Source: Thermodesulfobacteriota bacterium
Lineage (GTDB): Bacteria > Desulfobacterota > Desulfobulbia > Desulfobulbales > Desulfocapsaceae
DNA length: 51,682 nucleotides
NCBI GenBank assembly: GCA_039715055.1
Contig: JBDLID010000004.1
Coordinates: 1-51,682, forward strand
Direction of reading: 5' to 3'
Each line of letters begins with the position of its first letter. Within the stretch, counting starts at the first letter, position 1. Below, piece after piece: positions 1 through 51,682 of the stretch. Under the pieces are notes generated by a model. That model was not told the DNA's origin. It saw nothing but the letters and a program-made list of their open reading frames with translations, and ran no database searches. The position numbers were made by a program, and so were the translations under genes.

Positions 1-353
1 CGCGCCATAAGACCTGACCAGGTCGCGATATCGGCCTTGGTATACCCGACGACGGTGGGTTTGCCGGTGGTCCCCGACGAGGCGTGGACCCTGACAACCT
101 CATCCATGGGCACGGTGAAGAGTCCGAAGGGGTAGTTTTCCCGCAGGTCCTCCTTGACGGTAAACGGCAGCTTGGCAAGGTCTGCAAGACTCTGGATGTC
201 CTCGGGCTTAACGCCTGCTGCATCCATCTTTTGCCGGTAGGGAGCTACCGTTTTATAAACCCTCTCAACCAGTCTTTTTAACCGAATCAGCTGAACGGAT
301 TCAAGTCCCTGCCTGGGCAGGGTTTCCATTTCCTCTTCCCAATAGAGTGTCAT
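1..353 (-). CDS. paaK: Phenylacetate-CoA ligase, N-terminal ~117 aa. The gene runs off the 5' edge of the window and its start codon is at 351-353.
   Basis: Reverse-strand translation from the ATG at 353 gives [54 protein letters not shown]...[19 protein letters not shown]. This closely parallels the PaaK N-terminus, including the AMP-binding SSGTTGKPT motif. It lies 18 bp downstream of iorB in the same orientation. Confidence 0.85.
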
Positions 354-371
354 ACCGTTGAACTCCTGTTA

Positions 372-953
372 TTATTGGCTGACTTTACGACCGGCCGCAA
401 AAGCTTTCAAGTTGACTTCACGGAACCGCTCAGGAACCCGGGTGTTGATAACCTCCTCATACACCGAGACATCAACAGACAGGAATGTGGAAAGCGCTCC
501 AACCATGACCACGTTGGCGGTCTTCACTTCACCAACTTCAGCTGCCAGATCAAAGGCGTCGACGGTGACCACATGAATCCCCTGGTCACTGATGACATCG
601 AGAACGTTTTCCGGATACTCTGTCTGACCGGTGGCAACAGCCGGAGGCAAAATCTTCTGACTATTGACGATCACCTTGGAATCCTTGTGAAGGTAGGGCA
701 GATAACGGGCCGCCTCCATCATTTCAAAGGCCACCTGGATATCGGCCGAACCGGGCTCGATAAGCGGTGAGTAGACCTTTTTGCCGTAACGCAGCTGGGC
801 AGTGACGGAACCTCCGCGCTGGGCCATGCCGTGGACCTCACTTTTCTTGGCGTCAAAGCCTGCGGCAAGAAGAGCATAGGCGGTCACCTCGCTGGCCAGG
901 AGAATCCCCTGGCCGCCCACTCCTGAAAAGAGAATATTTCCTGTATCGCTCAT
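372..953 (-). CDS. iorB: Indolepyruvate:ferredoxin oxidoreductase beta subunit (2-oxoacid:Fd oxidoreductase gamma-type domain).
   Basis: The 193-aa ORF opens with the MSDTGNILFSGVGGQGILLAS motif typical of IorB/POR-gamma. Its start codon overlaps the iorA stop at 953. Confidence 0.85.
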   Translation of the reverse strand: MSDTGNILFSGVGGQGILLASEVTAYALLAAGFDAKKSEVHGMAQRGGSVTAQLRYGKKVYSPLIEPGSADIQVAFEMMEAARYLPYLHKDSKVIVNSQKILPPAVATGQTEYPENVLDVISDQGIHVVTVDAFDLAAEVGEVKTANVVMVGALSTFLSVDVSVYEEVINTRVPERFREVNLKAFAAGRKVSQ

Positions 954-2764
954 TACTTCTCCTCCTCTCGGTCGATGGCCTCAAACTTACAGAGCTCCAC
1001 ACACTGGCCGCAACCGTTGCATTGTACCTCATTGATCAGGGCAATACCCTTCTGCTTCTCACGATATCCCTTGGCCTTGGCCTCTTCCGGAGTCATGGCC
1101 TGCCAGCTGATGGCAGGACATCCCAGCTTGACACAGGCCTTACAGCCGTTACAGTTTTCAAGAACGGTGGAGTAAGGATTGTGCGGCTGTTTTTTCATCT
1201 CCGGCAGGAGCACACATGGTGCCCTGCTGATGACCACGGAGAACTCGTCACGCTCCAGAGCCTCTCTGACCACCCTGCCGCATTCCTTCACCTCGTGGGG
1301 ATTAACCTCATCCACATGCTTCACGCCAACGGCTCGGCAGAGTTCTTCGAGGTTGATGGTATTGGCGGCCTCGCCCTTGATGTTGTAGCCGGATAACGGA
1401 TTGTTCTGCTGGCCGGTCATGGCGGTAATCCGGTTATCAAGGATGACCAGAAGTGATGAAGATTCGTTGTAGACCGAGTTGATCAGACCGGTGACTCCCG
1501 AATGAATAAAGGTGGAGTCGCCGATTACTGACACCAGCTTGGACTTGCCCTCTTCGCCTAACGCCTTGTCCATGCCGTGGGCGATGGTCACTGCCGCGCC
1601 CATGCAGACACAGGAGTCCATGGCGGAAAGCGGCGGCAGAAAGCCGAGAGTATAGCAGCCGATGTCGCCGGAGACGAACACGTCAAGTTTGGACAGGTTG
1701 TAAAACAGGCCGCGATGGGGGCAGCCGGCACACATATTGGGCGGCCTCATGGGCAGCTGGGCCGGCTCAAAAAGTGTCGGCATACTTGCCGGGTCTATGG
1801 ATCCCCTGACGATGGCGGTGTTGAGCTCACCCTGGTTGGTGATCAGCTCCTTGCCGCGGCAGTTGATTCCCATGGACTTGATGTGGTGCTCAAGAAAGGG
1901 ATCAAGCTCTTCAACCACAAACAGCTCATCAACCGAGTCGGCAAACTCTCTGATTTTTTTCTCGGGCAGCGGCCAGCACATGCCCAGTTTAAACACTGCA
2001 GCCTCGGGAAAGGCTTCCTTGACATAGAGGTAAGAGACCCCGGAGGTAATAAAACCGCGCTTGCGGTCGCCCTCCTCCACCCGGTTGATTCCGGTGGTCT
2101 CAGCAAATTCAATGAGTTTTGCCATCCGCTCCTCAACCACCTTCCGGCGGTTACGGGCATTGGCCGGCAGCATGACAAACTTGGCAGGTACCTTCTCAAT
2201 TCCTTTTGTCACCGAGGACTGTTCCATCTCACCCCTGTCAACCACCCCCTTGACGTGGGCGATGCGGGTGGTGATCCGGAAAAGAACAGGTGTGTCGAAC
2301 TCCTCGGACAGACGGAATCCTTCTTTCAGCATATCCTTGGCTTCGGCCGGATCGGACGGCTCGATCATGGGCAGCTTGGAGTGGTAGGCGTAGTTACGGT
2401 TATCCTGCTCATTTTGCGATGAATGCATCTCGGGATCATCGGCAGTAAGCACCACCAGTCCGCCGCGGACACCGGTGTATGATGCGGTAAACAGCGGGTC
2501 AGCGGCTACATTGACGCCGACATGCTTCATGGTGGCAAGCGCTCTTACTCCGGCAAAAGAGGCACCGATGGCAACCTCAAGCCCTACTTTTTCATTTGGC
2601 GCCCACTCGGTGTAAACCTCGCCATACGTGGAGAGATTCTCCATAATTTCCGTGGACGGTGTGCCGGGATAGCCGGAGGCCACCTTGACGCCGGCTTCTG
2701 AGGCGCCCATGGCAATGGCTTCATTGCCTGACATCCACAGGGATTGATCACTTAATTTAGACAC
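953..2764 (-). CDS. iorA: Indolepyruvate:ferredoxin oxidoreductase alpha subunit, with a TPP-binding region and two C-terminal 4Fe-4S ferredoxin motifs.
   Basis: The 603-aa ORF has a TPP/PFOR-like N-terminal region. Two CxxCxxCxxxCP motifs occur near the C-terminus (CNGCKACVKLGCP and CNGCGQCVELC). The iorA-iorB-paaK order is the canonical operon layout. Confidence 0.9.
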   Translation of the reverse strand: MSKLSDQSLWMSGNEAIAMGASEAGVKVASGYPGTPSTEIMENLSTYGEVYTEWAPNEKVGLEVAIGASFAGVRALATMKHVGVNVAADPLFTASYTGVRGGLVVLTADDPEMHSSQNEQDNRNYAYHSKLPMIEPSDPAEAKDMLKEGFRLSEEFDTPVLFRITTRIAHVKGVVDRGEMEQSSVTKGIEKVPAKFVMLPANARNRRKVVEERMAKLIEFAETTGINRVEEGDRKRGFITSGVSYLYVKEAFPEAAVFKLGMCWPLPEKKIREFADSVDELFVVEELDPFLEHHIKSMGINCRGKELITNQGELNTAIVRGSIDPASMPTLFEPAQLPMRPPNMCAGCPHRGLFYNLSKLDVFVSGDIGCYTLGFLPPLSAMDSCVCMGAAVTIAHGMDKALGEEGKSKLVSVIGDSTFIHSGVTGLINSVYNESSSLLVILDNRITAMTGQQNNPLSGYNIKGEAANTINLEELCRAVGVKHVDEVNPHEVKECGRVVREALERDEFSVVISRAPCVLLPEMKKQPHNPYSTVLENCNGCKACVKLGCPAISWQAMTPEEAKAKGYREKQKGIALINEVQCNGCGQCVELCKFEAIDREEEK

Positions 2765-2829
2765 GTTGGCTCCTGTTTAAACATTATTTATTTAACATGG
2801 AACATCTCTGCAGCCTGGTCAGAAAAACA

Positions 2830-2851
2830 TGATATTTTCTCAAAAATATCA
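2830..2851. promoter_or_regulatory. Palindrome TGATATTTT-N4-AAAATATCA about 65 bp upstream of the iorA start. Candidate operator for the iorAB-paaK operon.
   Basis: The 9-bp perfect inverted arms were read directly from the sequence. They sit in the divergent intergenic region between iorA and the M50 protease gene. Confidence 0.3.
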
Positions 2852-3083
2852 CCCATTCCGACCTGAACTGAACTATATAGTCTGGTAAAAATCTAAAAAG
2901 ATAAAAGTTACTCCGAAAAGAGCTGAACAGGCAAGTCTTTTTTCCTTTGATTTCAAGGAAAGAGACCTTTTTAATGAACCTAAACGAAAGGGGGAATGCT
3001 TACCGATGGCAAGTGGAAATGAATTCATTGAAATATTGGTCGGTTAATGGCAAACAGTCTGCTTCCGATTTTAATCAAATTAC

Positions 3084-3812
3084 TTGCTTCTATTGCGTGG
3101 TTGGACCATGGTGTTTAGAGTAAGATATCAAGTCAACCAACTCATCAACTCCCCCTGGAGACAATACGACATTATGGACATCAGTAAGTTTATTACAGAT
3201 CTGATCATCATTGCCCCCCCCCTGCTGCTCGCTCTCACCTTGCACGAGTTTGCCCACGGTTATGTTGCCTTCCGGCTTGGTGATCCAACCGCCAAGGCCA
3301 TGGGGCGCCTGACCTTAAACCCGCTTAAACACCTGGACCCGCTTGGGACCATCGCCTTTTTCTTTATCAAATTCGGCTGGGCCAAGCCGGTTCCGGTTAA
3401 TCCCAACTACTTTAAGGACCCCCAGAAAGGCATGCTCTGGGTCGCCCTGGCCGGGCCTGCGACCAATTTAGTGCTCGCTATCATCAGCGCCATCGGGGTC
3501 AAGCTGGTCTGGTTCATAGCAACAACCATCGGCTCCCCGACCCTCATCCAGACCGTCCTCCGCCCCCTTTACGACACCCTGGTTGCCAGTGTCTGGATCA
3601 ACCTGGTGCTCTGTATCTTCAATTTTCTGCCGATCCCTCCGCTGGACGGCAGCCGTATCCTGTCAGGACTGCTGCCGCCGGACATGGCAAGATCCTACAA
3701 CTCAATCGAACGCTACGGATTTATCATTATCCTGGTTCTTGCCTTCTCCGGTGTCCTCGGAAAACTCATTCTACCGGTGATCAGTTTCGCCACCAACATG
3801 CTGCTTGCCTGA
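3084..3812 (+). CDS. Site-2 protease family (peptidase M50) integral membrane zinc metalloprotease. The true start is probably the internal ATG near 3165 (MDISKF...).
   Basis: The HExxH motif (LHEFAHG) lies in a transmembrane context. A multi-pass hydrophobic profile and an LDG motif are typical of M50/S2P. Confidence 0.8.
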   Translation: MLLLRGWTMVFRVRYQVNQLINSPWRQYDIMDISKFITDLIIIAPPLLLALTLHEFAHGYVAFRLGDPTAKAMGRLTLNPLKHLDPLGTIAFFFIKFGWAKPVPVNPNYFKDPQKGMLWVALAGPATNLVLAIISAIGVKLVWFIATTIGSPTLIQTVLRPLYDTLVASVWINLVLCIFNFLPIPPLDGSRILSGLLPPDMARSYNSIERYGFIIILVLAFSGVLGKLILPVISFATNMLLA

Positions 3813-4174
3813 GGAACCGTCTGTTACACACATGAAAGAAATTCCCGCCAGTTCAGCCTTGCCGGGAGTTTCTTGTTGCAGACTAAAAAACAGGCGAGCA
3901 AAGTAGTCACCCGGGTTGTAATCAACACCAACTGCTGCTGCATCAGTACACTGTCTTTCCATGTCTGAAAGGTAATATCTCTCCGGCTGCAGGACGATCT
4001 AAAAAAATACCCTTTCCTCAATGGGATACACCTTTTATCATCGTCAATTAGATTTGCATTACTTATGATATTCATTGTAGTATAAATCCCGGGGCTCTGC
4101 CTCTTTGCTGTTCCCCTGGCCAGAATCGTGAGTAACGAGTTATTCCTGTTAAACAAATCAGCTAAAAGGTAAAA

Positions 4175-4720
4175 ATGGAAAACGGATCAAACAGAAGAAA
4201 TTTCCTGGCTTCAGCCGCTGCCGGTATCACCCTTCTTCCCCTGGTGAATTTTCTGTCAGGCTGCCGTCAGGAAAAAAAAGCCATACCGGAAAAGAAAATT
4301 TATGCTGACCCCAAGCTCGAACTGCTTGATCTTGCCCTCCAGCATGAGTTCGGGGCGGTCGTTCAGTACAGTAATCATGCAGGTGTCATTGCCGCACTCA
4401 ACCATGACAAGACCGGATATCTGCGGGATCAGGTCCAGACGATCATCGCTGATGAAGTGGAACATGCCATTGAGATTTCCGAGATACTGAAGAAAAACAA
4501 TCTCCAGCCATCGGTTACCGTATGGCCTGCCCAACTTGGAGAAACTCCAAAGGAGATGTTAGAAAAAGATATCAAGGCGGAAGAAGGTGCCATGAAGCTG
4601 TATGAACAGATACTTGCCTTGCCGCTGAACGATATGGAAAAACGGATTATTGAACAAATCGCCCTGTCCGAGGAGATGCATTTTACCACTTTTACCAGTC
4701 TATTTGGTGACTTTTCCTGA
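4175..4720 (+). CDS. Ferritin-like domain protein with a Tat-type signal peptide and a lipobox; predicted exported lipoprotein.
   Basis: The N-terminus reads MENGSNRRNFLASAAAGITLLPLVNFLSGC, giving an RRxFL twin-arginine motif and an LSGC lipobox. Ferritin-like helices follow, with E...EVEH and EE...E pairs. Confidence 0.65.
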   Translation: MENGSNRRNFLASAAAGITLLPLVNFLSGCRQEKKAIPEKKIYADPKLELLDLALQHEFGAVVQYSNHAGVIAALNHDKTGYLRDQVQTIIADEVEHAIEISEILKKNNLQPSVTVWPAQLGETPKEMLEKDIKAEEGAMKLYEQILALPLNDMEKRIIEQIALSEEMHFTTFTSLFGDFS

Positions 4721-4724
4721 TCTC

Positions 4725-6896
4725 ATGCCCATCCCCCGTCACAAATCACTTCGCTTCCAATTCGCATCCTGGACATTTTTCATCATGTGCCTGCTGGGAA
4801 TGACGATAACTGCCATTACCAGTTACCGATCCTACACCATTTTTTTTAATGATTATCAATCAATGCTGACCGAACGTATGCAACACGTTTCCAAGTCCCT
4901 GGACAGCATGATCAGCGACACTGACTACCTGGGGATGACCAGGCAGGTTAACTCAATCCTGTTGACCGAAGGCGTGGTGGGTGTCAGGGTGGTGGACCGG
5001 AACAATGAACCCATTATCCATAAAGGTGTCCTGGCCAACTTTATCCTTGAAGAATCAATTACCAGAACCAAAGAGCGAATCGGCCTCATCCAGGTCGCAT
5101 TTTCCGATACCCCGGTCAAAGAAAAAGTCATATCTCTCATTCGGGAAGATATCCTGCTTGGAATTTTCCTCACACCACTTATCGCCTACCTGATGTGGCT
5201 TTTTTGCGGCTGGAAATTTAAAGATATCATAAGGCTCTCCAATGATGTGCATAGAATCGGTGATATTGCCCAGGAAGAAGTTGACCTGCCCGGCACCCGG
5301 CGGCATGATGAGATAGGCCATCTTGCCCGTACTCTCACCGAGAGAAGCAACCTCATCAAAGAAGGAAAAAGACAGGAACAGCTGTTGTACCAGGCAATTG
5401 ATCAATCCCATGACTCGATATTAATCACCAACGAACAGGGGGACATCGAGTATGTCAATCCCGCCTTTTCAAGAATCACCGGTTATTCAAGAAAAGAGAG
5501 TGTGGGAAAAAATCCACGGATGCTGAAGAGTGAAAAACACCCTTCAAAATTCTATGAACTCCTGTGGAACACCCTTATTTCCGGAAAAACCTGGCATGGC
5601 CGCCTGGTCAACAGGCGGAAAAATAATGAGCTCTACCATGAACAGGCAACCATCACACCGGTTATTGGCCCTGCTGGTGATATACATCATTATGTCGCTG
5701 TAAAACGTGACATCACCCAGGAACTCCTTCTGGAGGAACAGCTCAACCAGGCACAGAAAATGGAGGCTGTCGGCTTGATGGCCGGGGGAGTCGCCCATGA
5801 TCTTAACAATATTCTTTCAGGGGTTGTCGGCTACCCGGAACTGCTTCTAATGCAACTTCCGGAAAACAGCAGTCTGCGGCAACCGATAGAAGAGATCCAG
5901 AATTCAGGGAAAAGAGCTGCAGAAATAGTTGATGACCTGCTCACCATTGCCAGAGGAATTGCTGCAAAGCGGGAAACTAAAAACCTCAATGAACTGGTCA
6001 TCGATTACCTGGAGTCGCCTGAGTTAAAGAAACTACAGTCACTCCACCCTGAGACAGCCTGTTCGACAAAGCTCGATAAGACATTATGGAACTTTTCCTG
6101 TTCGGCCATTCATATCAGAAAGTGCATTATGAATCTTGTCACCAACGCTATCGAGGCGATCTCCAGTCATGGAGAAGTCGTTATTTCCACAGAGAATCTG
6201 ACAATTGACAAACCGGACTCAGCAGACAGTCACTTCCTTGGCAAAGGAGACTATGTTGTCCTCACGGTGGCGGATACGGGAAAAGGCATCCCTGAAAAAC
6301 ATCTCAGCCGTATTTTTGAACCGTTCTACAGTAAAAAGGCCATAGGCAGAAGCGGGACAGGACTGGGTCTTGCGGTTGTCTGGAATACGGTTGCAGACCA
6401 CGATGGGAAAATCAATGTTGAAAGTGATGACTCCGGAACGAGTTTCACACTCTTTTTTCCAGCCACTCCGGAAATAGCTTCTTTAACAAAAAAAGAGGAG
6501 CATGCAGCCGCCCACGATTTCCAGGGAAAAGGCGAGCAGATTCTCGTTGTTGATGACGAGCCGCAACTATTGGACATAGCTAAAAACATGCTGGAAACAA
6601 TGGGCTACGCAGTTCACACTGTTTCCAGTGGCGAGGAAGCACTTGACTACCATTCGCAGCACCCTGTTGAGCTGATCCTTCTCGATATGCTGATGGAACC
6701 CGGGATAAACGGCACCCAGACCTACAGGGAAATCATCAAGACCTACCCCCGGCAAAAGGCTCTCATTGTCACTGGTTTTTCAAAAAGCCAGGAGGTAGAG
6801 GAGGCAATAGAACTTGGGGCTGGAGGGATCATTAAAAAGCCGTATGTTCTAAAAGAACTCGTCTCTGCGGTTCATGACCAGTTGAACTCGCAGTGA
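4725..6896 (+). CDS. Hybrid sensor histidine kinase: transmembrane, PAS, HisKA, HATPase_c and a C-terminal receiver domain.
   Basis: The H-box is AHDLNNILSGVVGY. ATPase G-boxes are GTGLGLAVV. The C-terminal REC has the D-box ILVVDDE...LLDMLMEP. The start was moved to the ATG at 4725 (MPIPRHK...) because the longer ORF from 4650 overlaps the preceding gene. Confidence 0.85.
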   Translation: MPIPRHKSLRFQFASWTFFIMCLLGMTITAITSYRSYTIFFNDYQSMLTERMQHVSKSLDSMISDTDYLGMTRQVNSILLTEGVVGVRVVDRNNEPIIHKGVLANFILEESITRTKERIGLIQVAFSDTPVKEKVISLIREDILLGIFLTPLIAYLMWLFCGWKFKDIIRLSNDVHRIGDIAQEEVDLPGTRRHDEIGHLARTLTERSNLIKEGKRQEQLLYQAIDQSHDSILITNEQGDIEYVNPAFSRITGYSRKESVGKNPRMLKSEKHPSKFYELLWNTLISGKTWHGRLVNRRKNNELYHEQATITPVIGPAGDIHHYVAVKRDITQELLLEEQLNQAQKMEAVGLMAGGVAHDLNNILSGVVGYPELLLMQLPENSSLRQPIEEIQNSGKRAAEIVDDLLTIARGIAAKRETKNLNELVIDYLESPELKKLQSLHPETACSTKLDKTLWNFSCSAIHIRKCIMNLVTNAIEAISSHGEVVISTENLTIDKPDSADSHFLGKGDYVVLTVADTGKGIPEKHLSRIFEPFYSKKAIGRSGTGLGLAVVWNTVADHDGKINVESDDSGTSFTLFFPATPEIASLTKKEEHAAAHDFQGKGEQILVVDDEPQLLDIAKNMLETMGYAVHTVSSGEEALDYHSQHPVELILLDMLMEPGINGTQTYREIIKTYPRQKALIVTGFSKSQEVEEAIELGAGGIIKKPYVLKELVSAVHDQLNSQ

Positions 6897-7045
6897 TGAA
6901 AGGATAGACGTTTCCGCTCTTTACCGCACCCATTGTCCCTTCGCAATGGATTGAATCCGCGAACTTATTCAGTGTAAAGCCGGGTGTGTCCCTACGCAGG
7001 GAACAGTAACCCTTTGCCCTGTTTGTAAATACCAGCCACAAAAAA

Positions 7046-7081
7046 ATCCCCCGGAAGATTCAATCTCCCGGGGGATTTTCC
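7046..7081. terminator. Bidirectional rho-independent terminator hairpin (AATCCCCCGG...CCGGGGGATT) flanked by A/T runs. It lies between the convergent kinase and FadL-like genes.
   Basis: A 10-bp GC-rich inverted repeat with a ~13-nt loop. An A-run precedes it and a T-run follows it on the + strand. Confidence 0.6.
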
Positions 7082-7122
7082 ATTACAAGCCCCAACAAAG
7101 CAGGGCTGCTTTCAGTCAGTCT

Positions 7123-8358
7123 CTAGAATTTATAGGTCACACCGACTGTCACCAGGTCAGCGACGGCATCGGTGAAGGTGCCGTTAACGTAGGTGTTGCT
7201 AACCTCGCGCTCTTCCTTGTAGTCATAAAGATATCCAACGCTGATTTCCATGGCCTCGTTGACCTTGTAGCGGGCACCGAGGGAGTAGAGCCAGGCGTCA
7301 GAGTCGGGCAGTTCGAAGTTGAGGGTCTCATCGGGTACCGGAGACTCGTCGTAGGCAAACCCTGCCATAAAGGTCAACGCTTCGGTCATTGCCCAGCTCA
7401 CGCTGATCCGGTAGGCGGAGGAGTCATCCCAGTTCTTGGGAATTTCGCTGCCATACACCTGAGCAAACACGGGGTTGGTGAAAGCACTGTCATAACTGAT
7501 GTCAATTGATTCATATTCGGACCAGAAGGTACGATCCCAGGCCATCTCAACGGTTAGATCATTAAAGGTGTAGGCACCGGCAACAGTGAGGACAGCCGGG
7601 GCCGGGATCGTAACGGAGCCGGTTGTGGTCATACCGTTGGGGACAGGAAAATTGGTTCCCATGATGACATCACCTTCCAGATCAAGGTCCACATGGGAGC
7701 GATAGGTGACGGCCAGTTTCAGGTCATCCACAGGGGTAAGGGTGGCGGCGATATTCCAGCCGAACTCAGTGGTATCACCGTCAAGCCAGCGCTCCGCAGC
7801 AATATTTCTTTCCCGGTCAACAATGCCCTTGCTTGACACCTTGGCCTCGGAATAGATCATCCGCGCGCCGACGGCAATGGAGAACATATCGCAGGTCTTG
7901 TAGGAGAGCGTGGGGTTGATATCAAAAACCTTGAGTGAATACTCTTCGGCAAATGTTGTCGCGTACTGGTCTTTCCAGCGTTTGGAAAGCCCGAACGGGC
8001 CGGTGATGGAGAAACCGATGCGGAAATTATTGTAGTCCGGGGAGACCATGAAGAGGGTGGGAAGAAGAAAATTCTCCGCCTCGGACTCACCGCTCAGCAT
8101 GGGCGATCGATTATCGTCATAGGTAACCGAAGGCAGATAAATGTAAATTCCGTCCACCTCCACCTGCCAGGCATCGTCGGCGAGGTGCATGGCGGAAGGG
8201 TTATAATAACTCGAATCGGCACCATTGGCCGAGGCAACGTGAGCACCTGCCTTGGCAGTCGAGTCAGCGGACTGCTCGGGGATGCGGTAGGCGGATCCCC
8301 AGGCGGAGCCGGCGGCCAGAACCGACACCAGGGCCATCACAGAAATTCTCTTCTTCAT
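7123..8358 (-). CDS. FadL/TodX/OmpP1-family outer-membrane transporter for long-chain fatty acids or hydrophobic compounds.
   Basis: A signal peptide (MKKRISVMALVSVLAAGSAWG) is followed by a beta-barrel-like profile. The C-terminal aromatic residue (…VTYKF) is typical of OMPs. It lies downstream of an acyl-CoA synthetase in the same orientation. Confidence 0.8.
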   Translation of the reverse strand: MKKRISVMALVSVLAAGSAWGSAYRIPEQSADSTAKAGAHVASANGADSSYYNPSAMHLADDAWQVEVDGIYIYLPSVTYDDNRSPMLSGESEAENFLLPTLFMVSPDYNNFRIGFSITGPFGLSKRWKDQYATTFAEEYSLKVFDINPTLSYKTCDMFSIAVGARMIYSEAKVSSKGIVDRERNIAAERWLDGDTTEFGWNIAATLTPVDDLKLAVTYRSHVDLDLEGDVIMGTNFPVPNGMTTTGSVTIPAPAVLTVAGAYTFNDLTVEMAWDRTFWSEYESIDISYDSAFTNPVFAQVYGSEIPKNWDDSSAYRISVSWAMTEALTFMAGFAYDESPVPDETLNFELPDSDAWLYSLGARYKVNEAMEISVGYLYDYKEEREVSNTYVNGTFTDAVADLVTVGVTYKF

Positions 8359-8444
8359 TATTCTCCTCCAATCTGTTTAACGGCTCCTGAGTGATCGGAA
8401 CCCGTCGAGTTTTGCCCTTTCCACCGGTGTTACCGGACACCGGT

Positions 8445-10217
8445 TCAGTCAGAGCTGTCTTGCTGTTCCAGGTTATTCTTTTTTCCCGAGGCATCATAAA
8501 GATACCGTTTGATCTTATGGGTAGCAGTCTTGATAAACGGTTCCCTCCGTTCATATAGTTGAGACAGGCGGGAGGCAGGAGGCAGCTGCTTGTTGACCTC
8601 TTTTTTCATATTCGCCAGCAGCTTTTCGATATAGGCATGCCGCTCGCTACGGTTCTGGCCGACGGTCTCCTCGTCGATCAATTCATAATCCGGGTAAACC
8701 CAGCCGTCGAGCCGACCGTTGTTCTCCACAACCAGTGATTCCACCACCCAGGCAAAGGCATTCATCTTGTGCTCAACCGGCTCAGGGTAGACATTTTCGC
8801 CGTTGGCCATAACGATCACATTTTTGGAGCGGCCACGAATATGGAGGTTGTTTTCTTCATCGAAATATCCGAGATCGCCGGTGAACAGCCAACCGTCTTC
8901 AGACAGCACCTCCTCGGTGGCTTCAGTGTCGTTCCAGTACCCCTGCATGACATTGGGACCACGTGCAGCAACCTCACCAACCCCGGTCTCGGGGTCCGGG
9001 TTCTTGATACGGATCTCAACATGGGGAATCGGCTTTCCGGTGGAACCAATGGCAATCGTCGGGTCTCCCGGAGGCCCACCTGCGAGCAGCGGTGCCGATT
9101 CCGTCATACCGTACCCGATGATATATGGAAAACCTGCAGCGTGAAGAAACTTCTCAACATCAGGGTTGAGTGCCGCACCACCAATTCCCATGAGCTGGAG
9201 GTTGCCACCGAAAAATTCGAGCAACTTGGCGCCGATTTTTTTGTAAATCATTTTTCTGCCGGCTTCGAACCGACAGACAGTGGACAGGACCAGGCTATTG
9301 TCGATTTTAGGCAGCACCCGTTTCTTGTAAATTTTTTCCATGACCAGCGGGACGGCAAACATGGCAAATGGTTTTTCTTCCTTGCACAACCTCTGAAGAA
9401 TTACCGGTGTGGGGGTCTTACCGGCATAGGCAATTCGAGCACCGGACAGCAGTGGCAGAATAAACCCGAGGGTAAACTCATAGGTGTGTGACATGGGCAG
9501 AATCGAGAGAAACACTGCCCCGGGTTCCACCTCAATCAATGACGAAGCCGAGTAGGCGTTGGCCGTCAAATTTTTATGGGTCAGCATCACCGCCTTGGAA
9601 AAACCGGAAGTGCCTGATGTATACAAAATAGCAGCGAGGTCCTCTTCATCGATCTCCTCGAAGCCGTACTCTTTTGACTCACCCAGTTTTTCATCACAGA
9701 GTTCATTGGCGCCATGGAGGTATTGTGAAAAGGGATCAACAAGGACAACACCTATGGTCCCCACATAATCATCAAGAGTGACCACCCGGGACAGGGTGTC
9801 ACGTTTGAGCTCATAGATTTTCTCAATCTGGCGCTGGGTGGTGAAGAGGAAAGAAACCTTCATCTCGGTAAGAATATGATGGACATCAGCTTCAGGAAGA
9901 TCAGGCAGAATGGGAACAACAATGGCACCGAGACGGACTATGGCAAAATAAGCCACTCCCCAGTTATGAGAATTCTCAGCAAGAATGGCAACGTGATCTC
10001 CTTTTTTGACTCCTTCATCAGTCAAACGGTAAGCAATTGCCATCACCCGGCCATAGAACTCACTATAGGTCAACGGGGTCTCCAACGCCATGCCTATGGC
10101 ATCACGATCTCCATAGAGATTTCGACTGTTGTCCAATATATAGTTCAGGGTCATCCGAACATCATCGTTACTTGACACTGGTAACCTCATTTTGGTGTGA
10201 ATCAAATCTACCTGCAA
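8445..10217 (-). CDS. AMP-dependent synthetase/ligase (long-chain acyl-CoA synthetase-like).
   Basis: The AMP-binding signature is LYTSGTSGFSKAVMLTHKNL. Length is 590 aa. It forms an operon with the FadL-like gene. Confidence 0.85.
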   Translation of the reverse strand: MQVDLIHTKMRLPVSSNDDVRMTLNYILDNSRNLYGDRDAIGMALETPLTYSEFYGRVMAIAYRLTDEGVKKGDHVAILAENSHNWGVAYFAIVRLGAIVVPILPDLPEADVHHILTEMKVSFLFTTQRQIEKIYELKRDTLSRVVTLDDYVGTIGVVLVDPFSQYLHGANELCDEKLGESKEYGFEEIDEEDLAAILYTSGTSGFSKAVMLTHKNLTANAYSASSLIEVEPGAVFLSILPMSHTYEFTLGFILPLLSGARIAYAGKTPTPVILQRLCKEEKPFAMFAVPLVMEKIYKKRVLPKIDNSLVLSTVCRFEAGRKMIYKKIGAKLLEFFGGNLQLMGIGGAALNPDVEKFLHAAGFPYIIGYGMTESAPLLAGGPPGDPTIAIGSTGKPIPHVEIRIKNPDPETGVGEVAARGPNVMQGYWNDTEATEEVLSEDGWLFTGDLGYFDEENNLHIRGRSKNVIVMANGENVYPEPVEHKMNAFAWVVESLVVENNGRLDGWVYPDYELIDEETVGQNRSERHAYIEKLLANMKKEVNKQLPPASRLSQLYERREPFIKTATHKIKRYLYDASGKKNNLEQQDSSD

Positions 10218-10740
10218 TCCGAATCAGAATTCGACAGCCGATACTAACTAATCGGGACCTTTAGGTCAACAATAAGGCCACCTTTAAAAATTGTCTTTTT
10301 GTCCCAACTCTTCGTTGCGCGAATAATTTTGTACCCGGAATATTAGAAGTGAGCCGAGCACTTCGTCCTCGGAATATCAGCTATATGCCTGTGGCAAAAT
10401 TCTCCTCACGCCTCGATTTGGAACAGATAAGCGAGGCACGAGACTCCGAAATACTAATTTTTCAAGGTACCCTATGAGACAGTTTTCAACTTGACCTAAA
10501 ATATGCGCTAATCCTAATAAAATCTTGACAATACGACCATTTCATAATACAAAATGTTAGAAATTGGTAAATGATTATTAATTAAATCTGCATCAGTATA
10601 GTCATTTTTCAATATTGATACATTAATTTATGCTTTGTTCCATACTCTATTATTTATTTGATATTACGAAATTCTTCACTAGTTATCCGGGACAGATTGC
10701 GAGAAAAACAACAGCTCAAGCTTAACCAGACATTTTTCTC

Positions 10741-11775
10741 ATGAATTATTTCCAGACATCAGTCAAATTGCTGTGCGGCCTTTTTATCAGTACTCTTTTT
10801 TTTCTGCCGTATTCAGTATCCGCCTCGATTCCAACACTGCAGGACTCCTTTAAAAGAGCTCCGCAGACAAAGAGTGCCTCCCGCGCTCCGCAAATCGTCA
10901 AAAAGACATCTTTGCCTGTTCTCGGCATTTATCGGGATATCTCTTTAAAAAGACGAGGCATCTCTCCTGCCACCAATAACAGTGACCGGAAAATAAAGCG
11001 GAAAATTTCTGCCAGAAGTGCCATCATCATTGACGCTGTCACTGGCAAGACCCTGTTCTCAAGGGCGCCTGACCGGCCACGACAGCCCGCTTCCACCATC
11101 AAGGTGATCACCGGTATGATCGCCATGAAGTCACTGTCGGAAACGGATAAGGTTGCTGTCAGTCCCAAGGCAGCCAGACAACCCCGATCAAAAATCTACC
11201 TCGATCATAAGAAAAACTATAAAGCCGCAGATCTCATCCAGGCGGTTCTTCTGGCTTCCGCAAATGATGCAAGTGTTGCCCTGGCTGAAAAAATTGCCGG
11301 CAATGAAAAAGAATTTGCTCAGATGATGACCCTGCGGGCCAGGCTGTGGGGTGCAAAAAATACCATCTGCCAGACAGCCTCCGGACTAACCGCCAAGGGA
11401 CAGCAAAGCACTGCAAGGGATCTGGCCACCATCTTCCGTCATGTCATGGCAGATGATGACTTTGCCGCCATTATGAAAAAGACCAAGGCCAGAACGACAA
11501 GAGGCAAACTGCTCCGCAATCACAACAAGGCTCTCTGGCAGATCAAGGGAGCAGAGGGCGGTAAGACCGGGTATACCAACAAGGCACGCCAGACCTATGT
11601 GGGCAAATTCAAGCGTGGTGGAAACGAGATTATCGTCGCAATCATGGGCAGTGAAACCATGTGGACCGACATCAAACGACTTGTGGAGTATGGTTTCACC
11701 CACAGCTTTGCCAACAACAGCGTTCCGGTTGACAATAAATCAGCCCAACCTGCTCAACTGATCGCCGGCCGTTAA
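10741..11775 (+). CDS. D-alanyl-D-alanine carboxypeptidase (serine peptidase S11, PBP5/DacC-like).
   Basis: A signal peptide is followed by the SxxK active-site motif (ASTIKVITGM) and an SAN-like motif (ASANDAS). Confidence 0.85.
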   Translation: MNYFQTSVKLLCGLFISTLFFLPYSVSASIPTLQDSFKRAPQTKSASRAPQIVKKTSLPVLGIYRDISLKRRGISPATNNSDRKIKRKISARSAIIIDAVTGKTLFSRAPDRPRQPASTIKVITGMIAMKSLSETDKVAVSPKAARQPRSKIYLDHKKNYKAADLIQAVLLASANDASVALAEKIAGNEKEFAQMMTLRARLWGAKNTICQTASGLTAKGQQSTARDLATIFRHVMADDDFAAIMKKTKARTTRGKLLRNHNKALWQIKGAEGGKTGYTNKARQTYVGKFKRGGNEIIVAIMGSETMWTDIKRLVEYGFTHSFANNSVPVDNKSAQPAQLIAGR

Positions 11776-11802
11776 TTCCCCTCCCTGCCAGCGTAATTGT
11801 CA

Positions 11803-11846
11803 ACAGTCTGTATACCTATTTCAACGGTATACAGACTGTTTTTATT
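11803..11846. terminator. Rho-independent terminator: ACAGTCTGTATACC / GGTATACAGACTGT hairpin followed by TTTTTAT.
   Basis: A perfect 14-bp inverted repeat plus a T-run. It sits between the convergent dacC-like and dnaE2 genes. Confidence 0.7.
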
Positions 11847-11887
11847 TCTGCCTCTCAACCTTGTCCCCATCTTTTAAAAAATTCGCT

Positions 11888-14884
11888 TCACGTCGTCCTG
11901 ACAAGACTCACCCTGTTCACCACCAGGCTGACTGCGCCAAAATCACGATCTATCGTCCCGTGCAGTACATACGGTCTGCCTGAGGACAGGAGATGGGCGT
12001 AACGCTGATATGTCCTTGGGAAAAAGGTGGTCTCCACCAGCCCGGTCTCATCCTCAAAGGTCAGGAACTCCATCACCTCGCCATTTTTGGTTGAAACCAG
12101 TTTGCCGGTGATCAGCCAACCGACAAAGCGCACTTTTTGACTGGTGTGATCCTCGAGATCGATTGCCCTGACCCGCCCTGCCAGGATACTTTCAGGCATC
12201 AGAGAGACCGGGTGACAGGAGGTGAGAAAACCCAGTATTGCATATTCCCTTCGCAGTCGCTCCCTGGTTACACCGTCTTTTAACTCTGGAGGAGGAGGCG
12301 CTGAAAAACCAAGCAGGGGTGTTGTCCGCTCCGCCGCTCTAGCACTATTGAGACGTGCGCACTCCCACAGCAGTTGACTGCGGCTCAAAGGTCCTGCCAC
12401 ACAATCCAGGGCACCGCTGTGGATCAGGGCCCGCACCTCGTCAGTCGACGGAGAGGTACGGACAAAAAAATCAGCCGGATTGCGATAAGCACCCTCCAGC
12501 CTGCAACTGATGACTCGCTCAACCAGACCGCGGGAAAGACCTTTGAGCGCCATCAGGCCGACCCGGACCACACTACCCTCGCCGCTCCATTTTCTGGTAC
12601 TTTCATTGACGCATGGAGGCACTATGGTCAAGCCGAGCCGCCTGGTCTCAGAGACATAGGCAAATGTGGAGTAGAAGCCACCCTCATTTGAAATCACCGC
12701 CGCCATGAACTGGGCCGGAAAATGGCACTTGAGATAGGCGGCCTGAAAAGAGACCTTTGCATAGGATGCCGAATGTGGCTTGCAGAATGAATAGCCGTCA
12801 AAGGAGAGGATCATCCGCCACAGATCCTCTATTACGCTTTGCTCGATCCCGTTTTGACGACAGCCTGAAAAAAATTCCTGCCGATAATCGGGCAGCCGCA
12901 TCTCCCGATCCTTTTTCGATAACACCTTGCGCAACCCGTCCGCCCGGGCGTGGGAAAAAGAGGCAAGGCGGACCGCCACCCGTGAAACATCCTCCTGGTA
13001 GACCATCAATCCGTAGGTCTCGTCCAGAACATCTGTCAGTAGAGGATGGAGCTGGTCATACCTGCCGCCATGGAGACGCCTGACATACTCCCTGACAAAT
13101 TCGTTGGCAGCCGGCCTGATGATCGATGACTGGATGACAAGCTGCTCAAAGTCACCCACCGCCGCCTTTTTCTGGAGAAGCCGCATGGCCGGGCTCTCGA
13201 TATAAAAGCAGCCCATGGTCAGCCCGTTGGCCACCGTCACCCTGGTGGCCGGATCATCTTCCGGCTGCCAGTTTGTCTCGTCAAATTCAACCCCACAGCC
13301 ACGCACAGCTCCAAGTCCGTCCCGGATGACACCCAGGCTGCGGTTGCCGAGCAGGTCGATCTTCACCAGCCCCGCCTCCTCGGTGCCATCCTTTTCCCAG
13401 TGAATGATGGGAACGCCCTTGGCGGCCCGCTCCACCGGTACATAGTGGTTGATCGGCTGCGGCGTGATGACCACGCCGCCCGGATGGACGGAGAGGTAAC
13501 GCGGAACTCCGACCAGTTGCTCCGCCTGTTTAAAAATTGACGGCCACGGTGGCGACAGGTCGATGCCCCGCATGGTCGGCAGGTGGGCCACGCTTGCCGC
13601 CATACTTGTACCATGACCACGATACCATGGCAGCCGCTTGGTCACCGTTGATATCTCCAGGGATGACAACCCATGGGCCCGGGCGGTTTCACGGATGGCC
13701 ATTTTCGGCTGAAAGCAGACGTGGTTGGCGACCATGGCGATGTGACCATTGAAATCATGAAGGACCTCGGCCAGAACATGGTCACGCTCGTCCCAGGAAA
13801 AATCGATATCGATGTCCGGCGGATCACTGCGGCCCGGATTTAAAAAACGCTCAAAATAGAGATTGTGTTTTACCGGGCAGACGTTTGTGATTTCCAGGCA
13901 GTAGGCAACAAGAGAGGCCGCACCTGAGCCGCGGCCGCAGATCCGCCTTTTTTTTCGCACACCGTTTGTTCCCAGGCGGTGGACGATATCACGCACCACC
14001 AAAAAATAGGAGGCGAATGCCATTTTACAGATCACCTTCAACTCGTGCTCCAGGCGTTCCACCACCGGTTCGGCCAGATCCTCTCCGTAGCGGTTGACCG
14101 CCCCCTCATAGGCCTTGCGACGCAGGACGGTGCCACTCTCTCCACGACCGCGCCAGGGCGGCATGATAATCCCAAAATCCGGGCCGCGGAATCGACAACG
14201 CGCTGCAAGCAGTTCACTGTTTTTCAAAACTTCAGGCCAGATTGCAAAACGGTCCGCATAAACATCAGGGTGCTCCAGATACTTCGCAGTGCAGTTGCTG
14301 CTTCGGCTCCTGATTTGCGACAGGCTTTTTTTCTCATCAATGGCCCGCAGCAGTTGAAACAGCTGCTGCTCATCCGGACCACCAAGGACTGCGGCCGGTG
14401 TACAGAGCGATGCGATCCTCCTGGACCGTGCCCAACTGCGCAGTCTCGATGCCCTTGCGTCCGGCTGCGCCCCGAGGTCCGCCGAAACCGACAGACCAGC
14501 CCGCTGCAGCCCCGCAAGAACTGTTCTGTTATCGCTTAAAAACAGAAGTCCCTCACCGTGGTCAGCGCACTCCCGGACGAGTTCAAAATCCGTATCCAGA
14601 TGCTTCCCTGTTAACAGCTGACAGAGGTTTTTATAGCCCTTCTCATTTTCAACCAGAGCGGTGAGCCGATGCCCGCCGTCGTCATCTATGTCCGCACCGA
14701 TAACCGGTCGCAGCCCCTCTTTTTTGCAGGCCGCAAGAAATGACCAGAGTCCGTAGAGGTTGTTCAGGTCGGTCAGGGCCAAACCGCTGTAGCCAGCCTT
14801 TTTTGCCAGGCGGCACAGTTTTGCCGGAGAGGCGGTGCCCTGCATCAGTGAATAGTGGGAACGGAGCCGCAGGGGGAAAAACAT
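11888..14884 (-). CDS. dnaE2: Error-prone DNA polymerase DnaE2 (ImuC), a Pol III alpha-like protein with a PHP domain.
   Basis: The 998-aa ORF has a PHP N-terminus (RSHYSLMQGTASPAKLCRLAKKAGYSGLALTDLNNLYG). Its start is coupled to the imuB stop by a 4-bp overlap. Confidence 0.9.
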   Translation of the reverse strand: MFFPLRLRSHYSLMQGTASPAKLCRLAKKAGYSGLALTDLNNLYGLWSFLAACKKEGLRPVIGADIDDDGGHRLTALVENEKGYKNLCQLLTGKHLDTDFELVRECADHGEGLLFLSDNRTVLAGLQRAGLSVSADLGAQPDARASRLRSWARSRRIASLCTPAAVLGGPDEQQLFQLLRAIDEKKSLSQIRSRSSNCTAKYLEHPDVYADRFAIWPEVLKNSELLAARCRFRGPDFGIIMPPWRGRGESGTVLRRKAYEGAVNRYGEDLAEPVVERLEHELKVICKMAFASYFLVVRDIVHRLGTNGVRKKRRICGRGSGAASLVAYCLEITNVCPVKHNLYFERFLNPGRSDPPDIDIDFSWDERDHVLAEVLHDFNGHIAMVANHVCFQPKMAIRETARAHGLSSLEISTVTKRLPWYRGHGTSMAASVAHLPTMRGIDLSPPWPSIFKQAEQLVGVPRYLSVHPGGVVITPQPINHYVPVERAAKGVPIIHWEKDGTEEAGLVKIDLLGNRSLGVIRDGLGAVRGCGVEFDETNWQPEDDPATRVTVANGLTMGCFYIESPAMRLLQKKAAVGDFEQLVIQSSIIRPAANEFVREYVRRLHGGRYDQLHPLLTDVLDETYGLMVYQEDVSRVAVRLASFSHARADGLRKVLSKKDREMRLPDYRQEFFSGCRQNGIEQSVIEDLWRMILSFDGYSFCKPHSASYAKVSFQAAYLKCHFPAQFMAAVISNEGGFYSTFAYVSETRRLGLTIVPPCVNESTRKWSGEGSVVRVGLMALKGLSRGLVERVISCRLEGAYRNPADFFVRTSPSTDEVRALIHSGALDCVAGPLSRSQLLWECARLNSARAAERTTPLLGFSAPPPPELKDGVTRERLRREYAILGFLTSCHPVSLMPESILAGRVRAIDLEDHTSQKVRFVGWLITGKLVSTKNGEVMEFLTFEDETGLVETTFFPRTYQRYAHLLSSGRPYVLHGTIDRDFGAVSLVVNRVSLVRTT

Positions 14885-14886
14885 TT

Positions 14887-16074
14887 TCAGGCCGAACTGT
14901 CAGCACATTTTCCCGGACCAAACCACACAGCATCGTGACCAAAACGGCTGCGAACCCGGTCCATGGCAGCAAACAGCTTCTCCTCCCGGAGCTGCCTCGG
15001 GTTTTTTGTGCAGAAGAGGGAAAGCTGGGGAGAGACCTTTTGCAAACGGTCGGCGATGAGTCTGCAGCTGCGCAGACGGCTGCGCATACTCCAGGCCCGG
15101 AGCAAGGCGTCAAAGGCCATTTTTTCGATCTCAACATCCCTGCTGCTCCCCTGTCGACCTGAGCTTCCTCCTGTACTGCGACGACCATCACTGTGATGAA
15201 GTTCAACCATAACCCGTCGGCATTCAAGCTGCCTTGAACGCAACTTGCGACAGAGACGCCCGGCGAGGCCTCTCAAACAGATACGGACAAGCTCGTGATC
15301 TCCACAGTCGTCATCAAACAGGTGCTCAAAAAAGATCTTTGCAGCCGACTCATTTTCAGCATGCACCTGACAACTGTCTATGCCGCGGCTGACCTGATGG
15401 AGAAATTCTCCGCCCTTGCCGAAGATAACCATGAGCTGCTGGGGGCTCAGACTTGCCAGTTCACCGACCCGGCTCAGATTGAACTCCGCCATCCGCCCCT
15501 GCTGGTGACGGCTCACTCCGGGAAGAATGGTAAGCGGCAGAGGAGCCAGAAATGCACTCTCTTCCCCCGGACCGACAATATATTCGCCCAGCGGCTTAAC
15601 CAGACGGGAGGCCACTTTTGAAACCAGCTTGGAAGTCGCCACCGTCCAGATCGGCCGGATTCCCAGGCGGTTGCCAAGCTGTTTACGCAGCCGCCAGGCA
15701 ATATCCGGCGGGGGACCAAACAGACGATGGGTGCCGGTCACATCGACAAAAAGATGACCATCGAGCAGCCCCTGCTCGATCTTTGGAGAAAAACTGCTCA
15801 CCTCGGAGACGAGGCCCTGCATGGCACGCCGGTAAAGAAGAGGCTGCGGCGGCAGGACTGCTGCACGGCGGCAGAGCCGTCTTGCCCGGCTGAGGCGCAT
15901 TCCTTTACGAACGCCGTCCTGGTATGCCTCTTCACTCATGTCATAGACCGAGGCCCGGCCGCCGGCTCCGGCAGCGATAAGAAGGGGGCGACTGCGCAGC
16001 GAGGTGTCTTCAAGGCGCTCTACGGCAACAGCAAAGTCAGCCACATTCAAGTGGATAATGGCACGTTCCAGCAT
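14887..16074 (-). CDS. imuB: ImuB-type Y-family DNA polymerase homolog (UmuC/DinB-like, mutagenesis cassette). The start was set at the internal ATG (MLERAIIHLNVADFAVAVE).
   Basis: The Y-family N-terminus follows the IxHxDxDxFFAxVE pattern. The longer ORF running to 16251 passes through a structured inverted repeat and has no match to the family N-terminus, so it was rejected. Confidence 0.75.
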   Translation of the reverse strand: MLERAIIHLNVADFAVAVERLEDTSLRSRPLLIAAGAGGRASVYDMSEEAYQDGVRKGMRLSRARRLCRRAAVLPPQPLLYRRAMQGLVSEVSSFSPKIEQGLLDGHLFVDVTGTHRLFGPPPDIAWRLRKQLGNRLGIRPIWTVATSKLVSKVASRLVKPLGEYIVGPGEESAFLAPLPLTILPGVSRHQQGRMAEFNLSRVGELASLSPQQLMVIFGKGGEFLHQVSRGIDSCQVHAENESAAKIFFEHLFDDDCGDHELVRICLRGLAGRLCRKLRSRQLECRRVMVELHHSDGRRSTGGSSGRQGSSRDVEIEKMAFDALLRAWSMRSRLRSCRLIADRLQKVSPQLSLFCTKNPRQLREEKLFAAMDRVRSRFGHDAVWFGPGKCADSSA

Positions 16075-16176
16075 GGTAGAAGGGTAAATACAATTCAGAA
16101 TCTGATTACGTATAAAGTGTCGCCACCTCTTGCCATTGAATAACAAGCAGTTAAGGCTGACATTCTGGCCCGGAGT

Positions 16177-16273
16177 GATAGATGTTTGATTTGCGGGACG
16201 CCATAAACCCATCCATAGGGGCTTGATCGCAGCCGTCCGGGCTGTGATCAAGCCCCCAAATCAAACATCTATC
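16177..16273. repeat. Nested long inverted repeat. The outer arms are a 17-bp perfect match (GATAGATGTTTGATTTG / CAAATCAAACATCTATC). The inner arms are an 11-bp perfect match (GGGGCTTGATC / GATCAAGCCCC).
   Basis: Read directly from the sequence in the 290-bp gap between the DUF72 stop and the imuB start. Confidence 0.6.
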
Positions 16274-16366
16274 CTCCCTACTCTGTCGAAAAAATTAATC
16301 CTGTATTCAATTATTAAATACCATGACTGAGTTTGGTGGGTAATCACCGTCCCATCCGGACGCTGC

Positions 16367-17230
16367 TCAACCGGCGGCGAGCAGCTGCCCGAACAGCCTG
16401 GCGTTTCTCGGTGCCTGGGCCCGGACATGATTGTTGAAAAATACCGCTCCGCTTGAGGCCCTGCTGCAGATAACCGACATATGGTCGCGCAACCAGCTCT
16501 TCAGCTCCTCTTCACTGTAGTCGTAGTCGAATTTCTGCTGCATATTGGCCGATCGCCAGCCCCTTTCATTGCGGCCATGAAAGCGGATATAAAAAAGGTC
16601 GGGATTGGTCACCACATCAAGCAGGGGAAAAAGACCGGGCAGTTGCGGAGCGTCAACGGTCACCAGGGTGACTCCTCGTTTCTCAAGCTCGGCAAAAACA
16701 GAATCCCGGGCCCAGGAACGATGACGAAATTCAACGGCCAGCGGCAGCCCGGCCAACCCGTCGAGCAGCCTGGCCAGATAGCTGCGCCTGGAGTGAGTCC
16801 AGTCAAAATCAGGAGGAAGCTGAATGAGGATGGCCAGTAAACGGTTCTTCAACGGAGCGATTCCCTGGCGATAAGAGCGCAGCTGTTCGGGCCACCCGGC
16901 ATCGACTTCATGGGTCAGGGTTCGGGTCAGCTTGGCGGCAAAACAGAAGTGGTCCGGAGCTCTGCTGACCATCCGCTCCACAGCCTCGGCCCTGACCATC
17001 TGGTACCAGGTATAGTTAAGCTCCACCACTGAAAATTTTTGACCATAGAGCGGCAGCATGTCAGGGGTTTTGGTCAGTGATGGATAAAAACCGCCGTCCA
17101 CCCACTCCGTATAGGAATAACCGCTGGTTCCGATCCGCACCCTGCTCTCCTGTGCAGAAGAGTGGTTTTGGACCATATGGACCTGCGGCAACGGATCCGT
17201 CTGCTGTTTCATAACCTCTTTGCTGCTCAC
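16367..17230 (-). CDS. DUF72 (YecE-like) family protein. It is translationally coupled to lexA through a GTGA overlap. An alternative internal ATG start is possible.
   Basis: The conserved DUF72 N-terminus is RIGTSGYSY, and the family-typical length is about 270 aa. Its start codon overlaps the lexA stop. Confidence 0.75.
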   Translation of the reverse strand: MSSKEVMKQQTDPLPQVHMVQNHSSAQESRVRIGTSGYSYTEWVDGGFYPSLTKTPDMLPLYGQKFSVVELNYTWYQMVRAEAVERMVSRAPDHFCFAAKLTRTLTHEVDAGWPEQLRSYRQGIAPLKNRLLAILIQLPPDFDWTHSRRSYLARLLDGLAGLPLAVEFRHRSWARDSVFAELEKRGVTLVTVDAPQLPGLFPLLDVVTNPDLFYIRFHGRNERGWRSANMQQKFDYDYSEEELKSWLRDHMSVICSRASSGAVFFNNHVRAQAPRNARLFGQLLAAG

Positions 17231-17841
17231 ATCTGTCCACGGATGACGCCGACCACCTTACCCTGGACCAGCAGCTCGCCGAACCCATAACGTTTTGCGT
17301 CGAACTCCTTGTTTTCAGGGCGAAGCTCAATACAGTCGTCATGGCGAAAAAACCGCTTCACAGTTGCCTCTTCACCGTGGAGAAGGGCCACTACAACCTC
17401 CCCGTTTTCCGCATACTGACGTGGTTCACACACCACAAAATCGCGGTCGAGAATCCCGGCGTCACGCATGGATTGTCCATCCACCCGGAGACAGAAAAGA
17501 TTGTCACCGGGAAACATTGCAGCGTCAACCCACACCGATCCATCCCACTCCTGCTGAGCATACATGGGCAGACCGGCGGTAATCTGCCCGATTACCGGCA
17601 GCTCACGACCGGCCCCACTTTTTTTCTCAGGTGGAGAACCGGACAGCAGGCGGATGGTGCGACTGTAATGACCGGCCCGCTCGAGATAGCCTTTTTTTTC
17701 AAGCTGACCAATAAACTGGGCCACCGCAGAATGGCTTATTCCCAGATCCAATGCGGCTTGACGCAGGCTTGGAGCCCGGCCCTGGTTGTCTAAACATTCT
17801 TTGAGGTAATCGAGAAAGGCGCTTTGTTTGGTGGTCAGCAT
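17227..17841 (-). CDS. lexA: LexA repressor: winged-helix N-terminus plus an S24 autopeptidase C-terminus.
   Basis: The 204-aa ORF has an HTH in the N-terminal region. The C-terminal S24 domain shows Ser/Lys dyad context (VDGQSMRDAGI...VVALLHGEEATVKRF). Confidence 0.9.
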   Translation of the reverse strand: MLTTKQSAFLDYLKECLDNQGRAPSLRQAALDLGISHSAVAQFIGQLEKKGYLERAGHYSRTIRLLSGSPPEKKSGAGRELPVIGQITAGLPMYAQQEWDGSVWVDAAMFPGDNLFCLRVDGQSMRDAGILDRDFVVCEPRQYAENGEVVVALLHGEEATVKRFFRHDDCIELRPENKEFDAKRYGFGELLVQGKVVGVIRGQM

Positions 17842-17847
17842 GAGAGA

Positions 17848-17992
17848 AGGGTGTAGGGTTCAGGGTATAAGGTTTAGGGTATAAGGTTTAGGGTATAAAA
17901 GCAGGGTGCAGGGTTTAAGGTATAGGGTTTAAGGTTTAAGGGCTAAGGGTATAAGACGGGGTGCAGGGTTGAAGGTACAGGGTTTAAGGATT
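17848..17992. repeat. Degenerate tandem array of ~7/14-bp G-tract repeats (GGTTTAGGGTATAA and variants) containing the telomere-like TTTAGGG. Thirteen GGG tracts occur on the + strand, which is the lexA template strand.
   Basis: Read directly from the sequence. Exact tandem 14-mers occur at 17871-17884 and 17885-17898. The array begins 7 bp upstream of the lexA ATG. Confidence 0.8.
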
Positions 17993-18004
17993 AAAAATCA
18001 CCAA

Positions 18005-18042
18005 TGTACATATACATTATCTTGACAATGGGGAAATGTCAA
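18005..18042 (-). promoter_or_regulatory. Candidate lexA promoter on the - strand: TTGACA (18042-18037), a 17-nt spacer, then TAATGT (18019-18014). The palindrome TGTACATATACA (18006-18017) overlaps the -10 and is a candidate SOS operator.
   Basis: Hexamer matches and the TGTA-N4-TACA dyad were read from the sequence. The position is consistent with autoregulation. No validated LexA-box consensus exists for this lineage. Confidence 0.3.
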
Positions 18043-18084
18043 TACACTTTGTCTGGCTGTTACCCTCACTCCTGGCCCGCTGGA

Positions 18085-18122
18085 CAAAAAAAGGGGGAAA
18101 CCGGAAATACCGGCTTCCCCCC
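18085..18122 (-). terminator. Rho-independent terminator for the DUF1566 gene: GGGGGAAGCCGG / CCGGTTTCCCCC hairpin with one mismatch, followed by a U7 run on the - strand.
   Basis: Inverted repeat at 18093-18104 and 18110-18121. An A-run at 18085-18092 gives the T-run on the - strand. Confidence 0.6.
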
Positions 18123-18150
18123 TGGTTGGAAGTTTAGATGGATGTAACTG

Positions 18151-19095
18151 CTACTCGATGGTTCGGCAGAGACGACCGAAACCTCCGGGAATGGTGCCTG
18201 ATGACCAGAACGATCTTCCCTGCTTGTAATCAACAAACCAGTAGCCACCGGGCTTTCGTTTGGCGGCCACAAAGATGAACGGCTGTTCCTTGGAAAAACA
18301 GTTGTCGAGATAAAGGCCTTTAGGGTTGCGCTCCCTTTCCATGAGCGACATGGCCTCTTCCAGCGTTGGCAGGCGCCATTTGTCGTGCCCACCATATCCT
18401 TCTTTGCCGTCGATCTGCTCAATAACGCGCTGCATACTGCGGATTGAATTGATGTCCAGGCCGCCCCGCTGCCACATGAGGCCGGTACGAAGATCAGTGA
18501 CTGTTAACCCGTCATCATTGTCAACCAGATGATTACCAAAGTCACCTTCCGGGTTGAGTTCGGCGTCAAAAAAATTCCACTTTTTGATCACCGCCTCGGC
18601 CTCTTCATCGGTAAACAGGTCGAATTCAGATGGAAATACTACCTGCTCCCCCTCAAACGTTGAGCTGCCGGCCTTGGGCAGATCTCCCATGTACTCCTGC
18701 TCAGCCTGACTCTCTTTTAAAGGAACCACAAAAGCATTATCCTTGGCTTCCACGACATTGCTCTTCAGCCATTGCTTGAGAGCATCGTCAATGGCGTAAC
18801 TTCGCTCAAAAAATGAGGAACTGCCCTGGCTGCGGACACATTCCTTCACCATATCGACTGGGGCCTCAATCTCAGCTACAACCTTGGCGTGCTTGACCCC
18901 TCGCTCCATGAGACATAACTTGGGTACTTCTCCCCAGTTATCGATAAAAAAATAAAGAATCCGCTCGCTGTTATTTCGAACCCTCTCTCTGCCCCCCCAT
19001 GATTCGTAAGTACCGAAAGTCATGTCGGGAGTCATCTCCCAGTCAATTGTTTTTATTGTATCATTTCCAATATCCAGATTCTTGAACATACCCAT
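18151..19095 (-). CDS. Hypothetical protein with a C-terminal DUF1566 (Lcl-like) domain. The N-terminal ~190 aa are unrecognised.
   Basis: The C-terminal motif TGLMWQRGGLD...WRLPTLEEAMSL is typical of DUF1566. There is no signal peptide. Confidence 0.55.
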   Translation of the reverse strand: MGMFKNLDIGNDTIKTIDWEMTPDMTFGTYESWGGRERVRNNSERILYFFIDNWGEVPKLCLMERGVKHAKVVAEIEAPVDMVKECVRSQGSSSFFERSYAIDDALKQWLKSNVVEAKDNAFVVPLKESQAEQEYMGDLPKAGSSTFEGEQVVFPSEFDLFTDEEAEAVIKKWNFFDAELNPEGDFGNHLVDNDDGLTVTDLRTGLMWQRGGLDINSIRSMQRVIEQIDGKEGYGGHDKWRLPTLEEAMSLMERERNPKGLYLDNCFSKEQPFIFVAAKRKPGGYWFVDYKQGRSFWSSGTIPGGFGRLCRTIE

Positions 19096-19467
19096 CTTGA
19101 TCTCCTTGCACTGGTTAACGCTTATTTTTTTTGTGAAAAATGCGCCAAAAGAAGGTTGACTATTTTTTATTTAGGATCAATTATAGTTACTATTCTCAAA
19201 ACTGTCCAGCAAAATTTCTGCGCTGCAGAGGAAGAGATTCAGAAAGAATTTGGCACGATCTGATGGGTATGTTACTTTGCAGTCAACAAACAGATCACTC
19301 GCTTTATCCCAATGGGTTTATAAGAAAATTGGTAACTATTCAGCTGCACTCCATCTTGCCCCATTTAAGCCTTCTCACATAGCACAAGTATGCTTCGAAG
19401 CCTTAAATGACCCAATCTGAAGCACATCTGAACAGTTAAGAAAATTGAAGTGTTACCCGGCTGAGAT

Positions 19468-19992
19468 ATGAAGAAATTTTCCCTGTTATTTGTTGGTGAT
19501 TCCCTCATTGCAGATTTCAATTGGCAATCACGGATGCCCAACTTCATGGTTCACAATTACGGTGTTCCCGGTGAAACCGCCCTGGGTCTGCTGGATCGAC
19601 TGCACCTGGTTCACCAGGAAATCTCCAACCCGGACGCCATCCTCGTAATGATCGGTACCAACAACCTGCTCATTGAGGATTACAGTTTTACCGAGGCGCT
19701 CAAGGAAATCATCACCAAGCTGACCAACCTCTACCCGGGAACAGAGGTCATCGTCAACTCAACCCTTCCCTTCAAGGCTCCCTGGCTGACTGAAAAAACT
19801 CTTAAACGCATCAACAAAACCACTGAAACCATGACTCTCAAGACCGGGTCCTGCTACCTTGATATGTACTCCAAGTTCGAAAATTCCAAGGATCAGCTGT
19901 TTGCACTTGACGGCATTCACCTTACTGAACTGGCTTACGATATCTGGAGCAGATCCATTCTCGAGTTCATTGCCTTTCTGGTCGAAGACTGA
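19468..19992 (+). CDS. SGNH/GDSL-family hydrolase (esterase/lipase).
   Basis: The GDSL block is FVGDSLIAD, followed by a GTNN block and a DGIHLT (DxxH) block. Confidence 0.8.
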   Translation: MKKFSLLFVGDSLIADFNWQSRMPNFMVHNYGVPGETALGLLDRLHLVHQEISNPDAILVMIGTNNLLIEDYSFTEALKEIITKLTNLYPGTEVIVNSTLPFKAPWLTEKTLKRINKTTETMTLKTGSCYLDMYSKFENSKDQLFALDGIHLTELAYDIWSRSILEFIAFLVED

Positions 19993-20041
19993 GACAGTAC
20001 ACCACCCCCAAATACAAAACAAATTCAAACAAGAGGAAGAC

Positions 20042-20887
20042 ATGTTCAAGAAATTCTATCAACCGTCCGTTGTGGCGATTTTTGCAACTCTGGCCCTATC
20101 CGCCACCCCATTCAGCGCCGGCGCCTTTCCAAAAGACGGCGGCGCCTCCGCAGGAATGACCGCAGCCCAAAGCGGCGGTGTTAAAGCCAAGGTTCTGGAA
20201 ACAATGAATTCAGGCGGGTACACTTATTTTCATGCCGAGACCGCAGACGGCAAGATCTGGGTGGCTGTTCCTGAAGCCAAGATCAGCAAAGGCCAGGAGG
20301 TCACTTACCTGCCGGGTATGGTCATGAAGAATTTTGAGTCCAAGACCCTTGGGCGCACCTTTGAGTCCGTTGTCTTCTCCTCCGGACTTGCAGGAAATGG
20401 TAAGGGCGGCAATCCGCATAAGGCTGCTCCCAAGGCAAGCACGGGCGGAGACTCCTTTGACACAGCCCTCCAGGCTGAAACCGGCATGGCCATGCAGGCT
20501 GCTCCCAGTCCCCAGGCTGCAGGTTCCGGCGGTTCAATGGGTGCCATGGTTCCCCAGGCCGACATCAAAACCGACAAGGCTGCCGGGGAAAACAGCTACA
20601 CTGTTGGTGAGATTTTTGAAAAACGCAAAGACATCAGCGGCAAGACCGTTCGTGTACACGGCAAAGTGGTTAAATTCAGCCCTTCGATCATGGGCAGAAA
20701 CTGGATTCACCTCCAGGACGGTACCGGCGACGCTCTCCAGAACACCCATGACCTGGTAGTAACTACCAATGACAAGCCCGGCGACAAGAAAGAAATCACC
20801 ATCGAGGGTAAGGCTGTAGCCGATCGTGACTTTGGCGCAGGCTACAATTACGTGGTTATCATTGAAGACGCCAAAATCATCAAATAA
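20042..20887 (+). CDS. Secreted protein with two tandem OB-fold-like (BOF/YgiW-like) domains. The start was set at the ATG at 20042 with an AGGAAG SD.
   Basis: A signal peptide (MFKKFYQPSVVAIFATLALSATPFSA) is present. The second domain (GKTVRVHGKVVKF...WIHLQDGTGD...EITIEGKAV) resembles BOF proteins. The longer ORF from 19859 overlaps the preceding gene. Confidence 0.5.
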   Translation: MFKKFYQPSVVAIFATLALSATPFSAGAFPKDGGASAGMTAAQSGGVKAKVLETMNSGGYTYFHAETADGKIWVAVPEAKISKGQEVTYLPGMVMKNFESKTLGRTFESVVFSSGLAGNGKGGNPHKAAPKASTGGDSFDTALQAETGMAMQAAPSPQAAGSGGSMGAMVPQADIKTDKAAGENSYTVGEIFEKRKDISGKTVRVHGKVVKFSPSIMGRNWIHLQDGTGDALQNTHDLVVTTNDKPGDKKEITIEGKAVADRDFGAGYNYVVIIEDAKIIK

Positions 20888-20945
20888 AACCCTCTGAATA
20901 TCAAGGGTGCTTCAAGGTTCCTTGAAACCAGGGGAATGATACCCC

Positions 20946-21890
20946 ATGAATATCACCATCGTTGGTCCGGGTGCCCTTGGTTGCCTGTTCGGCGTGCTGC
21001 TTGCCAGACACGCCGAACAGGCGGGCCAGGGAGTCCGGATTCTCGATCATAACCCTGAAAGGGCTGAACTTCTCAACCGGGTCGGCCTGAGCTGTACTGA
21101 CGGCGATGGAGAAGAACCGGCTTCAGTCCCGGTCTCTGCCTCCCCCAGTGATGTTGAAACAAGCGATGTTGTCATCTTTTGCGTCAAATCCTACACGTTG
21201 AACCAGGCCTTAGATAATCTTCGCCCCCATCTTCGGCCCGAAACTCTTCTGCTCTTTCTCCAGAACGGCATCTCCCATCTTGACATACAGGAACGGCTGC
21301 AGCTTGCTCAGCCACCTGCCTACGGAGTCAGCTCTGAAGGAGCCACCCTGCTCGGCACCGGTAAGGTGCGTCATGGTGGGCATGGAATCACTCGACTCGG
21401 CTTTCTTTCCTCCGTCTCCCGTGAAAGAAGTGCTCTTTTGACCGCTCTGAGCAAACGATTTGACCAGGCTGGAATTAAAACTTCACTCTCCGCTGACATT
21501 CTTGGTCGCATCTGGCAGAAGCTCTTTGTCAATATTGGGATCAACCCCCTCACCGCTATCTACAATCGCAGCAACGGTCAACTGCTCACCTCCTGTGCGG
21601 CCAGAAGTCGATTGAAAAATCTGGTCAGGGAGGCTGAAGAGGTAGCAAAAGCAAAGAAAATCAATATCCATGAAGATCCGGTAAACGCCACGCTTTCCGT
21701 CTGTCGTTCAACAGCGAGAAATATCTCTTCAATGCTCCAGGATGTCCGCAGCCACCGACAAACCGAGATTGAGGCAATCAGCGGAGCCCTGATCCGCGAG
21801 GCCCAAAATATCGGGATTCAGACCCCATACAATGACAAGGTGTACCGGGAAGTCAAAGCCATTGAGGAGCGGCAGCGCCATGAGAGTTAA
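20946..21890 (+). CDS. panE: 2-dehydropantoate 2-reductase (ketopantoate reductase).
   Basis: The N-terminal Rossmann motif is ITIVGPGALG, and the ORF is 314 aa with ApbA/PanE-like architecture. Confidence 0.8.
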   Translation: MNITIVGPGALGCLFGVLLARHAEQAGQGVRILDHNPERAELLNRVGLSCTDGDGEEPASVPVSASPSDVETSDVVIFCVKSYTLNQALDNLRPHLRPETLLLFLQNGISHLDIQERLQLAQPPAYGVSSEGATLLGTGKVRHGGHGITRLGFLSSVSRERSALLTALSKRFDQAGIKTSLSADILGRIWQKLFVNIGINPLTAIYNRSNGQLLTSCAARSRLKNLVREAEEVAKAKKINIHEDPVNATLSVCRSTARNISSMLQDVRSHRQTEIEAISGALIREAQNIGIQTPYNDKVYREVKAIEERQRHES

Positions 21891-22452
21891 CAGTTCCGAG
21901 ATCGGTTTTGATTTTGACGGTGTCATCGCCGACACTGCTGAGGCCTTTATCCGACTTGCCTGTGAAGAACACCACTTCTGTTCATTTAGCCTTGAGGACA
22001 TCACCAGTTTTGAAGTGGAAAACTGCCTTGATATGCCCGCTGACACCATTGAGCGGATTTTTCTCGACATCCTCCACGACTCCCTGGCCTCCCGGCTCAG
22101 ACCCATGGAAGGATCGGTCGAGGTATTAAGCCGGATGAGCAACATCGCGCCGGTTACCATTATCACCGCAAGACCATTGGAAAAACCGGTTATCGACTGG
22201 CTTGATCACCACTTTGAGGAACCGGCTCGGGAAAAGATCAGGCTGGTGGCCATGGGCAACCATGATGACAAGGCCCGCTATATCCATGACCACGGGCTGC
22301 GCTACTTCATTGACGACCGCAGCGACACCTGCCGCCAGCTGCATGCGGCCGACATTCACCCTTTTGTTTTCTCACAGCCCTGGAATCGCGGGAAACACCA
22401 GTTTGCAAGCGTTGCAAACTGGCAGGAGATCGGTGAAATGGTGGGGGTCTGA
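21880..22452 (+). CDS. HAD-superfamily hydrolase (5'(3')-deoxyribonucleotidase-like). It overlaps the panE end by 11 bp.
   Basis: HAD motif I is [10 protein letters not shown]. The start was set at the internal ATG at 21880 rather than the ORF-track start at 21832. Confidence 0.65.
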
Positions 22453-22456
22453 GAAG

Positions 22457-22879
22457 ATGAAATGCCCGAAATGCAACCAGGAGGTCAACCCGTACCAAAA
22501 TCCCATCCCCACGGTTGATATCATCATCGAGGTAGGAGAAAAGATTGTCCTCATCAAGCGCAAAAATCCGCCTCCGGGCTGGGCTCTTCCTGGGGGCTTT
22601 GTTGACTATGGCGAGTCCTATGAAGAGGCTGCGCGACGTGAAGCCCTTGAGGAAACGGGTCTTGCGATCAGAAAGCTCCACCAGTTCCACACTTACTCCA
22701 ATCCCGGACGCGACCCTCGCCACCACACCGCCTCAACCGTCTTTATCGCAGAAGCGGACAGCCCTCCCACAGCCGGCGACGATGCTGCCGAGGCAGCCCT
22801 TTTCTCAAGAGACACCCTGCCCGAGCTGGCCTTTGATCACGGGAAGATCCTGGAAGATTACTTCAACTGCAGATCCTAG
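22457..22879 (+). CDS. NUDIX hydrolase with an N-terminal CxxC zinc ribbon.
   Basis: The Nudix box is [24 protein letters not shown]. The start was set at the ATG at 22457 (MKCPKCN...); the upstream ORF extension overlaps the HAD gene. Confidence 0.85.
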
Positions 22880-22901
22880 GAGCCTGTCGATCTTCCGGCT
22901 A

Positions 22902-23468
22902 TTATTTTCCCGGCAGCTCGTACTTGCCGAACTCCCAGTAACGGTGACCGGGTTGACGCGGACCACTCCATCCGGCGGACAGTAGATTGTGGCCGATCAT
23001 TTTATTGAGAATACCGTGTCCGACAAAAAGGAGCGGCCCTTCATCGGCTGCCGCCTCTGCCAGCCTGACAGCACAACTCCTGGCTCTTTGACGAGCATCA
23101 TCCAAAGATTCACAGTTTGGGCAATAGCCGAGAAACCAGAGAATCCGTGCTGTCACGACCCAGACACCAGGCGGTAAACGGGGTGATGGAAAGTTTAATC
23201 CGGGAAGCTCAGCCTCTCTGAAAAGCGGATCTCCATGAGTATCCCCAGAAAACCCCAGTGCCCCTGCAGACTCAATGGACCGTGGAAGGTCGCTGCATAT
23301 CACACTTCGGCACTGGTTTGCCATTTCCAGTGCCTGAACAGGTGGCTCATCTCCTGCTGCCAGGCCCGCCATATTGTACAAGCTGACCCAGTGGGAAATC
23401 GATCTGGCGTTCAGTCGGTCATTATGAGGGGGTTCCGGTCGGCCATGTCTCAATAAAATTATCTGCAT
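22902..23468 (-). CDS. Histidine phosphatase (phosphoglycerate mutase-like) family protein.
   Basis: The RHG motif occurs at the N-terminus (IILLRHGRP), and a C-terminal VGHG motif is present. Confidence 0.75.
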   Translation of the reverse strand: MQIILLRHGRPEPPHNDRLNARSISHWVSLYNMAGLAAGDEPPVQALEMANQCRSVICSDLPRSIESAGALGFSGDTHGDPLFREAELPGLNFPSPRLPPGVWVVTARILWFLGYCPNCESLDDARQRARSCAVRLAEAAADEGPLLFVGHGILNKMIGHNLLSAGWSGPRQPGHRYWEFGKYELPGK

Positions 23469-23541
23469 AACTGTCTTTTGCAGCCAATGGCTGCTCGCCC
23501 CGGAGAACCAGAAAGCAGACCGCTGCTGTCAGCCAAAAAGG

Positions 23542-23673
23542 TTAGTGCCTTACTCCATGAAAACGCCAATAAAAAACAAGACGTAATGAAATAACTTTAA
23601 AATCAAAAAGTTAGCTCAACCACAAAAACACTTATCCAGCGACTCTAAAAAGTTTCACGACTTATCGGGTTAG
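23542..23673 (+). repeat. Copy A of a ~130-bp dispersed repeat (TTAGTGCCTTACTCCATGAAAAC...CACTTATCCAGCGACTCTAAAAAGTTT.ACGACTT.TCGGGT.AG). The second copy is at 50670..50800.
   Basis: By-eye alignment of the two copies gives about 80% identity, with conserved 5' (~35 nt) and 3' (~50 nt) blocks and a diverged middle. Both copies are on the + strand in intergenic DNA. Confidence 0.6.
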
Positions 23674-23711
23674 AGATCTTCCAGCTGCGATATTTGCTGG
23701 AATCTCAAAGA

Positions 23712-24611
23712 TTACGATGCAGGAGCCCGCACGGCCTTGAACAGATGTATCGTAACCAGCAGAAGTGACCCGACAATCATCCCCGTGAGAAGTTCAGCAG
23801 CCACGGCTGGCAGGATTTCAAGGGCATGGTGAACAGCATCAATATTGTGAACAAACATACCGCCGCCCACCAGCAGCATGGCAACGGTACCGATAATACC
23901 CAACAGCCGGATTACTCTCGGCAGGGATGCGGCGAGGAACTCACCGCCCGATTTCAAAACCCTTGCTCGAAGCCCCTCTTTGGTGGCAGAACGTCTTATA
24001 AGAAAATAGCCGGTGTCATCCATTCGGACAATGAGAGCTACAAACCCATAAACACCAACCGTTGCAATCAGTGCGATCATGCTGACGACAATAATCTGGA
24101 GCACCAGGCTCTGACCGACCACAGTCCCCAGGGCAATAACGATAATCTCAATGGAGAGGATAAAGTCGGTACGTACAGCCGCCTTGATCTTTTTCTTTTC
24201 ACGCTGCTCAAGCTCCTCCGGATTGCTCGATTCCTCAGAGCTGCCGTCGACCTCTTCCGTCTTCTCATGCCCCCCATGGCCAGTTAGCCACTCATACACT
24301 TTTTCGACTCCTTCAAAACTGAGATAGGCGCCACCGAGCAGCAATATGGGAACAATGAGCCACGGCATGTAAGCGCTGAGCAGAAGCGCGACTGGAAGGA
24401 TAATCAATTTATTGATAATTGACCCCTTGGTAATCGCCCAGATGACCGGTAATTCCCTTGAGGCCTGGAACCCGGTGGCCTTCTCCGCATTGACCGCCAG
24501 ATCATCACCCAGCAGACCGGCTGTTTTTTTGGCAGCAACCTTGCTCATAACCGCAGCGTCATCGAGCAGTGCTGCAATATCATCCAGAATCGCAAAAATT
24601 CCACTGGCCAT
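23712..24611 (-). CDS. DUF808 family inner-membrane protein (YedI-like).
   Basis: Conserved N-terminus (MASGIFAILDDIAALLDD) and a multi-TM profile, 299 aa. Confidence 0.8.
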   Translation of the reverse strand: MASGIFAILDDIAALLDDAAVMSKVAAKKTAGLLGDDLAVNAEKATGFQASRELPVIWAITKGSIINKLIILPVALLLSAYMPWLIVPILLLGGAYLSFEGVEKVYEWLTGHGGHEKTEEVDGSSEESSNPEELEQREKKKIKAAVRTDFILSIEIIVIALGTVVGQSLVLQIIVVSMIALIATVGVYGFVALIVRMDDTGYFLIRRSATKEGLRARVLKSGGEFLAASLPRVIRLLGIIGTVAMLLVGGGMFVHNIDAVHHALEILPAVAAELLTGMIVGSLLLVTIHLFKAVRAPAS

Positions 24612-24907
24612 ATTTTCTGGTCCTCATCACAGGGGTTTATTTTGTGACCAATTTCTTTGGCCACAAATACAATAAGAGTCATTACCGACTGTTTCCCACT
24701 ATAGCCTACTTTCACAGCCGCCTTCAATTGTATTCTTCCGGCCTCACCACAATGGTCTACAGAACAGGGCATCAGCTTGTATTTTCCTCTTACCTTCTTC
24801 TGCGATGTCAACTGTTTCCAGCCGCTATATCGGTAACCTTATTGATGGACAACAGAGCTTTGAGAGTGACTACACCTGCCCAGATAAATTCATAGTCGCG
24901 GTATTTT

Positions 24908-25765
24908 TCAAAAGCGCTCTACAATTATTTCTCGAGCCACGCTCATGAAGGCATGCAGTGCTGCAGTTTCAACATTGTTGACATGGGTTAATATTCCAAC
25001 TCTTCCCTCGCTATTTTCAAGAGGAACAGAGTTGATATGAGGCGCTATGTGGGGCAGGGCCGATACTGACTCAGGCAGCAGACTGACTCCAACACCGCCA
25101 ATGATACATGCCAGAACAGCATCCATTCCTTTTAAAGTCAATTCCCTGGTCACATTGACCTGTAAATGATTGAGGTGCTCGTACAGTATCCGCCGATACT
25201 GGCTTGCCCTTGAAAAGGTCAATGTGGTCACCTCTGCTTGAGCGGAAAATTCGTAATCTACGCCGTGGACCAGCATCAACTTTTCCGGTCTGGAAAATCC
25301 ATAGTTGAGTTTGGGGTGTGCTATGGAAATATCTGTAAGCGCACAGTCCAGCTGATGGTTCAATAACTGTGCAGTCATGGTTTCGACAAAGAGCGACTGC
25401 ACATTGATCTCCACTTCAGGGTAGTGCTTGATAAATGCTTGAAGAATTTTTGGTAACCATGCAGTTGCAGCAGTCTGGGAAACTCCTATATTCAGGAGGC
25501 CGGAGATTTCATTTTGTGAGAATCTGGTTTCAGTGTCCTTTGCCAGTCGAACAATCTGTTTTGCCTGCCCTATGAGTTCACGACCATTGGCGGTAAGGGT
25601 CACCCCCCTGTTCTCACGGTAAAACAGCTGTGCATCAAGAGTGCTTTCCAGCTTCTTAATCCGGGCAGTCACATTGGGCTGAACACAGTTGAGCTTTTCT
25701 GCAGCCCGTGTAAAACCGCCGCTTTCCACAACCGTAAGAAAGACCATCAGGTCATAGATCTCCAT
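24908..25765 (-). CDS. LysR-family transcriptional regulator, divergent from the GNAT/DapF-like unit.
   Basis: The HTH begins the protein (MEIYDLMVFLTVVESGGFTRAAEKLNCVQPNVTARIKKLE), followed by an LTTR substrate-binding domain. The start was set at the internal ATG at 25765; the ORF-track extension to 25936 lacks homology. Confidence 0.85.
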   Translation of the reverse strand: MEIYDLMVFLTVVESGGFTRAAEKLNCVQPNVTARIKKLESTLDAQLFYRENRGVTLTANGRELIGQAKQIVRLAKDTETRFSQNEISGLLNIGVSQTAATAWLPKILQAFIKHYPEVEINVQSLFVETMTAQLLNHQLDCALTDISIAHPKLNYGFSRPEKLMLVHGVDYEFSAQAEVTTLTFSRASQYRRILYEHLNHLQVNVTRELTLKGMDAVLACIIGGVGVSLLPESVSALPHIAPHINSVPLENSEGRVGILTHVNNVETAALHAFMSVAREIIVERF

Positions 25766-25924
25766 GTCATCACCATTTTTGATTGATTCATAAAAATTGA
25801 TTATTTGAAACAATATCACGAGTTGACCATAGTTCAAGTAACTGATCAACAAAAGAACAAAAGGGTGGAAAGGTGCTTTTCCGGTGAAAGAACTGCCCCC
25901 TGACAGCAACGGAGAGCCACAGTT

Positions 25925-26329
25925 ATGGAAATACAATACCGGACGACACAGTCGTTTGAGCGTTCACAGTTACAGCAGTTGTTTCTCGCGGTGGAGTGGT
26001 CTTCCGGCAACTATCCGGACAGGTTGCAGACTGCCATGAAAAATGCTGACACGGTATTTTCTGCTTGGGATGGCACCAAACTGGTTGGGCTGATGCATGC
26101 TGTTTCCGATGGTGTTATGACAGCATATTTCCAATATTTACTCGTCCACCCGGATTATCAGTCGAGAGGAATTGGCAATGCCCTTGTCACCGCAATGCTT
26201 GGTAAATACAAGGACTGCGCCCGTAAAGTGCTGATAGCCTATGACAAGGAAATTGAATTTTATAAGAGTTGCGGTTTTCTGGTCGGACATGGCAAAACAC
26301 CAATGTTCATCACCTACCTGTCAACATGA
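25925..26329 (+). CDS. GNAT-family N-acetyltransferase.
   Basis: Acetyl-CoA-binding motif A-like sequence (YQSRGIGNALV), 134 aa. The stop overlaps the next gene's start (ATGA). Confidence 0.75.
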   Translation: MEIQYRTTQSFERSQLQQLFLAVEWSSGNYPDRLQTAMKNADTVFSAWDGTKLVGLMHAVSDGVMTAYFQYLLVHPDYQSRGIGNALVTAMLGKYKDCARKVLIAYDKEIEFYKSCGFLVGHGKTPMFITYLST

Positions 26330-27180
26330 AATTTACAAAATATCATGCACTGGGAAATGATTACCTGGTGATCAACCCGCAAGAACTGGCATCTGAGCTG
26401 ACAAGGAAGGCCATCACTCTTCTCTGTCACAGAAATTTTGGTGTGGGATCAGACGGCCTTCTGCTTGGTCCGCTGAAAAGTATGCGATGTGATTTCGGCT
26501 TGAAAATATTTAATCCCGATGGAAGTGAAGCGGAAAAGAGCGGCAACGGGTTGCGTATTTTTGCGCGCTGGTTGTGGGATGAAGGTCGCGTTGGTACAAA
26601 ACCGTTTAGTGTGGAAACAGACGGCGGGATCGTATCCTGCACTGTCGAAGATGATGGCAGAAATGTTACAGTTGAAATGGGAGAGGTCATTTTTGAGCGA
26701 ATCAACGAGACAATAGCGGTTGAAGACCAGGTCATGACCATCTGTACCGCATCTGTTGGTAACCCTCACTGTGTTGTCCTCTCCGAGCTCCCAACCGCAG
26801 CGCTGGCTCAAAAGTATGGTCCAATTATTGAAGTTGATCCACTGTTTCCAAACCGTACGAACGTGCAGTTCATACGTGTCATTGATCGCAATACCATCCA
26901 GCTTGAAATCTGGGAACGCGGGGCTGGCTATACGCTCGCCTCGGGCAGCAGCAGTACCGCAGCAGCGGCAGTTGCCTACAAGCTTGGTTTATGCGACCCG
27001 GATATCACTGTTCAGATGGTTGGGGGAGAAATCGAAATAGAGTTGAATGAAGCATTTCTTGCTACAATGCGAGGTCCGGTAATCAAGGTATGCAATGGCG
27101 TCATAGCAGATGAGATGTTTGAAACACTCGTAACAATTCAGCAGCACCCACATTGTGGCCGATCAGGCCGCCTCGAGTAG
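26326..27180 (+). CDS. Diaminopimelate-epimerase (DapF) family protein in which both catalytic cysteines are replaced by serine.
   Basis: N-terminus [17 protein letters not shown] matches DapF [38 protein letters not shown] matches [42 protein letters not shown] matches [20 protein letters not shown]. The start is at the ATG at 26326. Confidence 0.75.
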   Translation: [284 protein letters not shown]

Positions 27181-27250
27181 CACAAGTGCGCTTCGTCAGC
27201 CTGCTTGACCACACTGCATGCCCTGCTGAACAGTTACAAACACTCTTACA

Positions 27251-27739
27251 ATGATCAGAGCAGCAATTAAGGGCGAGGCCACAATTCTCACCAGAATCTC
27301 ATTTGAATCCAAGGGGCACTGGAACTACCCCAAAAAATATTTTGATATCTGGGAAAGTGAACTGACGATACGACCTGACGATATTGTGGAAAATCACGTC
27401 TATGTCGTAGAAAACAATGGTGACATCGTAGGATATTATTCAGTTACTGAACTCCGCCAGGATAGGCAACTATTCGAGATGAAGTTAGAAAAAGGATTCT
27501 GGCTTGAACATATGTTTGTGCTCTCCTCCAATATCGGTCAAGGCTTTGGGACAGAGATGTTTGAGCATCTCCGAGAATGGTGTAAATCACACCGGGTGAA
27601 CAGATTGTTCATTCTTGCAGACCCTAACGCCAAAGGATTTTACGAAAAAATGGAGTGTGAATATCAGGAGGATTTTCCTTCTACTGTCGCAAATCGGACG
27701 ACACCGCTTTTCACCTTGGACATTGAACCACAGGAGTAA
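27251..27739 (+). CDS. GNAT-family N-acetyltransferase.
   Basis: GNAT motif A is GQGFGTEMF, 162 aa. Confidence 0.7.
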   Translation: MIRAAIKGEATILTRISFESKGHWNYPKKYFDIWESELTIRPDDIVENHVYVVENNGDIVGYYSVTELRQDRQLFEMKLEKGFWLEHMFVLSSNIGQGFGTEMFEHLREWCKSHRVNRLFILADPNAKGFYEKMECEYQEDFPSTVANRTTPLFTLDIEPQE

Positions 27740-28011
27740 GGCCGGGATGGCGCAGCGTAGCTCATCATGACAATGAAAGGCCAGAGAAGCAAGGTATGTG
27801 ATGGAAATATTTCGGCTGAAATTTTTAACACAAGTTGAGTAGGATAGGTATGAGAAGAAAAGATAAGGAAATCACTGACAGATCTGTTATCGAGACCATT
27901 ATTTCCAATTCAACTGCCTGCAGGGTACCTTGAGTCGTTACTGATCTGACTCAGCAGATATCCCGCACCCGGTCCTGAACTGCGCCAAAGAAAACCCGGA
28001 AGTTACTGACA

Positions 28012-28413
28012 ATGGAGAAAGCAATGAATCAAATTGATTTTTATGAGGCAAAACTAAAATACGAAACTGATTCCTGGGATTTATCAGAAGCCTTGAAAAA
28101 CAATGACAACGTGGTCGTAATCGATGCACGGTCGATAGAAGCGTATGAAATCGATCATATCCCCTCAGCAATCAGCTTTCCTCACAGGACCATGTCCGAG
28201 AAAACAACTGTCAATCTGGACAAATCAAAAACATATGTCACCTACTGTGATGGAATAGGCTGCAATGCGTCTACAAAGGGCGCGGCAAACCTTGCCAGAC
28301 TCGGTTTTAACGTAAAGGAACTTTTGGGCGGCCTGGAGTGGTGGAAAAGAGATGGGTATGCAACTGTTGGGAAAAATGGCATTGAAGGCAAGAGCACTGC
28401 TTGCGGCTGCTGA
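28012..28413 (+). CDS. Single-domain rhodanese-like sulfurtransferase.
   Basis: Rhodanese fold with an active-site Cys loop (YCDGIGCNASTKGA), 133 aa. Confidence 0.7.
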   Translation: MEKAMNQIDFYEAKLKYETDSWDLSEALKNNDNVVVIDARSIEAYEIDHIPSAISFPHRTMSEKTTVNLDKSKTYVTYCDGIGCNASTKGAANLARLGFNVKELLGGLEWWKRDGYATVGKNGIEGKSTACGC

Positions 28414-28786
28414 CAATGGTGGAATAATAAGAATTAAGGTGGCCGTCGGGCCTGACCGGAAACTGGCAATTACGCCTGCGGGCCGGGGAGTACTGTCCGG
28501 TCAGAAAAAATGGCTGGCGATTGAAGAATATGACAGATGGCTCGGAGGAGTTCATCTGTCATATACCAATACCTGGTGTTGGGACGAGACTGTAAAATAA
28601 ATTGTGTAAATGAGTATCGCTTGGTCTGAGTCCGGAATTCTATATATCTATCCATTAACTCTATTTATCCGCAGTACCCTTCTTTCAAATCATCCTCGCC
28701 TCCTCCAGATTTTTTCAACACCGGAAACATTCTCCCTTGTTACAACCTTAGCTACACTTGTCAATCGGAAGAGATCATTTACCCCC

Positions 28787-28815
28787 TTGACAAATTAGAG
28801 TAATTGCTCTAATTA
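28787..28815 (+). promoter_or_regulatory. Sigma70-like promoter TTGACA-N17-TAATTA. A perfect palindrome TTAGAG-TAATTG-CTCTAA (28795-28812) overlaps it and is a candidate operator upstream of the B12-rSAM gene.
   Basis: Hexamers and the 6-bp inverted arms were read from the sequence, about 45 bp upstream of the rSAM ATG, which has a GGAG SD. Confidence 0.4.
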
Positions 28816-28858
28816 TTTCTCCAGCTAAGATCCCAACTCAATACAGCCGGAGAATATC

Positions 28859-30217
28859 ATGCGAATTCTACTCATTCAGCCAGCAAGCAGCATTGGATTC
28901 ATAGATCAGGTTTATATGCACGAACCTTTAGCTTTAGAATATCTTGGGGCCGGCCTGAAATTGGATGATCATGATGTTCTATTATTAGATGGTCGTATCG
29001 ATACAGATCTATTATCCAGAGGGCAAGAGTTCCAGCCTGATATCGTCGCACTGACCGGCTATACCAGCCAGGTGAACATCATCATAGAACTTGCTCGAAA
29101 ATTCAAAGCCATCTCCCCTGCCCCTTTCGTGGTTGTCGGTGGGCATCATGCCACTGTTCGACCAGTTGATTTCAATCTCCCTGCCATTGATCTGACGGTA
29201 ATCGGCGAGGGGGTGACGACACTTAGGGAAATTGCCGGTAAGCTTGCAGCAAGACAGGATTTCAATGCTGTTGACGGATTGGCTATTCCCGGAGACAAAC
29301 AACGGTTCACCCGGGCACGCCCACACTGCAGCCTCAATGATCTTCCAATGCCTGATCGTTCCCTGACGGCCCGCTATCGAAGCCACTATTTCAGTGAATG
29401 GCTGCAGCCTCTTGCCTCTATCCGAACTTCACTGGGATGTGTTGGTCGTTGTAATTTCTGTGCGCTATGGTCACTCACCGACGGCAGATACCTGAAGCGA
29501 AATCCGGAGAAAGTCATTGAGGAGCTTAAAACAATAAATGAAAAGAACGTTTTCTTCTGTGATGATGAATCAATGTGTGACGTGAAGAGAATGGAAATAT
29601 TAGCTGATCTGATACGCGAAAATGGAATTAAAAAGCATTATTTTCTCTATGCCCGGGCAGATACCGTAGTTCGCCATCCGCAACTGTTTGAAAAATGGCG
29701 GGATGTGGGGTTGCGCCAGGTATTTGTTGGAATGGAGAGTTTCTCAGATTCGCATTTGCAGGCGATGAACAAGGGAATCACCTTAGAGCAACAAGAAGAA
29801 GCCGTACATGTCCTGAGAGAGTTGGGGATAATGCTTTATGCTTCTTTTGTTGTAGATCCTGACTTTTCTCATGAGGACTTCGGATCTCTGACACAATATG
29901 TACGTCGTTTACAGCTGAACCATGCCTCCTTTTCAATCCTGACACCGTTACCCGGGACAAAGATGTGGGAAGAACGACAAAATGATTTACTTCCATACCG
30001 TCCGGAGCTGTTTGATTTTATCCATACAGTTCTACCGACTCGGTTGCCGTTTCCTGAATTTTATACCGAATTTGCCCTTCTCTGGCAAAACGCTGTCCCA
30101 CCATATCGTGCACTCAAGACTTTCTCTCGCTATGGCCTGAAGAGATTGCCTGGAGTCTTTCGGCTCTTAAGCAAGGCAACATCAACCATGCGCCGGGCAC
30201 ATCTGGACCACTGTTAG
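28859..30217 (+). CDS. Cobalamin (B12)-binding domain radical SAM enzyme (class B rSAM).
   Basis: A B12-binding Rossmann-like N-terminus is followed by the CxxxCxxC radical SAM motif (CVGRCNFC), 452 aa. Confidence 0.85.
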   Translation: MRILLIQPASSIGFIDQVYMHEPLALEYLGAGLKLDDHDVLLLDGRIDTDLLSRGQEFQPDIVALTGYTSQVNIIIELARKFKAISPAPFVVVGGHHATVRPVDFNLPAIDLTVIGEGVTTLREIAGKLAARQDFNAVDGLAIPGDKQRFTRARPHCSLNDLPMPDRSLTARYRSHYFSEWLQPLASIRTSLGCVGRCNFCALWSLTDGRYLKRNPEKVIEELKTINEKNVFFCDDESMCDVKRMEILADLIRENGIKKHYFLYARADTVVRHPQLFEKWRDVGLRQVFVGMESFSDSHLQAMNKGITLEQQEEAVHVLRELGIMLYASFVVDPDFSHEDFGSLTQYVRRLQLNHASFSILTPLPGTKMWEERQNDLLPYRPELFDFIHTVLPTRLPFPEFYTEFALLWQNAVPPYRALKTFSRYGLKRLPGVFRLLSKATSTMRRAHLDHC

Positions 30218-30230
30218 AAAATCGGCTACT

Positions 30231-30845
30231 ATGCTGCCGATGACAGCAAAAGCCAAAATCAAAACGCGTGAGAAAATCCTGGAGAAAGCTTTACAGCTCT
30301 TTAATGAAAGAGGAACTGCTGCGGTGACGACAAACCACATCTCCGCAGCCATTGGTATCAGTCCAGGCAATCTCTACTACCATTTCCACAATCGTGAGGA
30401 GATCATTCGAGAGATATTCTCTATGATGGAGGAAGAAAGTCGTGAAGGTTTCGGGCCTATTGCATCTGAGGCTCATGGACTCGGCCTTCAGGCGTTTGAG
30501 GAAACTTTCCGATTCATCCAGCAATTCAACCAACGCTTTATATTCTTTAAAAGAGAGTTGCCGATACTGCTGATGCGTGACCCTGAACTGCGAGTGAGTT
30601 TTGAAAAAGTCCACCAGGAGACCCTGGAGCTGATTCGTACTCTTGTCGATGGTGCTGTTGCCGGAGGGATATTGCGTCCACTTGAAACTGAGGAGAGACA
30701 ACTGCTCACCGAGATGAGTTGGATGCTGACTCTTTTCTGGCCCAATTATCTCGAAATATCAGGCCAGGACAATTCTCAAGAGGGGCTTGAACGTGGAATC
30801 GCCATGATCCGATTACTTGTCAATGGGTTTAAAGCAGGTGAGTAA
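30231..30845 (+). CDS. TetR/AcrR-family transcriptional regulator.
   Basis: N-terminal TetR HTH (LFNERGTAAVTTNHISAAIGISPGNLYYHF), 204 aa. Confidence 0.85.
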   Translation: MLPMTAKAKIKTREKILEKALQLFNERGTAAVTTNHISAAIGISPGNLYYHFHNREEIIREIFSMMEEESREGFGPIASEAHGLGLQAFEETFRFIQQFNQRFIFFKRELPILLMRDPELRVSFEKVHQETLELIRTLVDGAVAGGILRPLETEERQLLTEMSWMLTLFWPNYLEISGQDNSQEGLERGIAMIRLLVNGFKAGE

Positions 30846-30857
30846 GAAGTAACGATC

Positions 30858-31268
30858 ATGGCAAATTCTCTACTATCCGGCGAAACCAGCCTCACAACAC
30901 TACTGCAGAGTATGAATCCAGTACTTCGCCCAGGGGAGTTTGTCTTTTGCTCCATCGATCCGGACGCAGTTGCCGGCCTTTCCGGCACGCCCATTTGCCA
31001 GTTTACCGAAGAAGAGGGGCTGACGGTCATCATGCAAAAAGAAGACGCCGAAAAGAGCAGCCTGCAATATGGTTATGTTTCTAAAATGATCACCATAGGC
31101 GTTCACTCAAGCCTTGATGCAGTGGGATTTCTTGCCGCGATAACCGGTAAATTGGCAGCACATGGCATCAGCGTCAATGCGGTTTCAGCATTTTATCACG
31201 ATCACCTCTTTGTTCCGCCTGACAATGCCGATGAAGCCATGGAAATTTTAAATAGTCTGTCAAAGTAG
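30858..31268 (+). CDS. ACT-domain-containing small regulatory protein.
   Basis: The C-terminal ACT-like fold pattern is ITIGVHSSLDAVGFLAAITGKLAAHGISVNAVSAFYHDHLFV. Confidence 0.55.
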   Translation: MANSLLSGETSLTTLLQSMNPVLRPGEFVFCSIDPDAVAGLSGTPICQFTEEEGLTVIMQKEDAEKSSLQYGYVSKMITIGVHSSLDAVGFLAAITGKLAAHGISVNAVSAFYHDHLFVPPDNADEAMEILNSLSK

Positions 31269-31516
31269 AGCCGCAATCACTGTCCCCTCCATCCACCAAA
31301 GAAGCTCACTGTTTTACCTGGGAGAACTGAGTTCAAAAAACAGCGCCGGAAAATATTCATACCTGGCCCGGACCTGTTCTTGCTAAATTCATAGCTTCGC
31401 CTCAAGTTATTGATTATTATTATGTCACTCAGCAGCTGATCGTACAGGCTTGAAATGATAGTGATCATCCCGGATTTTTCGTTTTCAAGGTAGCCTTAAA
31501 CCAATTGAGGTTTCTC

Positions 31517-32152
31517 ATGACTCTTCTGACCACCACCATCAAGCACATGCGGCAGGAAAAGGCATGGCAGAACAAACATAACCCCAAGGCCCCTAAAGAG
31601 GGTGACTCTGCACCGGATTTTGAGCTGCTGGCTGTTGACGGTACTACGCCTTTTCGTCTATCTGATTATCGCAGCAAAAAACCGGTGGCCCTTGTTTTCG
31701 GCTCTATTTCCTGACCCCCCTTTGTTAAAGGGACCGTGAGTCTCGGACAACTGTTCAAACGATATCAGGACCAGGTTCAGTTTGTTATGATCTACATCAG
31801 GGAGGCGCACCCGGTGGATGGCTGGACTTTCGGCCATGGAATAATGGCCGGAATGATCCAGTCATATGCTCCGCATACAAATTTTGAAATCCAGGATCCT
31901 CAAACAATCGAGGAAAGGCGTCGCATAGCCGACAGTTGTCAGGCCAAACTCCAGTACGGCTTCACGACCATTGTTGATGAAATGGACGACAGGGTCAACA
32001 AACTCTATGCCGCTCAACCAACTCGGCTCTATCTCATCGGCCTGGATGGCAAAGTCGCCTATGGTGGTGGAGGCGGTCCGCTGGGATTCAAGCCGGCCAG
32101 GCTTGGCGAGGCAATAGAGAGTTACCTGGAAGAACAACAGAAAGTATCTTGA
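31517..32152 (+). CDS. Deiodinase-like (thioredoxin-fold) selenoprotein with an in-frame UGA (Sec) at 31712-31714. The two ORF-track entries 31505..31714 and 31736..32152 are one gene.
   Basis: Both ORFs share a frame and are separated only by TGA, with no other stop until 32152. The motif KPVALVFGSIS-U-PPFVKG matches the iodothyronine-deiodinase active site FGS(A/C)T-U-PPF. The start is set at ATG 31517 with a GAGG SD. Confidence 0.7.
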
Positions 32153-32226
32153 TCGTGGGTCTAAGGCAGGTGAGTAACAACAGGAGCTGGAGTAAGGTTG
32201 CGTTCACCTGTCTGCCGAGTATGACA

Positions 32227-34656
32227 TCACGACCGCAAATGGCCAGTGGCCAATTTGTGAAAAACAGATTCAACAGCTTCAGGGACAAATGGTTTTGAAA
32301 GGTAGGCATCCATACCCGCTGCCAGACATTTTTCTTTGTCACCACTCATGGCATTTGCCGTCATGGCGACAATAGGAACGTGGCCACCGGATAGGCGGGA
32401 AGCGAGTTGCATGGCCAGATCCTCTACCACCCCTTCCACCTGATTTCCGCATTCTGCGTCACGGATAATTCTGGTACAGGTCAAGCCATCCATCACCGGC
32501 ATCTGTACATCCATTAAAACCACATCATAATTTTGTTTTGCCAGTAAATTCAGCGCCTGCAGGCCGTCATGAGCCTCGCTGATGCGGTGATCATTTTTCT
32601 CCAGAACCATTCTTGCCAGAATCATATTTGGTTCGTTATCATCCACCAGCAATACAGATTGGGGAGGAACCGGTCCTTTTTCACTGGATCCTTTCCTGGA
32701 ACTGGCAGGTAACTCCCTGACATCACATGGTTGAAGGCAGAGGGTAAACATGAATGTGGAGCCCAGGGAAGAGCTGCCTGCCAGCTCGATATCTCCCCCC
32801 ATAAGGTGGCACAATTCCCGACAAATCGCCAGACCGAGACCTGTACCACCGAAAATTGTGGTTATGGAGCCGCTTTCCTGGATAAACTTACCAAAAATAT
32901 TTTCCTGCTCATCAATCCCGATACCTATGCCGGTATCCTGGACAAGACATTGAAGCAGAAGCGATCCATCAGGCAATGTCGAACTATCAACAAAAAGTTC
33001 GATATATCCCTGCTCTGTAAATTTAACACTGTTGCTCAGCAGGTTGAGCAGGATCTGTCTCAATCTCAGAGCATCGCCTATGGCTGCCTGTGGAACATCC
33101 GGAGCAATTGTGCATCTCAGTTCCACCCCCTTATCCGTGTCTTCCAGAAGGACATGGATGGTTTTAAGACACGTCTCAACAGTTTCGTGGAGATCAAAAG
33201 GTTTATTGTCAATTCTCAGCTCCCCGGCCTCAATTTTTGAGAAATCAAGGATATCACTGATCAAAGCCAGGAGATTATCAGCCGAACTGGAAATCATTTC
33301 CAGATGGGATCGGGTTTCCCGGTCAAGTTTGTTATCAAGCGCTAAACGAGTCCGGCCAATGATCGAATTCATGGGGGTACGTATCTCATGGCTCATATTG
33401 GCAAGAAAACTTGATTTTGCCTGACTGGCTGTCTCGGCCTCGTCCCTGGCCTTCCGAAGTCCTGTCTCTGCCTCCTTAAGCCATGAAATATCAGAAACCA
33501 TTGCAATGGACCCGATTTTTTTGCTCTGAGCATCATAGAGTGGAATGGCATTAACCAGGCATGGAACCAGTGAACCGTCATTTTTAGATACACTGATCTC
33601 ATAGGATCCCTGTTTACCAAGGTCCCTTTGAGTGCGCTCCTCCGTCAAAATGGCCTGGTTCTCATCATCCAGAAACTCCATGATTGAATGTCCGACAATA
33701 TCTTTCTCTTCTCGCCCGAAGATCTCTGCCAACCTGGGATTGATCTTTTCTGTAATGGCTTCGTTATCCCCCTGCCAGAAGCCCTGGGTAGAGGTTTCAA
33801 GAATAGAGGTCAACTGATTAGTTGTTAGCTGTAAATCCCGGGTACGGGCCTCCACCATTTTTTCAAGGTTGCGACTGTATGTCTTGTTTTGAGAAGAGAA
33901 TTCCAGCAGTGAGGAGGACATCCGGTTAAATGAATCGGTGAGTTTACCGATTTCATCAGCCGATGAAACAGGAATCGATACACCAAATTTTCCGTGAGCA
34001 ATATCTTCTGCATAGTCGGCCAAGGCAACAATTGGCCGGGTAATTCTCCTGGAAACAAAAAGGCAGGTGAGACAACTGAGAAGAACGATAATGAGACCAA
34101 CCCTGAGATTGTAAACGATAATATCTTTTTTCTGGCGACTGATGCTCTCCAGCGAACCGCCAAGAGAAATCATCCAGGTTTCATTGCCGATAGCAATGGG
34201 TTCAGTTATCAGAAAAGTTGTCTGGTCAAGAAGAGACAAGCCTGGCTTCTCACACTGTCGTTTGTGATCGCTGGACTTTTTCAAGCAATTTACTCTCTCG
34301 TCCTGACCTCGACCAATGTAGACCTCATGATCGGGGTTAAGAATGGTCAGCCAGAGAACCTCTTCCGACTGTATTTCACTGTCGAGTAATGTTTCGATAA
34401 AATCCCAGTTCAGTGTGTAAAAAGCACTCTGTACAGCAAAGGCGACCTGCTTGGCAATCGTCTGGTTGCGGTTGAGCAGATCCTGTCGCTTGGAGCTTGT
34501 AAGACTATGGATGGAATGCCATGAGAGCGCACTTATGGAGACGATGAGGATAAGAACGATGGGAAGGAAAATACGTAAAAAGAGCTTGCCCTGTCGTTTC
34601 CTGTCTGGATTGGAACTTTTTGTCATTGTGAAAGCTTTGCGAGCAATAATGGCCAA
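32227..34656 (-). CDS. Hybrid sensor histidine kinase/response regulator: transmembrane, HAMP, PAS, HisKA, HATPase_c and REC.
   Basis: The H-box is MSHEIRTPMNSIIG. ATPase motifs include GTGLGLAICREL. The C-terminal REC has VLLVDDNEPN...DVVLMDVQMP. Confidence 0.85.
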   Translation of the reverse strand: MAIIARKAFTMTKSSNPDRKRQGKLFLRIFLPIVLILIVSISALSWHSIHSLTSSKRQDLLNRNQTIAKQVAFAVQSAFYTLNWDFIETLLDSEIQSEEVLWLTILNPDHEVYIGRGQDERVNCLKKSSDHKRQCEKPGLSLLDQTTFLITEPIAIGNETWMISLGGSLESISRQKKDIIVYNLRVGLIIVLLSCLTCLFVSRRITRPIVALADYAEDIAHGKFGVSIPVSSADEIGKLTDSFNRMSSSLLEFSSQNKTYSRNLEKMVEARTRDLQLTTNQLTSILETSTQGFWQGDNEAITEKINPRLAEIFGREEKDIVGHSIMEFLDDENQAILTEERTQRDLGKQGSYEISVSKNDGSLVPCLVNAIPLYDAQSKKIGSIAMVSDISWLKEAETGLRKARDEAETASQAKSSFLANMSHEIRTPMNSIIGRTRLALDNKLDRETRSHLEMISSSADNLLALISDILDFSKIEAGELRIDNKPFDLHETVETCLKTIHVLLEDTDKGVELRCTIAPDVPQAAIGDALRLRQILLNLLSNSVKFTEQGYIELFVDSSTLPDGSLLLQCLVQDTGIGIGIDEQENIFGKFIQESGSITTIFGGTGLGLAICRELCHLMGGDIELAGSSSLGSTFMFTLCLQPCDVRELPASSRKGSSEKGPVPPQSVLLVDDNEPNMILARMVLEKNDHRISEAHDGLQALNLLAKQNYDVVLMDVQMPVMDGLTCTRIIRDAECGNQVEGVVEDLAMQLASRLSGGHVPIVAMTANAMSGDKEKCLAAGMDAYLSKPFVPEAVESVFHKLATGHLRS

Positions 34657-34668
34657 TACGGTGGGAAG

Positions 34669-35535
34669 TTAAGCCAGGATTTTTTCACCGGGCTGAGCAA
34701 CCAGTACCTGGATCTGGGGGTTTACTTCTGCCATCCTGGTAAGAAACCCTTTGGCATCAGGCTCAAGAACTGGGAAAGTGGAGTAATGCTCCGGAATAAC
34801 AACCGAAGGGCGGATCATTCCGCAGGCATGGGCTGCCTCTTTCGGCCCCATGGTGAAAACCCCGCCGATGGGAAGGATCGCCAGGTCAGGCTGGTAAAAA
34901 TCTCCGACCACATATTTCATATCAGCCATGAGCCCGGTGTCTCCGGAGTGATAAATTTTATATCCATTTTCGAATTCCAGGATATAGCCGACGGCCCTGC
35001 CCATGAATTTATTCATTCCGGTAAAATTTGTCAGCTGGGCACCGGATGAATGTTCTGCTGTCACCATGGAAATTTTTATACCATGGTAATCGTGTGTTCC
35101 CCCGACATTGGAAAGCTGGTAGGTCATGCACTTGGCTGTGGGAATCTCCTGCTTGGTAAAAATGGATAATTCCCAGGGAGCAATGACGTCAGGGGAATAT
35201 TTAGCTATGAGCTTTTTCACATCAGACAACATAAAATGATCCACATGGCCGTGGGTAAAAAGGATCAGGTCAACCTTGTCAAAACCGTTAAACGATCTGT
35301 ATTCAGAGGGTAATTTAGGATTTGTGCTGATCCATGGATCGAGCAGGATCACCTTTCCCTGTGGTGAGGTAAATTTAAAAGAACCATGGCCAAGCCACTC
35401 TACCTGGACCTCTTTCTTTCCTTGAAAAGGTTGTTTCTGCGAATCCTGCTTACCACCAAAGGCCAGTTTCGGTAAACCAAGCGCCGCCATACTCAAACAA
35501 AGAGAGGAGAGAAATTCTTTTCTGGTCAATTGCAT
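34669..35535 (-). CDS. MBL-fold metallo-hydrolase with an N-terminal signal peptide.
   Basis: The metallo-beta-lactamase motif HxHxDH is present (LFTHGHVDHF). A signal-like N-terminus is present, 288 aa. Confidence 0.75.
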   Translation of the reverse strand: MQLTRKEFLSSLCLSMAALGLPKLAFGGKQDSQKQPFQGKKEVQVEWLGHGSFKFTSPQGKVILLDPWISTNPKLPSEYRSFNGFDKVDLILFTHGHVDHFMLSDVKKLIAKYSPDVIAPWELSIFTKQEIPTAKCMTYQLSNVGGTHDYHGIKISMVTAEHSSGAQLTNFTGMNKFMGRAVGYILEFENGYKIYHSGDTGLMADMKYVVGDFYQPDLAILPIGGVFTMGPKEAAHACGMIRPSVVIPEHYSTFPVLEPDAKGFLTRMAEVNPQIQVLVAQPGEKILA

Positions 35536-35882
35536 ATTGTTTTCTCCTTGTCCTTTCCAAAAGGGAATTTTTCAAGGTGCCCTGTAGTCTTTGAATTATC
35601 TGATAATTCTCCAGGTGGTCGCCAAATGTCTCCATTCATTATAAAATGAATAGTTTCAGAAAGATAAACTCGGGTTGGGGGAAGAATCGAGGCTATGATC
35701 TTCAGGCATCAAGACATGTGCAACATGTCGGCATGTCTTCCGATACCCACTTTATTTAACAAATTCTCTCTTGAATATCCATTTCATTCACCAGCTGACA
35801 AAAATTACCATTCAGATTGTGTTTCAAATTATGCCTTTTTTACCCATATTATTTAATTCACCCGGCACTGGCAGCTGGAAAC

Positions 35883-37937
35883 TCACCAGACCCTATTGAT
35901 AACTTTCTTTATTGCCTGAACCTGTTCAGCACTTTGTTCACTTTTTAAGGTGACAAAGGATAAGGGGAAGGCAAATTTCTCCTGTTCCCAGACCACCAGG
36001 CTTCCCTCTGCAGCATGTTCTCTTGCCTGATCTTCGAGCATGAAATTAAGCCCCACTCCAGATTTTATCAAACTGAGAATAGCTGCTTCATCACTGGCCG
36101 CAATGACCCGTTGAGGGAAGAAGCCCCGATCATAAAAGATATCGTCCATCATTTGACAGTAGGGACATTCCGCTGGATTACCGATCCAGGGAAGCTCTGC
36201 CAGATCTTCATATTCAGCATTCATAATCTTGTCAGCCATCTGGGATGGTCCCACAATTCGCAAATAAAGGGTAACCAGGTGTTGAACCACGAACCTGTCA
36301 TCATCACAGGTTCCAAAAACAAAACCGCCATGCAACTCACCGCTTGCGATAAGCTTCAGGATATTACCGGAAATGGACTGATGAAACCGCAGCACCATTT
36401 CTGTATCTCCAGGGGAGAAATTCTGAATAACTTTTTCAATCTTAAGAAGTTCGGGGTCACAGTTCAATCCAACCACCACCTCTTTGCCGATTGGTACATT
36501 ACTGAGCCTTTTTGGAGGTTTAATCAGTGAATCAGCCAGCTTACCAAGTGCTTCCATGCCCTGTTCAAGTCTGTCACTCCAGGGATGACCATACGATAAC
36601 CGAATACAATGGTCATACTGGCCACTACCTGAGCAGAGCGTACCCGGCATTATGGCAATATCCTCCTTTTCCGCCAGGCGAAACAGTTCAAGGCTGTCCA
36701 CATTGCCCGGCAACTCTACCCAGAGGCTCAGTCCTCCTCTTGGAGACGATATCCGGGTACCCGGGGGAAAGTAGCGAACAATGGCCTGGCTCATGTCTGC
36801 GGCCTGTCTGCGAAGACTGGTTCGCAGTTTCCGCAGGTGACGGTCATATCCACCGGTCTCCAGAAAGTTGGCAAGAGCATGCTGCATAAGCTGAGAGCAT
36901 GCAATGGAGTTGTTGAACTTGAACCGTTTTACTTTTTCCCGGTATTTCCCGGCCAGAAGCCAGCCAAGCCTCATGTCCGGCAGGAGAGCCTTGGAAAACG
37001 AACTACAGTAGAGCACCATTCCCTGACTGTCAAAGTGTTTAAGAGGGAGAGATTTGGACTCTCCAAAGTAGAGATCGCCGTAAATGTCATCTTCAATGAT
37101 TGGTATGCCCCGTTCACTGAAGAGTGCAACCAGGCCCCGTTTGGCAGACTGCTCCGTATCAAACCCCAACGGGTTCTGAAATGTTGGATTGAAAAGGGCG
37201 GCACGAATATCATGCTCATCAAGTGCGTTACGAATTGTATGTAAATCCAATCCGCTGGACGGGTCTGCCGGAATTTCAAGGGCCTGCATGTTGAGGTCTT
37301 CAATCAACTGGAGGTAACAGAGAAAGGTGGGAGATTCCATCAGGATGATGTCCCCTGGTCTTGCCACACTTCTCAAACAAAGCTCGATACCGCTCATGCA
37401 GCCCTGGGTCACAATAATCTCACTGCCGCATTCCCTGTGGGGAAGATTCAGGGAGCGCTTGGCAATCCCTCGTCTCAGCTTTTCAAGCCCTGCAGAAGAT
37501 CCATAACCAACACTGACCCCATCCTGATATCCAGCAGCGGCAGTTCGTATGGCTGCAGCCATCTGCTTTCCCGGTAGAAGAGACGGCGCTGCAGTGGCCT
37601 CACCAAAAGGTATCAGGTCAGGATTGTCCAGGGATCGTTGAATGAGGGAGGACAGCACATTGATTGCCACCTTGTGTGATTTCACGGGAGAAGTGGACTG
37701 ATTTGGTAAGGGGAGGATATCTCGCAGCAGAGGTTTTGCAAAAAATCCCGACTTCTCTCTTACTTCAACCAGTCCACGGTTCTCCAACTCTTCATAGGCC
37801 TGATAAATGGTGGAGATTGATCTGCCTGTGGCGGCCTTAAGCTTTCGCAACGACGGAAGTTTCTCTCCGGCTCGATAATCACCTGCTTGAATCTGTCTTT
37901 CCAGTTTGTTGGCCAGTTGTACATAGTGATATTCCAT
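35883..37937 (-). CDS. MocR-like regulator (GntR-family HTH plus class I/II aminotransferase-like domain) with an extra C-terminal LysR-type substrate-binding (PBP2) domain.
   Basis: There is a GntR winged HTH at the N-terminus and an aminotransferase fold in the middle. The last ~200 aa show the LTTR effector-domain pattern (ILKLIASGELHGGFVFG...LRIVGP...VIAASDEAAILSLIKSGVGLNFM). The ORF is 684 aa versus about 480 aa for a typical MocR. Confidence 0.8.
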   Translation of the reverse strand: MEYHYVQLANKLERQIQAGDYRAGEKLPSLRKLKAATGRSISTIYQAYEELENRGLVEVREKSGFFAKPLLRDILPLPNQSTSPVKSHKVAINVLSSLIQRSLDNPDLIPFGEATAAPSLLPGKQMAAAIRTAAAGYQDGVSVGYGSSAGLEKLRRGIAKRSLNLPHRECGSEIIVTQGCMSGIELCLRSVARPGDIILMESPTFLCYLQLIEDLNMQALEIPADPSSGLDLHTIRNALDEHDIRAALFNPTFQNPLGFDTEQSAKRGLVALFSERGIPIIEDDIYGDLYFGESKSLPLKHFDSQGMVLYCSSFSKALLPDMRLGWLLAGKYREKVKRFKFNNSIACSQLMQHALANFLETGGYDRHLRKLRTSLRRQAADMSQAIVRYFPPGTRISSPRGGLSLWVELPGNVDSLELFRLAEKEDIAIMPGTLCSGSGQYDHCIRLSYGHPWSDRLEQGMEALGKLADSLIKPPKRLSNVPIGKEVVVGLNCDPELLKIEKVIQNFSPGDTEMVLRFHQSISGNILKLIASGELHGGFVFGTCDDDRFVVQHLVTLYLRIVGPSQMADKIMNAEYEDLAELPWIGNPAECPYCQMMDDIFYDRGFFPQRVIAASDEAAILSLIKSGVGLNFMLEDQAREHAAEGSLVVWEQEKFAFPLSFVTLKSEQSAEQVQAIKKVINRVW

Positions 37938-38070
37938 GGTCTCACCCTGACACTGCGCAATCTGTTATGGTTGTTTTTTTATATTTCTGCATCTGTTCCT
38001 ATCTAGCATCTTAACTATTATGAAGTAAAGGGAAAAAATAACAGATCAGGAAGTTAAACCGGGAGGAAAG

Positions 38071-38268
38071 GTGATGAAGGTAGAGAGATTCAAAGAGAAT
38101 TTATGTTGGCTGATGTGCCCTGAAGACAGCAGTGTCCTGGAGGAAGAATGGATGAGAAACTACTCCTTCAATCAAAATGCAAAGGAATCTCTATTGTCGG
38201 TTATCAAGTTTCTCCTCTGGTACGCGATATCCGTTGTCATGGCTTTTATTCTGGCCGGGCTGGACTAA
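38071..38268 (+). CDS. Small hypothetical protein (65 aa) with a C-terminal transmembrane helix, divergent from the MocR-like regulator.
   Basis: ORF with a hydrophobic C-terminus (LLSVIKFLLWYAISVVMAFILAGL). No homology was recognised. Confidence 0.3.
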   Translation: MMKVERFKENLCWLMCPEDSSVLEEEWMRNYSFNQNAKESLLSVIKFLLWYAISVVMAFILAGLD

Positions 38269-38321
38269 AAAATTTTCTGTACCGGTTTATGGATACGGAA
38301 CACATCCACAGGTGATACAAG

Positions 38322-38843
38322 ATGATTAGACAAGCGACAGGCACTCTCAACAGAGAAACTTACAACAACGATTCAGCAGATCAAAAAAGACTGTTAGCAG
38401 ATGTAATCAAATGGTTTAATACTGTATCGGAGATCCGGGAAAGATCACCAGCAATTTTAACCGTCCACAGAGACACGGGATTTGGCAATCAACTGACAAG
38501 CACTGTTACCTGCGTGGAAGAAGCTGTCCATATTCCACGGGGGCTGCGAAACTTCAGGAGTAAACCACAATTTGACCTCGTTTTTTACTCACCTCTTCAT
38601 GGTGCTGAAAACCTGGACCATCTCTTAGAAGATTTCTGCTACTGCCGGATGCTGTTGAGACCCGGCGGATTCATTTTTTTTAGAGCAGAGCCCGATGCAC
38701 CCTGGTGGGCCAACTGCTGGTTTAGCGGAGCAGGCAAAGAAAAGATGTCCTGGCTTCGGCAGGCAGGATACATGAAGGTCATGAGGACAAAAATTGGTAC
38801 TGAGATGGTTGTCTGTGGGCAACGACCACTACCGAACTATTAA
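38322..38843 (+). CDS. Hypothetical protein with weak methyltransferase-like features.
   Basis: 173-aa ORF with an LLRPGGFIFF-type motif. No confident family assignment. Confidence 0.4.
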   Translation: MIRQATGTLNRETYNNDSADQKRLLADVIKWFNTVSEIRERSPAILTVHRDTGFGNQLTSTVTCVEEAVHIPRGLRNFRSKPQFDLVFYSPLHGAENLDHLLEDFCYCRMLLRPGGFIFFRAEPDAPWWANCWFSGAGKEKMSWLRQAGYMKVMRTKIGTEMVVCGQRPLPNY

Positions 38844-39034
38844 CCCGCATTTATCATCAAAAACTATTAGGGTAGCGGTAAACACTGCTTCAGAAACAAA
38901 CATTTTTTCTGATCTTCTGAACAGAAAGTCCTTCGATAACGTCTGCAGGACAATTAACAGGTAGTTTCTCACACCCGCAGACCATTACGCTTTCTAAACA
39001 ATACTATTACCACCTCCTGCCAAATGGGTTCGCT

Positions 39035-39814
39035 ATGAAAATGAAGCTCTACCAAATTGATGCCTTTACTGATCAACTCTTTTCTGGGAATCCGGCTGCA
39101 GTCTGCCCCCTTGACGACTGGCTGTCCGACGACTTGATGCAGCAGATAGCCCTGGAGAATAATCTGTCGGAGACAGCTTTTTTTGTGTTTCGCGATGGCG
39201 AATATGAGCTTCGCTGGTTCACTCCGGCAACAGAGGTTGACCTGTGTGGCCATGCCACCCTGGCCTCCGCATATGTGATTTTTAATGTTTTGAATTATGA
39301 TTCCGGACAAATCATCTTTAATACCAGAAGCGGCCAGCTGGTGGTGGGCAAACAAAAAGACTTCTTCTCCATGGATTTTCCATCACAGCCTCCCACCGCC
39401 TGCGAGGTTCCGCCAAACCTTATCGCTGCTCTCGGTGTGCAACCTGAAGAGGTACTGTCTTGTGAGGATCTCCTTGTCGTTTTCCAATCGCAAAACGATG
39501 TGGAACAATTGACTCCTGTTTTCAATTTATTGAAAAAAATTCCCCAACGAGGAGTGATTGTCACCGCGCCGGGCAACGATGCTGACTTCGTATCGCGCTG
39601 CTTTTTCCCAAACCTGGGAATCAACGAAGACCCTGTTACGGGTTCTGCCCACTGCACATTAACACCTTATTGGGCCAAACGACTGGACAAGACGGAACTG
39701 GAAGCTCACCAGGTCTCTTCCAGGGGTGGAAAACTGCGATGCAAAATTGATGGGTCAAGAGTGGTGATGTACGGACAAGCGGTCAAATACCTGGAAGGGT
39801 TGATCGAGATTTAA
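39035..39814 (+). CDS. PhzF-family (phenazine biosynthesis-like) isomerase/epimerase-fold protein.
   Basis: PhzF signature N-terminus (LYQIDAFTDQLFSGNPAAV...LSETAFF), 259 aa. Confidence 0.85.
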   Translation: MKMKLYQIDAFTDQLFSGNPAAVCPLDDWLSDDLMQQIALENNLSETAFFVFRDGEYELRWFTPATEVDLCGHATLASAYVIFNVLNYDSGQIIFNTRSGQLVVGKQKDFFSMDFPSQPPTACEVPPNLIAALGVQPEEVLSCEDLLVVFQSQNDVEQLTPVFNLLKKIPQRGVIVTAPGNDADFVSRCFFPNLGINEDPVTGSAHCTLTPYWAKRLDKTELEAHQVSSRGGKLRCKIDGSRVVMYGQAVKYLEGLIEI

Positions 39815-39839
39815 CCTGCCAGGGCGAGATGATGCAGAA

Positions 39840-41393
39840 TCAATCTCCACCTTTTTCGGATTGAACCACCTCATCATACTCTTCGGGAAAGTGTTCCTGA
39901 GCACATTCCGGACAGATAGCGTGGCTGATATCAGCCTGGGAGTGGCTTCGAATAAATGTATCTACCTGTTGCCAATAACCTTCGTCATCACGTATTTTTT
40001 TGCAATATGAGCAGAACGGCAGAATCCCTTTTAAGGTTTTAATTTCGACTATTGCTTTTTCCAGTTCAAGGATAACCTCCTCTTTTTTCTCTTCTGCCCT
40101 TTTTCGCTGTTTTACTTCAATACTTAATTCATCTCTTGAAGCCATGGTTTTGTGGAGATTTTCCGACATATTGTTCAATGATTGTGCCAAAGACCCTATT
40201 TCATCACCAGAAAGCACATCTGCTCTTTTTTCAAGATTACCTTCACCAATGACTTGAGCAGTTTCTGCCAATTTCACTATGGGACTGGCAACCCATTTTC
40301 CCAAAAGCAAAGAAACAAAAGCGGTTAATATAGTGATCAAAATTCCGGAAACAAGAATTAACAGTGTTGTTTGATCAATAGCCTTTTCGGCTTCTTCTTT
40401 AGCCATACATACAAGAACATGCCAACCTTCACCTAAATTCCCTTTAATGTGGTCGATGGATTCTTTACTGCCTCCAAAACCAAATTTATCCGATCCCATT
40501 GTTATTCGAATGGGAGAAAAAGCAGCTAACCAGTCATCATTGCTTCCCGAGACAATTATGGTACCGTTTTCTTTTTTATGTAACTGCTCCAGATGTGCAT
40601 CGTTAACTTTTGTAGATAAGGGCACGATGCCCTGTTCGGCTACTATTAACCCACCGGTGCGTACTATTCTTAATTTGCCGCTATTTCGCTGACTAAACTC
40701 CTGGATGACATCGGTCAACGGTCCCATAATATTGACATTGCTTTTCAAAATTCCAATAATCTCATTATCATTCATTATTGGAATAACCACTCCGAGAACA
40801 TACCCCCCAACACTCGTATCAAAACCACGGTCATCCAGAAAAACTCTGCCCTTACCATTATCAAAGCACGCTAGCCACCAGTATTTATGAGCATGGGCAA
40901 GAGTTGTGAGTTTTCCAGTTGTAGCGACCATCACCCCGTAACGATTAGTAAGAAATATTTCACCGTACTCCTTTGGTAAAATTACCTGCTGTTTTTTTAG
41001 ATAGTCAGCAGCAGGGTTGAACATGTGCTCCTGAACAAAAGGGTCGTTGATGTCAACTGCGTTCTTCCATTGTTTGTTGAGTCGGTCAATCTCTTGCTCT
41101 CTTTGTGCATCTGAAAATGCGGCAAATTCAGAATTACTCTTCAGCAGAGTATTTTTAATAAGAGGTGAAGAGGAAAGAGTCGTGGCAATTTTTGTCTTTT
41201 CTGTGAGGCGGGAATCCAAATGTAACGCAACTTCTTGTGCAATATTTTGCAATCTTTGCAGCTCCTTGCCTTGAAGAACTCTATGACTGTACATGTCATA
41301 TCCTACTGAAAGCAGGAGTAATATGACAACTCCGAACAAAGTCATTATGATCGAAGCTTTATACTGTAGCTTCATAATTCTCCCCATTTGCAA
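39840..41393 (-). CDS. Membrane sensor: TM, Cache-like periplasmic domain, TM, HAMP, coiled coil and a C-terminal Cys4 (CxxC...CxxC) module. No kinase, MCP, GGDEF or other known output domain is present.
   Basis: Two TM segments flank a ~300-aa periplasmic region. The HAMP sequence is SPIVKLAETAQVIGEGNL...IGSLAQSLNNM. The C-terminal module is FCSYCKKIRDDEGYWQQVDTFIRSHSQADISHAICPEC. Confidence 0.7.
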   Translation of the reverse strand: MQMGRIMKLQYKASIIMTLFGVVILLLLSVGYDMYSHRVLQGKELQRLQNIAQEVALHLDSRLTEKTKIATTLSSSPLIKNTLLKSNSEFAAFSDAQREQEIDRLNKQWKNAVDINDPFVQEHMFNPAADYLKKQQVILPKEYGEIFLTNRYGVMVATTGKLTTLAHAHKYWWLACFDNGKGRVFLDDRGFDTSVGGYVLGVVIPIMNDNEIIGILKSNVNIMGPLTDVIQEFSQRNSGKLRIVRTGGLIVAEQGIVPLSTKVNDAHLEQLHKKENGTIIVSGSNDDWLAAFSPIRITMGSDKFGFGGSKESIDHIKGNLGEGWHVLVCMAKEEAEKAIDQTTLLILVSGILITILTAFVSLLLGKWVASPIVKLAETAQVIGEGNLEKRADVLSGDEIGSLAQSLNNMSENLHKTMASRDELSIEVKQRKRAEEKKEEVILELEKAIVEIKTLKGILPFCSYCKKIRDDEGYWQQVDTFIRSHSQADISHAICPECAQEHFPEEYDEVVQSEKGGD

Positions 41394-41636
41394 GCGCTGA
41401 CATCGGTTTTGATCTTTTCAACGGAGGTACGGTGTCAGAGTGGACCTCATTGTTCTGCCGCCTCTAACCACGTTCTCTTTTCAGTATAGCGGCAGACAAG
41501 CGACAGTACAATTGATCCCATTAAAATTGGCCCCCAAAACACGGAAAAAGTGAATATTCATATTGGTACTGGATCAGTATTGAGTTTTATATTATTCTGA
41601 TATCAAACCAATTTCTCAGATTCCAGATACCCCCTT

Positions 41637-43013
41637 GTGAGGCAAATGAAGACAATGAAGATCCTGAAACTATTCCCCTTAGCTGCCATCCTGTCCCTCA
41701 TCATCAGCACCAATGGTTTTGCGGCTAATGATAAACTCAACTGGATCGGGCACTGGAAAGGAGAGGACAAGCGGGAACAGCTGGTGATGGAGATCAAAAA
41801 AGAATTTGAATTTCTCAATCCCGATGTGGATGTCAATTTCACCTTTGGCAAGGATCTGGATGCTCCCGGCCGCAACCGTAAGTGGAAAGCCGCCAACAAC
41901 ATCGCCCAGATGATCAAAAGCGGCAACATCACCTGGGACGTCGTCTTTCTCGACTATGTTGTCTACAACCACGTCGCTGAAATCATTGGCGATCCTGACT
42001 GGGGCTCCAAGCACCTCCTCGATGTCAGCAATGAACCGTGGTTTCAAAAAAGCCAAAAAGACTTCATTCTCAACACACCGTACTACAGAGATCAGATAGG
42101 CGGCCTCCTGGTTGGTCCCTATATCGAGGGATTTATCACCTGCCTCTGGTACAACCGCAAAGTGGCCGGCCAGACCGGAATACAGGTCAAGGAACGAAAG
42201 ATGACAGCAGAGGATTTTATCTCCTATGCCAGAGAACTTTCCGACTACAACAAAAAGAACAACACCTCCATCCCCCTTATCAAGCTCTGCGTCTGGAACA
42301 GACTGGAGGTATTATTTGAGTACCTCTACAAGAGTCTCTGCCCTGACCCGCAGTATGCCATCGACCAGTCATACAGCCCGGAAAAGGCTGAACTCTTTTT
42401 AAAGACATTGAATGTCTTTGAAGAGCTGGCAAAATACCCGCTTGTTCTCAATGCTGATTATGAAACCCTGGCCCATGACAAGTGGCACCGCCAGTATCTT
42501 AATGGAGATGGGCTTTTCATTGTCGCCGGAACCTATATGTACAGCCATTTTTATGGCATGGATCCGGTCAAATTCAAAGACCTCATCCCGGTGGAACCCC
42601 CTGTCATTAACAAGATGAACGGTCTCGTTGGCGACTACGTGACCACCTTTGCGGTGATGAAAAATTCCAAAAACAGGAAAGCGGCCATTAACCTGCTCAA
42701 GCTCTGGTCGGAACCGCGGTTAGCAGAAAAGTGGATCTCTTACACCAAGAACCCAACCGCTCTCAAGCAACACCTGAACAGCCCGTTTTCAGAAACCATG
42801 GGTGATGATGTTTACAACAAGTTCATCATGGACATGAGTGTGGAATACAGCGATATGCCCATCAGGTATATCAGGGCTCTAACGTATATTTTTGGTGAAA
42901 AGAACCCGGTTACTCCAAATGAATTGCGCACCAAGCTTGCGCTGATCATGACCGGTAAACTAACTGCCCGCCAGTACTATGACGATGTGATGCAAAGAGT
43001 CGGGGACAAATAA
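41637..43013 (+). CDS. Periplasmic extracellular solute-binding protein (family 1-like ABC substrate-binding protein). It is orphan, with no permease or ATPase nearby.
   Basis: A signal peptide is followed by a ~430-aa SBP-like architecture. It is divergent from the Cache sensor gene. Confidence 0.65.
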   Translation: MRQMKTMKILKLFPLAAILSLIISTNGFAANDKLNWIGHWKGEDKREQLVMEIKKEFEFLNPDVDVNFTFGKDLDAPGRNRKWKAANNIAQMIKSGNITWDVVFLDYVVYNHVAEIIGDPDWGSKHLLDVSNEPWFQKSQKDFILNTPYYRDQIGGLLVGPYIEGFITCLWYNRKVAGQTGIQVKERKMTAEDFISYARELSDYNKKNNTSIPLIKLCVWNRLEVLFEYLYKSLCPDPQYAIDQSYSPEKAELFLKTLNVFEELAKYPLVLNADYETLAHDKWHRQYLNGDGLFIVAGTYMYSHFYGMDPVKFKDLIPVEPPVINKMNGLVGDYVTTFAVMKNSKNRKAAINLLKLWSEPRLAEKWISYTKNPTALKQHLNSPFSETMGDDVYNKFIMDMSVEYSDMPIRYIRALTYIFGEKNPVTPNELRTKLALIMTGKLTARQYYDDVMQRVGDK

Positions 43014-43085
43014 TATTAACCTGCCTGAAGATGGGAACGTAAAGCCACGGTCTTAATTGATTAGCGGTTCCCTTAGCATTGATGG

Positions 43086-44804
43086 CTACCTGTTGGTTTG
43101 ATTATTATTTTTAGCCTGACCACCTGTCTGCTCTTTTAAGCCCTGCACTAAATTCGAGGCTCCGAGAATGGCGGCAGCTCCTTCAAGGCCGCCATTTTCT
43201 CCTGACACCAGGATATTGGGGATCTTAACGATCTTTGGATTTTCCACTGCGGCACGCAGGATTTTATCGAGGACAGCAAGCTGGGTGACCCGTTCCTCAC
43301 CCAGTACGCCAACCTGGGCACCCTGCCCCAGTGCAATCTCGGTTAATTTAAGTTTCTCACCCTCCCCTTTCAGTTTAGCCGCCTCCTTGTCGCGTTCGGC
43401 GATCTTGACCCTGATCTCGGCGGCCACCAGTTCTGATTGCTGATTGGCCTCTGCCCGTGCTTTTTCCGTGGCTATACGCTGGTTTTGAGCTATCTGCTCC
43501 TTGAGAAAGGTATCCCGCAGCTGTTCGGCCAGCTGTTCACGCAACCTGGCAGTGAGCAGTTCCGGTGGCACAGCAGTGTCTGCGATACGGACATCCTTGA
43601 TGCTGACCCCGGCTTTTTTCCCCTCAGGAATAACTGATTCTTCGATACGCTGTTCAACCTCTGTCCGGTGTTCATCAATCATGCTGAGAACTTTCTCAGC
43701 AGCACAGATATTACGGACCACAGAGCGGATCGAGGGAGTGACTATCTTATTCTCGGCTGATTCAACATTTCCAACAGACGCTACGAGAAAAGGGGCATCC
43801 CGGGGCTCGACCTGAACCTGAATACGCAGTTCCTGGGGCACCAGCCAGCCCTCCATACGTGTAAAGATAGCCGAATCTGCGGCATTGTCGGGAACCGCTA
43901 TGGCCAGGCTCCGCTCACTCTGAGTGATCTGACCATCCTGGGTTACCTTAAGGTCGATAAATCGCTGGGTGTAGCCGCCCTCGTAACTCCAGGTCTGTAC
44001 CCGGGTATCAACCAGGGTAACGTTGTAGGCAACGGCGTTAAGGTAATAGCGGCCGGGTTGGAGAGGCTGATTCCAGATACCCACAGAGCCCTTTTTAACA
44101 AGGGGCACAGACAGGGAACCGGCAAGTTCTGACGGTATCTCAGCCAGTTCCAGCTGCGGAGTCTCCTGGATGTTGGATTTGACCACACCGACAAACCCGG
44201 CGGGCACATCGGTGGCCTTACCGGACTTAATCTCAAAGAGATAGCGATTCAGACGATAGGTGCCGGGAGGCAGAATTGAGAGCTGCGGTCCTTTCTGGCC
44301 TCCATTCTTCAGAAAAAAAGTTGCATCGAGCATGTTCTGGAACTTGTCTTCGGGCCAGGCATCGGCAAGGTAGCGGCCACGAAGTGGCTTACCGTCACGG
44401 GCAACTAAAAATCCGTACTGGCCCTCGGCAACACTGAAGACTTCAAGCTCCTCTACTTCAAAAAATACGTTTAAAAGAAACTTGAAGTGAAAACCGGGAG
44501 GCAGTATACGGGCCTGGGGCCCTTTCTGTCCTTCAAAGGCGATAATCTGGCCCGGGTCCATGGACTTACCGAGATAGATGCGCTTAAGATGCCCCACCTT
44601 ATCGGCATCAATGATGACAAAAGAGGTGGAAAGCACGAGATAGCCGGCAGCGAGGAGCATTCCACCGCCAAGCAAACGGCGAACCAGGGGAAGGTGCCTG
44701 GTCTTCTTCTTTTCTTCCATACCGGGCTTCAACTTTGAAGGCATCAGCTGGAGGACAAGAATGCCAAGAATGACAAGAACAATCGCAATAATGACAGAGA
44801 GCAT
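43086..44804 (-). CDS. Flotillin-like SPFH/band-7 family protein (YqiK-like). The start is set at the internal ATG (MLSVIIAIVLVILG...).
   Basis: An N-terminal TM is followed by an SPFH domain and a C-terminal Ala/Glu-rich coiled coil. The ORF-track extension to 44963 encodes a non-homologous hydrophilic leader. Confidence 0.75.
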   Translation of the reverse strand: MLSVIIAIVLVILGILVLQLMPSKLKPGMEEKKKTRHLPLVRRLLGGGMLLAAGYLVLSTSFVIIDADKVGHLKRIYLGKSMDPGQIIAFEGQKGPQARILPPGFHFKFLLNVFFEVEELEVFSVAEGQYGFLVARDGKPLRGRYLADAWPEDKFQNMLDATFFLKNGGQKGPQLSILPPGTYRLNRYLFEIKSGKATDVPAGFVGVVKSNIQETPQLELAEIPSELAGSLSVPLVKKGSVGIWNQPLQPGRYYLNAVAYNVTLVDTRVQTWSYEGGYTQRFIDLKVTQDGQITQSERSLAIAVPDNAADSAIFTRMEGWLVPQELRIQVQVEPRDAPFLVASVGNVESAENKIVTPSIRSVVRNICAAEKVLSMIDEHRTEVEQRIEESVIPEGKKAGVSIKDVRIADTAVPPELLTARLREQLAEQLRDTFLKEQIAQNQRIATEKARAEANQQSELVAAEIRVKIAERDKEAAKLKGEGEKLKLTEIALGQGAQVGVLGEERVTQLAVLDKILRAAVENPKIVKIPNILVSGENGGLEGAAAILGASNLVQGLKEQTGGQAKNNNQTNR

Positions 44805-45129
44805 GGTGAGTTCCTTGTAAAATATCTTATGATTTTTTGAATTTGTGTCAGTGTATGGGCCCCTCCTGGAAAACACAAGGGGAATCCGAATCCAGTTGTT
44901 TTGGCTTTTCTGCTGACAGGAAAACTGTTTCTGCCTGCCCCAATAATCCTGGTCAGTTGCCACCAGTTTTCTGCAACATTTTCTATGGGCCGGCCAACAA
45001 CACCACGATGTAGCACCTTTGATGATTAAACTAACACATCATCAGCGCATCTGTAAATATGGAGGCGAAAAAGAGCTTCCCACAATTGGAAAAATAGAGA
45101 AATGATAAAAAAAATATCCGGGAGGAAAT

Positions 45130-45861
45130 ATGACTGAAATTTCAGACGGTATCCGAATCCTTGACGGCACCACCGATATCGTGGTGGTGGCCCCCCATGG
45201 CCCACTGATAGATGGAAAATTTGAAAATGATGTTCGCACTTCAATTATTGGTGAGGAAATTCATCGTTTACTTGGCTGCTTTACCATTATCAATGATCGT
45301 TTTTTCAAACCGAAGGGTCCTGTAAAAAAGGATGCGAAACAATATTTTCTGGATCTTTACCGGGTGGATCACTCTGCAAAAGTCGCCGGTTACATGGAGG
45401 CAATACGCCACGTTGCCGACTCCGATAAAAAATCGCTGGTCCTGTGGCTGCACGGTATTTTTGACCAGTTTGCCATTGACCGGGCAAAAGAGCACATGGA
45501 GCTGGGACTGTATGAAGGACCACCTGAGAATCTGCAGGCCCTGATAGCCTATGGCCAGGGGGGAGACCCCAAAACAGGTGTCACCCGGGACAGCCTTTCG
45601 GCCCGCCAGGCAACGGTGGACAGGTTCTCAGCCATGCTGAACAAGAGTGGAATCCAAACCATTTTAACCCACCCCCATTGCAACAACTACAGGGGCCGGG
45701 ATGCTAAACGATTCAACCAGTGGTTTATCAACAACGGCTATAACCATGACCAGGTTGAGTCAATCCAGCTGGAACTGAAAGAGTCCGGTTTAAGAGACAC
45801 TAAAGAAAACGCTGTTCAAACCGCCAGGCTTCTTGCGTCAATACTCATGGCTCTAAACTAG
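45130..45861 (+). CDS. N-formylglutamate amidohydrolase (FGase)-like family protein (tentative).
   Basis: Motifs DIVVVAPHGP and LVLWLHGIFD resemble FGase/zinc-carboxypeptidase-like metal ligands. 243 aa. Confidence 0.45.
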   Translation: MTEISDGIRILDGTTDIVVVAPHGPLIDGKFENDVRTSIIGEEIHRLLGCFTIINDRFFKPKGPVKKDAKQYFLDLYRVDHSAKVAGYMEAIRHVADSDKKSLVLWLHGIFDQFAIDRAKEHMELGLYEGPPENLQALIAYGQGGDPKTGVTRDSLSARQATVDRFSAMLNKSGIQTILTHPHCNNYRGRDAKRFNQWFINNGYNHDQVESIQLELKESGLRDTKENAVQTARLLASILMALN

Positions 45862-45880
45862 CCCGGCACACCCTGAGTCC

Positions 45881-46783
45881 ATGCCCAACCTGCATACCAA
45901 TCACCGCAAAGGAATTCAGCTAGCCGCATTCGGTGTGCTGGTTCTGAGTTTTGATGCGCTGCTCATCCGCCTTGCCGATACTACCCCCTGGAATGTGATG
46001 TTCTGGCGGGGAGGCCTGATGATGATTTCACTCTCTTTGCTGGTCATGATCCGCACCGGATTGAGGTCACTGCATGTAATCATGGCTTCCTGGAGAATTG
46101 TACTGCTGCTGTCAGTCATATACGGTATCAACGGTTCACTGTTCGTCACCGCCCTGTCGCTCACCAGTACCGCAAATACAGTAGTTATCCTGAGCTGCAG
46201 CGCCTTTTTTGCCGCCTTTTTCTCCTGGCTTCTACTGCGCGAACGACTACTTGCCAGGACCTGGCTTGCCATTAGTATCTGTGTTCTCGGAGTGGTTGTT
46301 GTCTTTTTCGGATCAATCGGCTACGCCAGCCTGGCCGGTGATCTTGTTGCCCTCCTGCTGGCTGTCTCCATGGGCATGGTATTTACCCTGTGGCGTCTCT
46401 ATTCACACCTGCCGCGCATGCCTGTCATTGGACTGAGCGGTCTGGTCATGTGTCTTATCGCCATCCCCATGTCCACGCCATTTTCCCTGCCCCAGGCAAG
46501 CTATCCATGGCTGATCATCATGGGGCTGATCCAGATTCCTGCAGCCTCGGTTTTATTGATGAGCGCCACCCGCTATCTCTCTTCACCGGAGGTCAGTCTT
46601 TTTCTGCTCATTGAAACGGTATTCGGCCCGATCTGGGTCTGGCTTGTCCTTGGTGAGGAGGTGGCACCGCTGACTCTCTGGGGAGGAGCCATTATTCTTA
46701 CCACCATCATCATCCACTCATGGATATCCATAAGGACGGAGCAGTGCCAGTTAAGTCCCGGCGACAGTCTTCATCCTGATTGA
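45881..46783 (+). CDS. DMT-superfamily (EamA-like) transporter with ~10 TM helices.
   Basis: A highly hydrophobic 300-aa ORF with duplicated EamA-like halves. Confidence 0.8.
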   Translation: MPNLHTNHRKGIQLAAFGVLVLSFDALLIRLADTTPWNVMFWRGGLMMISLSLLVMIRTGLRSLHVIMASWRIVLLLSVIYGINGSLFVTALSLTSTANTVVILSCSAFFAAFFSWLLLRERLLARTWLAISICVLGVVVVFFGSIGYASLAGDLVALLLAVSMGMVFTLWRLYSHLPRMPVIGLSGLVMCLIAIPMSTPFSLPQASYPWLIIMGLIQIPAASVLLMSATRYLSSPEVSLFLLIETVFGPIWVWLVLGEEVAPLTLWGGAIILTTIIIHSWISIRTEQCQLSPGDSLHPD

Positions 46784-46901
46784 GTCGGAGGGTCTTAAAA
46801 AAAACAGGGAGGGAATTGGGATATAACTGGTGGCCCCGGTGACCGGTGAGACTTTTATGGCCACCTGATGACACCCGGGACCCTTTTACGGTCATCGGGT
46901 T

Positions 46902-47261
46902 TTAAACAGGCTCTTTGAACAGTTTTTCAAGACATTCGGAAAAATCCCGTTCTCCCAGGCCGGAAAATTCAAAAAATTCGAGGCCAAGCCCTTTGGGCTT
47001 ACGGATTCTCTGCACCCAGCGAACAATCGCCTTGGCCTCGATATGCACCTCGTTTCCGTCATCGATGCACATAAAACTGAGGTTCAAGACAGTTCCTTTG
47101 GGCATCAGGCAGTCCGTACTGAGAAACATACCTCCAAGACTGCAGTTATCTGCAACCCCCTGCAGATACTGGCGTGTCTCTTTATCTTCGACCTTCTGTT
47201 CATTGAATCTCACCAGGACATTGGTTGCGACTCGTTTAAATTTCCGTTTATCTTCAAACAT
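46902..47261 (-). CDS. PilZ-domain (c-di-GMP-binding) protein.
   Basis: RxxxR (RKFKR) and D/NxSxGG (DNCSLGGMFL) motifs, 119 aa. Confidence 0.7.
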   Translation of the reverse strand: MFEDKRKFKRVATNVLVRFNEQKVEDKETRQYLQGVADNCSLGGMFLSTDCLMPKGTVLNLSFMCIDDGNEVHIEAKAIVRWVQRIRKPKGLGLEFFEFSGLGERDFSECLEKLFKEPV

Positions 47262-47421
47262 CTTTTCATCACCTTCAACGGATTCCTGCCGAAAACACTT
47301 ACCTTCACGGATAACTGCCGGACAATCTTTTTGCTGAGACCTGAGAAGTCCAGAAATTCAAATGGTCCTGTTTGATACAGACTAGCATCAACCAGAACCA
47401 TTTGAAACAACGGTTGTATGA

Positions 47422-47637
47422 CTATTTTTGCTTATACTTGAAAGAAACTGCAACTCTGGTCCGATAGGCCATTACTTTTCCTTTCTGAATCTGCATATCC
47501 ATCTTGACCACTTCAGCAATCCGTAAATCTTTCAGGTTCTTAGAGGTGGTCTCCACTGCATTTTTTGCCGCATCTTCCCAGGATTTTTTGCTGACACCAA
47601 CGATTTCGATAATCTTGTACACACTGGCCATAGTCAA
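47422..47637 (-). CDS. Dodecin-family flavin-binding protein.
   Basis: The 71-aa ORF reads MASVYKIIEIVGVSKKSWEDAAKNAVETTSKNLKDLRIAEV...YRTRVAVSFKY, matching the dodecin consensus. Confidence 0.8.
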   Translation of the reverse strand: MTMASVYKIIEIVGVSKKSWEDAAKNAVETTSKNLKDLRIAEVVKMDMQIQKGKVMAYRTRVAVSFKYKQK

Positions 47638-47878
47638 TCTCCTTGAAATGAGGTTTAAGATAGAAAAGGGTACTACTGTACCCCAGCTATCTAATTCTAT
47701 AGCCTATCACCTTTAGAATCTAAGAGAAAATGGTCCGAGGGATAAAAAGAGGGGGAAACAGGCCAAAGAAGACCTGCTTTTCCTGAATAAGGCCGGCTGT
47801 ATGAGACTGGACTTAAAAAACGGTCTCAAGTGCCCAGAAAACAAACACTCCCGCACCGAGGGAGCCGTAGAGGAGCAG

Positions 47879-47974
47879 TCAGGGGATGCAGTCGCTGCCG
47901 TATTTTTTGGCAACCACCGCAAAGGTAACAAGGCCTGCGATCCCTGAAATAATGAGAAAGAGAAGTTCCTGCAT
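47879..47974 (-). CDS. Candidate small membrane protein (31 aa, MQELLFLIISGIAGLVTFAVVAKKYGSDCIP) immediately downstream of typA. Not in the ORF track because it is under 60 aa.
   Basis: ATG preceded by a GAGGC SD 6 nt upstream. A single hydrophobic helix is followed by a KK anchor. No homology support. Confidence 0.25.
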   Translation of the reverse strand: MQELLFLIISGIAGLVTFAVVAKKYGSDCIP

Positions 47975-47982
47975 TGTTTGCC

Positions 47983-49782
47983 TCAGCCCTTGATGCGCAC
48001 GCCGGTCTTTTTACGAAGACGGATTGAGGCAGGGGTCACCTCCACCAGCTCGTCGTCATTGATGTAGGCAATACAGTCTTCCAGGGTCATGATGACCGGC
48101 GGGCTGAGAATAACCGCGTCATCTGAACCCGAGGCCCGGACATTTGTCAGCTTCTTTCCCTTTGCCGGATTGACGACAAGGTCGGATGGGCGGCTGTGCT
48201 CACCGATAATCTGCCCCTGATAAAGGGGAGCTCCGGGAGCAACAAAAAGCTTACCGCGATCCTGGAGATTAAAAAGGGCATAGGCAACGGCCGTACAGCT
48301 CGGTTCTTTAACGATCAGTACGCCGTTGATACGGTTCTTGATCTCTCCGGCATAGGGTCCGTAGTGGGCAAAGACATAGCTCATCATACCCATACCTTTG
48401 GTATCGGTCATAAATTCGGATTTGTAGCCGAGAAGGCCTCGGGTGGGGATGATAAACTTCATCCGCACCATGCCATTCTCACTGTTCATCTCTTCCATCT
48501 GCCCTTTGAGTTTGCCCAACTTTTCAATGACAGCGCCCTGGTAGAGCTCATCCACATCGACGGTCAGCTCTTCATAAGGCTCGAGCACCTGGCCGTCTTC
48601 CTCCTTCATGATCACCTCGGGCCGGGTGACCTGGAATTCGTAATCTTCCCGACGCATCTTTTCAATGAGGATGGAGAGATGCAGCTCACCACGGCCGGAG
48701 ACCCGGTAGCCGACACTGTCTGTCAAGGGTTCAACCTGCAGTGCCACATCGGCAAGAGTCTCACGGCTCAACCGTTCCTCAAGATGCCTGGAGGTGACAT
48801 ATTTGCCCTCCTTGCCGGCAAAGGGAGAGTCGTTGGGGATAAAACTCATGGAGATGGTCGGCGGATCGATATCAATAAGAGGCAGAGGCTGCGGATTGTC
48901 AGGATCGGTAAAGGTGACCCCGACAGTCACATCATCCATACCGGCAACGGCCACAATCTCACCGGTGATCGCAGACTCAACCGGAACCTGGCCGTCGCAT
49001 TCAAAACGAAAAATTTTGGTGATACGGATCGGCTTGATGGAACCGTCACGTCTGGCAACGACGATGGGCTGATTGATTGACATGGTGCCGTTCACCACCT
49101 TGCCAATCCCCAGGCGTCCAAGGTAGGGGGAATAATCTATGGTGCCGACCTGCATCTGCAGAGGGGCATCGATGGTTCCGGAAGGTGACGGAATATGCTC
49201 GGTGATCATCTTGGAGATGATATGCATATTGCCATCCTTAATTTCATCGTCCGGCTCTGCTATGGCATAGCCATCTTTGGCAGAGGCATAGACAATGGGA
49301 AAATCAAGAATATCGTCAGGGGCGTTGAGTTTGACAAAAAGATCAAAAACCTGATCAACCACCCATTCGGGGCGCGCCGCGGGTTTATCGATCTTGTTGA
49401 TGACGACGATCACCGGCAGATGATTGGCAAGGGCCTTTTTCAGGACAAAATAGGTCTGGGGCATGGGCCCTTCCTGGGCATCGACCAGAAGAAGAGCACC
49501 GTCAGCCATCCGCAGGACACGTTCCACCTGACCGCCGAAATCGGCATGACCGGGGGTGTCGATAATATTGATCCAGAAATCATCAAAGCGGTAGGAGCCG
49601 TTTTTGGCGGTAATGGTGATGCCGCGCTCCCGCTCCAGATCCATGGAGTCCATCAGTCGTTCCGCAACATCCTGGTTCTCCCGAAAGAGTCCGGAGTGCT
49701 TGAATAACTGATCTACAAGAGTGGTTTTGCCGTGATCAACATGGGCAATAATGGCCACGTTGCGTATTTTTTGCTGTTCCAT
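47983..49782 (-). CDS. typA: Translational GTPase TypA/BipA.
   Basis: The N-terminus is MEQQKIRNVAIIAHVDHGKTTLVDQLF, followed by GTPase G1-G4 motifs. The 599-aa EF-G-like architecture is present. Confidence 0.95.
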   Translation of the reverse strand: MEQQKIRNVAIIAHVDHGKTTLVDQLFKHSGLFRENQDVAERLMDSMDLERERGITITAKNGSYRFDDFWINIIDTPGHADFGGQVERVLRMADGALLLVDAQEGPMPQTYFVLKKALANHLPVIVVINKIDKPAARPEWVVDQVFDLFVKLNAPDDILDFPIVYASAKDGYAIAEPDDEIKDGNMHIISKMITEHIPSPSGTIDAPLQMQVGTIDYSPYLGRLGIGKVVNGTMSINQPIVVARRDGSIKPIRITKIFRFECDGQVPVESAITGEIVAVAGMDDVTVGVTFTDPDNPQPLPLIDIDPPTISMSFIPNDSPFAGKEGKYVTSRHLEERLSRETLADVALQVEPLTDSVGYRVSGRGELHLSILIEKMRREDYEFQVTRPEVIMKEEDGQVLEPYEELTVDVDELYQGAVIEKLGKLKGQMEEMNSENGMVRMKFIIPTRGLLGYKSEFMTDTKGMGMMSYVFAHYGPYAGEIKNRINGVLIVKEPSCTAVAYALFNLQDRGKLFVAPGAPLYQGQIIGEHSRPSDLVVNPAKGKKLTNVRASGSDDAVILSPPVIMTLEDCIAYINDDELVEVTPASIRLRKKTGVRIKG

Positions 49783-50208
49783 AATTTTTATCTAAACAGA
49801 GTGTGATCTATTGATCTTAAAAATTAGAGACGCCTGAAAGTGGTGTAAACTGGAAAGCCTTTCCACGTTTTTCAAGACAGGCGTCATAAATATATTTATA
49901 TGATAAACATTTTCGAAAATAAAAAAGCTCATTGTCTAACATATGGAAAGAAACCAGGCAAGAAAATACGGACAAATCGGATTTTAGCTGAGAATGACTC
50001 CCCTCTGGTCGACATTTTATTCCGGTCCGTCGACGATATCGTCGACTGTTGACCCTGTCAAACCGATTCCCCAACAATACAAAAAACTTTTTATTTCGAA
50101 AAATTATAGAGTTACAAAGTTACTGTTTGGTCAGGCATGCATATAGCAATCAAAACCGCATCATAAAACGCAGCTTCTTCAATAACACTCAGCAAAGGGG
50201 TAAAGACA

Positions 50209-50673
50209 ATGAAACTTGTAACAACATCCAAAGTAATTGGTGCGGCAATTCTCTTCTCCATGGCAGCCTGGCCTGTTCAGGGAATCTCCTCACAGAACCC
50301 GGTTGATCTCGATTCACTCCGGCAGCAGACTCTCAATAACACCTTGCAGGCAGATCTGGAATCACCTGTTAATACAGACTGGATTGTAGTCGCCGGCAGA
50401 GGCGGCGGGAACGGTGGTGGAGGCAATGGCAATGGTGGTGGTGGTAACGGCGGCGGTGCGGGAGCCGGAAACGGCAATGGCAACGGTGACGGTTCAGGGG
50501 ACGCGCCAGGGGACGGAACCGGTAACGGTCCCGGCGACGGATCAGGAGACGGCCCACAGGATGGCACCGGTTTTGGCGCGGGCAATGGCCCGGGTAACGG
50601 TGTTCATGAACCGGGAACAGGCGGCGGCCCTGGAAATGGCATCCACGTCCCGGGAACCGGGCTGACTGATTAG
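50209..50673 (+). CDS. Secreted low-complexity Gly/Asn/Asp-rich repeat protein.
   Basis: A signal peptide (MKLVTTSKVIGAAILFSMAAWPVQG) and a ~60-aa N-terminal region are followed by GNG/GDG/GPG repeats (GGGNGGGGNGNGGGGNGGGAGAGNGNGNGDGSGD...). Codon periodicity is consistent with the + strand. Confidence 0.55.
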   Translation: MKLVTTSKVIGAAILFSMAAWPVQGISSQNPVDLDSLRQQTLNNTLQADLESPVNTDWIVVAGRGGGNGGGGNGNGGGGNGGGAGAGNGNGNGDGSGDAPGDGTGNGPGDGSGDGPQDGTGFGAGNGPGNGVHEPGTGGGPGNGIHVPGTGLTD

Positions 50674-50800
50674 TGCCTTACTCCATGAAAACACCAATAA
50701 AAAAAAGAAGTGATGAGGTAGCTTTAAAATCACAAACTTAGAGTGATCACCAAACCACTTATCCAGCGACTCTAAAAAGTTTTACGACTTGTCGGGTCAG
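50670..50800 (+). repeat. Copy B of the ~130-bp dispersed repeat (see 23542..23673). It starts at the stop codon of the Gly-rich gene.
   Basis: By-eye alignment to copy A gives about 80% identity, in the same orientation. Confidence 0.6.
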
Positions 50801-50814
50801 CAACATTATTTATG

Positions 50815-50843
50815 CCGGAGGGGGATCTTGTACCCCTCTCCGG
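50815..50843. terminator. GC-rich hairpin (CCGGAGGGG...CCCCTCTCCGG) between the convergent Gly-rich gene and the helicase gene. Likely a bidirectional terminator.
   Basis: The ~9-bp stem with a 9-nt loop was read from the sequence. An A/U-rich tract follows on the - strand, and a moderately U-rich tract follows on the + strand. Confidence 0.4.
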
Positions 50844-50854
50844 CCCCCTCTCTT

Positions 50855-51682
50855 TCAAAGAGTCTCAAAAACCTTGCGCCTGGCCTCGGCCGATCGTTTC
50901 AGGGCCGATACCGAATCATCAACATAGTCAAAAACCCTGGCCTCCTTACCCTTTGCCGGACGCATAATCCGGCCGATTATCTGCAGCAGTCGCCCCTCAA
51001 AGGTGATGGGGGTGGTGAGAAAAAGACAGGTCAACCCCGGGCAGTCAAAGCCCTCGCCAATCAGCTGCAGGGTGGCGACGAGTACGCTGATCCTTCCCTC
51101 ACGCACATCGTCTACAACCTGGCTCCTCTTTTCCGCCGGAGTCTGACCGGTGAGCATGGCCACTTTAACACCCCTGTTCAACAGCAGCCGTTCAAAGAGC
51201 TCACAGTGAGTCACCCGATCTGAAACAACAAGCGATACCCCACCTTCCTTTTCACCGGCAACCGCAGCCACGTCGCCTACGATCTGGACATTACGTCCCT
51301 CGTCTTTTGTCAGGGCGGTGATGAGCGCCTGATAATCTCCCCTGTAACGGTAGCTGAACGCGGTCATTTTTCTGAAAAATTTCGGTTTGACAATTGCCCC
51401 GCTTTCAGCAAGTTCCAGCTTGTCCACCTGATGAATGCGGTCTCCCATGAAATAATAAATAAGACGGGTGGTCTGGTCATCGCTGCGAAAGGCGGTGGCG
51501 GAAAGGCCGAGCATGTAATAACAGTCGAAACGGCTCACCACATCGGTAAACAGACTTGCCGGAACACGGTGACACTCATCCACTACCAGGTGACCGAAGT
51601 GATCTTTCAACTCGTCCACCCGTTTCCTGGCACTGTTGACAATGGCCACGGTCACCGGCTCGATTGTAAAATGGCCATCTCC
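50855..51682 (-). CDS. Superfamily-2 DEAD/DEAH-box helicase (type III restriction res-subunit-like / RadD-like), C-terminal part. The gene continues beyond the window end.
   Basis: Motif II is DExH (VVDECHR), motif III is SAT (GLSATAF), and helicase C-terminal motifs include QIIGRIMR. The reading frame is open to the window edge. Confidence 0.75.
   Translation of the reverse strand, partial: GDGHFTIEPVTVAIVNSARKRVDELKDHFGHLVVDECHRVPASLFTDVVSRFDCYYMLGLSATAFRSDDQTTRLIYYFMGDRIHQVDKLELAESGAIVKPKFFRKMTAFSYRYRGDYQALITALTKDEGRNVQIVGDVAAVAGEKEGGVSLVVSDRVTHCELFERLLLNRGVKVAMLTGQTPAEKRSQVVDDVREGRISVLVATLQLIGEGFDCPGLTCLFLTTPITFEGRLLQIIGRIMRPAKGKEARVFDYVDDSVSALKRSAEARRKVFETL

Follow-up and report, generated by a model that had tools for sequence, protein, structure and literature searches.

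To our knowledge, a bacterial deiodinase-like family has been included in every survey of prokaryotic selenoproteomes made since its discovery, the GOS survey of 2008 and the reviews of 2022 and 2026 among them. The family was found in 2005 in the Sargasso Sea metagenome by Zhang, Fomenko & Gladyshev (PMC1088965), and its exemplar is listed in reviews with a 'UxxC' redox motif (PMC9312934, PMC13188914); published UxxC exemplars are MBO99264.1 and MFL2763324.1. The initial annotation of the locus reported here had described bacterial deiodinase-like selenoproteins as predicted by computation only and as having no known substrate, in agreement with the published record (PMC1088965, PMC2398784, PMC13188914). 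No enzyme assay has been reported for any bacterial member of the deiodinase family (PMC13188914), and in the literature we found neither an assayed bacterial homologue nor expression, 75Se or activity data.

In this work a deiodinase-family gene was analysed in a 51.7-kb stretch of DNA from a member of the Desulfobulbales, a bacterium of the sulfate-reducer type (51,682 nucleotides, here called the window). The lineage agrees with the BipA encoded in the window, which shares 82-87% identity with that of Desulfocapsa, Desulforhopalus and Desulfomarina. It is very probable that the locus is one gene for a soluble thioredoxin-fold protein of ~24 kDa of the deiodinase family, in which, as we infer, selenocysteine (Sec) is inserted at residue 66 by means of a SECIS element at 31730-31744 and Cys141 acts as resolving cysteine.

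Gene structure and decoding of the UGA codon

Positions 31517..32152 of the plus strand were found on translation to form a single frame of 211 codons, followed by a TGA stop, whose sole internal stop is the TGA at 31712..31714; across this codon, which corresponds to residue 66, the frame reads KKPVALVFGSIS up to the TGA and PPFVKGTVSLGQLF after it. The open reading frame track splits the gene into 31505..31714 and 31736..32152, which do lie in the same frame, and the earlier proposal that the two make up one intact selenoprotein gene of the deiodinase family is confirmed by our sequence comparisons. The prediction that naive annotation would return fragments also proved accurate, with public gene callers mostly giving C-terminal pieces of ~135 aa. 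The complete CDS begins at ATG 31517, to which the start position of homologues is equivalent, and by direct reading a Shine-Dalgarno-like GAGG (31507..31510, plus strand) is located 6 nt 5' of this ATG; a plus-strand scan for promoters and terminators around the gene returned nothing above shuffle expectation. The product is predicted to be soluble, with a mass of ~23.7 kDa and no transmembrane segment; the 19-residue Kyte-Doolittle mean reaches a maximum of 1.26 overall and of 0.17 for segments starting at residues 1-40, and residues 2-24 form a polar helix in the AlphaFold model.

The initial annotation had taken the product for a deiodinase-like protein of thioredoxin fold whose catalytic residue is Sec and had suggested a profile search against deiodinase-like families. 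Such a search places the protein far above the cut-off of Pfam PF00837 (103.2 bits against 27, E 1.7e-29, residues 18-202). The best sequence matches in the PDB by phmmer are 4tr3 (mouse Dio3, E 9e-22) and 9h48 (Dio2, E 4e-15), and the same two structures are the top Foldseek matches of the AlphaFold model (pTM 0.78), Dio3 being matched with E 3e-11 and 32% identity over 184 aligned columns. This agreement of sequence and fold bears out the assignment to the family.

On comparative evidence, and assuming that the host has the Sec machinery, the TGA at 31712..31714 is predicted to be decoded as Sec. Every homologous locus compared keeps TGA at this codon (80/80 from genomes and 4/4 from metagenomes, 84/84 in all), and the loci span six or more phyla, with Desulfobacterota, Chloroflexota, Marinimicrobia, Zixibacteria, Actinomycetes, Latescibacteria and others represented. 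Whether homologues carry Cys at this position had been raised at the outset, and they do: in the column aligned to Sec66, Cys is present in 126/150 distant family representatives, forming a Sec/Cys pair, while four have W, the TGA having been translated as Trp, and 17 are incomplete at this position. The dN/dS values against the nearest relatives are 0.05-0.19 on both sides of the TGA, which indicates purifying selection on both halves. An in-frame TGA is found in 1/35 of the Pfam-supported genes of the window, the deiodinase-like gene alone, and TGA is the commonest true stop, ending 17/35 of these genes with the deiodinase-like gene's own stop included; that so many genes end in TGA and that no other gene contains one internally suggests that the organism uses the standard code. 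The Desulfobulbales are generally known to use Sec. Within the 51.7-kb window no selA, selB, selD or tRNA-Sec was detected by Rfam, ARAGORN and a Pfam survey, and neither a scan of in-frame TGAs flanked by open frames nor the Pfam survey of 40 ORFs revealed further selenoproteins or sel genes there; no tRNA-Sec adjoins the deiodinase-like gene in 60 related loci.

Were the TGA a true stop, the locus would be either a pseudogene or a pair of independent small genes, coding for 65 and 138 residues. The annotation of most database matches as C-terminal fragments and the lack of visible Sec machinery in the window are what such a reading would predict, but it does not account for a TGA held at the exact codon in so many phyla with both flanking frames intact, for the selection acting on both halves or for Cys at the TGA position of homologues; moreover, a thioredoxin fold would not result from either half alone, and the Pfam and Dio3 alignments continue straight across the TGA. 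The true-stop reading is effectively refuted already, and we give it a negligible chance. Scarcely more probable is that the UGA is decoded as something other than Sec, whether by an alternative genetic code (table 4 or 25) in which UGA means Trp, or through near-cognate read-through that inserts Trp or Cys. The W present at this position in the public 'full-length' homologues P0001-P0004, P0008 and P0087 would fit decoding as Trp, but these entries stem from short contigs, and an artefact of gene calling explains them best, and the non-TGA homologues have Cys at the aligned residue, never Trp. The use of TGA as a stop by well-supported genes of the window speaks against reassignment as well, and the conserved hairpin with G-U in its loop, located at SECIS distance, would have no role in simple read-through. 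The UGA is most plausibly a Sec codon, and the locus is best annotated as one selenoprotein CDS carrying a transl_except at 31712-31714.

A rhodanese gene (28012-28413) and a cluster of B12-radical-SAM (28859-30217), TetR (30231-30845) and ACT (30858-31268) genes are present near the deiodinase-like gene as the initial annotation stated. Their standing as linked context was not borne out, in that they adjoin the deiodinase-like gene in 0/84 other loci. A tblastn search with dapF, GNAT, rhodanese, rSAM, TetR, ACT, histidine-kinase, MBL and GntR of the window found no linked homologues in 80 loci, and when all ORFs within ~4 kb were clustered any one neighbour was shared by at most 12/80 loci; the nearest relatives (76-81% identity) adjoin Mrp/Nuo-type antiporter, MreBCD or arginase genes. 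In view of this lack of conserved neighbours the rhodanese, rSAM, TetR and ACT genes are apparently adjacent by chance, and the deiodinase-like gene appears to stand alone, unrelated to its neighbours.

The predicted SECIS element

The bSECIS model describes a hairpin with a loop of 3-9 nt, a stem of 4-16 bp and a G in the first two loop positions, with a UGA-to-loop distance of 16-37 nt and a minimum free energy at or below -7.5 kcal/mol (PMC13188914). From synonymous-site conservation and compensatory base changes among homologues, the SECIS of this gene is assigned to a hairpin at 31730..31744 of the plus strand, in which GGGAC (31730-31734) would pair with GUCUC (31740-31744) to form a stem of 5 bp around the loop CGUGA (31735-31739). 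The stem starts 15 nt and the loop 20 nt 3' of the UGA. Within the apical loop, G 31736 (loop position 2) is found in 79/79 sequences and U 31737 in 71/79. The third-codon positions of the hairpin carry 1.1-1.7 bits against 0.6 or less at nearly all other conserved 4-fold sites, and of 54 conserved degenerate codons it is 72-76, which coincide with the hairpin, that deviate most strongly at synonymous sites. The stem, of 5 bp in the window, is lengthened to 6 bp in many homologues; across the homologues 96.9% of cells are paired for the 5-bp core and 89.8% when the form with six pairs is scored (nt 18-23 with 29-34). For this longer version the observed pairing was reached by 0/500 shuffles, and compensatory changes occur at three pairs, including GC to UA and AU to GC.

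In the window and in the closest relatives the hairpin may be extended by a lineage-specific lower stem (31722..31750, plus strand), in which 31722-31726 would pair with 31746-31750 and which an AAA/G internal loop would separate from the core. This extended form has a free energy of -7.2 kcal/mol in the window and is the minimum-free-energy structure of one relative, L081; as a family-wide SECIS feature the lower stem (nt 11-15 with 35-39) was rejected, just 31.9% of cells being paired. With the core hairpin enforced, the best fold of 60 nt has -9.3 kcal/mol in the window and -7.5 kcal/mol or lower in 59/79 homologues. Within the window a competing, non-conserved hairpin is thermodynamically preferred over the conserved core, and the single-sequence fold of 31700-31790 is no better than shuffles (z +1.4), which means that thermodynamics alone cannot find this SECIS. 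Rfam gave no match in the window at gathering thresholds; with the limit relaxed to E <= 10, nothing beyond noise appeared near the UGA.

Two other hairpins had been put forward as candidates for the SECIS, and the conserved element is located between them. The first, CCCUUU-GUU-AAAGGG, can form in the window and is part of the minimum-free-energy structure (-6.1 kcal/mol); it lies at 31718-31732 and not, as was given, at 31717-31732, and its pairing, at 71.0% of cells, does not exceed the 71.1% of shuffles, so that comparison lends it no support as the SECIS. The second, CAAAC 31756-31760 with GUUUG 31780-31784, fares no better, as all five of its pairs are found in 2/79 homologues.

Like the bSECISearch model and the minimal SECIS of E. 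coli fdhF, the element assigned here is located within the ORF, a short way 3' of the UGA, and it shares with the bSECISearch consensus the 5-nt loop, the upper stem of 5-6 bp, the G-U at loop positions 2 and 3, and the 20-nt spacing. It differs in its stability, the core alone having -4.9 kcal/mol and thus being weaker than the -7.5 kcal/mol limit even when the lower stem is added, and in having no conserved bulged U.

Active site, second cysteine and substrate

The similarity to the FGSxxUPPF active site of deiodinases with Sec at its centre, claimed from the first reading of the sequence, holds across the 85 sequences compared. The active-site motif F61-G-S-I-S-U66-P-P-F69 (31697..31723, plus strand) aligns with F-G-S167-C168-T169-U170-P-P-F of Dio3 in 4tr3, and among 85 sequences G62, T or S at 65, U66 and P68 are found in 85/85 and S63 in 84/85, with F or Y at position U+3 in all 85. 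A second motif, Y93-I-R-E96-A-H98-P-V-D-G-W103 (31793..31825, plus strand), contains the equivalents of Dio3 Tyr197, Glu200, His202 and Trp207, residues that anchor the active site and with which the omega-loop begins (PMC7506546); Y93, E96, A97, H98, D101, G102 and W103 show no variation in the 85 sequences. Other Dio3 positions are replaced, among them His219, Cys239, Glu259 and Arg275, which in Dio3 have been linked to the binding and turnover of iodothyronine. His219 corresponds to Pro128 (Pro in 82/85), Glu259 to Thr169 (Thr in 82/85), Cys239 to Phe149 (Ile, Val or Phe in the family) and Arg275 to Gly186 (Leu or Gly in the family, Leu in 63/85), while Tyr257 is Trp or Gln in the bacterial clade. 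Judged by alignment, the catalytic core of Dio3 is kept from bacteria to mammals and the iodothyronine-binding residues (His219, Glu259, Arg275) are not, and binding of a substrate in the manner of the deiodinases is not supported for this protein.

A candidate resolving cysteine is encoded by the TGT at 31937..31939 (plus strand). This residue, Cys141, lies 75 residues downstream of Sec66, is aligned with Leu232 in helix alpha-D of Dio3 and is Cys in 81/85 sequences. Among the 84 intact clade sequences Cys141 is present in 81 and a Cys at U-2 in the other three, and none has both. The 130 distant representatives have Cys at 140-142 only (99), at -2 only (5) or at +3/+4 only (5); one has Cys at both +3/+4 and 140-142, and 20 have none. 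The mutual exclusion of U-2 and 141 thus extends to the distant representatives, based on few independent lineages. That the second Cys is found at one or the other of these positions argues for, and points to, a resolving step of the peroxiredoxin type.

The following mechanism is proposed. SelB bearing Sec-tRNA(Sec) would be drawn to the in-ORF hairpin GGGAC-CGUGA-GUCUC (31730-31744, G-U in the loop), as its conservation suggests, and the UGA at 31712-31714 would then be read as Sec and not as a stop. The selenolate of Sec66 would be placed by a network of Ser63, Ser/Thr65, Tyr93, Glu96, His98 and Trp103 as in Dio3, would attack an electrophilic substrate and would be oxidised in doing so; Cys141 would resolve the oxidised selenium to a selenenyl-sulfide, by analogy with the atypical 2-Cys peroxiredoxins, and a thioredoxin-type reductant would restore the enzyme. 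The substrate is probably not thyroid hormone, because the residues that hold the amino-acid tail of iodothyronines are absent. Our leading and tentative guess is that the enzyme dehalogenates small halogenated phenolics reductively; that it acts on a peroxide or on some other redox substrate has about the same likelihood.

An account in which the same gene, with the same Sec decoding, is a selenol peroxidase or a general thiol-disulfide oxidoreductase, deiodination being a later innovation of animals, is likewise a real contender without being the expected outcome. The structural neighbours that come next after Dio3 and Dio2 are ResA/DsbE, Bcp/PrxQ and 1-Cys Prx, a resolving Cys of movable position is typical of peroxiredoxins, the iodothyronine-binding residues are not conserved, and a generic redox role was proposed by the discoverers of the family (PMC1088965). 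Weak matches to the Pfam families AhpC-TSA (PF00578, 28.5 bits, cut-off 26) and Redoxin (PF08534, 28.3 bits, cut-off 26.6) agree with this, but they are barely above their cut-offs and limited to residues 27-100, and the match to PF00837 is much the stronger. Such an enzyme would act on peroxides or protein disulfides and would not dehalogenate. The deiodinase-specific residues (EAHPxDGW, His202, PPF after Sec) kept invariant between bacteria and mammals speak against it, as does a long, aromatic-rich and partly conserved insertion (residues 99-128) at the site of the Dio substrate pocket. Returning to dehalogenation, a bolder form, which we consider unlikely, is that the clade with U-P-P-F/Y and Cys141, widespread among anaerobes of sediments such as Anaerolineales and Desulfobulbales, represents a cytoplasmic, corrinoid-independent, Se-dependent reductive dehalogenase of natural halogenated phenolics (bromo- and iodophenols, halotyrosines), ancestral to the thyroid-hormone deiodinases of animals. 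If it were true, it would mean a route of dehalogenation that is absent from current gene catalogues of organohalide cycling; a 2025 survey of organohalide cycling in the ocean makes no mention of deiodinases.

Comparison with known systems

Animal DIO1-3 have an N-terminal transmembrane anchor, which is missing from the present protein. It resembles mouse Dio3 (PDB 4TR3) and Dio2 (9H48) in its fold and in the motif S-x-T/S-U-P-P-F, and the equivalents of Dio3 Tyr197, Glu200, His202, Asp205, Gly206, Trp207, Arg225, Arg260, Gly276 and Pro277 are conserved. In contrast to Dio3 its omega-loop is 13 residues longer, and unlike the mammalian deiodinases, which have their SECIS in the 3'UTR, the bacterial gene has it within the coding region; thyroid hormones, moreover, are not expected as its substrates. 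With the atypical 2-Cys peroxiredoxins (PrxQ/BCP) and ResA/DsbE it has in common the thioredoxin fold, a nucleophile at the N-terminus of helix alpha-1 and a second, resolving Cys whose position varies by subfamily, but these proteins have neither the EAHPxDGW motif nor the deiodinase insertion. The C-terminal domain of NCBIfam NF038285 'deiodinase_rel' (347 residues) is homologous, the protein matching profile positions 175-341 of 347 with a score of 179.9 bits where 250 would be required. The ~170 residues with which proteins of that family begin are absent here, and members of that type among the distant representatives (FGANSCPPFS, 354-379 aa) have Cys in place of Sec and lack Cys141.

The locus is a correct and fairly ordinary find which opens no new category, given that metagenomes revealed the family as early as 2005, and it adds a Desulfobulbales member to an orphan selenoprotein family of 20 years' standing. 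Public databases hold hundreds of truncated fragments of ~135 aa and artefactual 'W' versions of this family. The comparison of homologues gives a precise SECIS for the U-P-P-F/Y clade, and the conserved core, the variable hormone-binding residues and the placement of the second Cys offer testable handles for assigning a substrate. With the family of Zhang et al. (2005) the gene shares PF00837, an in-frame UGA paired with Cys in homologues, a bacterial genomic context and a SECIS of bacterial type that follows the UGA directly and carries a G in its small apical loop. It differs from the exemplar of that family, compared here by its description only, in that the UxxC is replaced by U-P-P-F/Y, as in vertebrates, with Cys141 as the partner, and in that its clade comes mostly from Anaerolineales and other sediment lineages, the member described here being from the Desulfobulbales, and not from the plankton of the ocean surface.

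The interrupted reading frame and its homologues

The deiodinase-like (DIO-like) gene translates as one frame of 211 codons at 31517-32152 (+), with a GAGG motif at 31507-31510 (+) lying 5' of the ATG at 31517. The sole internal stop of this frame is the TGA at 31712-31714, which with its flanks reads ...KKPVALVFGSIS-*-PPFVKGTVSLGQLF..., and the two same-frame pieces described in the initial annotation are indeed seen in the mechanical ORF list. Among the 35 Pfam-supported genes of the window it alone has an internal TGA, while TGA is also the commonest genuine stop (17 of the 35) and ends the DIO-like gene itself. Taken together this indicates that the organism uses the standard code and that the TGA at 31712-31714 is exceptional.

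Searching 5.8 billion proteins with the product returned 386 relatives, and nearly all of those listed are fragments of about 135 residues which begin just past the TGA position. A few "full-length" relatives carry a W exactly at that position, because gene callers had translated short contigs with TGA as Trp; such entries are on record for the public proteins P0001-P0004, P0008, P0087, P0126, P0134, P0215, and P0258. Other public entries (P0121, P0122, P0130, and numerous representatives 400-900 residues in length) show duplicated deiodinase-like domains within one protein or fusions to large N-terminal regions of unknown nature. A genome scan with one genome per species identified 80 DIO-like loci, the nearest being in Desulfocapsaceae MAGs (62-67% identity) and the majority in Anaerolineales and other Chloroflexota, with further loci in Marinimicrobia, Zixibacteria, Actinomycetes, Latescibacteria, and others. 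The aligned codon is TGA in all 80 loci, as it is in all four metagenome contigs with the closest relatives (76-81% identity); comparison with the latter gives dN/dS values of 0.05-0.19 on either side of the TGA. One locus, L073 (Chloroflexota MAG JABMQN010000151.1), has a second TGA at about 10307-10309, replacing the TGG codon for the Trp that follows DGW (GAC GGC TGG TGA CTT). The L073 gene is otherwise intact, and L080, closely related to it, has TGG at this codon; the second stop either arose by recent nonsense mutation or reflects an assembly error.

Among 1.84 billion cluster representatives searched with a profile, 6340 are members of the deiodinase family at E <= 0.001. As the initial annotation had proposed to check, Cys does occupy the aligned position in homologues, namely in 126 of the best 150 representatives; four of these 150 have W, again a TGA read as Trp, and 17 start downstream of that position. 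At the sequence level the alternation of Cys and TGA is the classical Sec/Cys signature. A pseudogene and a pair of separate genes are both rejected on the conservation of the TGA, the dN/dS values and the Sec/Cys pairing, and reassignment of TGA in an alternative code is rejected on the standard code of the window and the Cys in homologues. The core reading of the initial annotation, a deiodinase-like selenoprotein with Sec at the TGA, was right, and we consider Sec decoding at 31712-31714 highly probable. No selA, selB, selD, or tRNA-Sec was found within the 51.7-kb window; the Sec machinery is assumed to be present in the host on the basis of the lineage and of a gene which is intact and under selection.

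A conserved hairpin downstream of the UGA

Synonymous sites were compared across 79 DIO-like sequences anchored on the UGA. Third-codon positions at 21, 24, 27, 30, and 33 nt, counted from the first base of the UGA, hold 1.1-1.6 bits, against 0.02-0.4 bits at other nearby four-fold sites. In a whole-gene count of 54 conserved degenerate codons, codons 72, 73, 74, and 76 (GGG ACC GUG ... CUC) are the top outliers (1.2-1.7 bits) and nearly all the remaining ones stay at or below 0.6 bits. This synonymous constraint, together with pairing and covariation, defines a predicted SECIS hairpin, GGGAC-CGUGA-GUCUC, at 31730-31744 (+), whose stem has 5 bp in the window and is lengthened to 6 bp in many homologues. 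In the 5-bp core 96.9% of cells are paired, the pairing or covariation score observed for the 6-pair version was reached by none of 500 shuffles, and compensatory changes occur at three pairs (e.g., G-C to U-A in the homologous loci L061 and L065). All 79 sequences have G as the second loop base and 71 of them have U as the next, and the loop starts 20 nt past the UGA. Loop, stem, loop G, and spacing all fit the published bacterial SECIS model, which has a loop of 3-9 nt, a stem of 4-16 bp, a G among the first two loop bases and a spacing of 16-37 nt (PMC13188914). The folding energy is -4.9 kcal/mol for the core alone and -7.2 kcal/mol with a lower stem (31722-31726 with 31746-31750, +); the limit of the model is -7.5 kcal/mol, and with the core hairpin enforced the best 60-nt fold has -9.3 kcal/mol in the window. 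This lower stem is specific to the window and its nearest relatives and was rejected as a family-wide feature (31.9% of cells paired).

The SECIS-like hairpin expected 3' of the UGA is thus present, as an element other than the two initially proposed. Of these, CCCUUU-GUU-AAAGGG (31718-31732) belongs to the minimum-free-energy fold of the window and overlaps the SECIS hairpin at 31730-31744, and the second pairs CAAAC (31756-31760) with GUUUG (31780-31784); both fail the comparative test. Just 5' of the UGA, codons 63 and 65 (31703-31711) show a synonymous constraint of about 1 bit in 84 sequences, with Ser as AGY and Thr as ACC, perhaps an influence of the codon context on how the UGA is recoded.

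Genomic surroundings

The window is unremarkable chromosomal DNA from a member of the Desulfobulbales; its BipA shares 82-87% identity with the proteins of Desulfocapsa, Desulforhopalus, and Desulfomarina. G+C is about 0.52 over the first 25 kb and lower, 0.46-0.48, at 25000-45000, the part containing the DIO-like gene. The rhodanese, B12-radical-SAM, TetR, and ACT genes pointed out as neighbors are present in the Pfam survey, but across the 84 other loci the DIO-like gene is linked to none of them, nor to any further gene. As the ACT gene is 248 nt away and a histidine kinase gene is convergent, the DIO-like gene probably stands alone. The B12-binding radical SAM, TetR regulator and tandem-ACT genes (28859-31268, +) are tightly packed, lying 13 and 12 nt apart, and resemble a single operon of unknown function. 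Elsewhere, a cassette of the SOS-mutagenesis type (11888-17841, -) comprises a DnaE2-like pol III alpha (11888-14884, -), an ImuB-like Y-family polymerase (14887-16251, -), DUF72 (16367-17230, -), and LexA (17227-17841, -). A 684-residue regulator (35883-37937, -) has an unusual combination of a GntR HTH, a class I/II aminotransferase domain (MocR-like), and a C-terminal LysR-type substrate-binding domain.

Fold, active site, and relation to known deiodinases

The DIO-like protein matches Pfam PF00837 (T4_deiodinase) with 103 bits (E 1.7e-29), whereas AhpC-TSA and Redoxin matches are marginal and confined to its N-terminal half. NCBIfam NF038285 ("deiodinase_rel") scores 179.9 bits, under its 250-bit cut-off, with the match limited to the C-terminal half of the 347-residue model. 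The best relatives of solved structure by sequence are the catalytic domains of mouse Dio3 (E 9e-22) and Dio2, which also head the Foldseek results obtained with the AlphaFold model (pTM 0.78), followed by ResA/DsbE and PrxQ/1-Cys Prx proteins. No hydrophobic segment was found in the protein, which therefore lacks the membrane anchor of animal deiodinases.

Dio3 residues, with numbering and roles taken from PMC7506546, were mapped onto the 85 aligned sequences of the Sec clade (the window gene and 84 homologous loci). Those retained are Ser167, Thr169 (as Ser or Thr), Sec170, and Pro-Pro-Phe/Tyr at the active site, in addition to Tyr197, Glu200, Ala201, His202, Asp205, Gly206, Trp207, Arg225, Arg260, Gly276, and Pro277. 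In contrast, His219 is replaced by Pro, Cys239 by Ile/Val/Phe, Tyr257 by Trp/Gln, Glu259 by Thr, and Arg275 by Leu/Gly, and the omega-loop is 13 residues longer. The core determining the chemistry is thus kept, and the part of Dio3 gripping the amino-acid tail of thyroid hormones is not.

A second cysteine, Cys141, lies in the helix after Arg134 (Dio3 Arg225) in 81 of the 85 sequences, none of which has Cys two residues before Sec (-2). Three of the exceptions, the Desulfocapsaceae MAG loci L001-L003, have S-C-S-U, the Cys168 position of Dio1/Dio3, with Leu at 141; the fourth is L073, broken by its second stop codon. This exclusion recurs in distant Cys-type homologues: in 130 representatives spanning both regions, Cys occurs only at 140-142 in 99, only at -2 in five, only at +3/+4 after Sec in five, at both +3/+4 and 140-142 in one, and at none of these places in 20, the -2 cases being few and phylogenetically clustered. 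NF038285-type proteins of 354-379 residues (FGANSCPPFS) are without any second conserved Cys. Judged from these alignments, a partner that moves but seldom doubles is what would be expected of a resolving Cys in a peroxiredoxin-like cycle. Sec would then be the nucleophile and Cys141 the resolving residue, and a thioredoxin-type system would recycle the enzyme. Halogenated aromatics are a tentative suggestion for the substrate, peroxide or other redox substrates are put forward just as tentatively, and the rest of our expectation falls to something else.

The putative resolving Cys is consistent with the step through a selenenyl-sulfide that has been discussed for Dio3. The first report of bacterial deiodinase-like selenoproteins came in 2005 from the Sargasso Sea metagenome; it described Sec as well as Cys versions and a SECIS of bacterial type, and suggested a generic redox role (PMC1088965). 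These proteins were counted again in the GOS data (PMC2398784); reviews of 2022 and 2026 list them with function unknown (PMC9312934, PMC13188914), and we found no assayed member in the literature. The locus is a further member of this already known, computationally defined family and will not surprise a selenoprotein specialist; it is useful for annotation and gives an orphan family a few sharper characters that can be tested. Whereas the exemplar of the reviews is "UxxC," the clade of the window combines U-P-P-F/Y with a remote Cys and, compared with the published bacterial description, is dominated by anaerobic sediment lineages, differences which are modest.

Follow-up and report, generated by a model that had tools for sequence, protein, structure and literature searches.

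MocR and LysR regulators are among the best-studied one-component signaling designs, and descriptions of either type normally include just one sensor domain. A gene on the reverse strand of the contig analyzed here (the window, 51,682 nt in its full length), at 35883..37937, was read in an initial annotation as combining the two: a GntR helix-turn-helix, a MocR aminotransferase-like domain, and a LysR-type effector-binding domain (EBD), in a single ORF of 684 amino acids. This raises the questions of whether the three-domain protein is real, where its third domain came from, and what a second sensor fold might contribute to a regulator that already has one. The ORF (684 amino acids plus a stop codon) is uninterrupted and contains the amino acid strings quoted in the initial annotation, and the three-domain reading is correct: the gene encodes a MocR regulator joined to a complete second ligand-sensing domain, of LysR type.

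Domain Architecture

All three domains are above their Pfam gathering cut-offs. Amino acids 5–66 (37740..37925, reverse strand) form a GntR-type winged HTH (wHTH; PF00392, E 4.7e-14, 52.2 bits against a cut-off of 27), the best-conserved domain of the fusion family, with a mean column conservation of 0.83. It is followed, at approximately amino acids 103–466 (36540..37631, reverse strand), by a fold-type-I aminotransferase-like domain, the sensor and dimerization domain of MocR proteins; the Aminotran_1_2 profile (PF00155) matches residues 137–452 (89.4 bits, E 3.6e-25). This order of domains is that of MocR regulators, and in the NCBIfam collection residues 5–464 align to MocR-type regulators, with PdxR (NF052282) the top family over the full length, at 250.6 bits, under the 320-bit equivalog cut-off. 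The usual MocR architecture of two domains (~450–500 amino acids) ending after the aminotransferase domain does not describe the 684-amino-acid protein. A linker at amino acids 467–485 (36483..36539, reverse strand) is poorly conserved (mean of 0.46 over amino acids 467–490, vs. 0.69–0.83 in the domains) and modeled with low confidence (AF2 pLDDT below 50 at residues 475–484). Beyond it, amino acids 486–684 (35886..36482, reverse strand) make up a two-lobed, PBP2-like LysR-type EBD (PF03466, E 1.2e-19). The LysR_substrate match extends over residues 503–680 and profile positions 24–204 of 209 (70.9 bits against a cut-off of 28), so that the domain scan suggested in the initial annotation finds the EBD complete. 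The same Pfam scan gave no PF00126 (HTH_1) match in the regulator: the LysR DNA-binding domain is absent.

Whether the PLP-binding lysine is retained had been posed as a further check. Lys316, in an SFSK motif matched in the alignment with GTFSKILAPGFRIGW of PH0207, is the predicted PLP Schiff-base lysine (codon 36990..36992, reverse strand, position verified); it is present in 62 of 62 family members, and the remaining cofactor site is likewise kept. Asn255, Asp283, Ser313, Ser315, Arg323, and Arg446 are also invariant in all 62, and Tyr286 is found in 60. Alignments of the domain were obtained with PH0207/KAT-like aminotransferases (E ~4e-43) and also with GabR and PdxR; its best Foldseek matches are LysN, KAT, GabR, and PdxR. 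The AF2 model is weak in this domain, with pLDDT below 50 at residues 143–178 and 314–345 (the latter including Lys316), and in the whole-protein model the domain is poorly packed, with an rmsd of ~18 Å to homologues; misaligned LysR rows in the alignment supplied (A4) may be the cause. As a monomer prediction, the model is silent on interdomain and intersubunit contacts, and it was not used for interdomain geometry.

The LysR-type Effector-binding Domain

The C-terminal 203 amino acids align end to end, with one gap, to residues 89–290 of a canonical 303-amino-acid LysR regulator (P0128), at 38% identity. Breadth of search mattered: a word-indexed homologue search with this domain returned fragments of the fusion family alone, and an exhaustive HMMER search revealed the donor subfamily; single-sequence and narrow-profile searches against PDB sequences gave no match, and a broader profile gave full-length matches to solved LysR EBDs (5TPI, E 1.5e-14; BenM, CatM, Cbl, CysB, and YeiE). 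In the AF2 model the domain consists of alternating beta and alpha elements, with block means of pLDDT between 75 and 93 over residues ~491–684 (65 at 481–490). By family column conservation it is about as conserved as the remainder of the protein (mean 0.69; the aminotransferase domain has 0.76 and the linker 0.46), which argues for purifying selection on the extra domain. It keeps the QxxSG, PW, and CP[YF] motifs common to some 700 free-standing LysR relatives.

A CPYC motif (Cys591-Pro-Tyr-Cys594; 36156..36167, reverse strand, codons verified) marks the N-terminal end of the first helix in EBD lobe II; AF2 models a helix at residues 592–600. As a sequence, CPYC is of the glutaredoxin type. 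Cys591 is found in 61 of the 62 members and is common to the free-standing relatives (102/124); Cys594 (59/62) is fusion-specific, and both it and Cys544 were gained in the fusion clade only. The motif aligns to BenM 201–203, which we take to be pocket-lining residues, and is probably located in the ligand cleft of the EBD.

Operator and Neighboring Genes

Between the regulator and a divergent operon are two predicted operator boxes, both AACAGAT on the reverse strand and both conserved across the fusion loci: box 1 (37960..37966) nearer the regulator start codon, and box 2 (37991..37997) 31 bp from it, beside the divergent promoter region. Both are less than 60 bp from the start codon. Every fusion locus has a direct (A)ACAGAT repeat with 31-bp spacing upstream of the regulator, and an ACAG-N27-ACAG pair at the equivalent site. 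The exact pattern occurs once in the 51.7-kb window; with one mismatch allowed, 0.27 occurrences are expected there and one or more turned up in 23 of 100 shuffles, a weak result on its own; it is the conservation from locus to locus that makes the case for an operator. MocR regulators typically have direct-repeat operators (PMC5320631), and from the sequence this regulator appears to have one near its own gene. Further conserved blocks in the operator region are CTGGTAAA and a T-rich CTTTGC, and in the window there is a third, inverted box. A putative -10-like hexamer for the divergent operon (TATTAT, 38016..38021, forward strand) lies 18 nt downstream of box 2, and each of the eight aligned loci has a TAnnnT hexamer at this offset, both by manual reading of the sequences; a consensus promoter scan of the intergenic region called no sigma-70 promoter there, this hexamer included, and a consensus terminator scan made no call in the key intergenic region.

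The genes described in the initial annotation as neighbors (a small membrane protein, a methyltransferase-like gene, and a PhzF-family gene) are all present. The first divergent ORF (38074..38268, forward strand) encodes 64 amino acids; its WLMxPEDSS motif is conserved, and its C-terminal helix is hydrophobic. The second (38322..38843, forward strand) encodes a protein of 173 amino acids whose predicted fold resembles class-I methyltransferases and whose SAM motif is degenerate (AF2 pTM 0.70; Foldseek matches to methyltransferases, E ~1e-8); it has no Pfam match. Both are likely regulated targets, and they are the sole recurrent neighbors across the fusion loci. Homologues of the methyltransferase-fold gene adjoin the regulator in loci L001–L004; in L006 an unaligned gene with no Pfam match holds the equivalent position; and in L005 and L007 the gene is absent from the divergent position, which suggests that the regulon is not strictly fixed. 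The PhzF-family gene (Pfam, 2e-62) and a downstream metallo-beta-lactamase-fold gene were considered as parts of the unit, and left out since neither is a conserved neighbor in the other loci. The small membrane ORF and the methyltransferase-fold protein with its degenerate SAM motif define two further families of unknown function, in the same unit as the regulator.

Possible Function(s)

On balance we favor the explanation that this is a one-component MocR-type factor with an acquired, functioning LysR EBD. It is likely to work as a PLP switch like that of GabR, with a further tethered module for sensing or oligomerization. As in the family at large, where a head-to-tail, domain-swapped homodimer is characteristic of MocR regulators, the aminotransferase-like domains would pair as an obligatory fold-type-I dimer. 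The two wHTH domains would sit on the two direct (A)ACAGAT boxes, predicted in silico, which are separated by three helical turns and located between the regulator gene and the divergent operon. By analogy with GabR, box 2 would lie directly beside the -35 region of a divergent promoter of the activator type; this position, and the closeness of both boxes to the start codon, lead us to propose that the regulator represses its own gene and activates the operon of the small membrane ORF and the methyltransferase-fold protein. To judge from the invariant residues, Lys316 would hold PLP as an internal aldimine; an effector resembling an amino acid, recognized via Arg446, would form an external aldimine and bring about a conformational switch. 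The LysR EBD, on a flexible linker of ~20 residues, would still be a ligand-binding clamp rather than mere filler; a second signal, and/or pairing of EBDs into dimers of dimers, may modulate the MocR switch. The suggestion in the initial annotation that the regulator could integrate two ligands is consistent with the conserved pocket-type motifs of the extra domain.

Rather unlikely, but the strongest competitor to a functioning sensor, is that the LysR EBD senses nothing and is purely an oligomerization or scaffold module, for example one that joins two MocR dimers into a tetramer bridging the operator boxes. LysR effector-binding domains are known in their family as dimerization modules, no ligand can be inferred, and the additional blocks in the operator region (including the third, inverted box) exceed what two wHTH domains need. 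The distribution of conserved residues argues against it: the best-conserved positions of the EBD are loop and helix-N-terminus motifs (SGN 523–525, PWIGNP, and CPYC 591–594), which are common to the ligand-responsive free-standing relatives and map to the region aligned with BenM 201–203, taken here to line the pocket, and not to any patch on the surface. Nor does a role confined to an interface have any obvious need of a near-invariant CxxC.

A more specific proposal, and a distinctly improbable one, is that the added LysR domain works as a thiol-based sensor, in which CPYC would report redox state, sulfur species, or metal and gate the PLP/amino-compound-dependent MocR switch, making the whole a two-input logic element. 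On this proposal, pairing of the LysR domains could in addition produce an architecture unseen in either parent family, an aminotransferase dimer combined with an effector-domain dimer. Thiol-switch LysR effector domains such as OxyR's carry a redox-active pair of cysteines in lobe II. OxyR matches the EBD profile weakly (E 8e-4); Cys591, presumably equivalent to OxyR Cys199, forms with Cys594 a near-invariant CxxC at a helix N-terminus.

That the protein is primarily an active aminotransferase, with accessory or vestigial wHTH and LysR domains, seems very improbable indeed. It keeps all the catalytic and cofactor residues of class-I aminotransferases, and its NCBI family label is “aminotransferase class I/II-fold PLP-dependent enzyme,” but the wHTH is its most conserved part, every fusion locus has the conserved direct-repeat operator upstream, and its best full-length matches are MocR regulators, GabR and PdxR among them, which by family knowledge keep the same residues as regulators. 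Since NCBI names the fusion proteins as generic aminotransferases, they appear to be systematically under-annotated.

Distribution and Origin

A search for homologues, also proposed in the initial annotation, yielded some 61 clusters with the identical uninterrupted three-domain architecture, at 50–79% identity and with lengths of 683–704 amino acids. These are 90%-identity clusters from independent NCBI, JGI, ENA, and Logan assemblies; all members are from metagenome-assembled genomes or metagenomes, and the named ones are all from Desulfobulbales metagenome-assembled genomes. The window itself derives from a metagenome-assembled genome, and an assembly, frameshift, or gene-calling artifact joining a MocR gene to an adjacent LysR gene had been foreseen, but this is hardly conceivable when the same continuous ORF recurs in so many independent clusters from four data sources, the C-terminal part lacks a LysR HTH and begins exactly at LysR-fold residue ~89 (which read-through of two genes would not give), and no LysR gene adjoins the two-domain relatives.

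The architecture is also as unusual as had been claimed: in an exhaustive EBD search of 1.84 billion representatives, only one of the best 150 matches is a fusion, and it comes from the present family. No account of a MocR-LysR fusion was found in the MocR and LysR literature searched, and the searches turned up the combination of MocR and LysR EBD in one small clade of sulfur-cycling bacteria only. A scan of genome contigs with the single protein gave two species genomes, and understates the distribution because it is based on exact peptide patterns.

In a tree of the MocR core the fusion proteins are nearly monophyletic, and the explanation favored here includes a single gain, probably in an ancestor of the Desulfobulbales clade, of a LysR EBD at the C-terminus of a MocR regulator. 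Two candidate donors at fusion loci, the window's own LysR regulator (24908–25936) and the one in locus L004, proved unrelated to the extra domain, and no LysR gene was found flanking the two-domain relatives at their loci; a simple read-through fusion of neighbors is therefore unsupported.

Comparison with Known Regulators

GabR of Bacillus subtilis (PDB 4N0B, 4MGR), the archetypal MocR protein, likewise has a GntR wHTH and a PLP-binding aminotransferase-fold domain, with the cofactor site intact in both proteins. Direct-repeat boxes approximately three helical turns apart, between the regulator's own gene and a divergent target, are a further likeness; in GabR these are ATACCA repeats 34 bp apart, and it represses itself and activates gabT. 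GabR differs in ending after the aminotransferase domain, at 479 amino acids, where the present regulator has ~200 more residues, the LysR EBD; sequence similarity between the two is low (E ~5e-18), and their target genes are unrelated. PdxR (PDB 7PQ9, 7ZN5) has the same two N-terminal domains, but it has no third domain, the present regulator scores below its equivalog cut-off, and there are no pdx genes nearby.

The closest two-domain MocR proteins within the Desulfobulbales (for example, P0084 of Desulfosediminicola flagellatus and P0081 of Desulfoprunum) are 55–61% identical over the wHTH and aminotransferase domains, and these relatives stop at the equivalent of residues 473–481. They share an ACAGAT-type direct repeat at or near the 31-bp spacing: an ACAG pair is present in loci L008, L009, and L013 but not L010, and the exact ACAGAT pair in L009 only. 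On their divergent side, in place of the small ORF and the methyltransferase-fold gene, stands a gene for a single-domain response regulator, with a TRAP transporter next in L009 and L010. With the ancestral wHTH and operator kept and the C-terminus and regulated operon changed, the fusion family offers a test case for the joint origin of new regulatory logic and its targets.

The EBD fold matches BenM and CatM over its whole length (E ~1e-9), and BenM is a precedent for the integration of two small molecules by a single regulator (PMC6628147). In BenM both effectors act within one domain, in a protein with a LysR DNA-binding domain; here, two sensor folds stand behind a GntR one. A natural, conserved chain of both folds is a test case for the coupling of two allosteric modules in one regulator, and a natural precedent for modular two-input sensors in biosensor engineering.

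The free-standing LysR subfamily of P0128 and P0129 (uncharacterized; the nearest solved structure is 5TPI) is homologous to the whole EBD (profile E 1e-53), with which it shares the PW...CP[YF] and QxxSG motifs; no member reaches any NCBIfam cut-off. These proteins have their own LysR HTH_1 and linker helix, and lack the MocR part, Cys594, and Cys544. The fusion can also serve as a test of whether a LysR EBD is able to act once separated from its DNA-binding domain and linker helix. The P0128 gene adjoins isochorismatase-family and PEBP-family genes.

Domain architecture and distribution

The uninterrupted ORF at 35883-37937 (-) was described in the initial annotation as a three-domain regulator, combining a GntR winged helix-turn-helix (wHTH), a MocR aminotransferase-like domain, and a LysR-type effector-binding domain (EBD). 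The sequence strings quoted there are all present in the 684-aa product, and Pfam supports the same reading, with all three matches above gathering cut-offs: GntR at residues 5-66 (E 4.7e-14), Aminotran_1_2 at 137-452 (E 3.6e-25), and LysR_substrate at 503-680 (E 1.2e-19; profile positions 24-204 of 209). MocR-type regulators in NCBIfam align to residues 5-464; PdxR scores best, but its 250.6 bits are under the equivalog cut-off of 320, so the protein is MocR-like and identity with PdxR is rejected.

Homologues of the same architecture, which the initial annotation had proposed seeking, were found among 5.8 billion clustered proteins. The search retrieved the query itself from an NCBI Thermodesulfobacteriota MAG, and about 61 further clusters with the identical three Pfam domains (50-79% identity, 100% coverage, 683-704 aa), drawn from NCBI, JGI, ENA, and Logan assemblies; an artefactual fusion is effectively excluded. 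Named members are from Desulfocapsa, Desulfobulbus, and Desulfobulbaceae MAGs. At NCBI these proteins carry the generic label “aminotransferase class I/II-fold PLP-dependent enzyme”; the JGI pipeline gives a double one, “MocR family regulator/LysR family regulator.” Across 62 fusion members, column conservation is highest in the wHTH (0.83), followed by the aminotransferase domain (0.76) and the C-terminal domain (0.69), vs. only 0.46 for residues 467-490 between the latter two. This indicates selection on the extra domain, with a variable linker in front of it, for which AF2 likewise gives pLDDT below 50 at residues 475-484.

No description of a MocR-LysR architecture was found in the open-access full text, MocR/LysR surveys, and reviews searched. 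One MocR classification took the presence of HTH and aminotransferase domains as its selection criterion and cut each sequence into these two segments, a procedure that would miss any third domain. Both parts are textbook modules; their combination is conserved, rare, and undescribed.

The aminotransferase-like domain

PH0207/KAT-like enzymes align to this domain (E ~4e-43), as do GabR and PdxR, and Foldseek on the predicted model agrees. The PLP-binding lysine, whose retention had been posed as a question, is present: by alignment it is Lys316, in SSFSKALLPDMRLGW, and its codon was checked at 36990-36992 (-). Lys316, Asp283, Asn255, Ser313, Ser315, Arg323, and Arg446 are invariant (62/62 fusion members), and Tyr286 is found in 60 of the 62. 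By the standard assignments for aspartate aminotransferase, Lys316 would form the Schiff base with PLP, Asp283 would contact the pyridine nitrogen and Arg323 the phosphate, and Arg446 is the alpha-carboxylate arginine. From the invariance of the cofactor-site residues it follows that the PLP sensor site is intact, and it seems suited to an amino-acid-like effector. Five further cysteines in this domain, at positions 180, 187, 207, 311, and 435, are also invariant (62/62).

The LysR-type effector-binding domain

An exhaustive HMMER search of 1.84 billion representatives with a profile of the C-terminal domain (A1) gave 709 matches. Exactly one of the best 150 is a fusion: P0011, of the same family as the regulator, with its match at residues 491-691. 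The rest are mainly ordinary LysR regulators (~290-315 aa, matched at residues ~92-290), plus some shorter sequences with the same domain matched. The best free-standing LysR, P0128, aligns across all 203 residues with 38% identity and a single gap. Since the match begins at its residue 89, the fusion has the whole effector-binding domain, with neither the LysR HTH nor the linker helix. Neither single-sequence nor narrow-profile searches with the extra domain alone gave a PDB match; a broader profile (A6) matches LysR effector domains of solved structure from end to end, among them 5TPI (1.5e-14), BenM, CatM, Cbl, CysB, and YeiE, and gives a weak match to OxyR. The order of secondary structure in the AF2 model fits the two-lobed PBP2 topology (block mean pLDDT 75-93, residues ~491-684). 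Together with the Pfam match, the P0128 alignment and the full-length matches to solved domains bear out the original assignment of a LysR-type fold.

The donor LysR subfamily is uncharacterised: its best NCBIfam score is ~127 bits vs. a cut-off of 250, and no informative names were found among its members. The P0128 gene adjoins isochorismatase-family and PEBP-family genes. In this LysR subfamily (~700 representatives, including P0128-P0276; nearest solved structure PDB 5TPI), lobe II of the EBD carries a Pro-Trp and a Cys that are invariant (PW...CP[YF]), and no NCBIfam model reaches its own cut-off on these proteins. This Cys is presumably at the position of OxyR Cys199.

Three motifs are common to the fusion EBD and its free-standing relatives: QxxSG, at the N-terminus of a lobe-I helix; PW; and CP[YF], at the N-terminus of the first lobe-II helix. 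Cys591 is found in 61/62 fusion members and 102/124 free-standing relatives, while two cysteines are confined to the fusion clade: Cys544 (52/62) and Cys594 (59/62), the latter creating a CPYC motif. The resulting CxxC hints, speculatively, at thiol chemistry. Cys591-Pro-Tyr aligns with BenM residues 201-203, which we take to line the primary effector pocket of BenM. The extra domain could plausibly serve in oligomerisation only; retention of the shared loop motifs argues that it still binds some ligand.

Origin of the fusion

In a neighbor-joining tree of the shared MocR core, 61 fusion proteins fall in one clade with only three shorter proteins, which indicates that the fusion arose once, with loss rare at most. 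P0098, one of these shorter proteins, truly has only two domains, and its gene neighborhood differs. The nearest two-domain proteins, from Desulfoprunum and Desulfosediminicola (55-61% identity), stop at the equivalent of residues 473-481, with no LysR gene beside them. In the two-domain relatives L008, L009, and L010 the divergent neighbor is a single-domain response regulator; a TRAP transporter comes next in L009 and L010. A canonical LysR gene elsewhere in the window (24908-25936 (-); HTH_1 and LysR_substrate) was considered as the source of the extra domain and is unrelated (BLASTP E 0.33), as is the LysR gene of fusion locus L004.

Predicted operator and intergenic region

Aligned upstream regions from eight loci (A5) share a layout: a T-rich CTTTGC, ~20 nt, CTGGTAAA, ~5 nt, (A)ACAGAT, 24-25 nt, and a second box, (A)ACAG[AT][AT], ~20-40 nt before the regulator start codon. 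This cross-locus alignment places the predicted operator boxes of the window at 37960-37966 and 37991-37997. Exact ACAGAT-N25-ACAGAT occurs once in the window, at this site, a weak test in a single window, since 0.27 matches are expected by chance with one mismatch allowed. An ACAG-N27-ACAG pair sits directly in front of the regulator gene in 9/9 other fusion loci and is also present in three of four two-domain relatives (L008, L009, L013); in the fourth, L010, no pair matched at the 31-bp spacing. This shared pair makes the wHTH and operator ancestral. Set beside the different divergent genes of the two-domain relatives, it looks as if the regulon was rewired and the DNA-binding specificity kept. 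With both conserved, it is unlikely that the protein is an enzyme rather than a transcription factor.

GabR uses one site for both autorepression and activation of a divergent gene, and the site layout here resembles that of GabR. By manual reading, a TAnnnT hexamer lies 18 nt past the box nearer the divergent genes, in their direction, in 8/8 loci (the window has TATTAT at 38016-38021); a consensus scan called no promoter there. Among MocR operators, direct repeats are common (PMC5320631). The best-supported reading is that the regulator would be a GabR-like PLP/amino-compound switch acting on direct repeats, with the tethered LysR domain providing a further input, higher-order assembly, or both.

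Two more blocks of the intergenic region (~38002-38039 in the window) are conserved yet unexplained by the two-box operator: CTGGTAAA, found in most loci and degenerate in the window, and the T-rich block ending CTTTGC. These blocks may belong to a promoter, mark where the divergent transcript begins, or bind some other factor. Just upstream of the ribosome-binding site of the divergent small ORF, the window also has the box a third time, in inverted orientation (AACAGAT, 38040-38046 (+)); none of the seven other loci compared has a box at that position or orientation.

Neighboring genes

The neighbors named in the initial annotation are all present, and only two recur beside the fusion gene: the divergent small ORF and the methyltransferase-fold gene. 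The small ORF (38074-38268 (+)) belongs to a family of 58-66 aa, with no Pfam family, that has an N-terminal WL[ML]xPE[DN]S motif and, at the C-terminus, a hydrophobic helix that mostly ends in LH; it is upstream of the regulator in the window, L001, L002, L005, L006, and L011, though gene calling missed it in L001 and L002.

The second (38322-38843 (+); 173 aa, family ~175 aa) likewise has no Pfam match. Its predicted fold is a class-I methyltransferase (pTM 0.70; Foldseek E ~1e-8, TM ~0.55-0.6). The family has invariant CYCRMLLRPG and G-x-RP motifs and evolves fast, with 34-42% identity where the regulators have 70-79%. Only a degenerate form of the glycine-rich SAM motif is present: the family consensus reads ILSVHGS, and the window protein has ILTVHRD. 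Because the fold matches include the SAM-less N-domain of anamorsin, it may be a pseudo-methyltransferase.

The PhzF-family gene that follows (39035-39814 (+); Pfam 2e-62) is absent from other fusion loci; neither it nor the downstream metallo-beta-lactamase-fold gene is a conserved neighbor. PhzF-related COG384 proteins have been reported in some MocR (PdxQ) regulons (PMC5320631). The gene at 39840-41393 (-) encodes a dCache-HAMP protein that lacks a kinase domain and ends in a Cys-rich tail (CSYCKKIRDDEGYW...ICPEC), and a dCache_1-HAMP gene is also directly beside the fusion gene in L004 (8160-9236 (-)), which may be coincidence.
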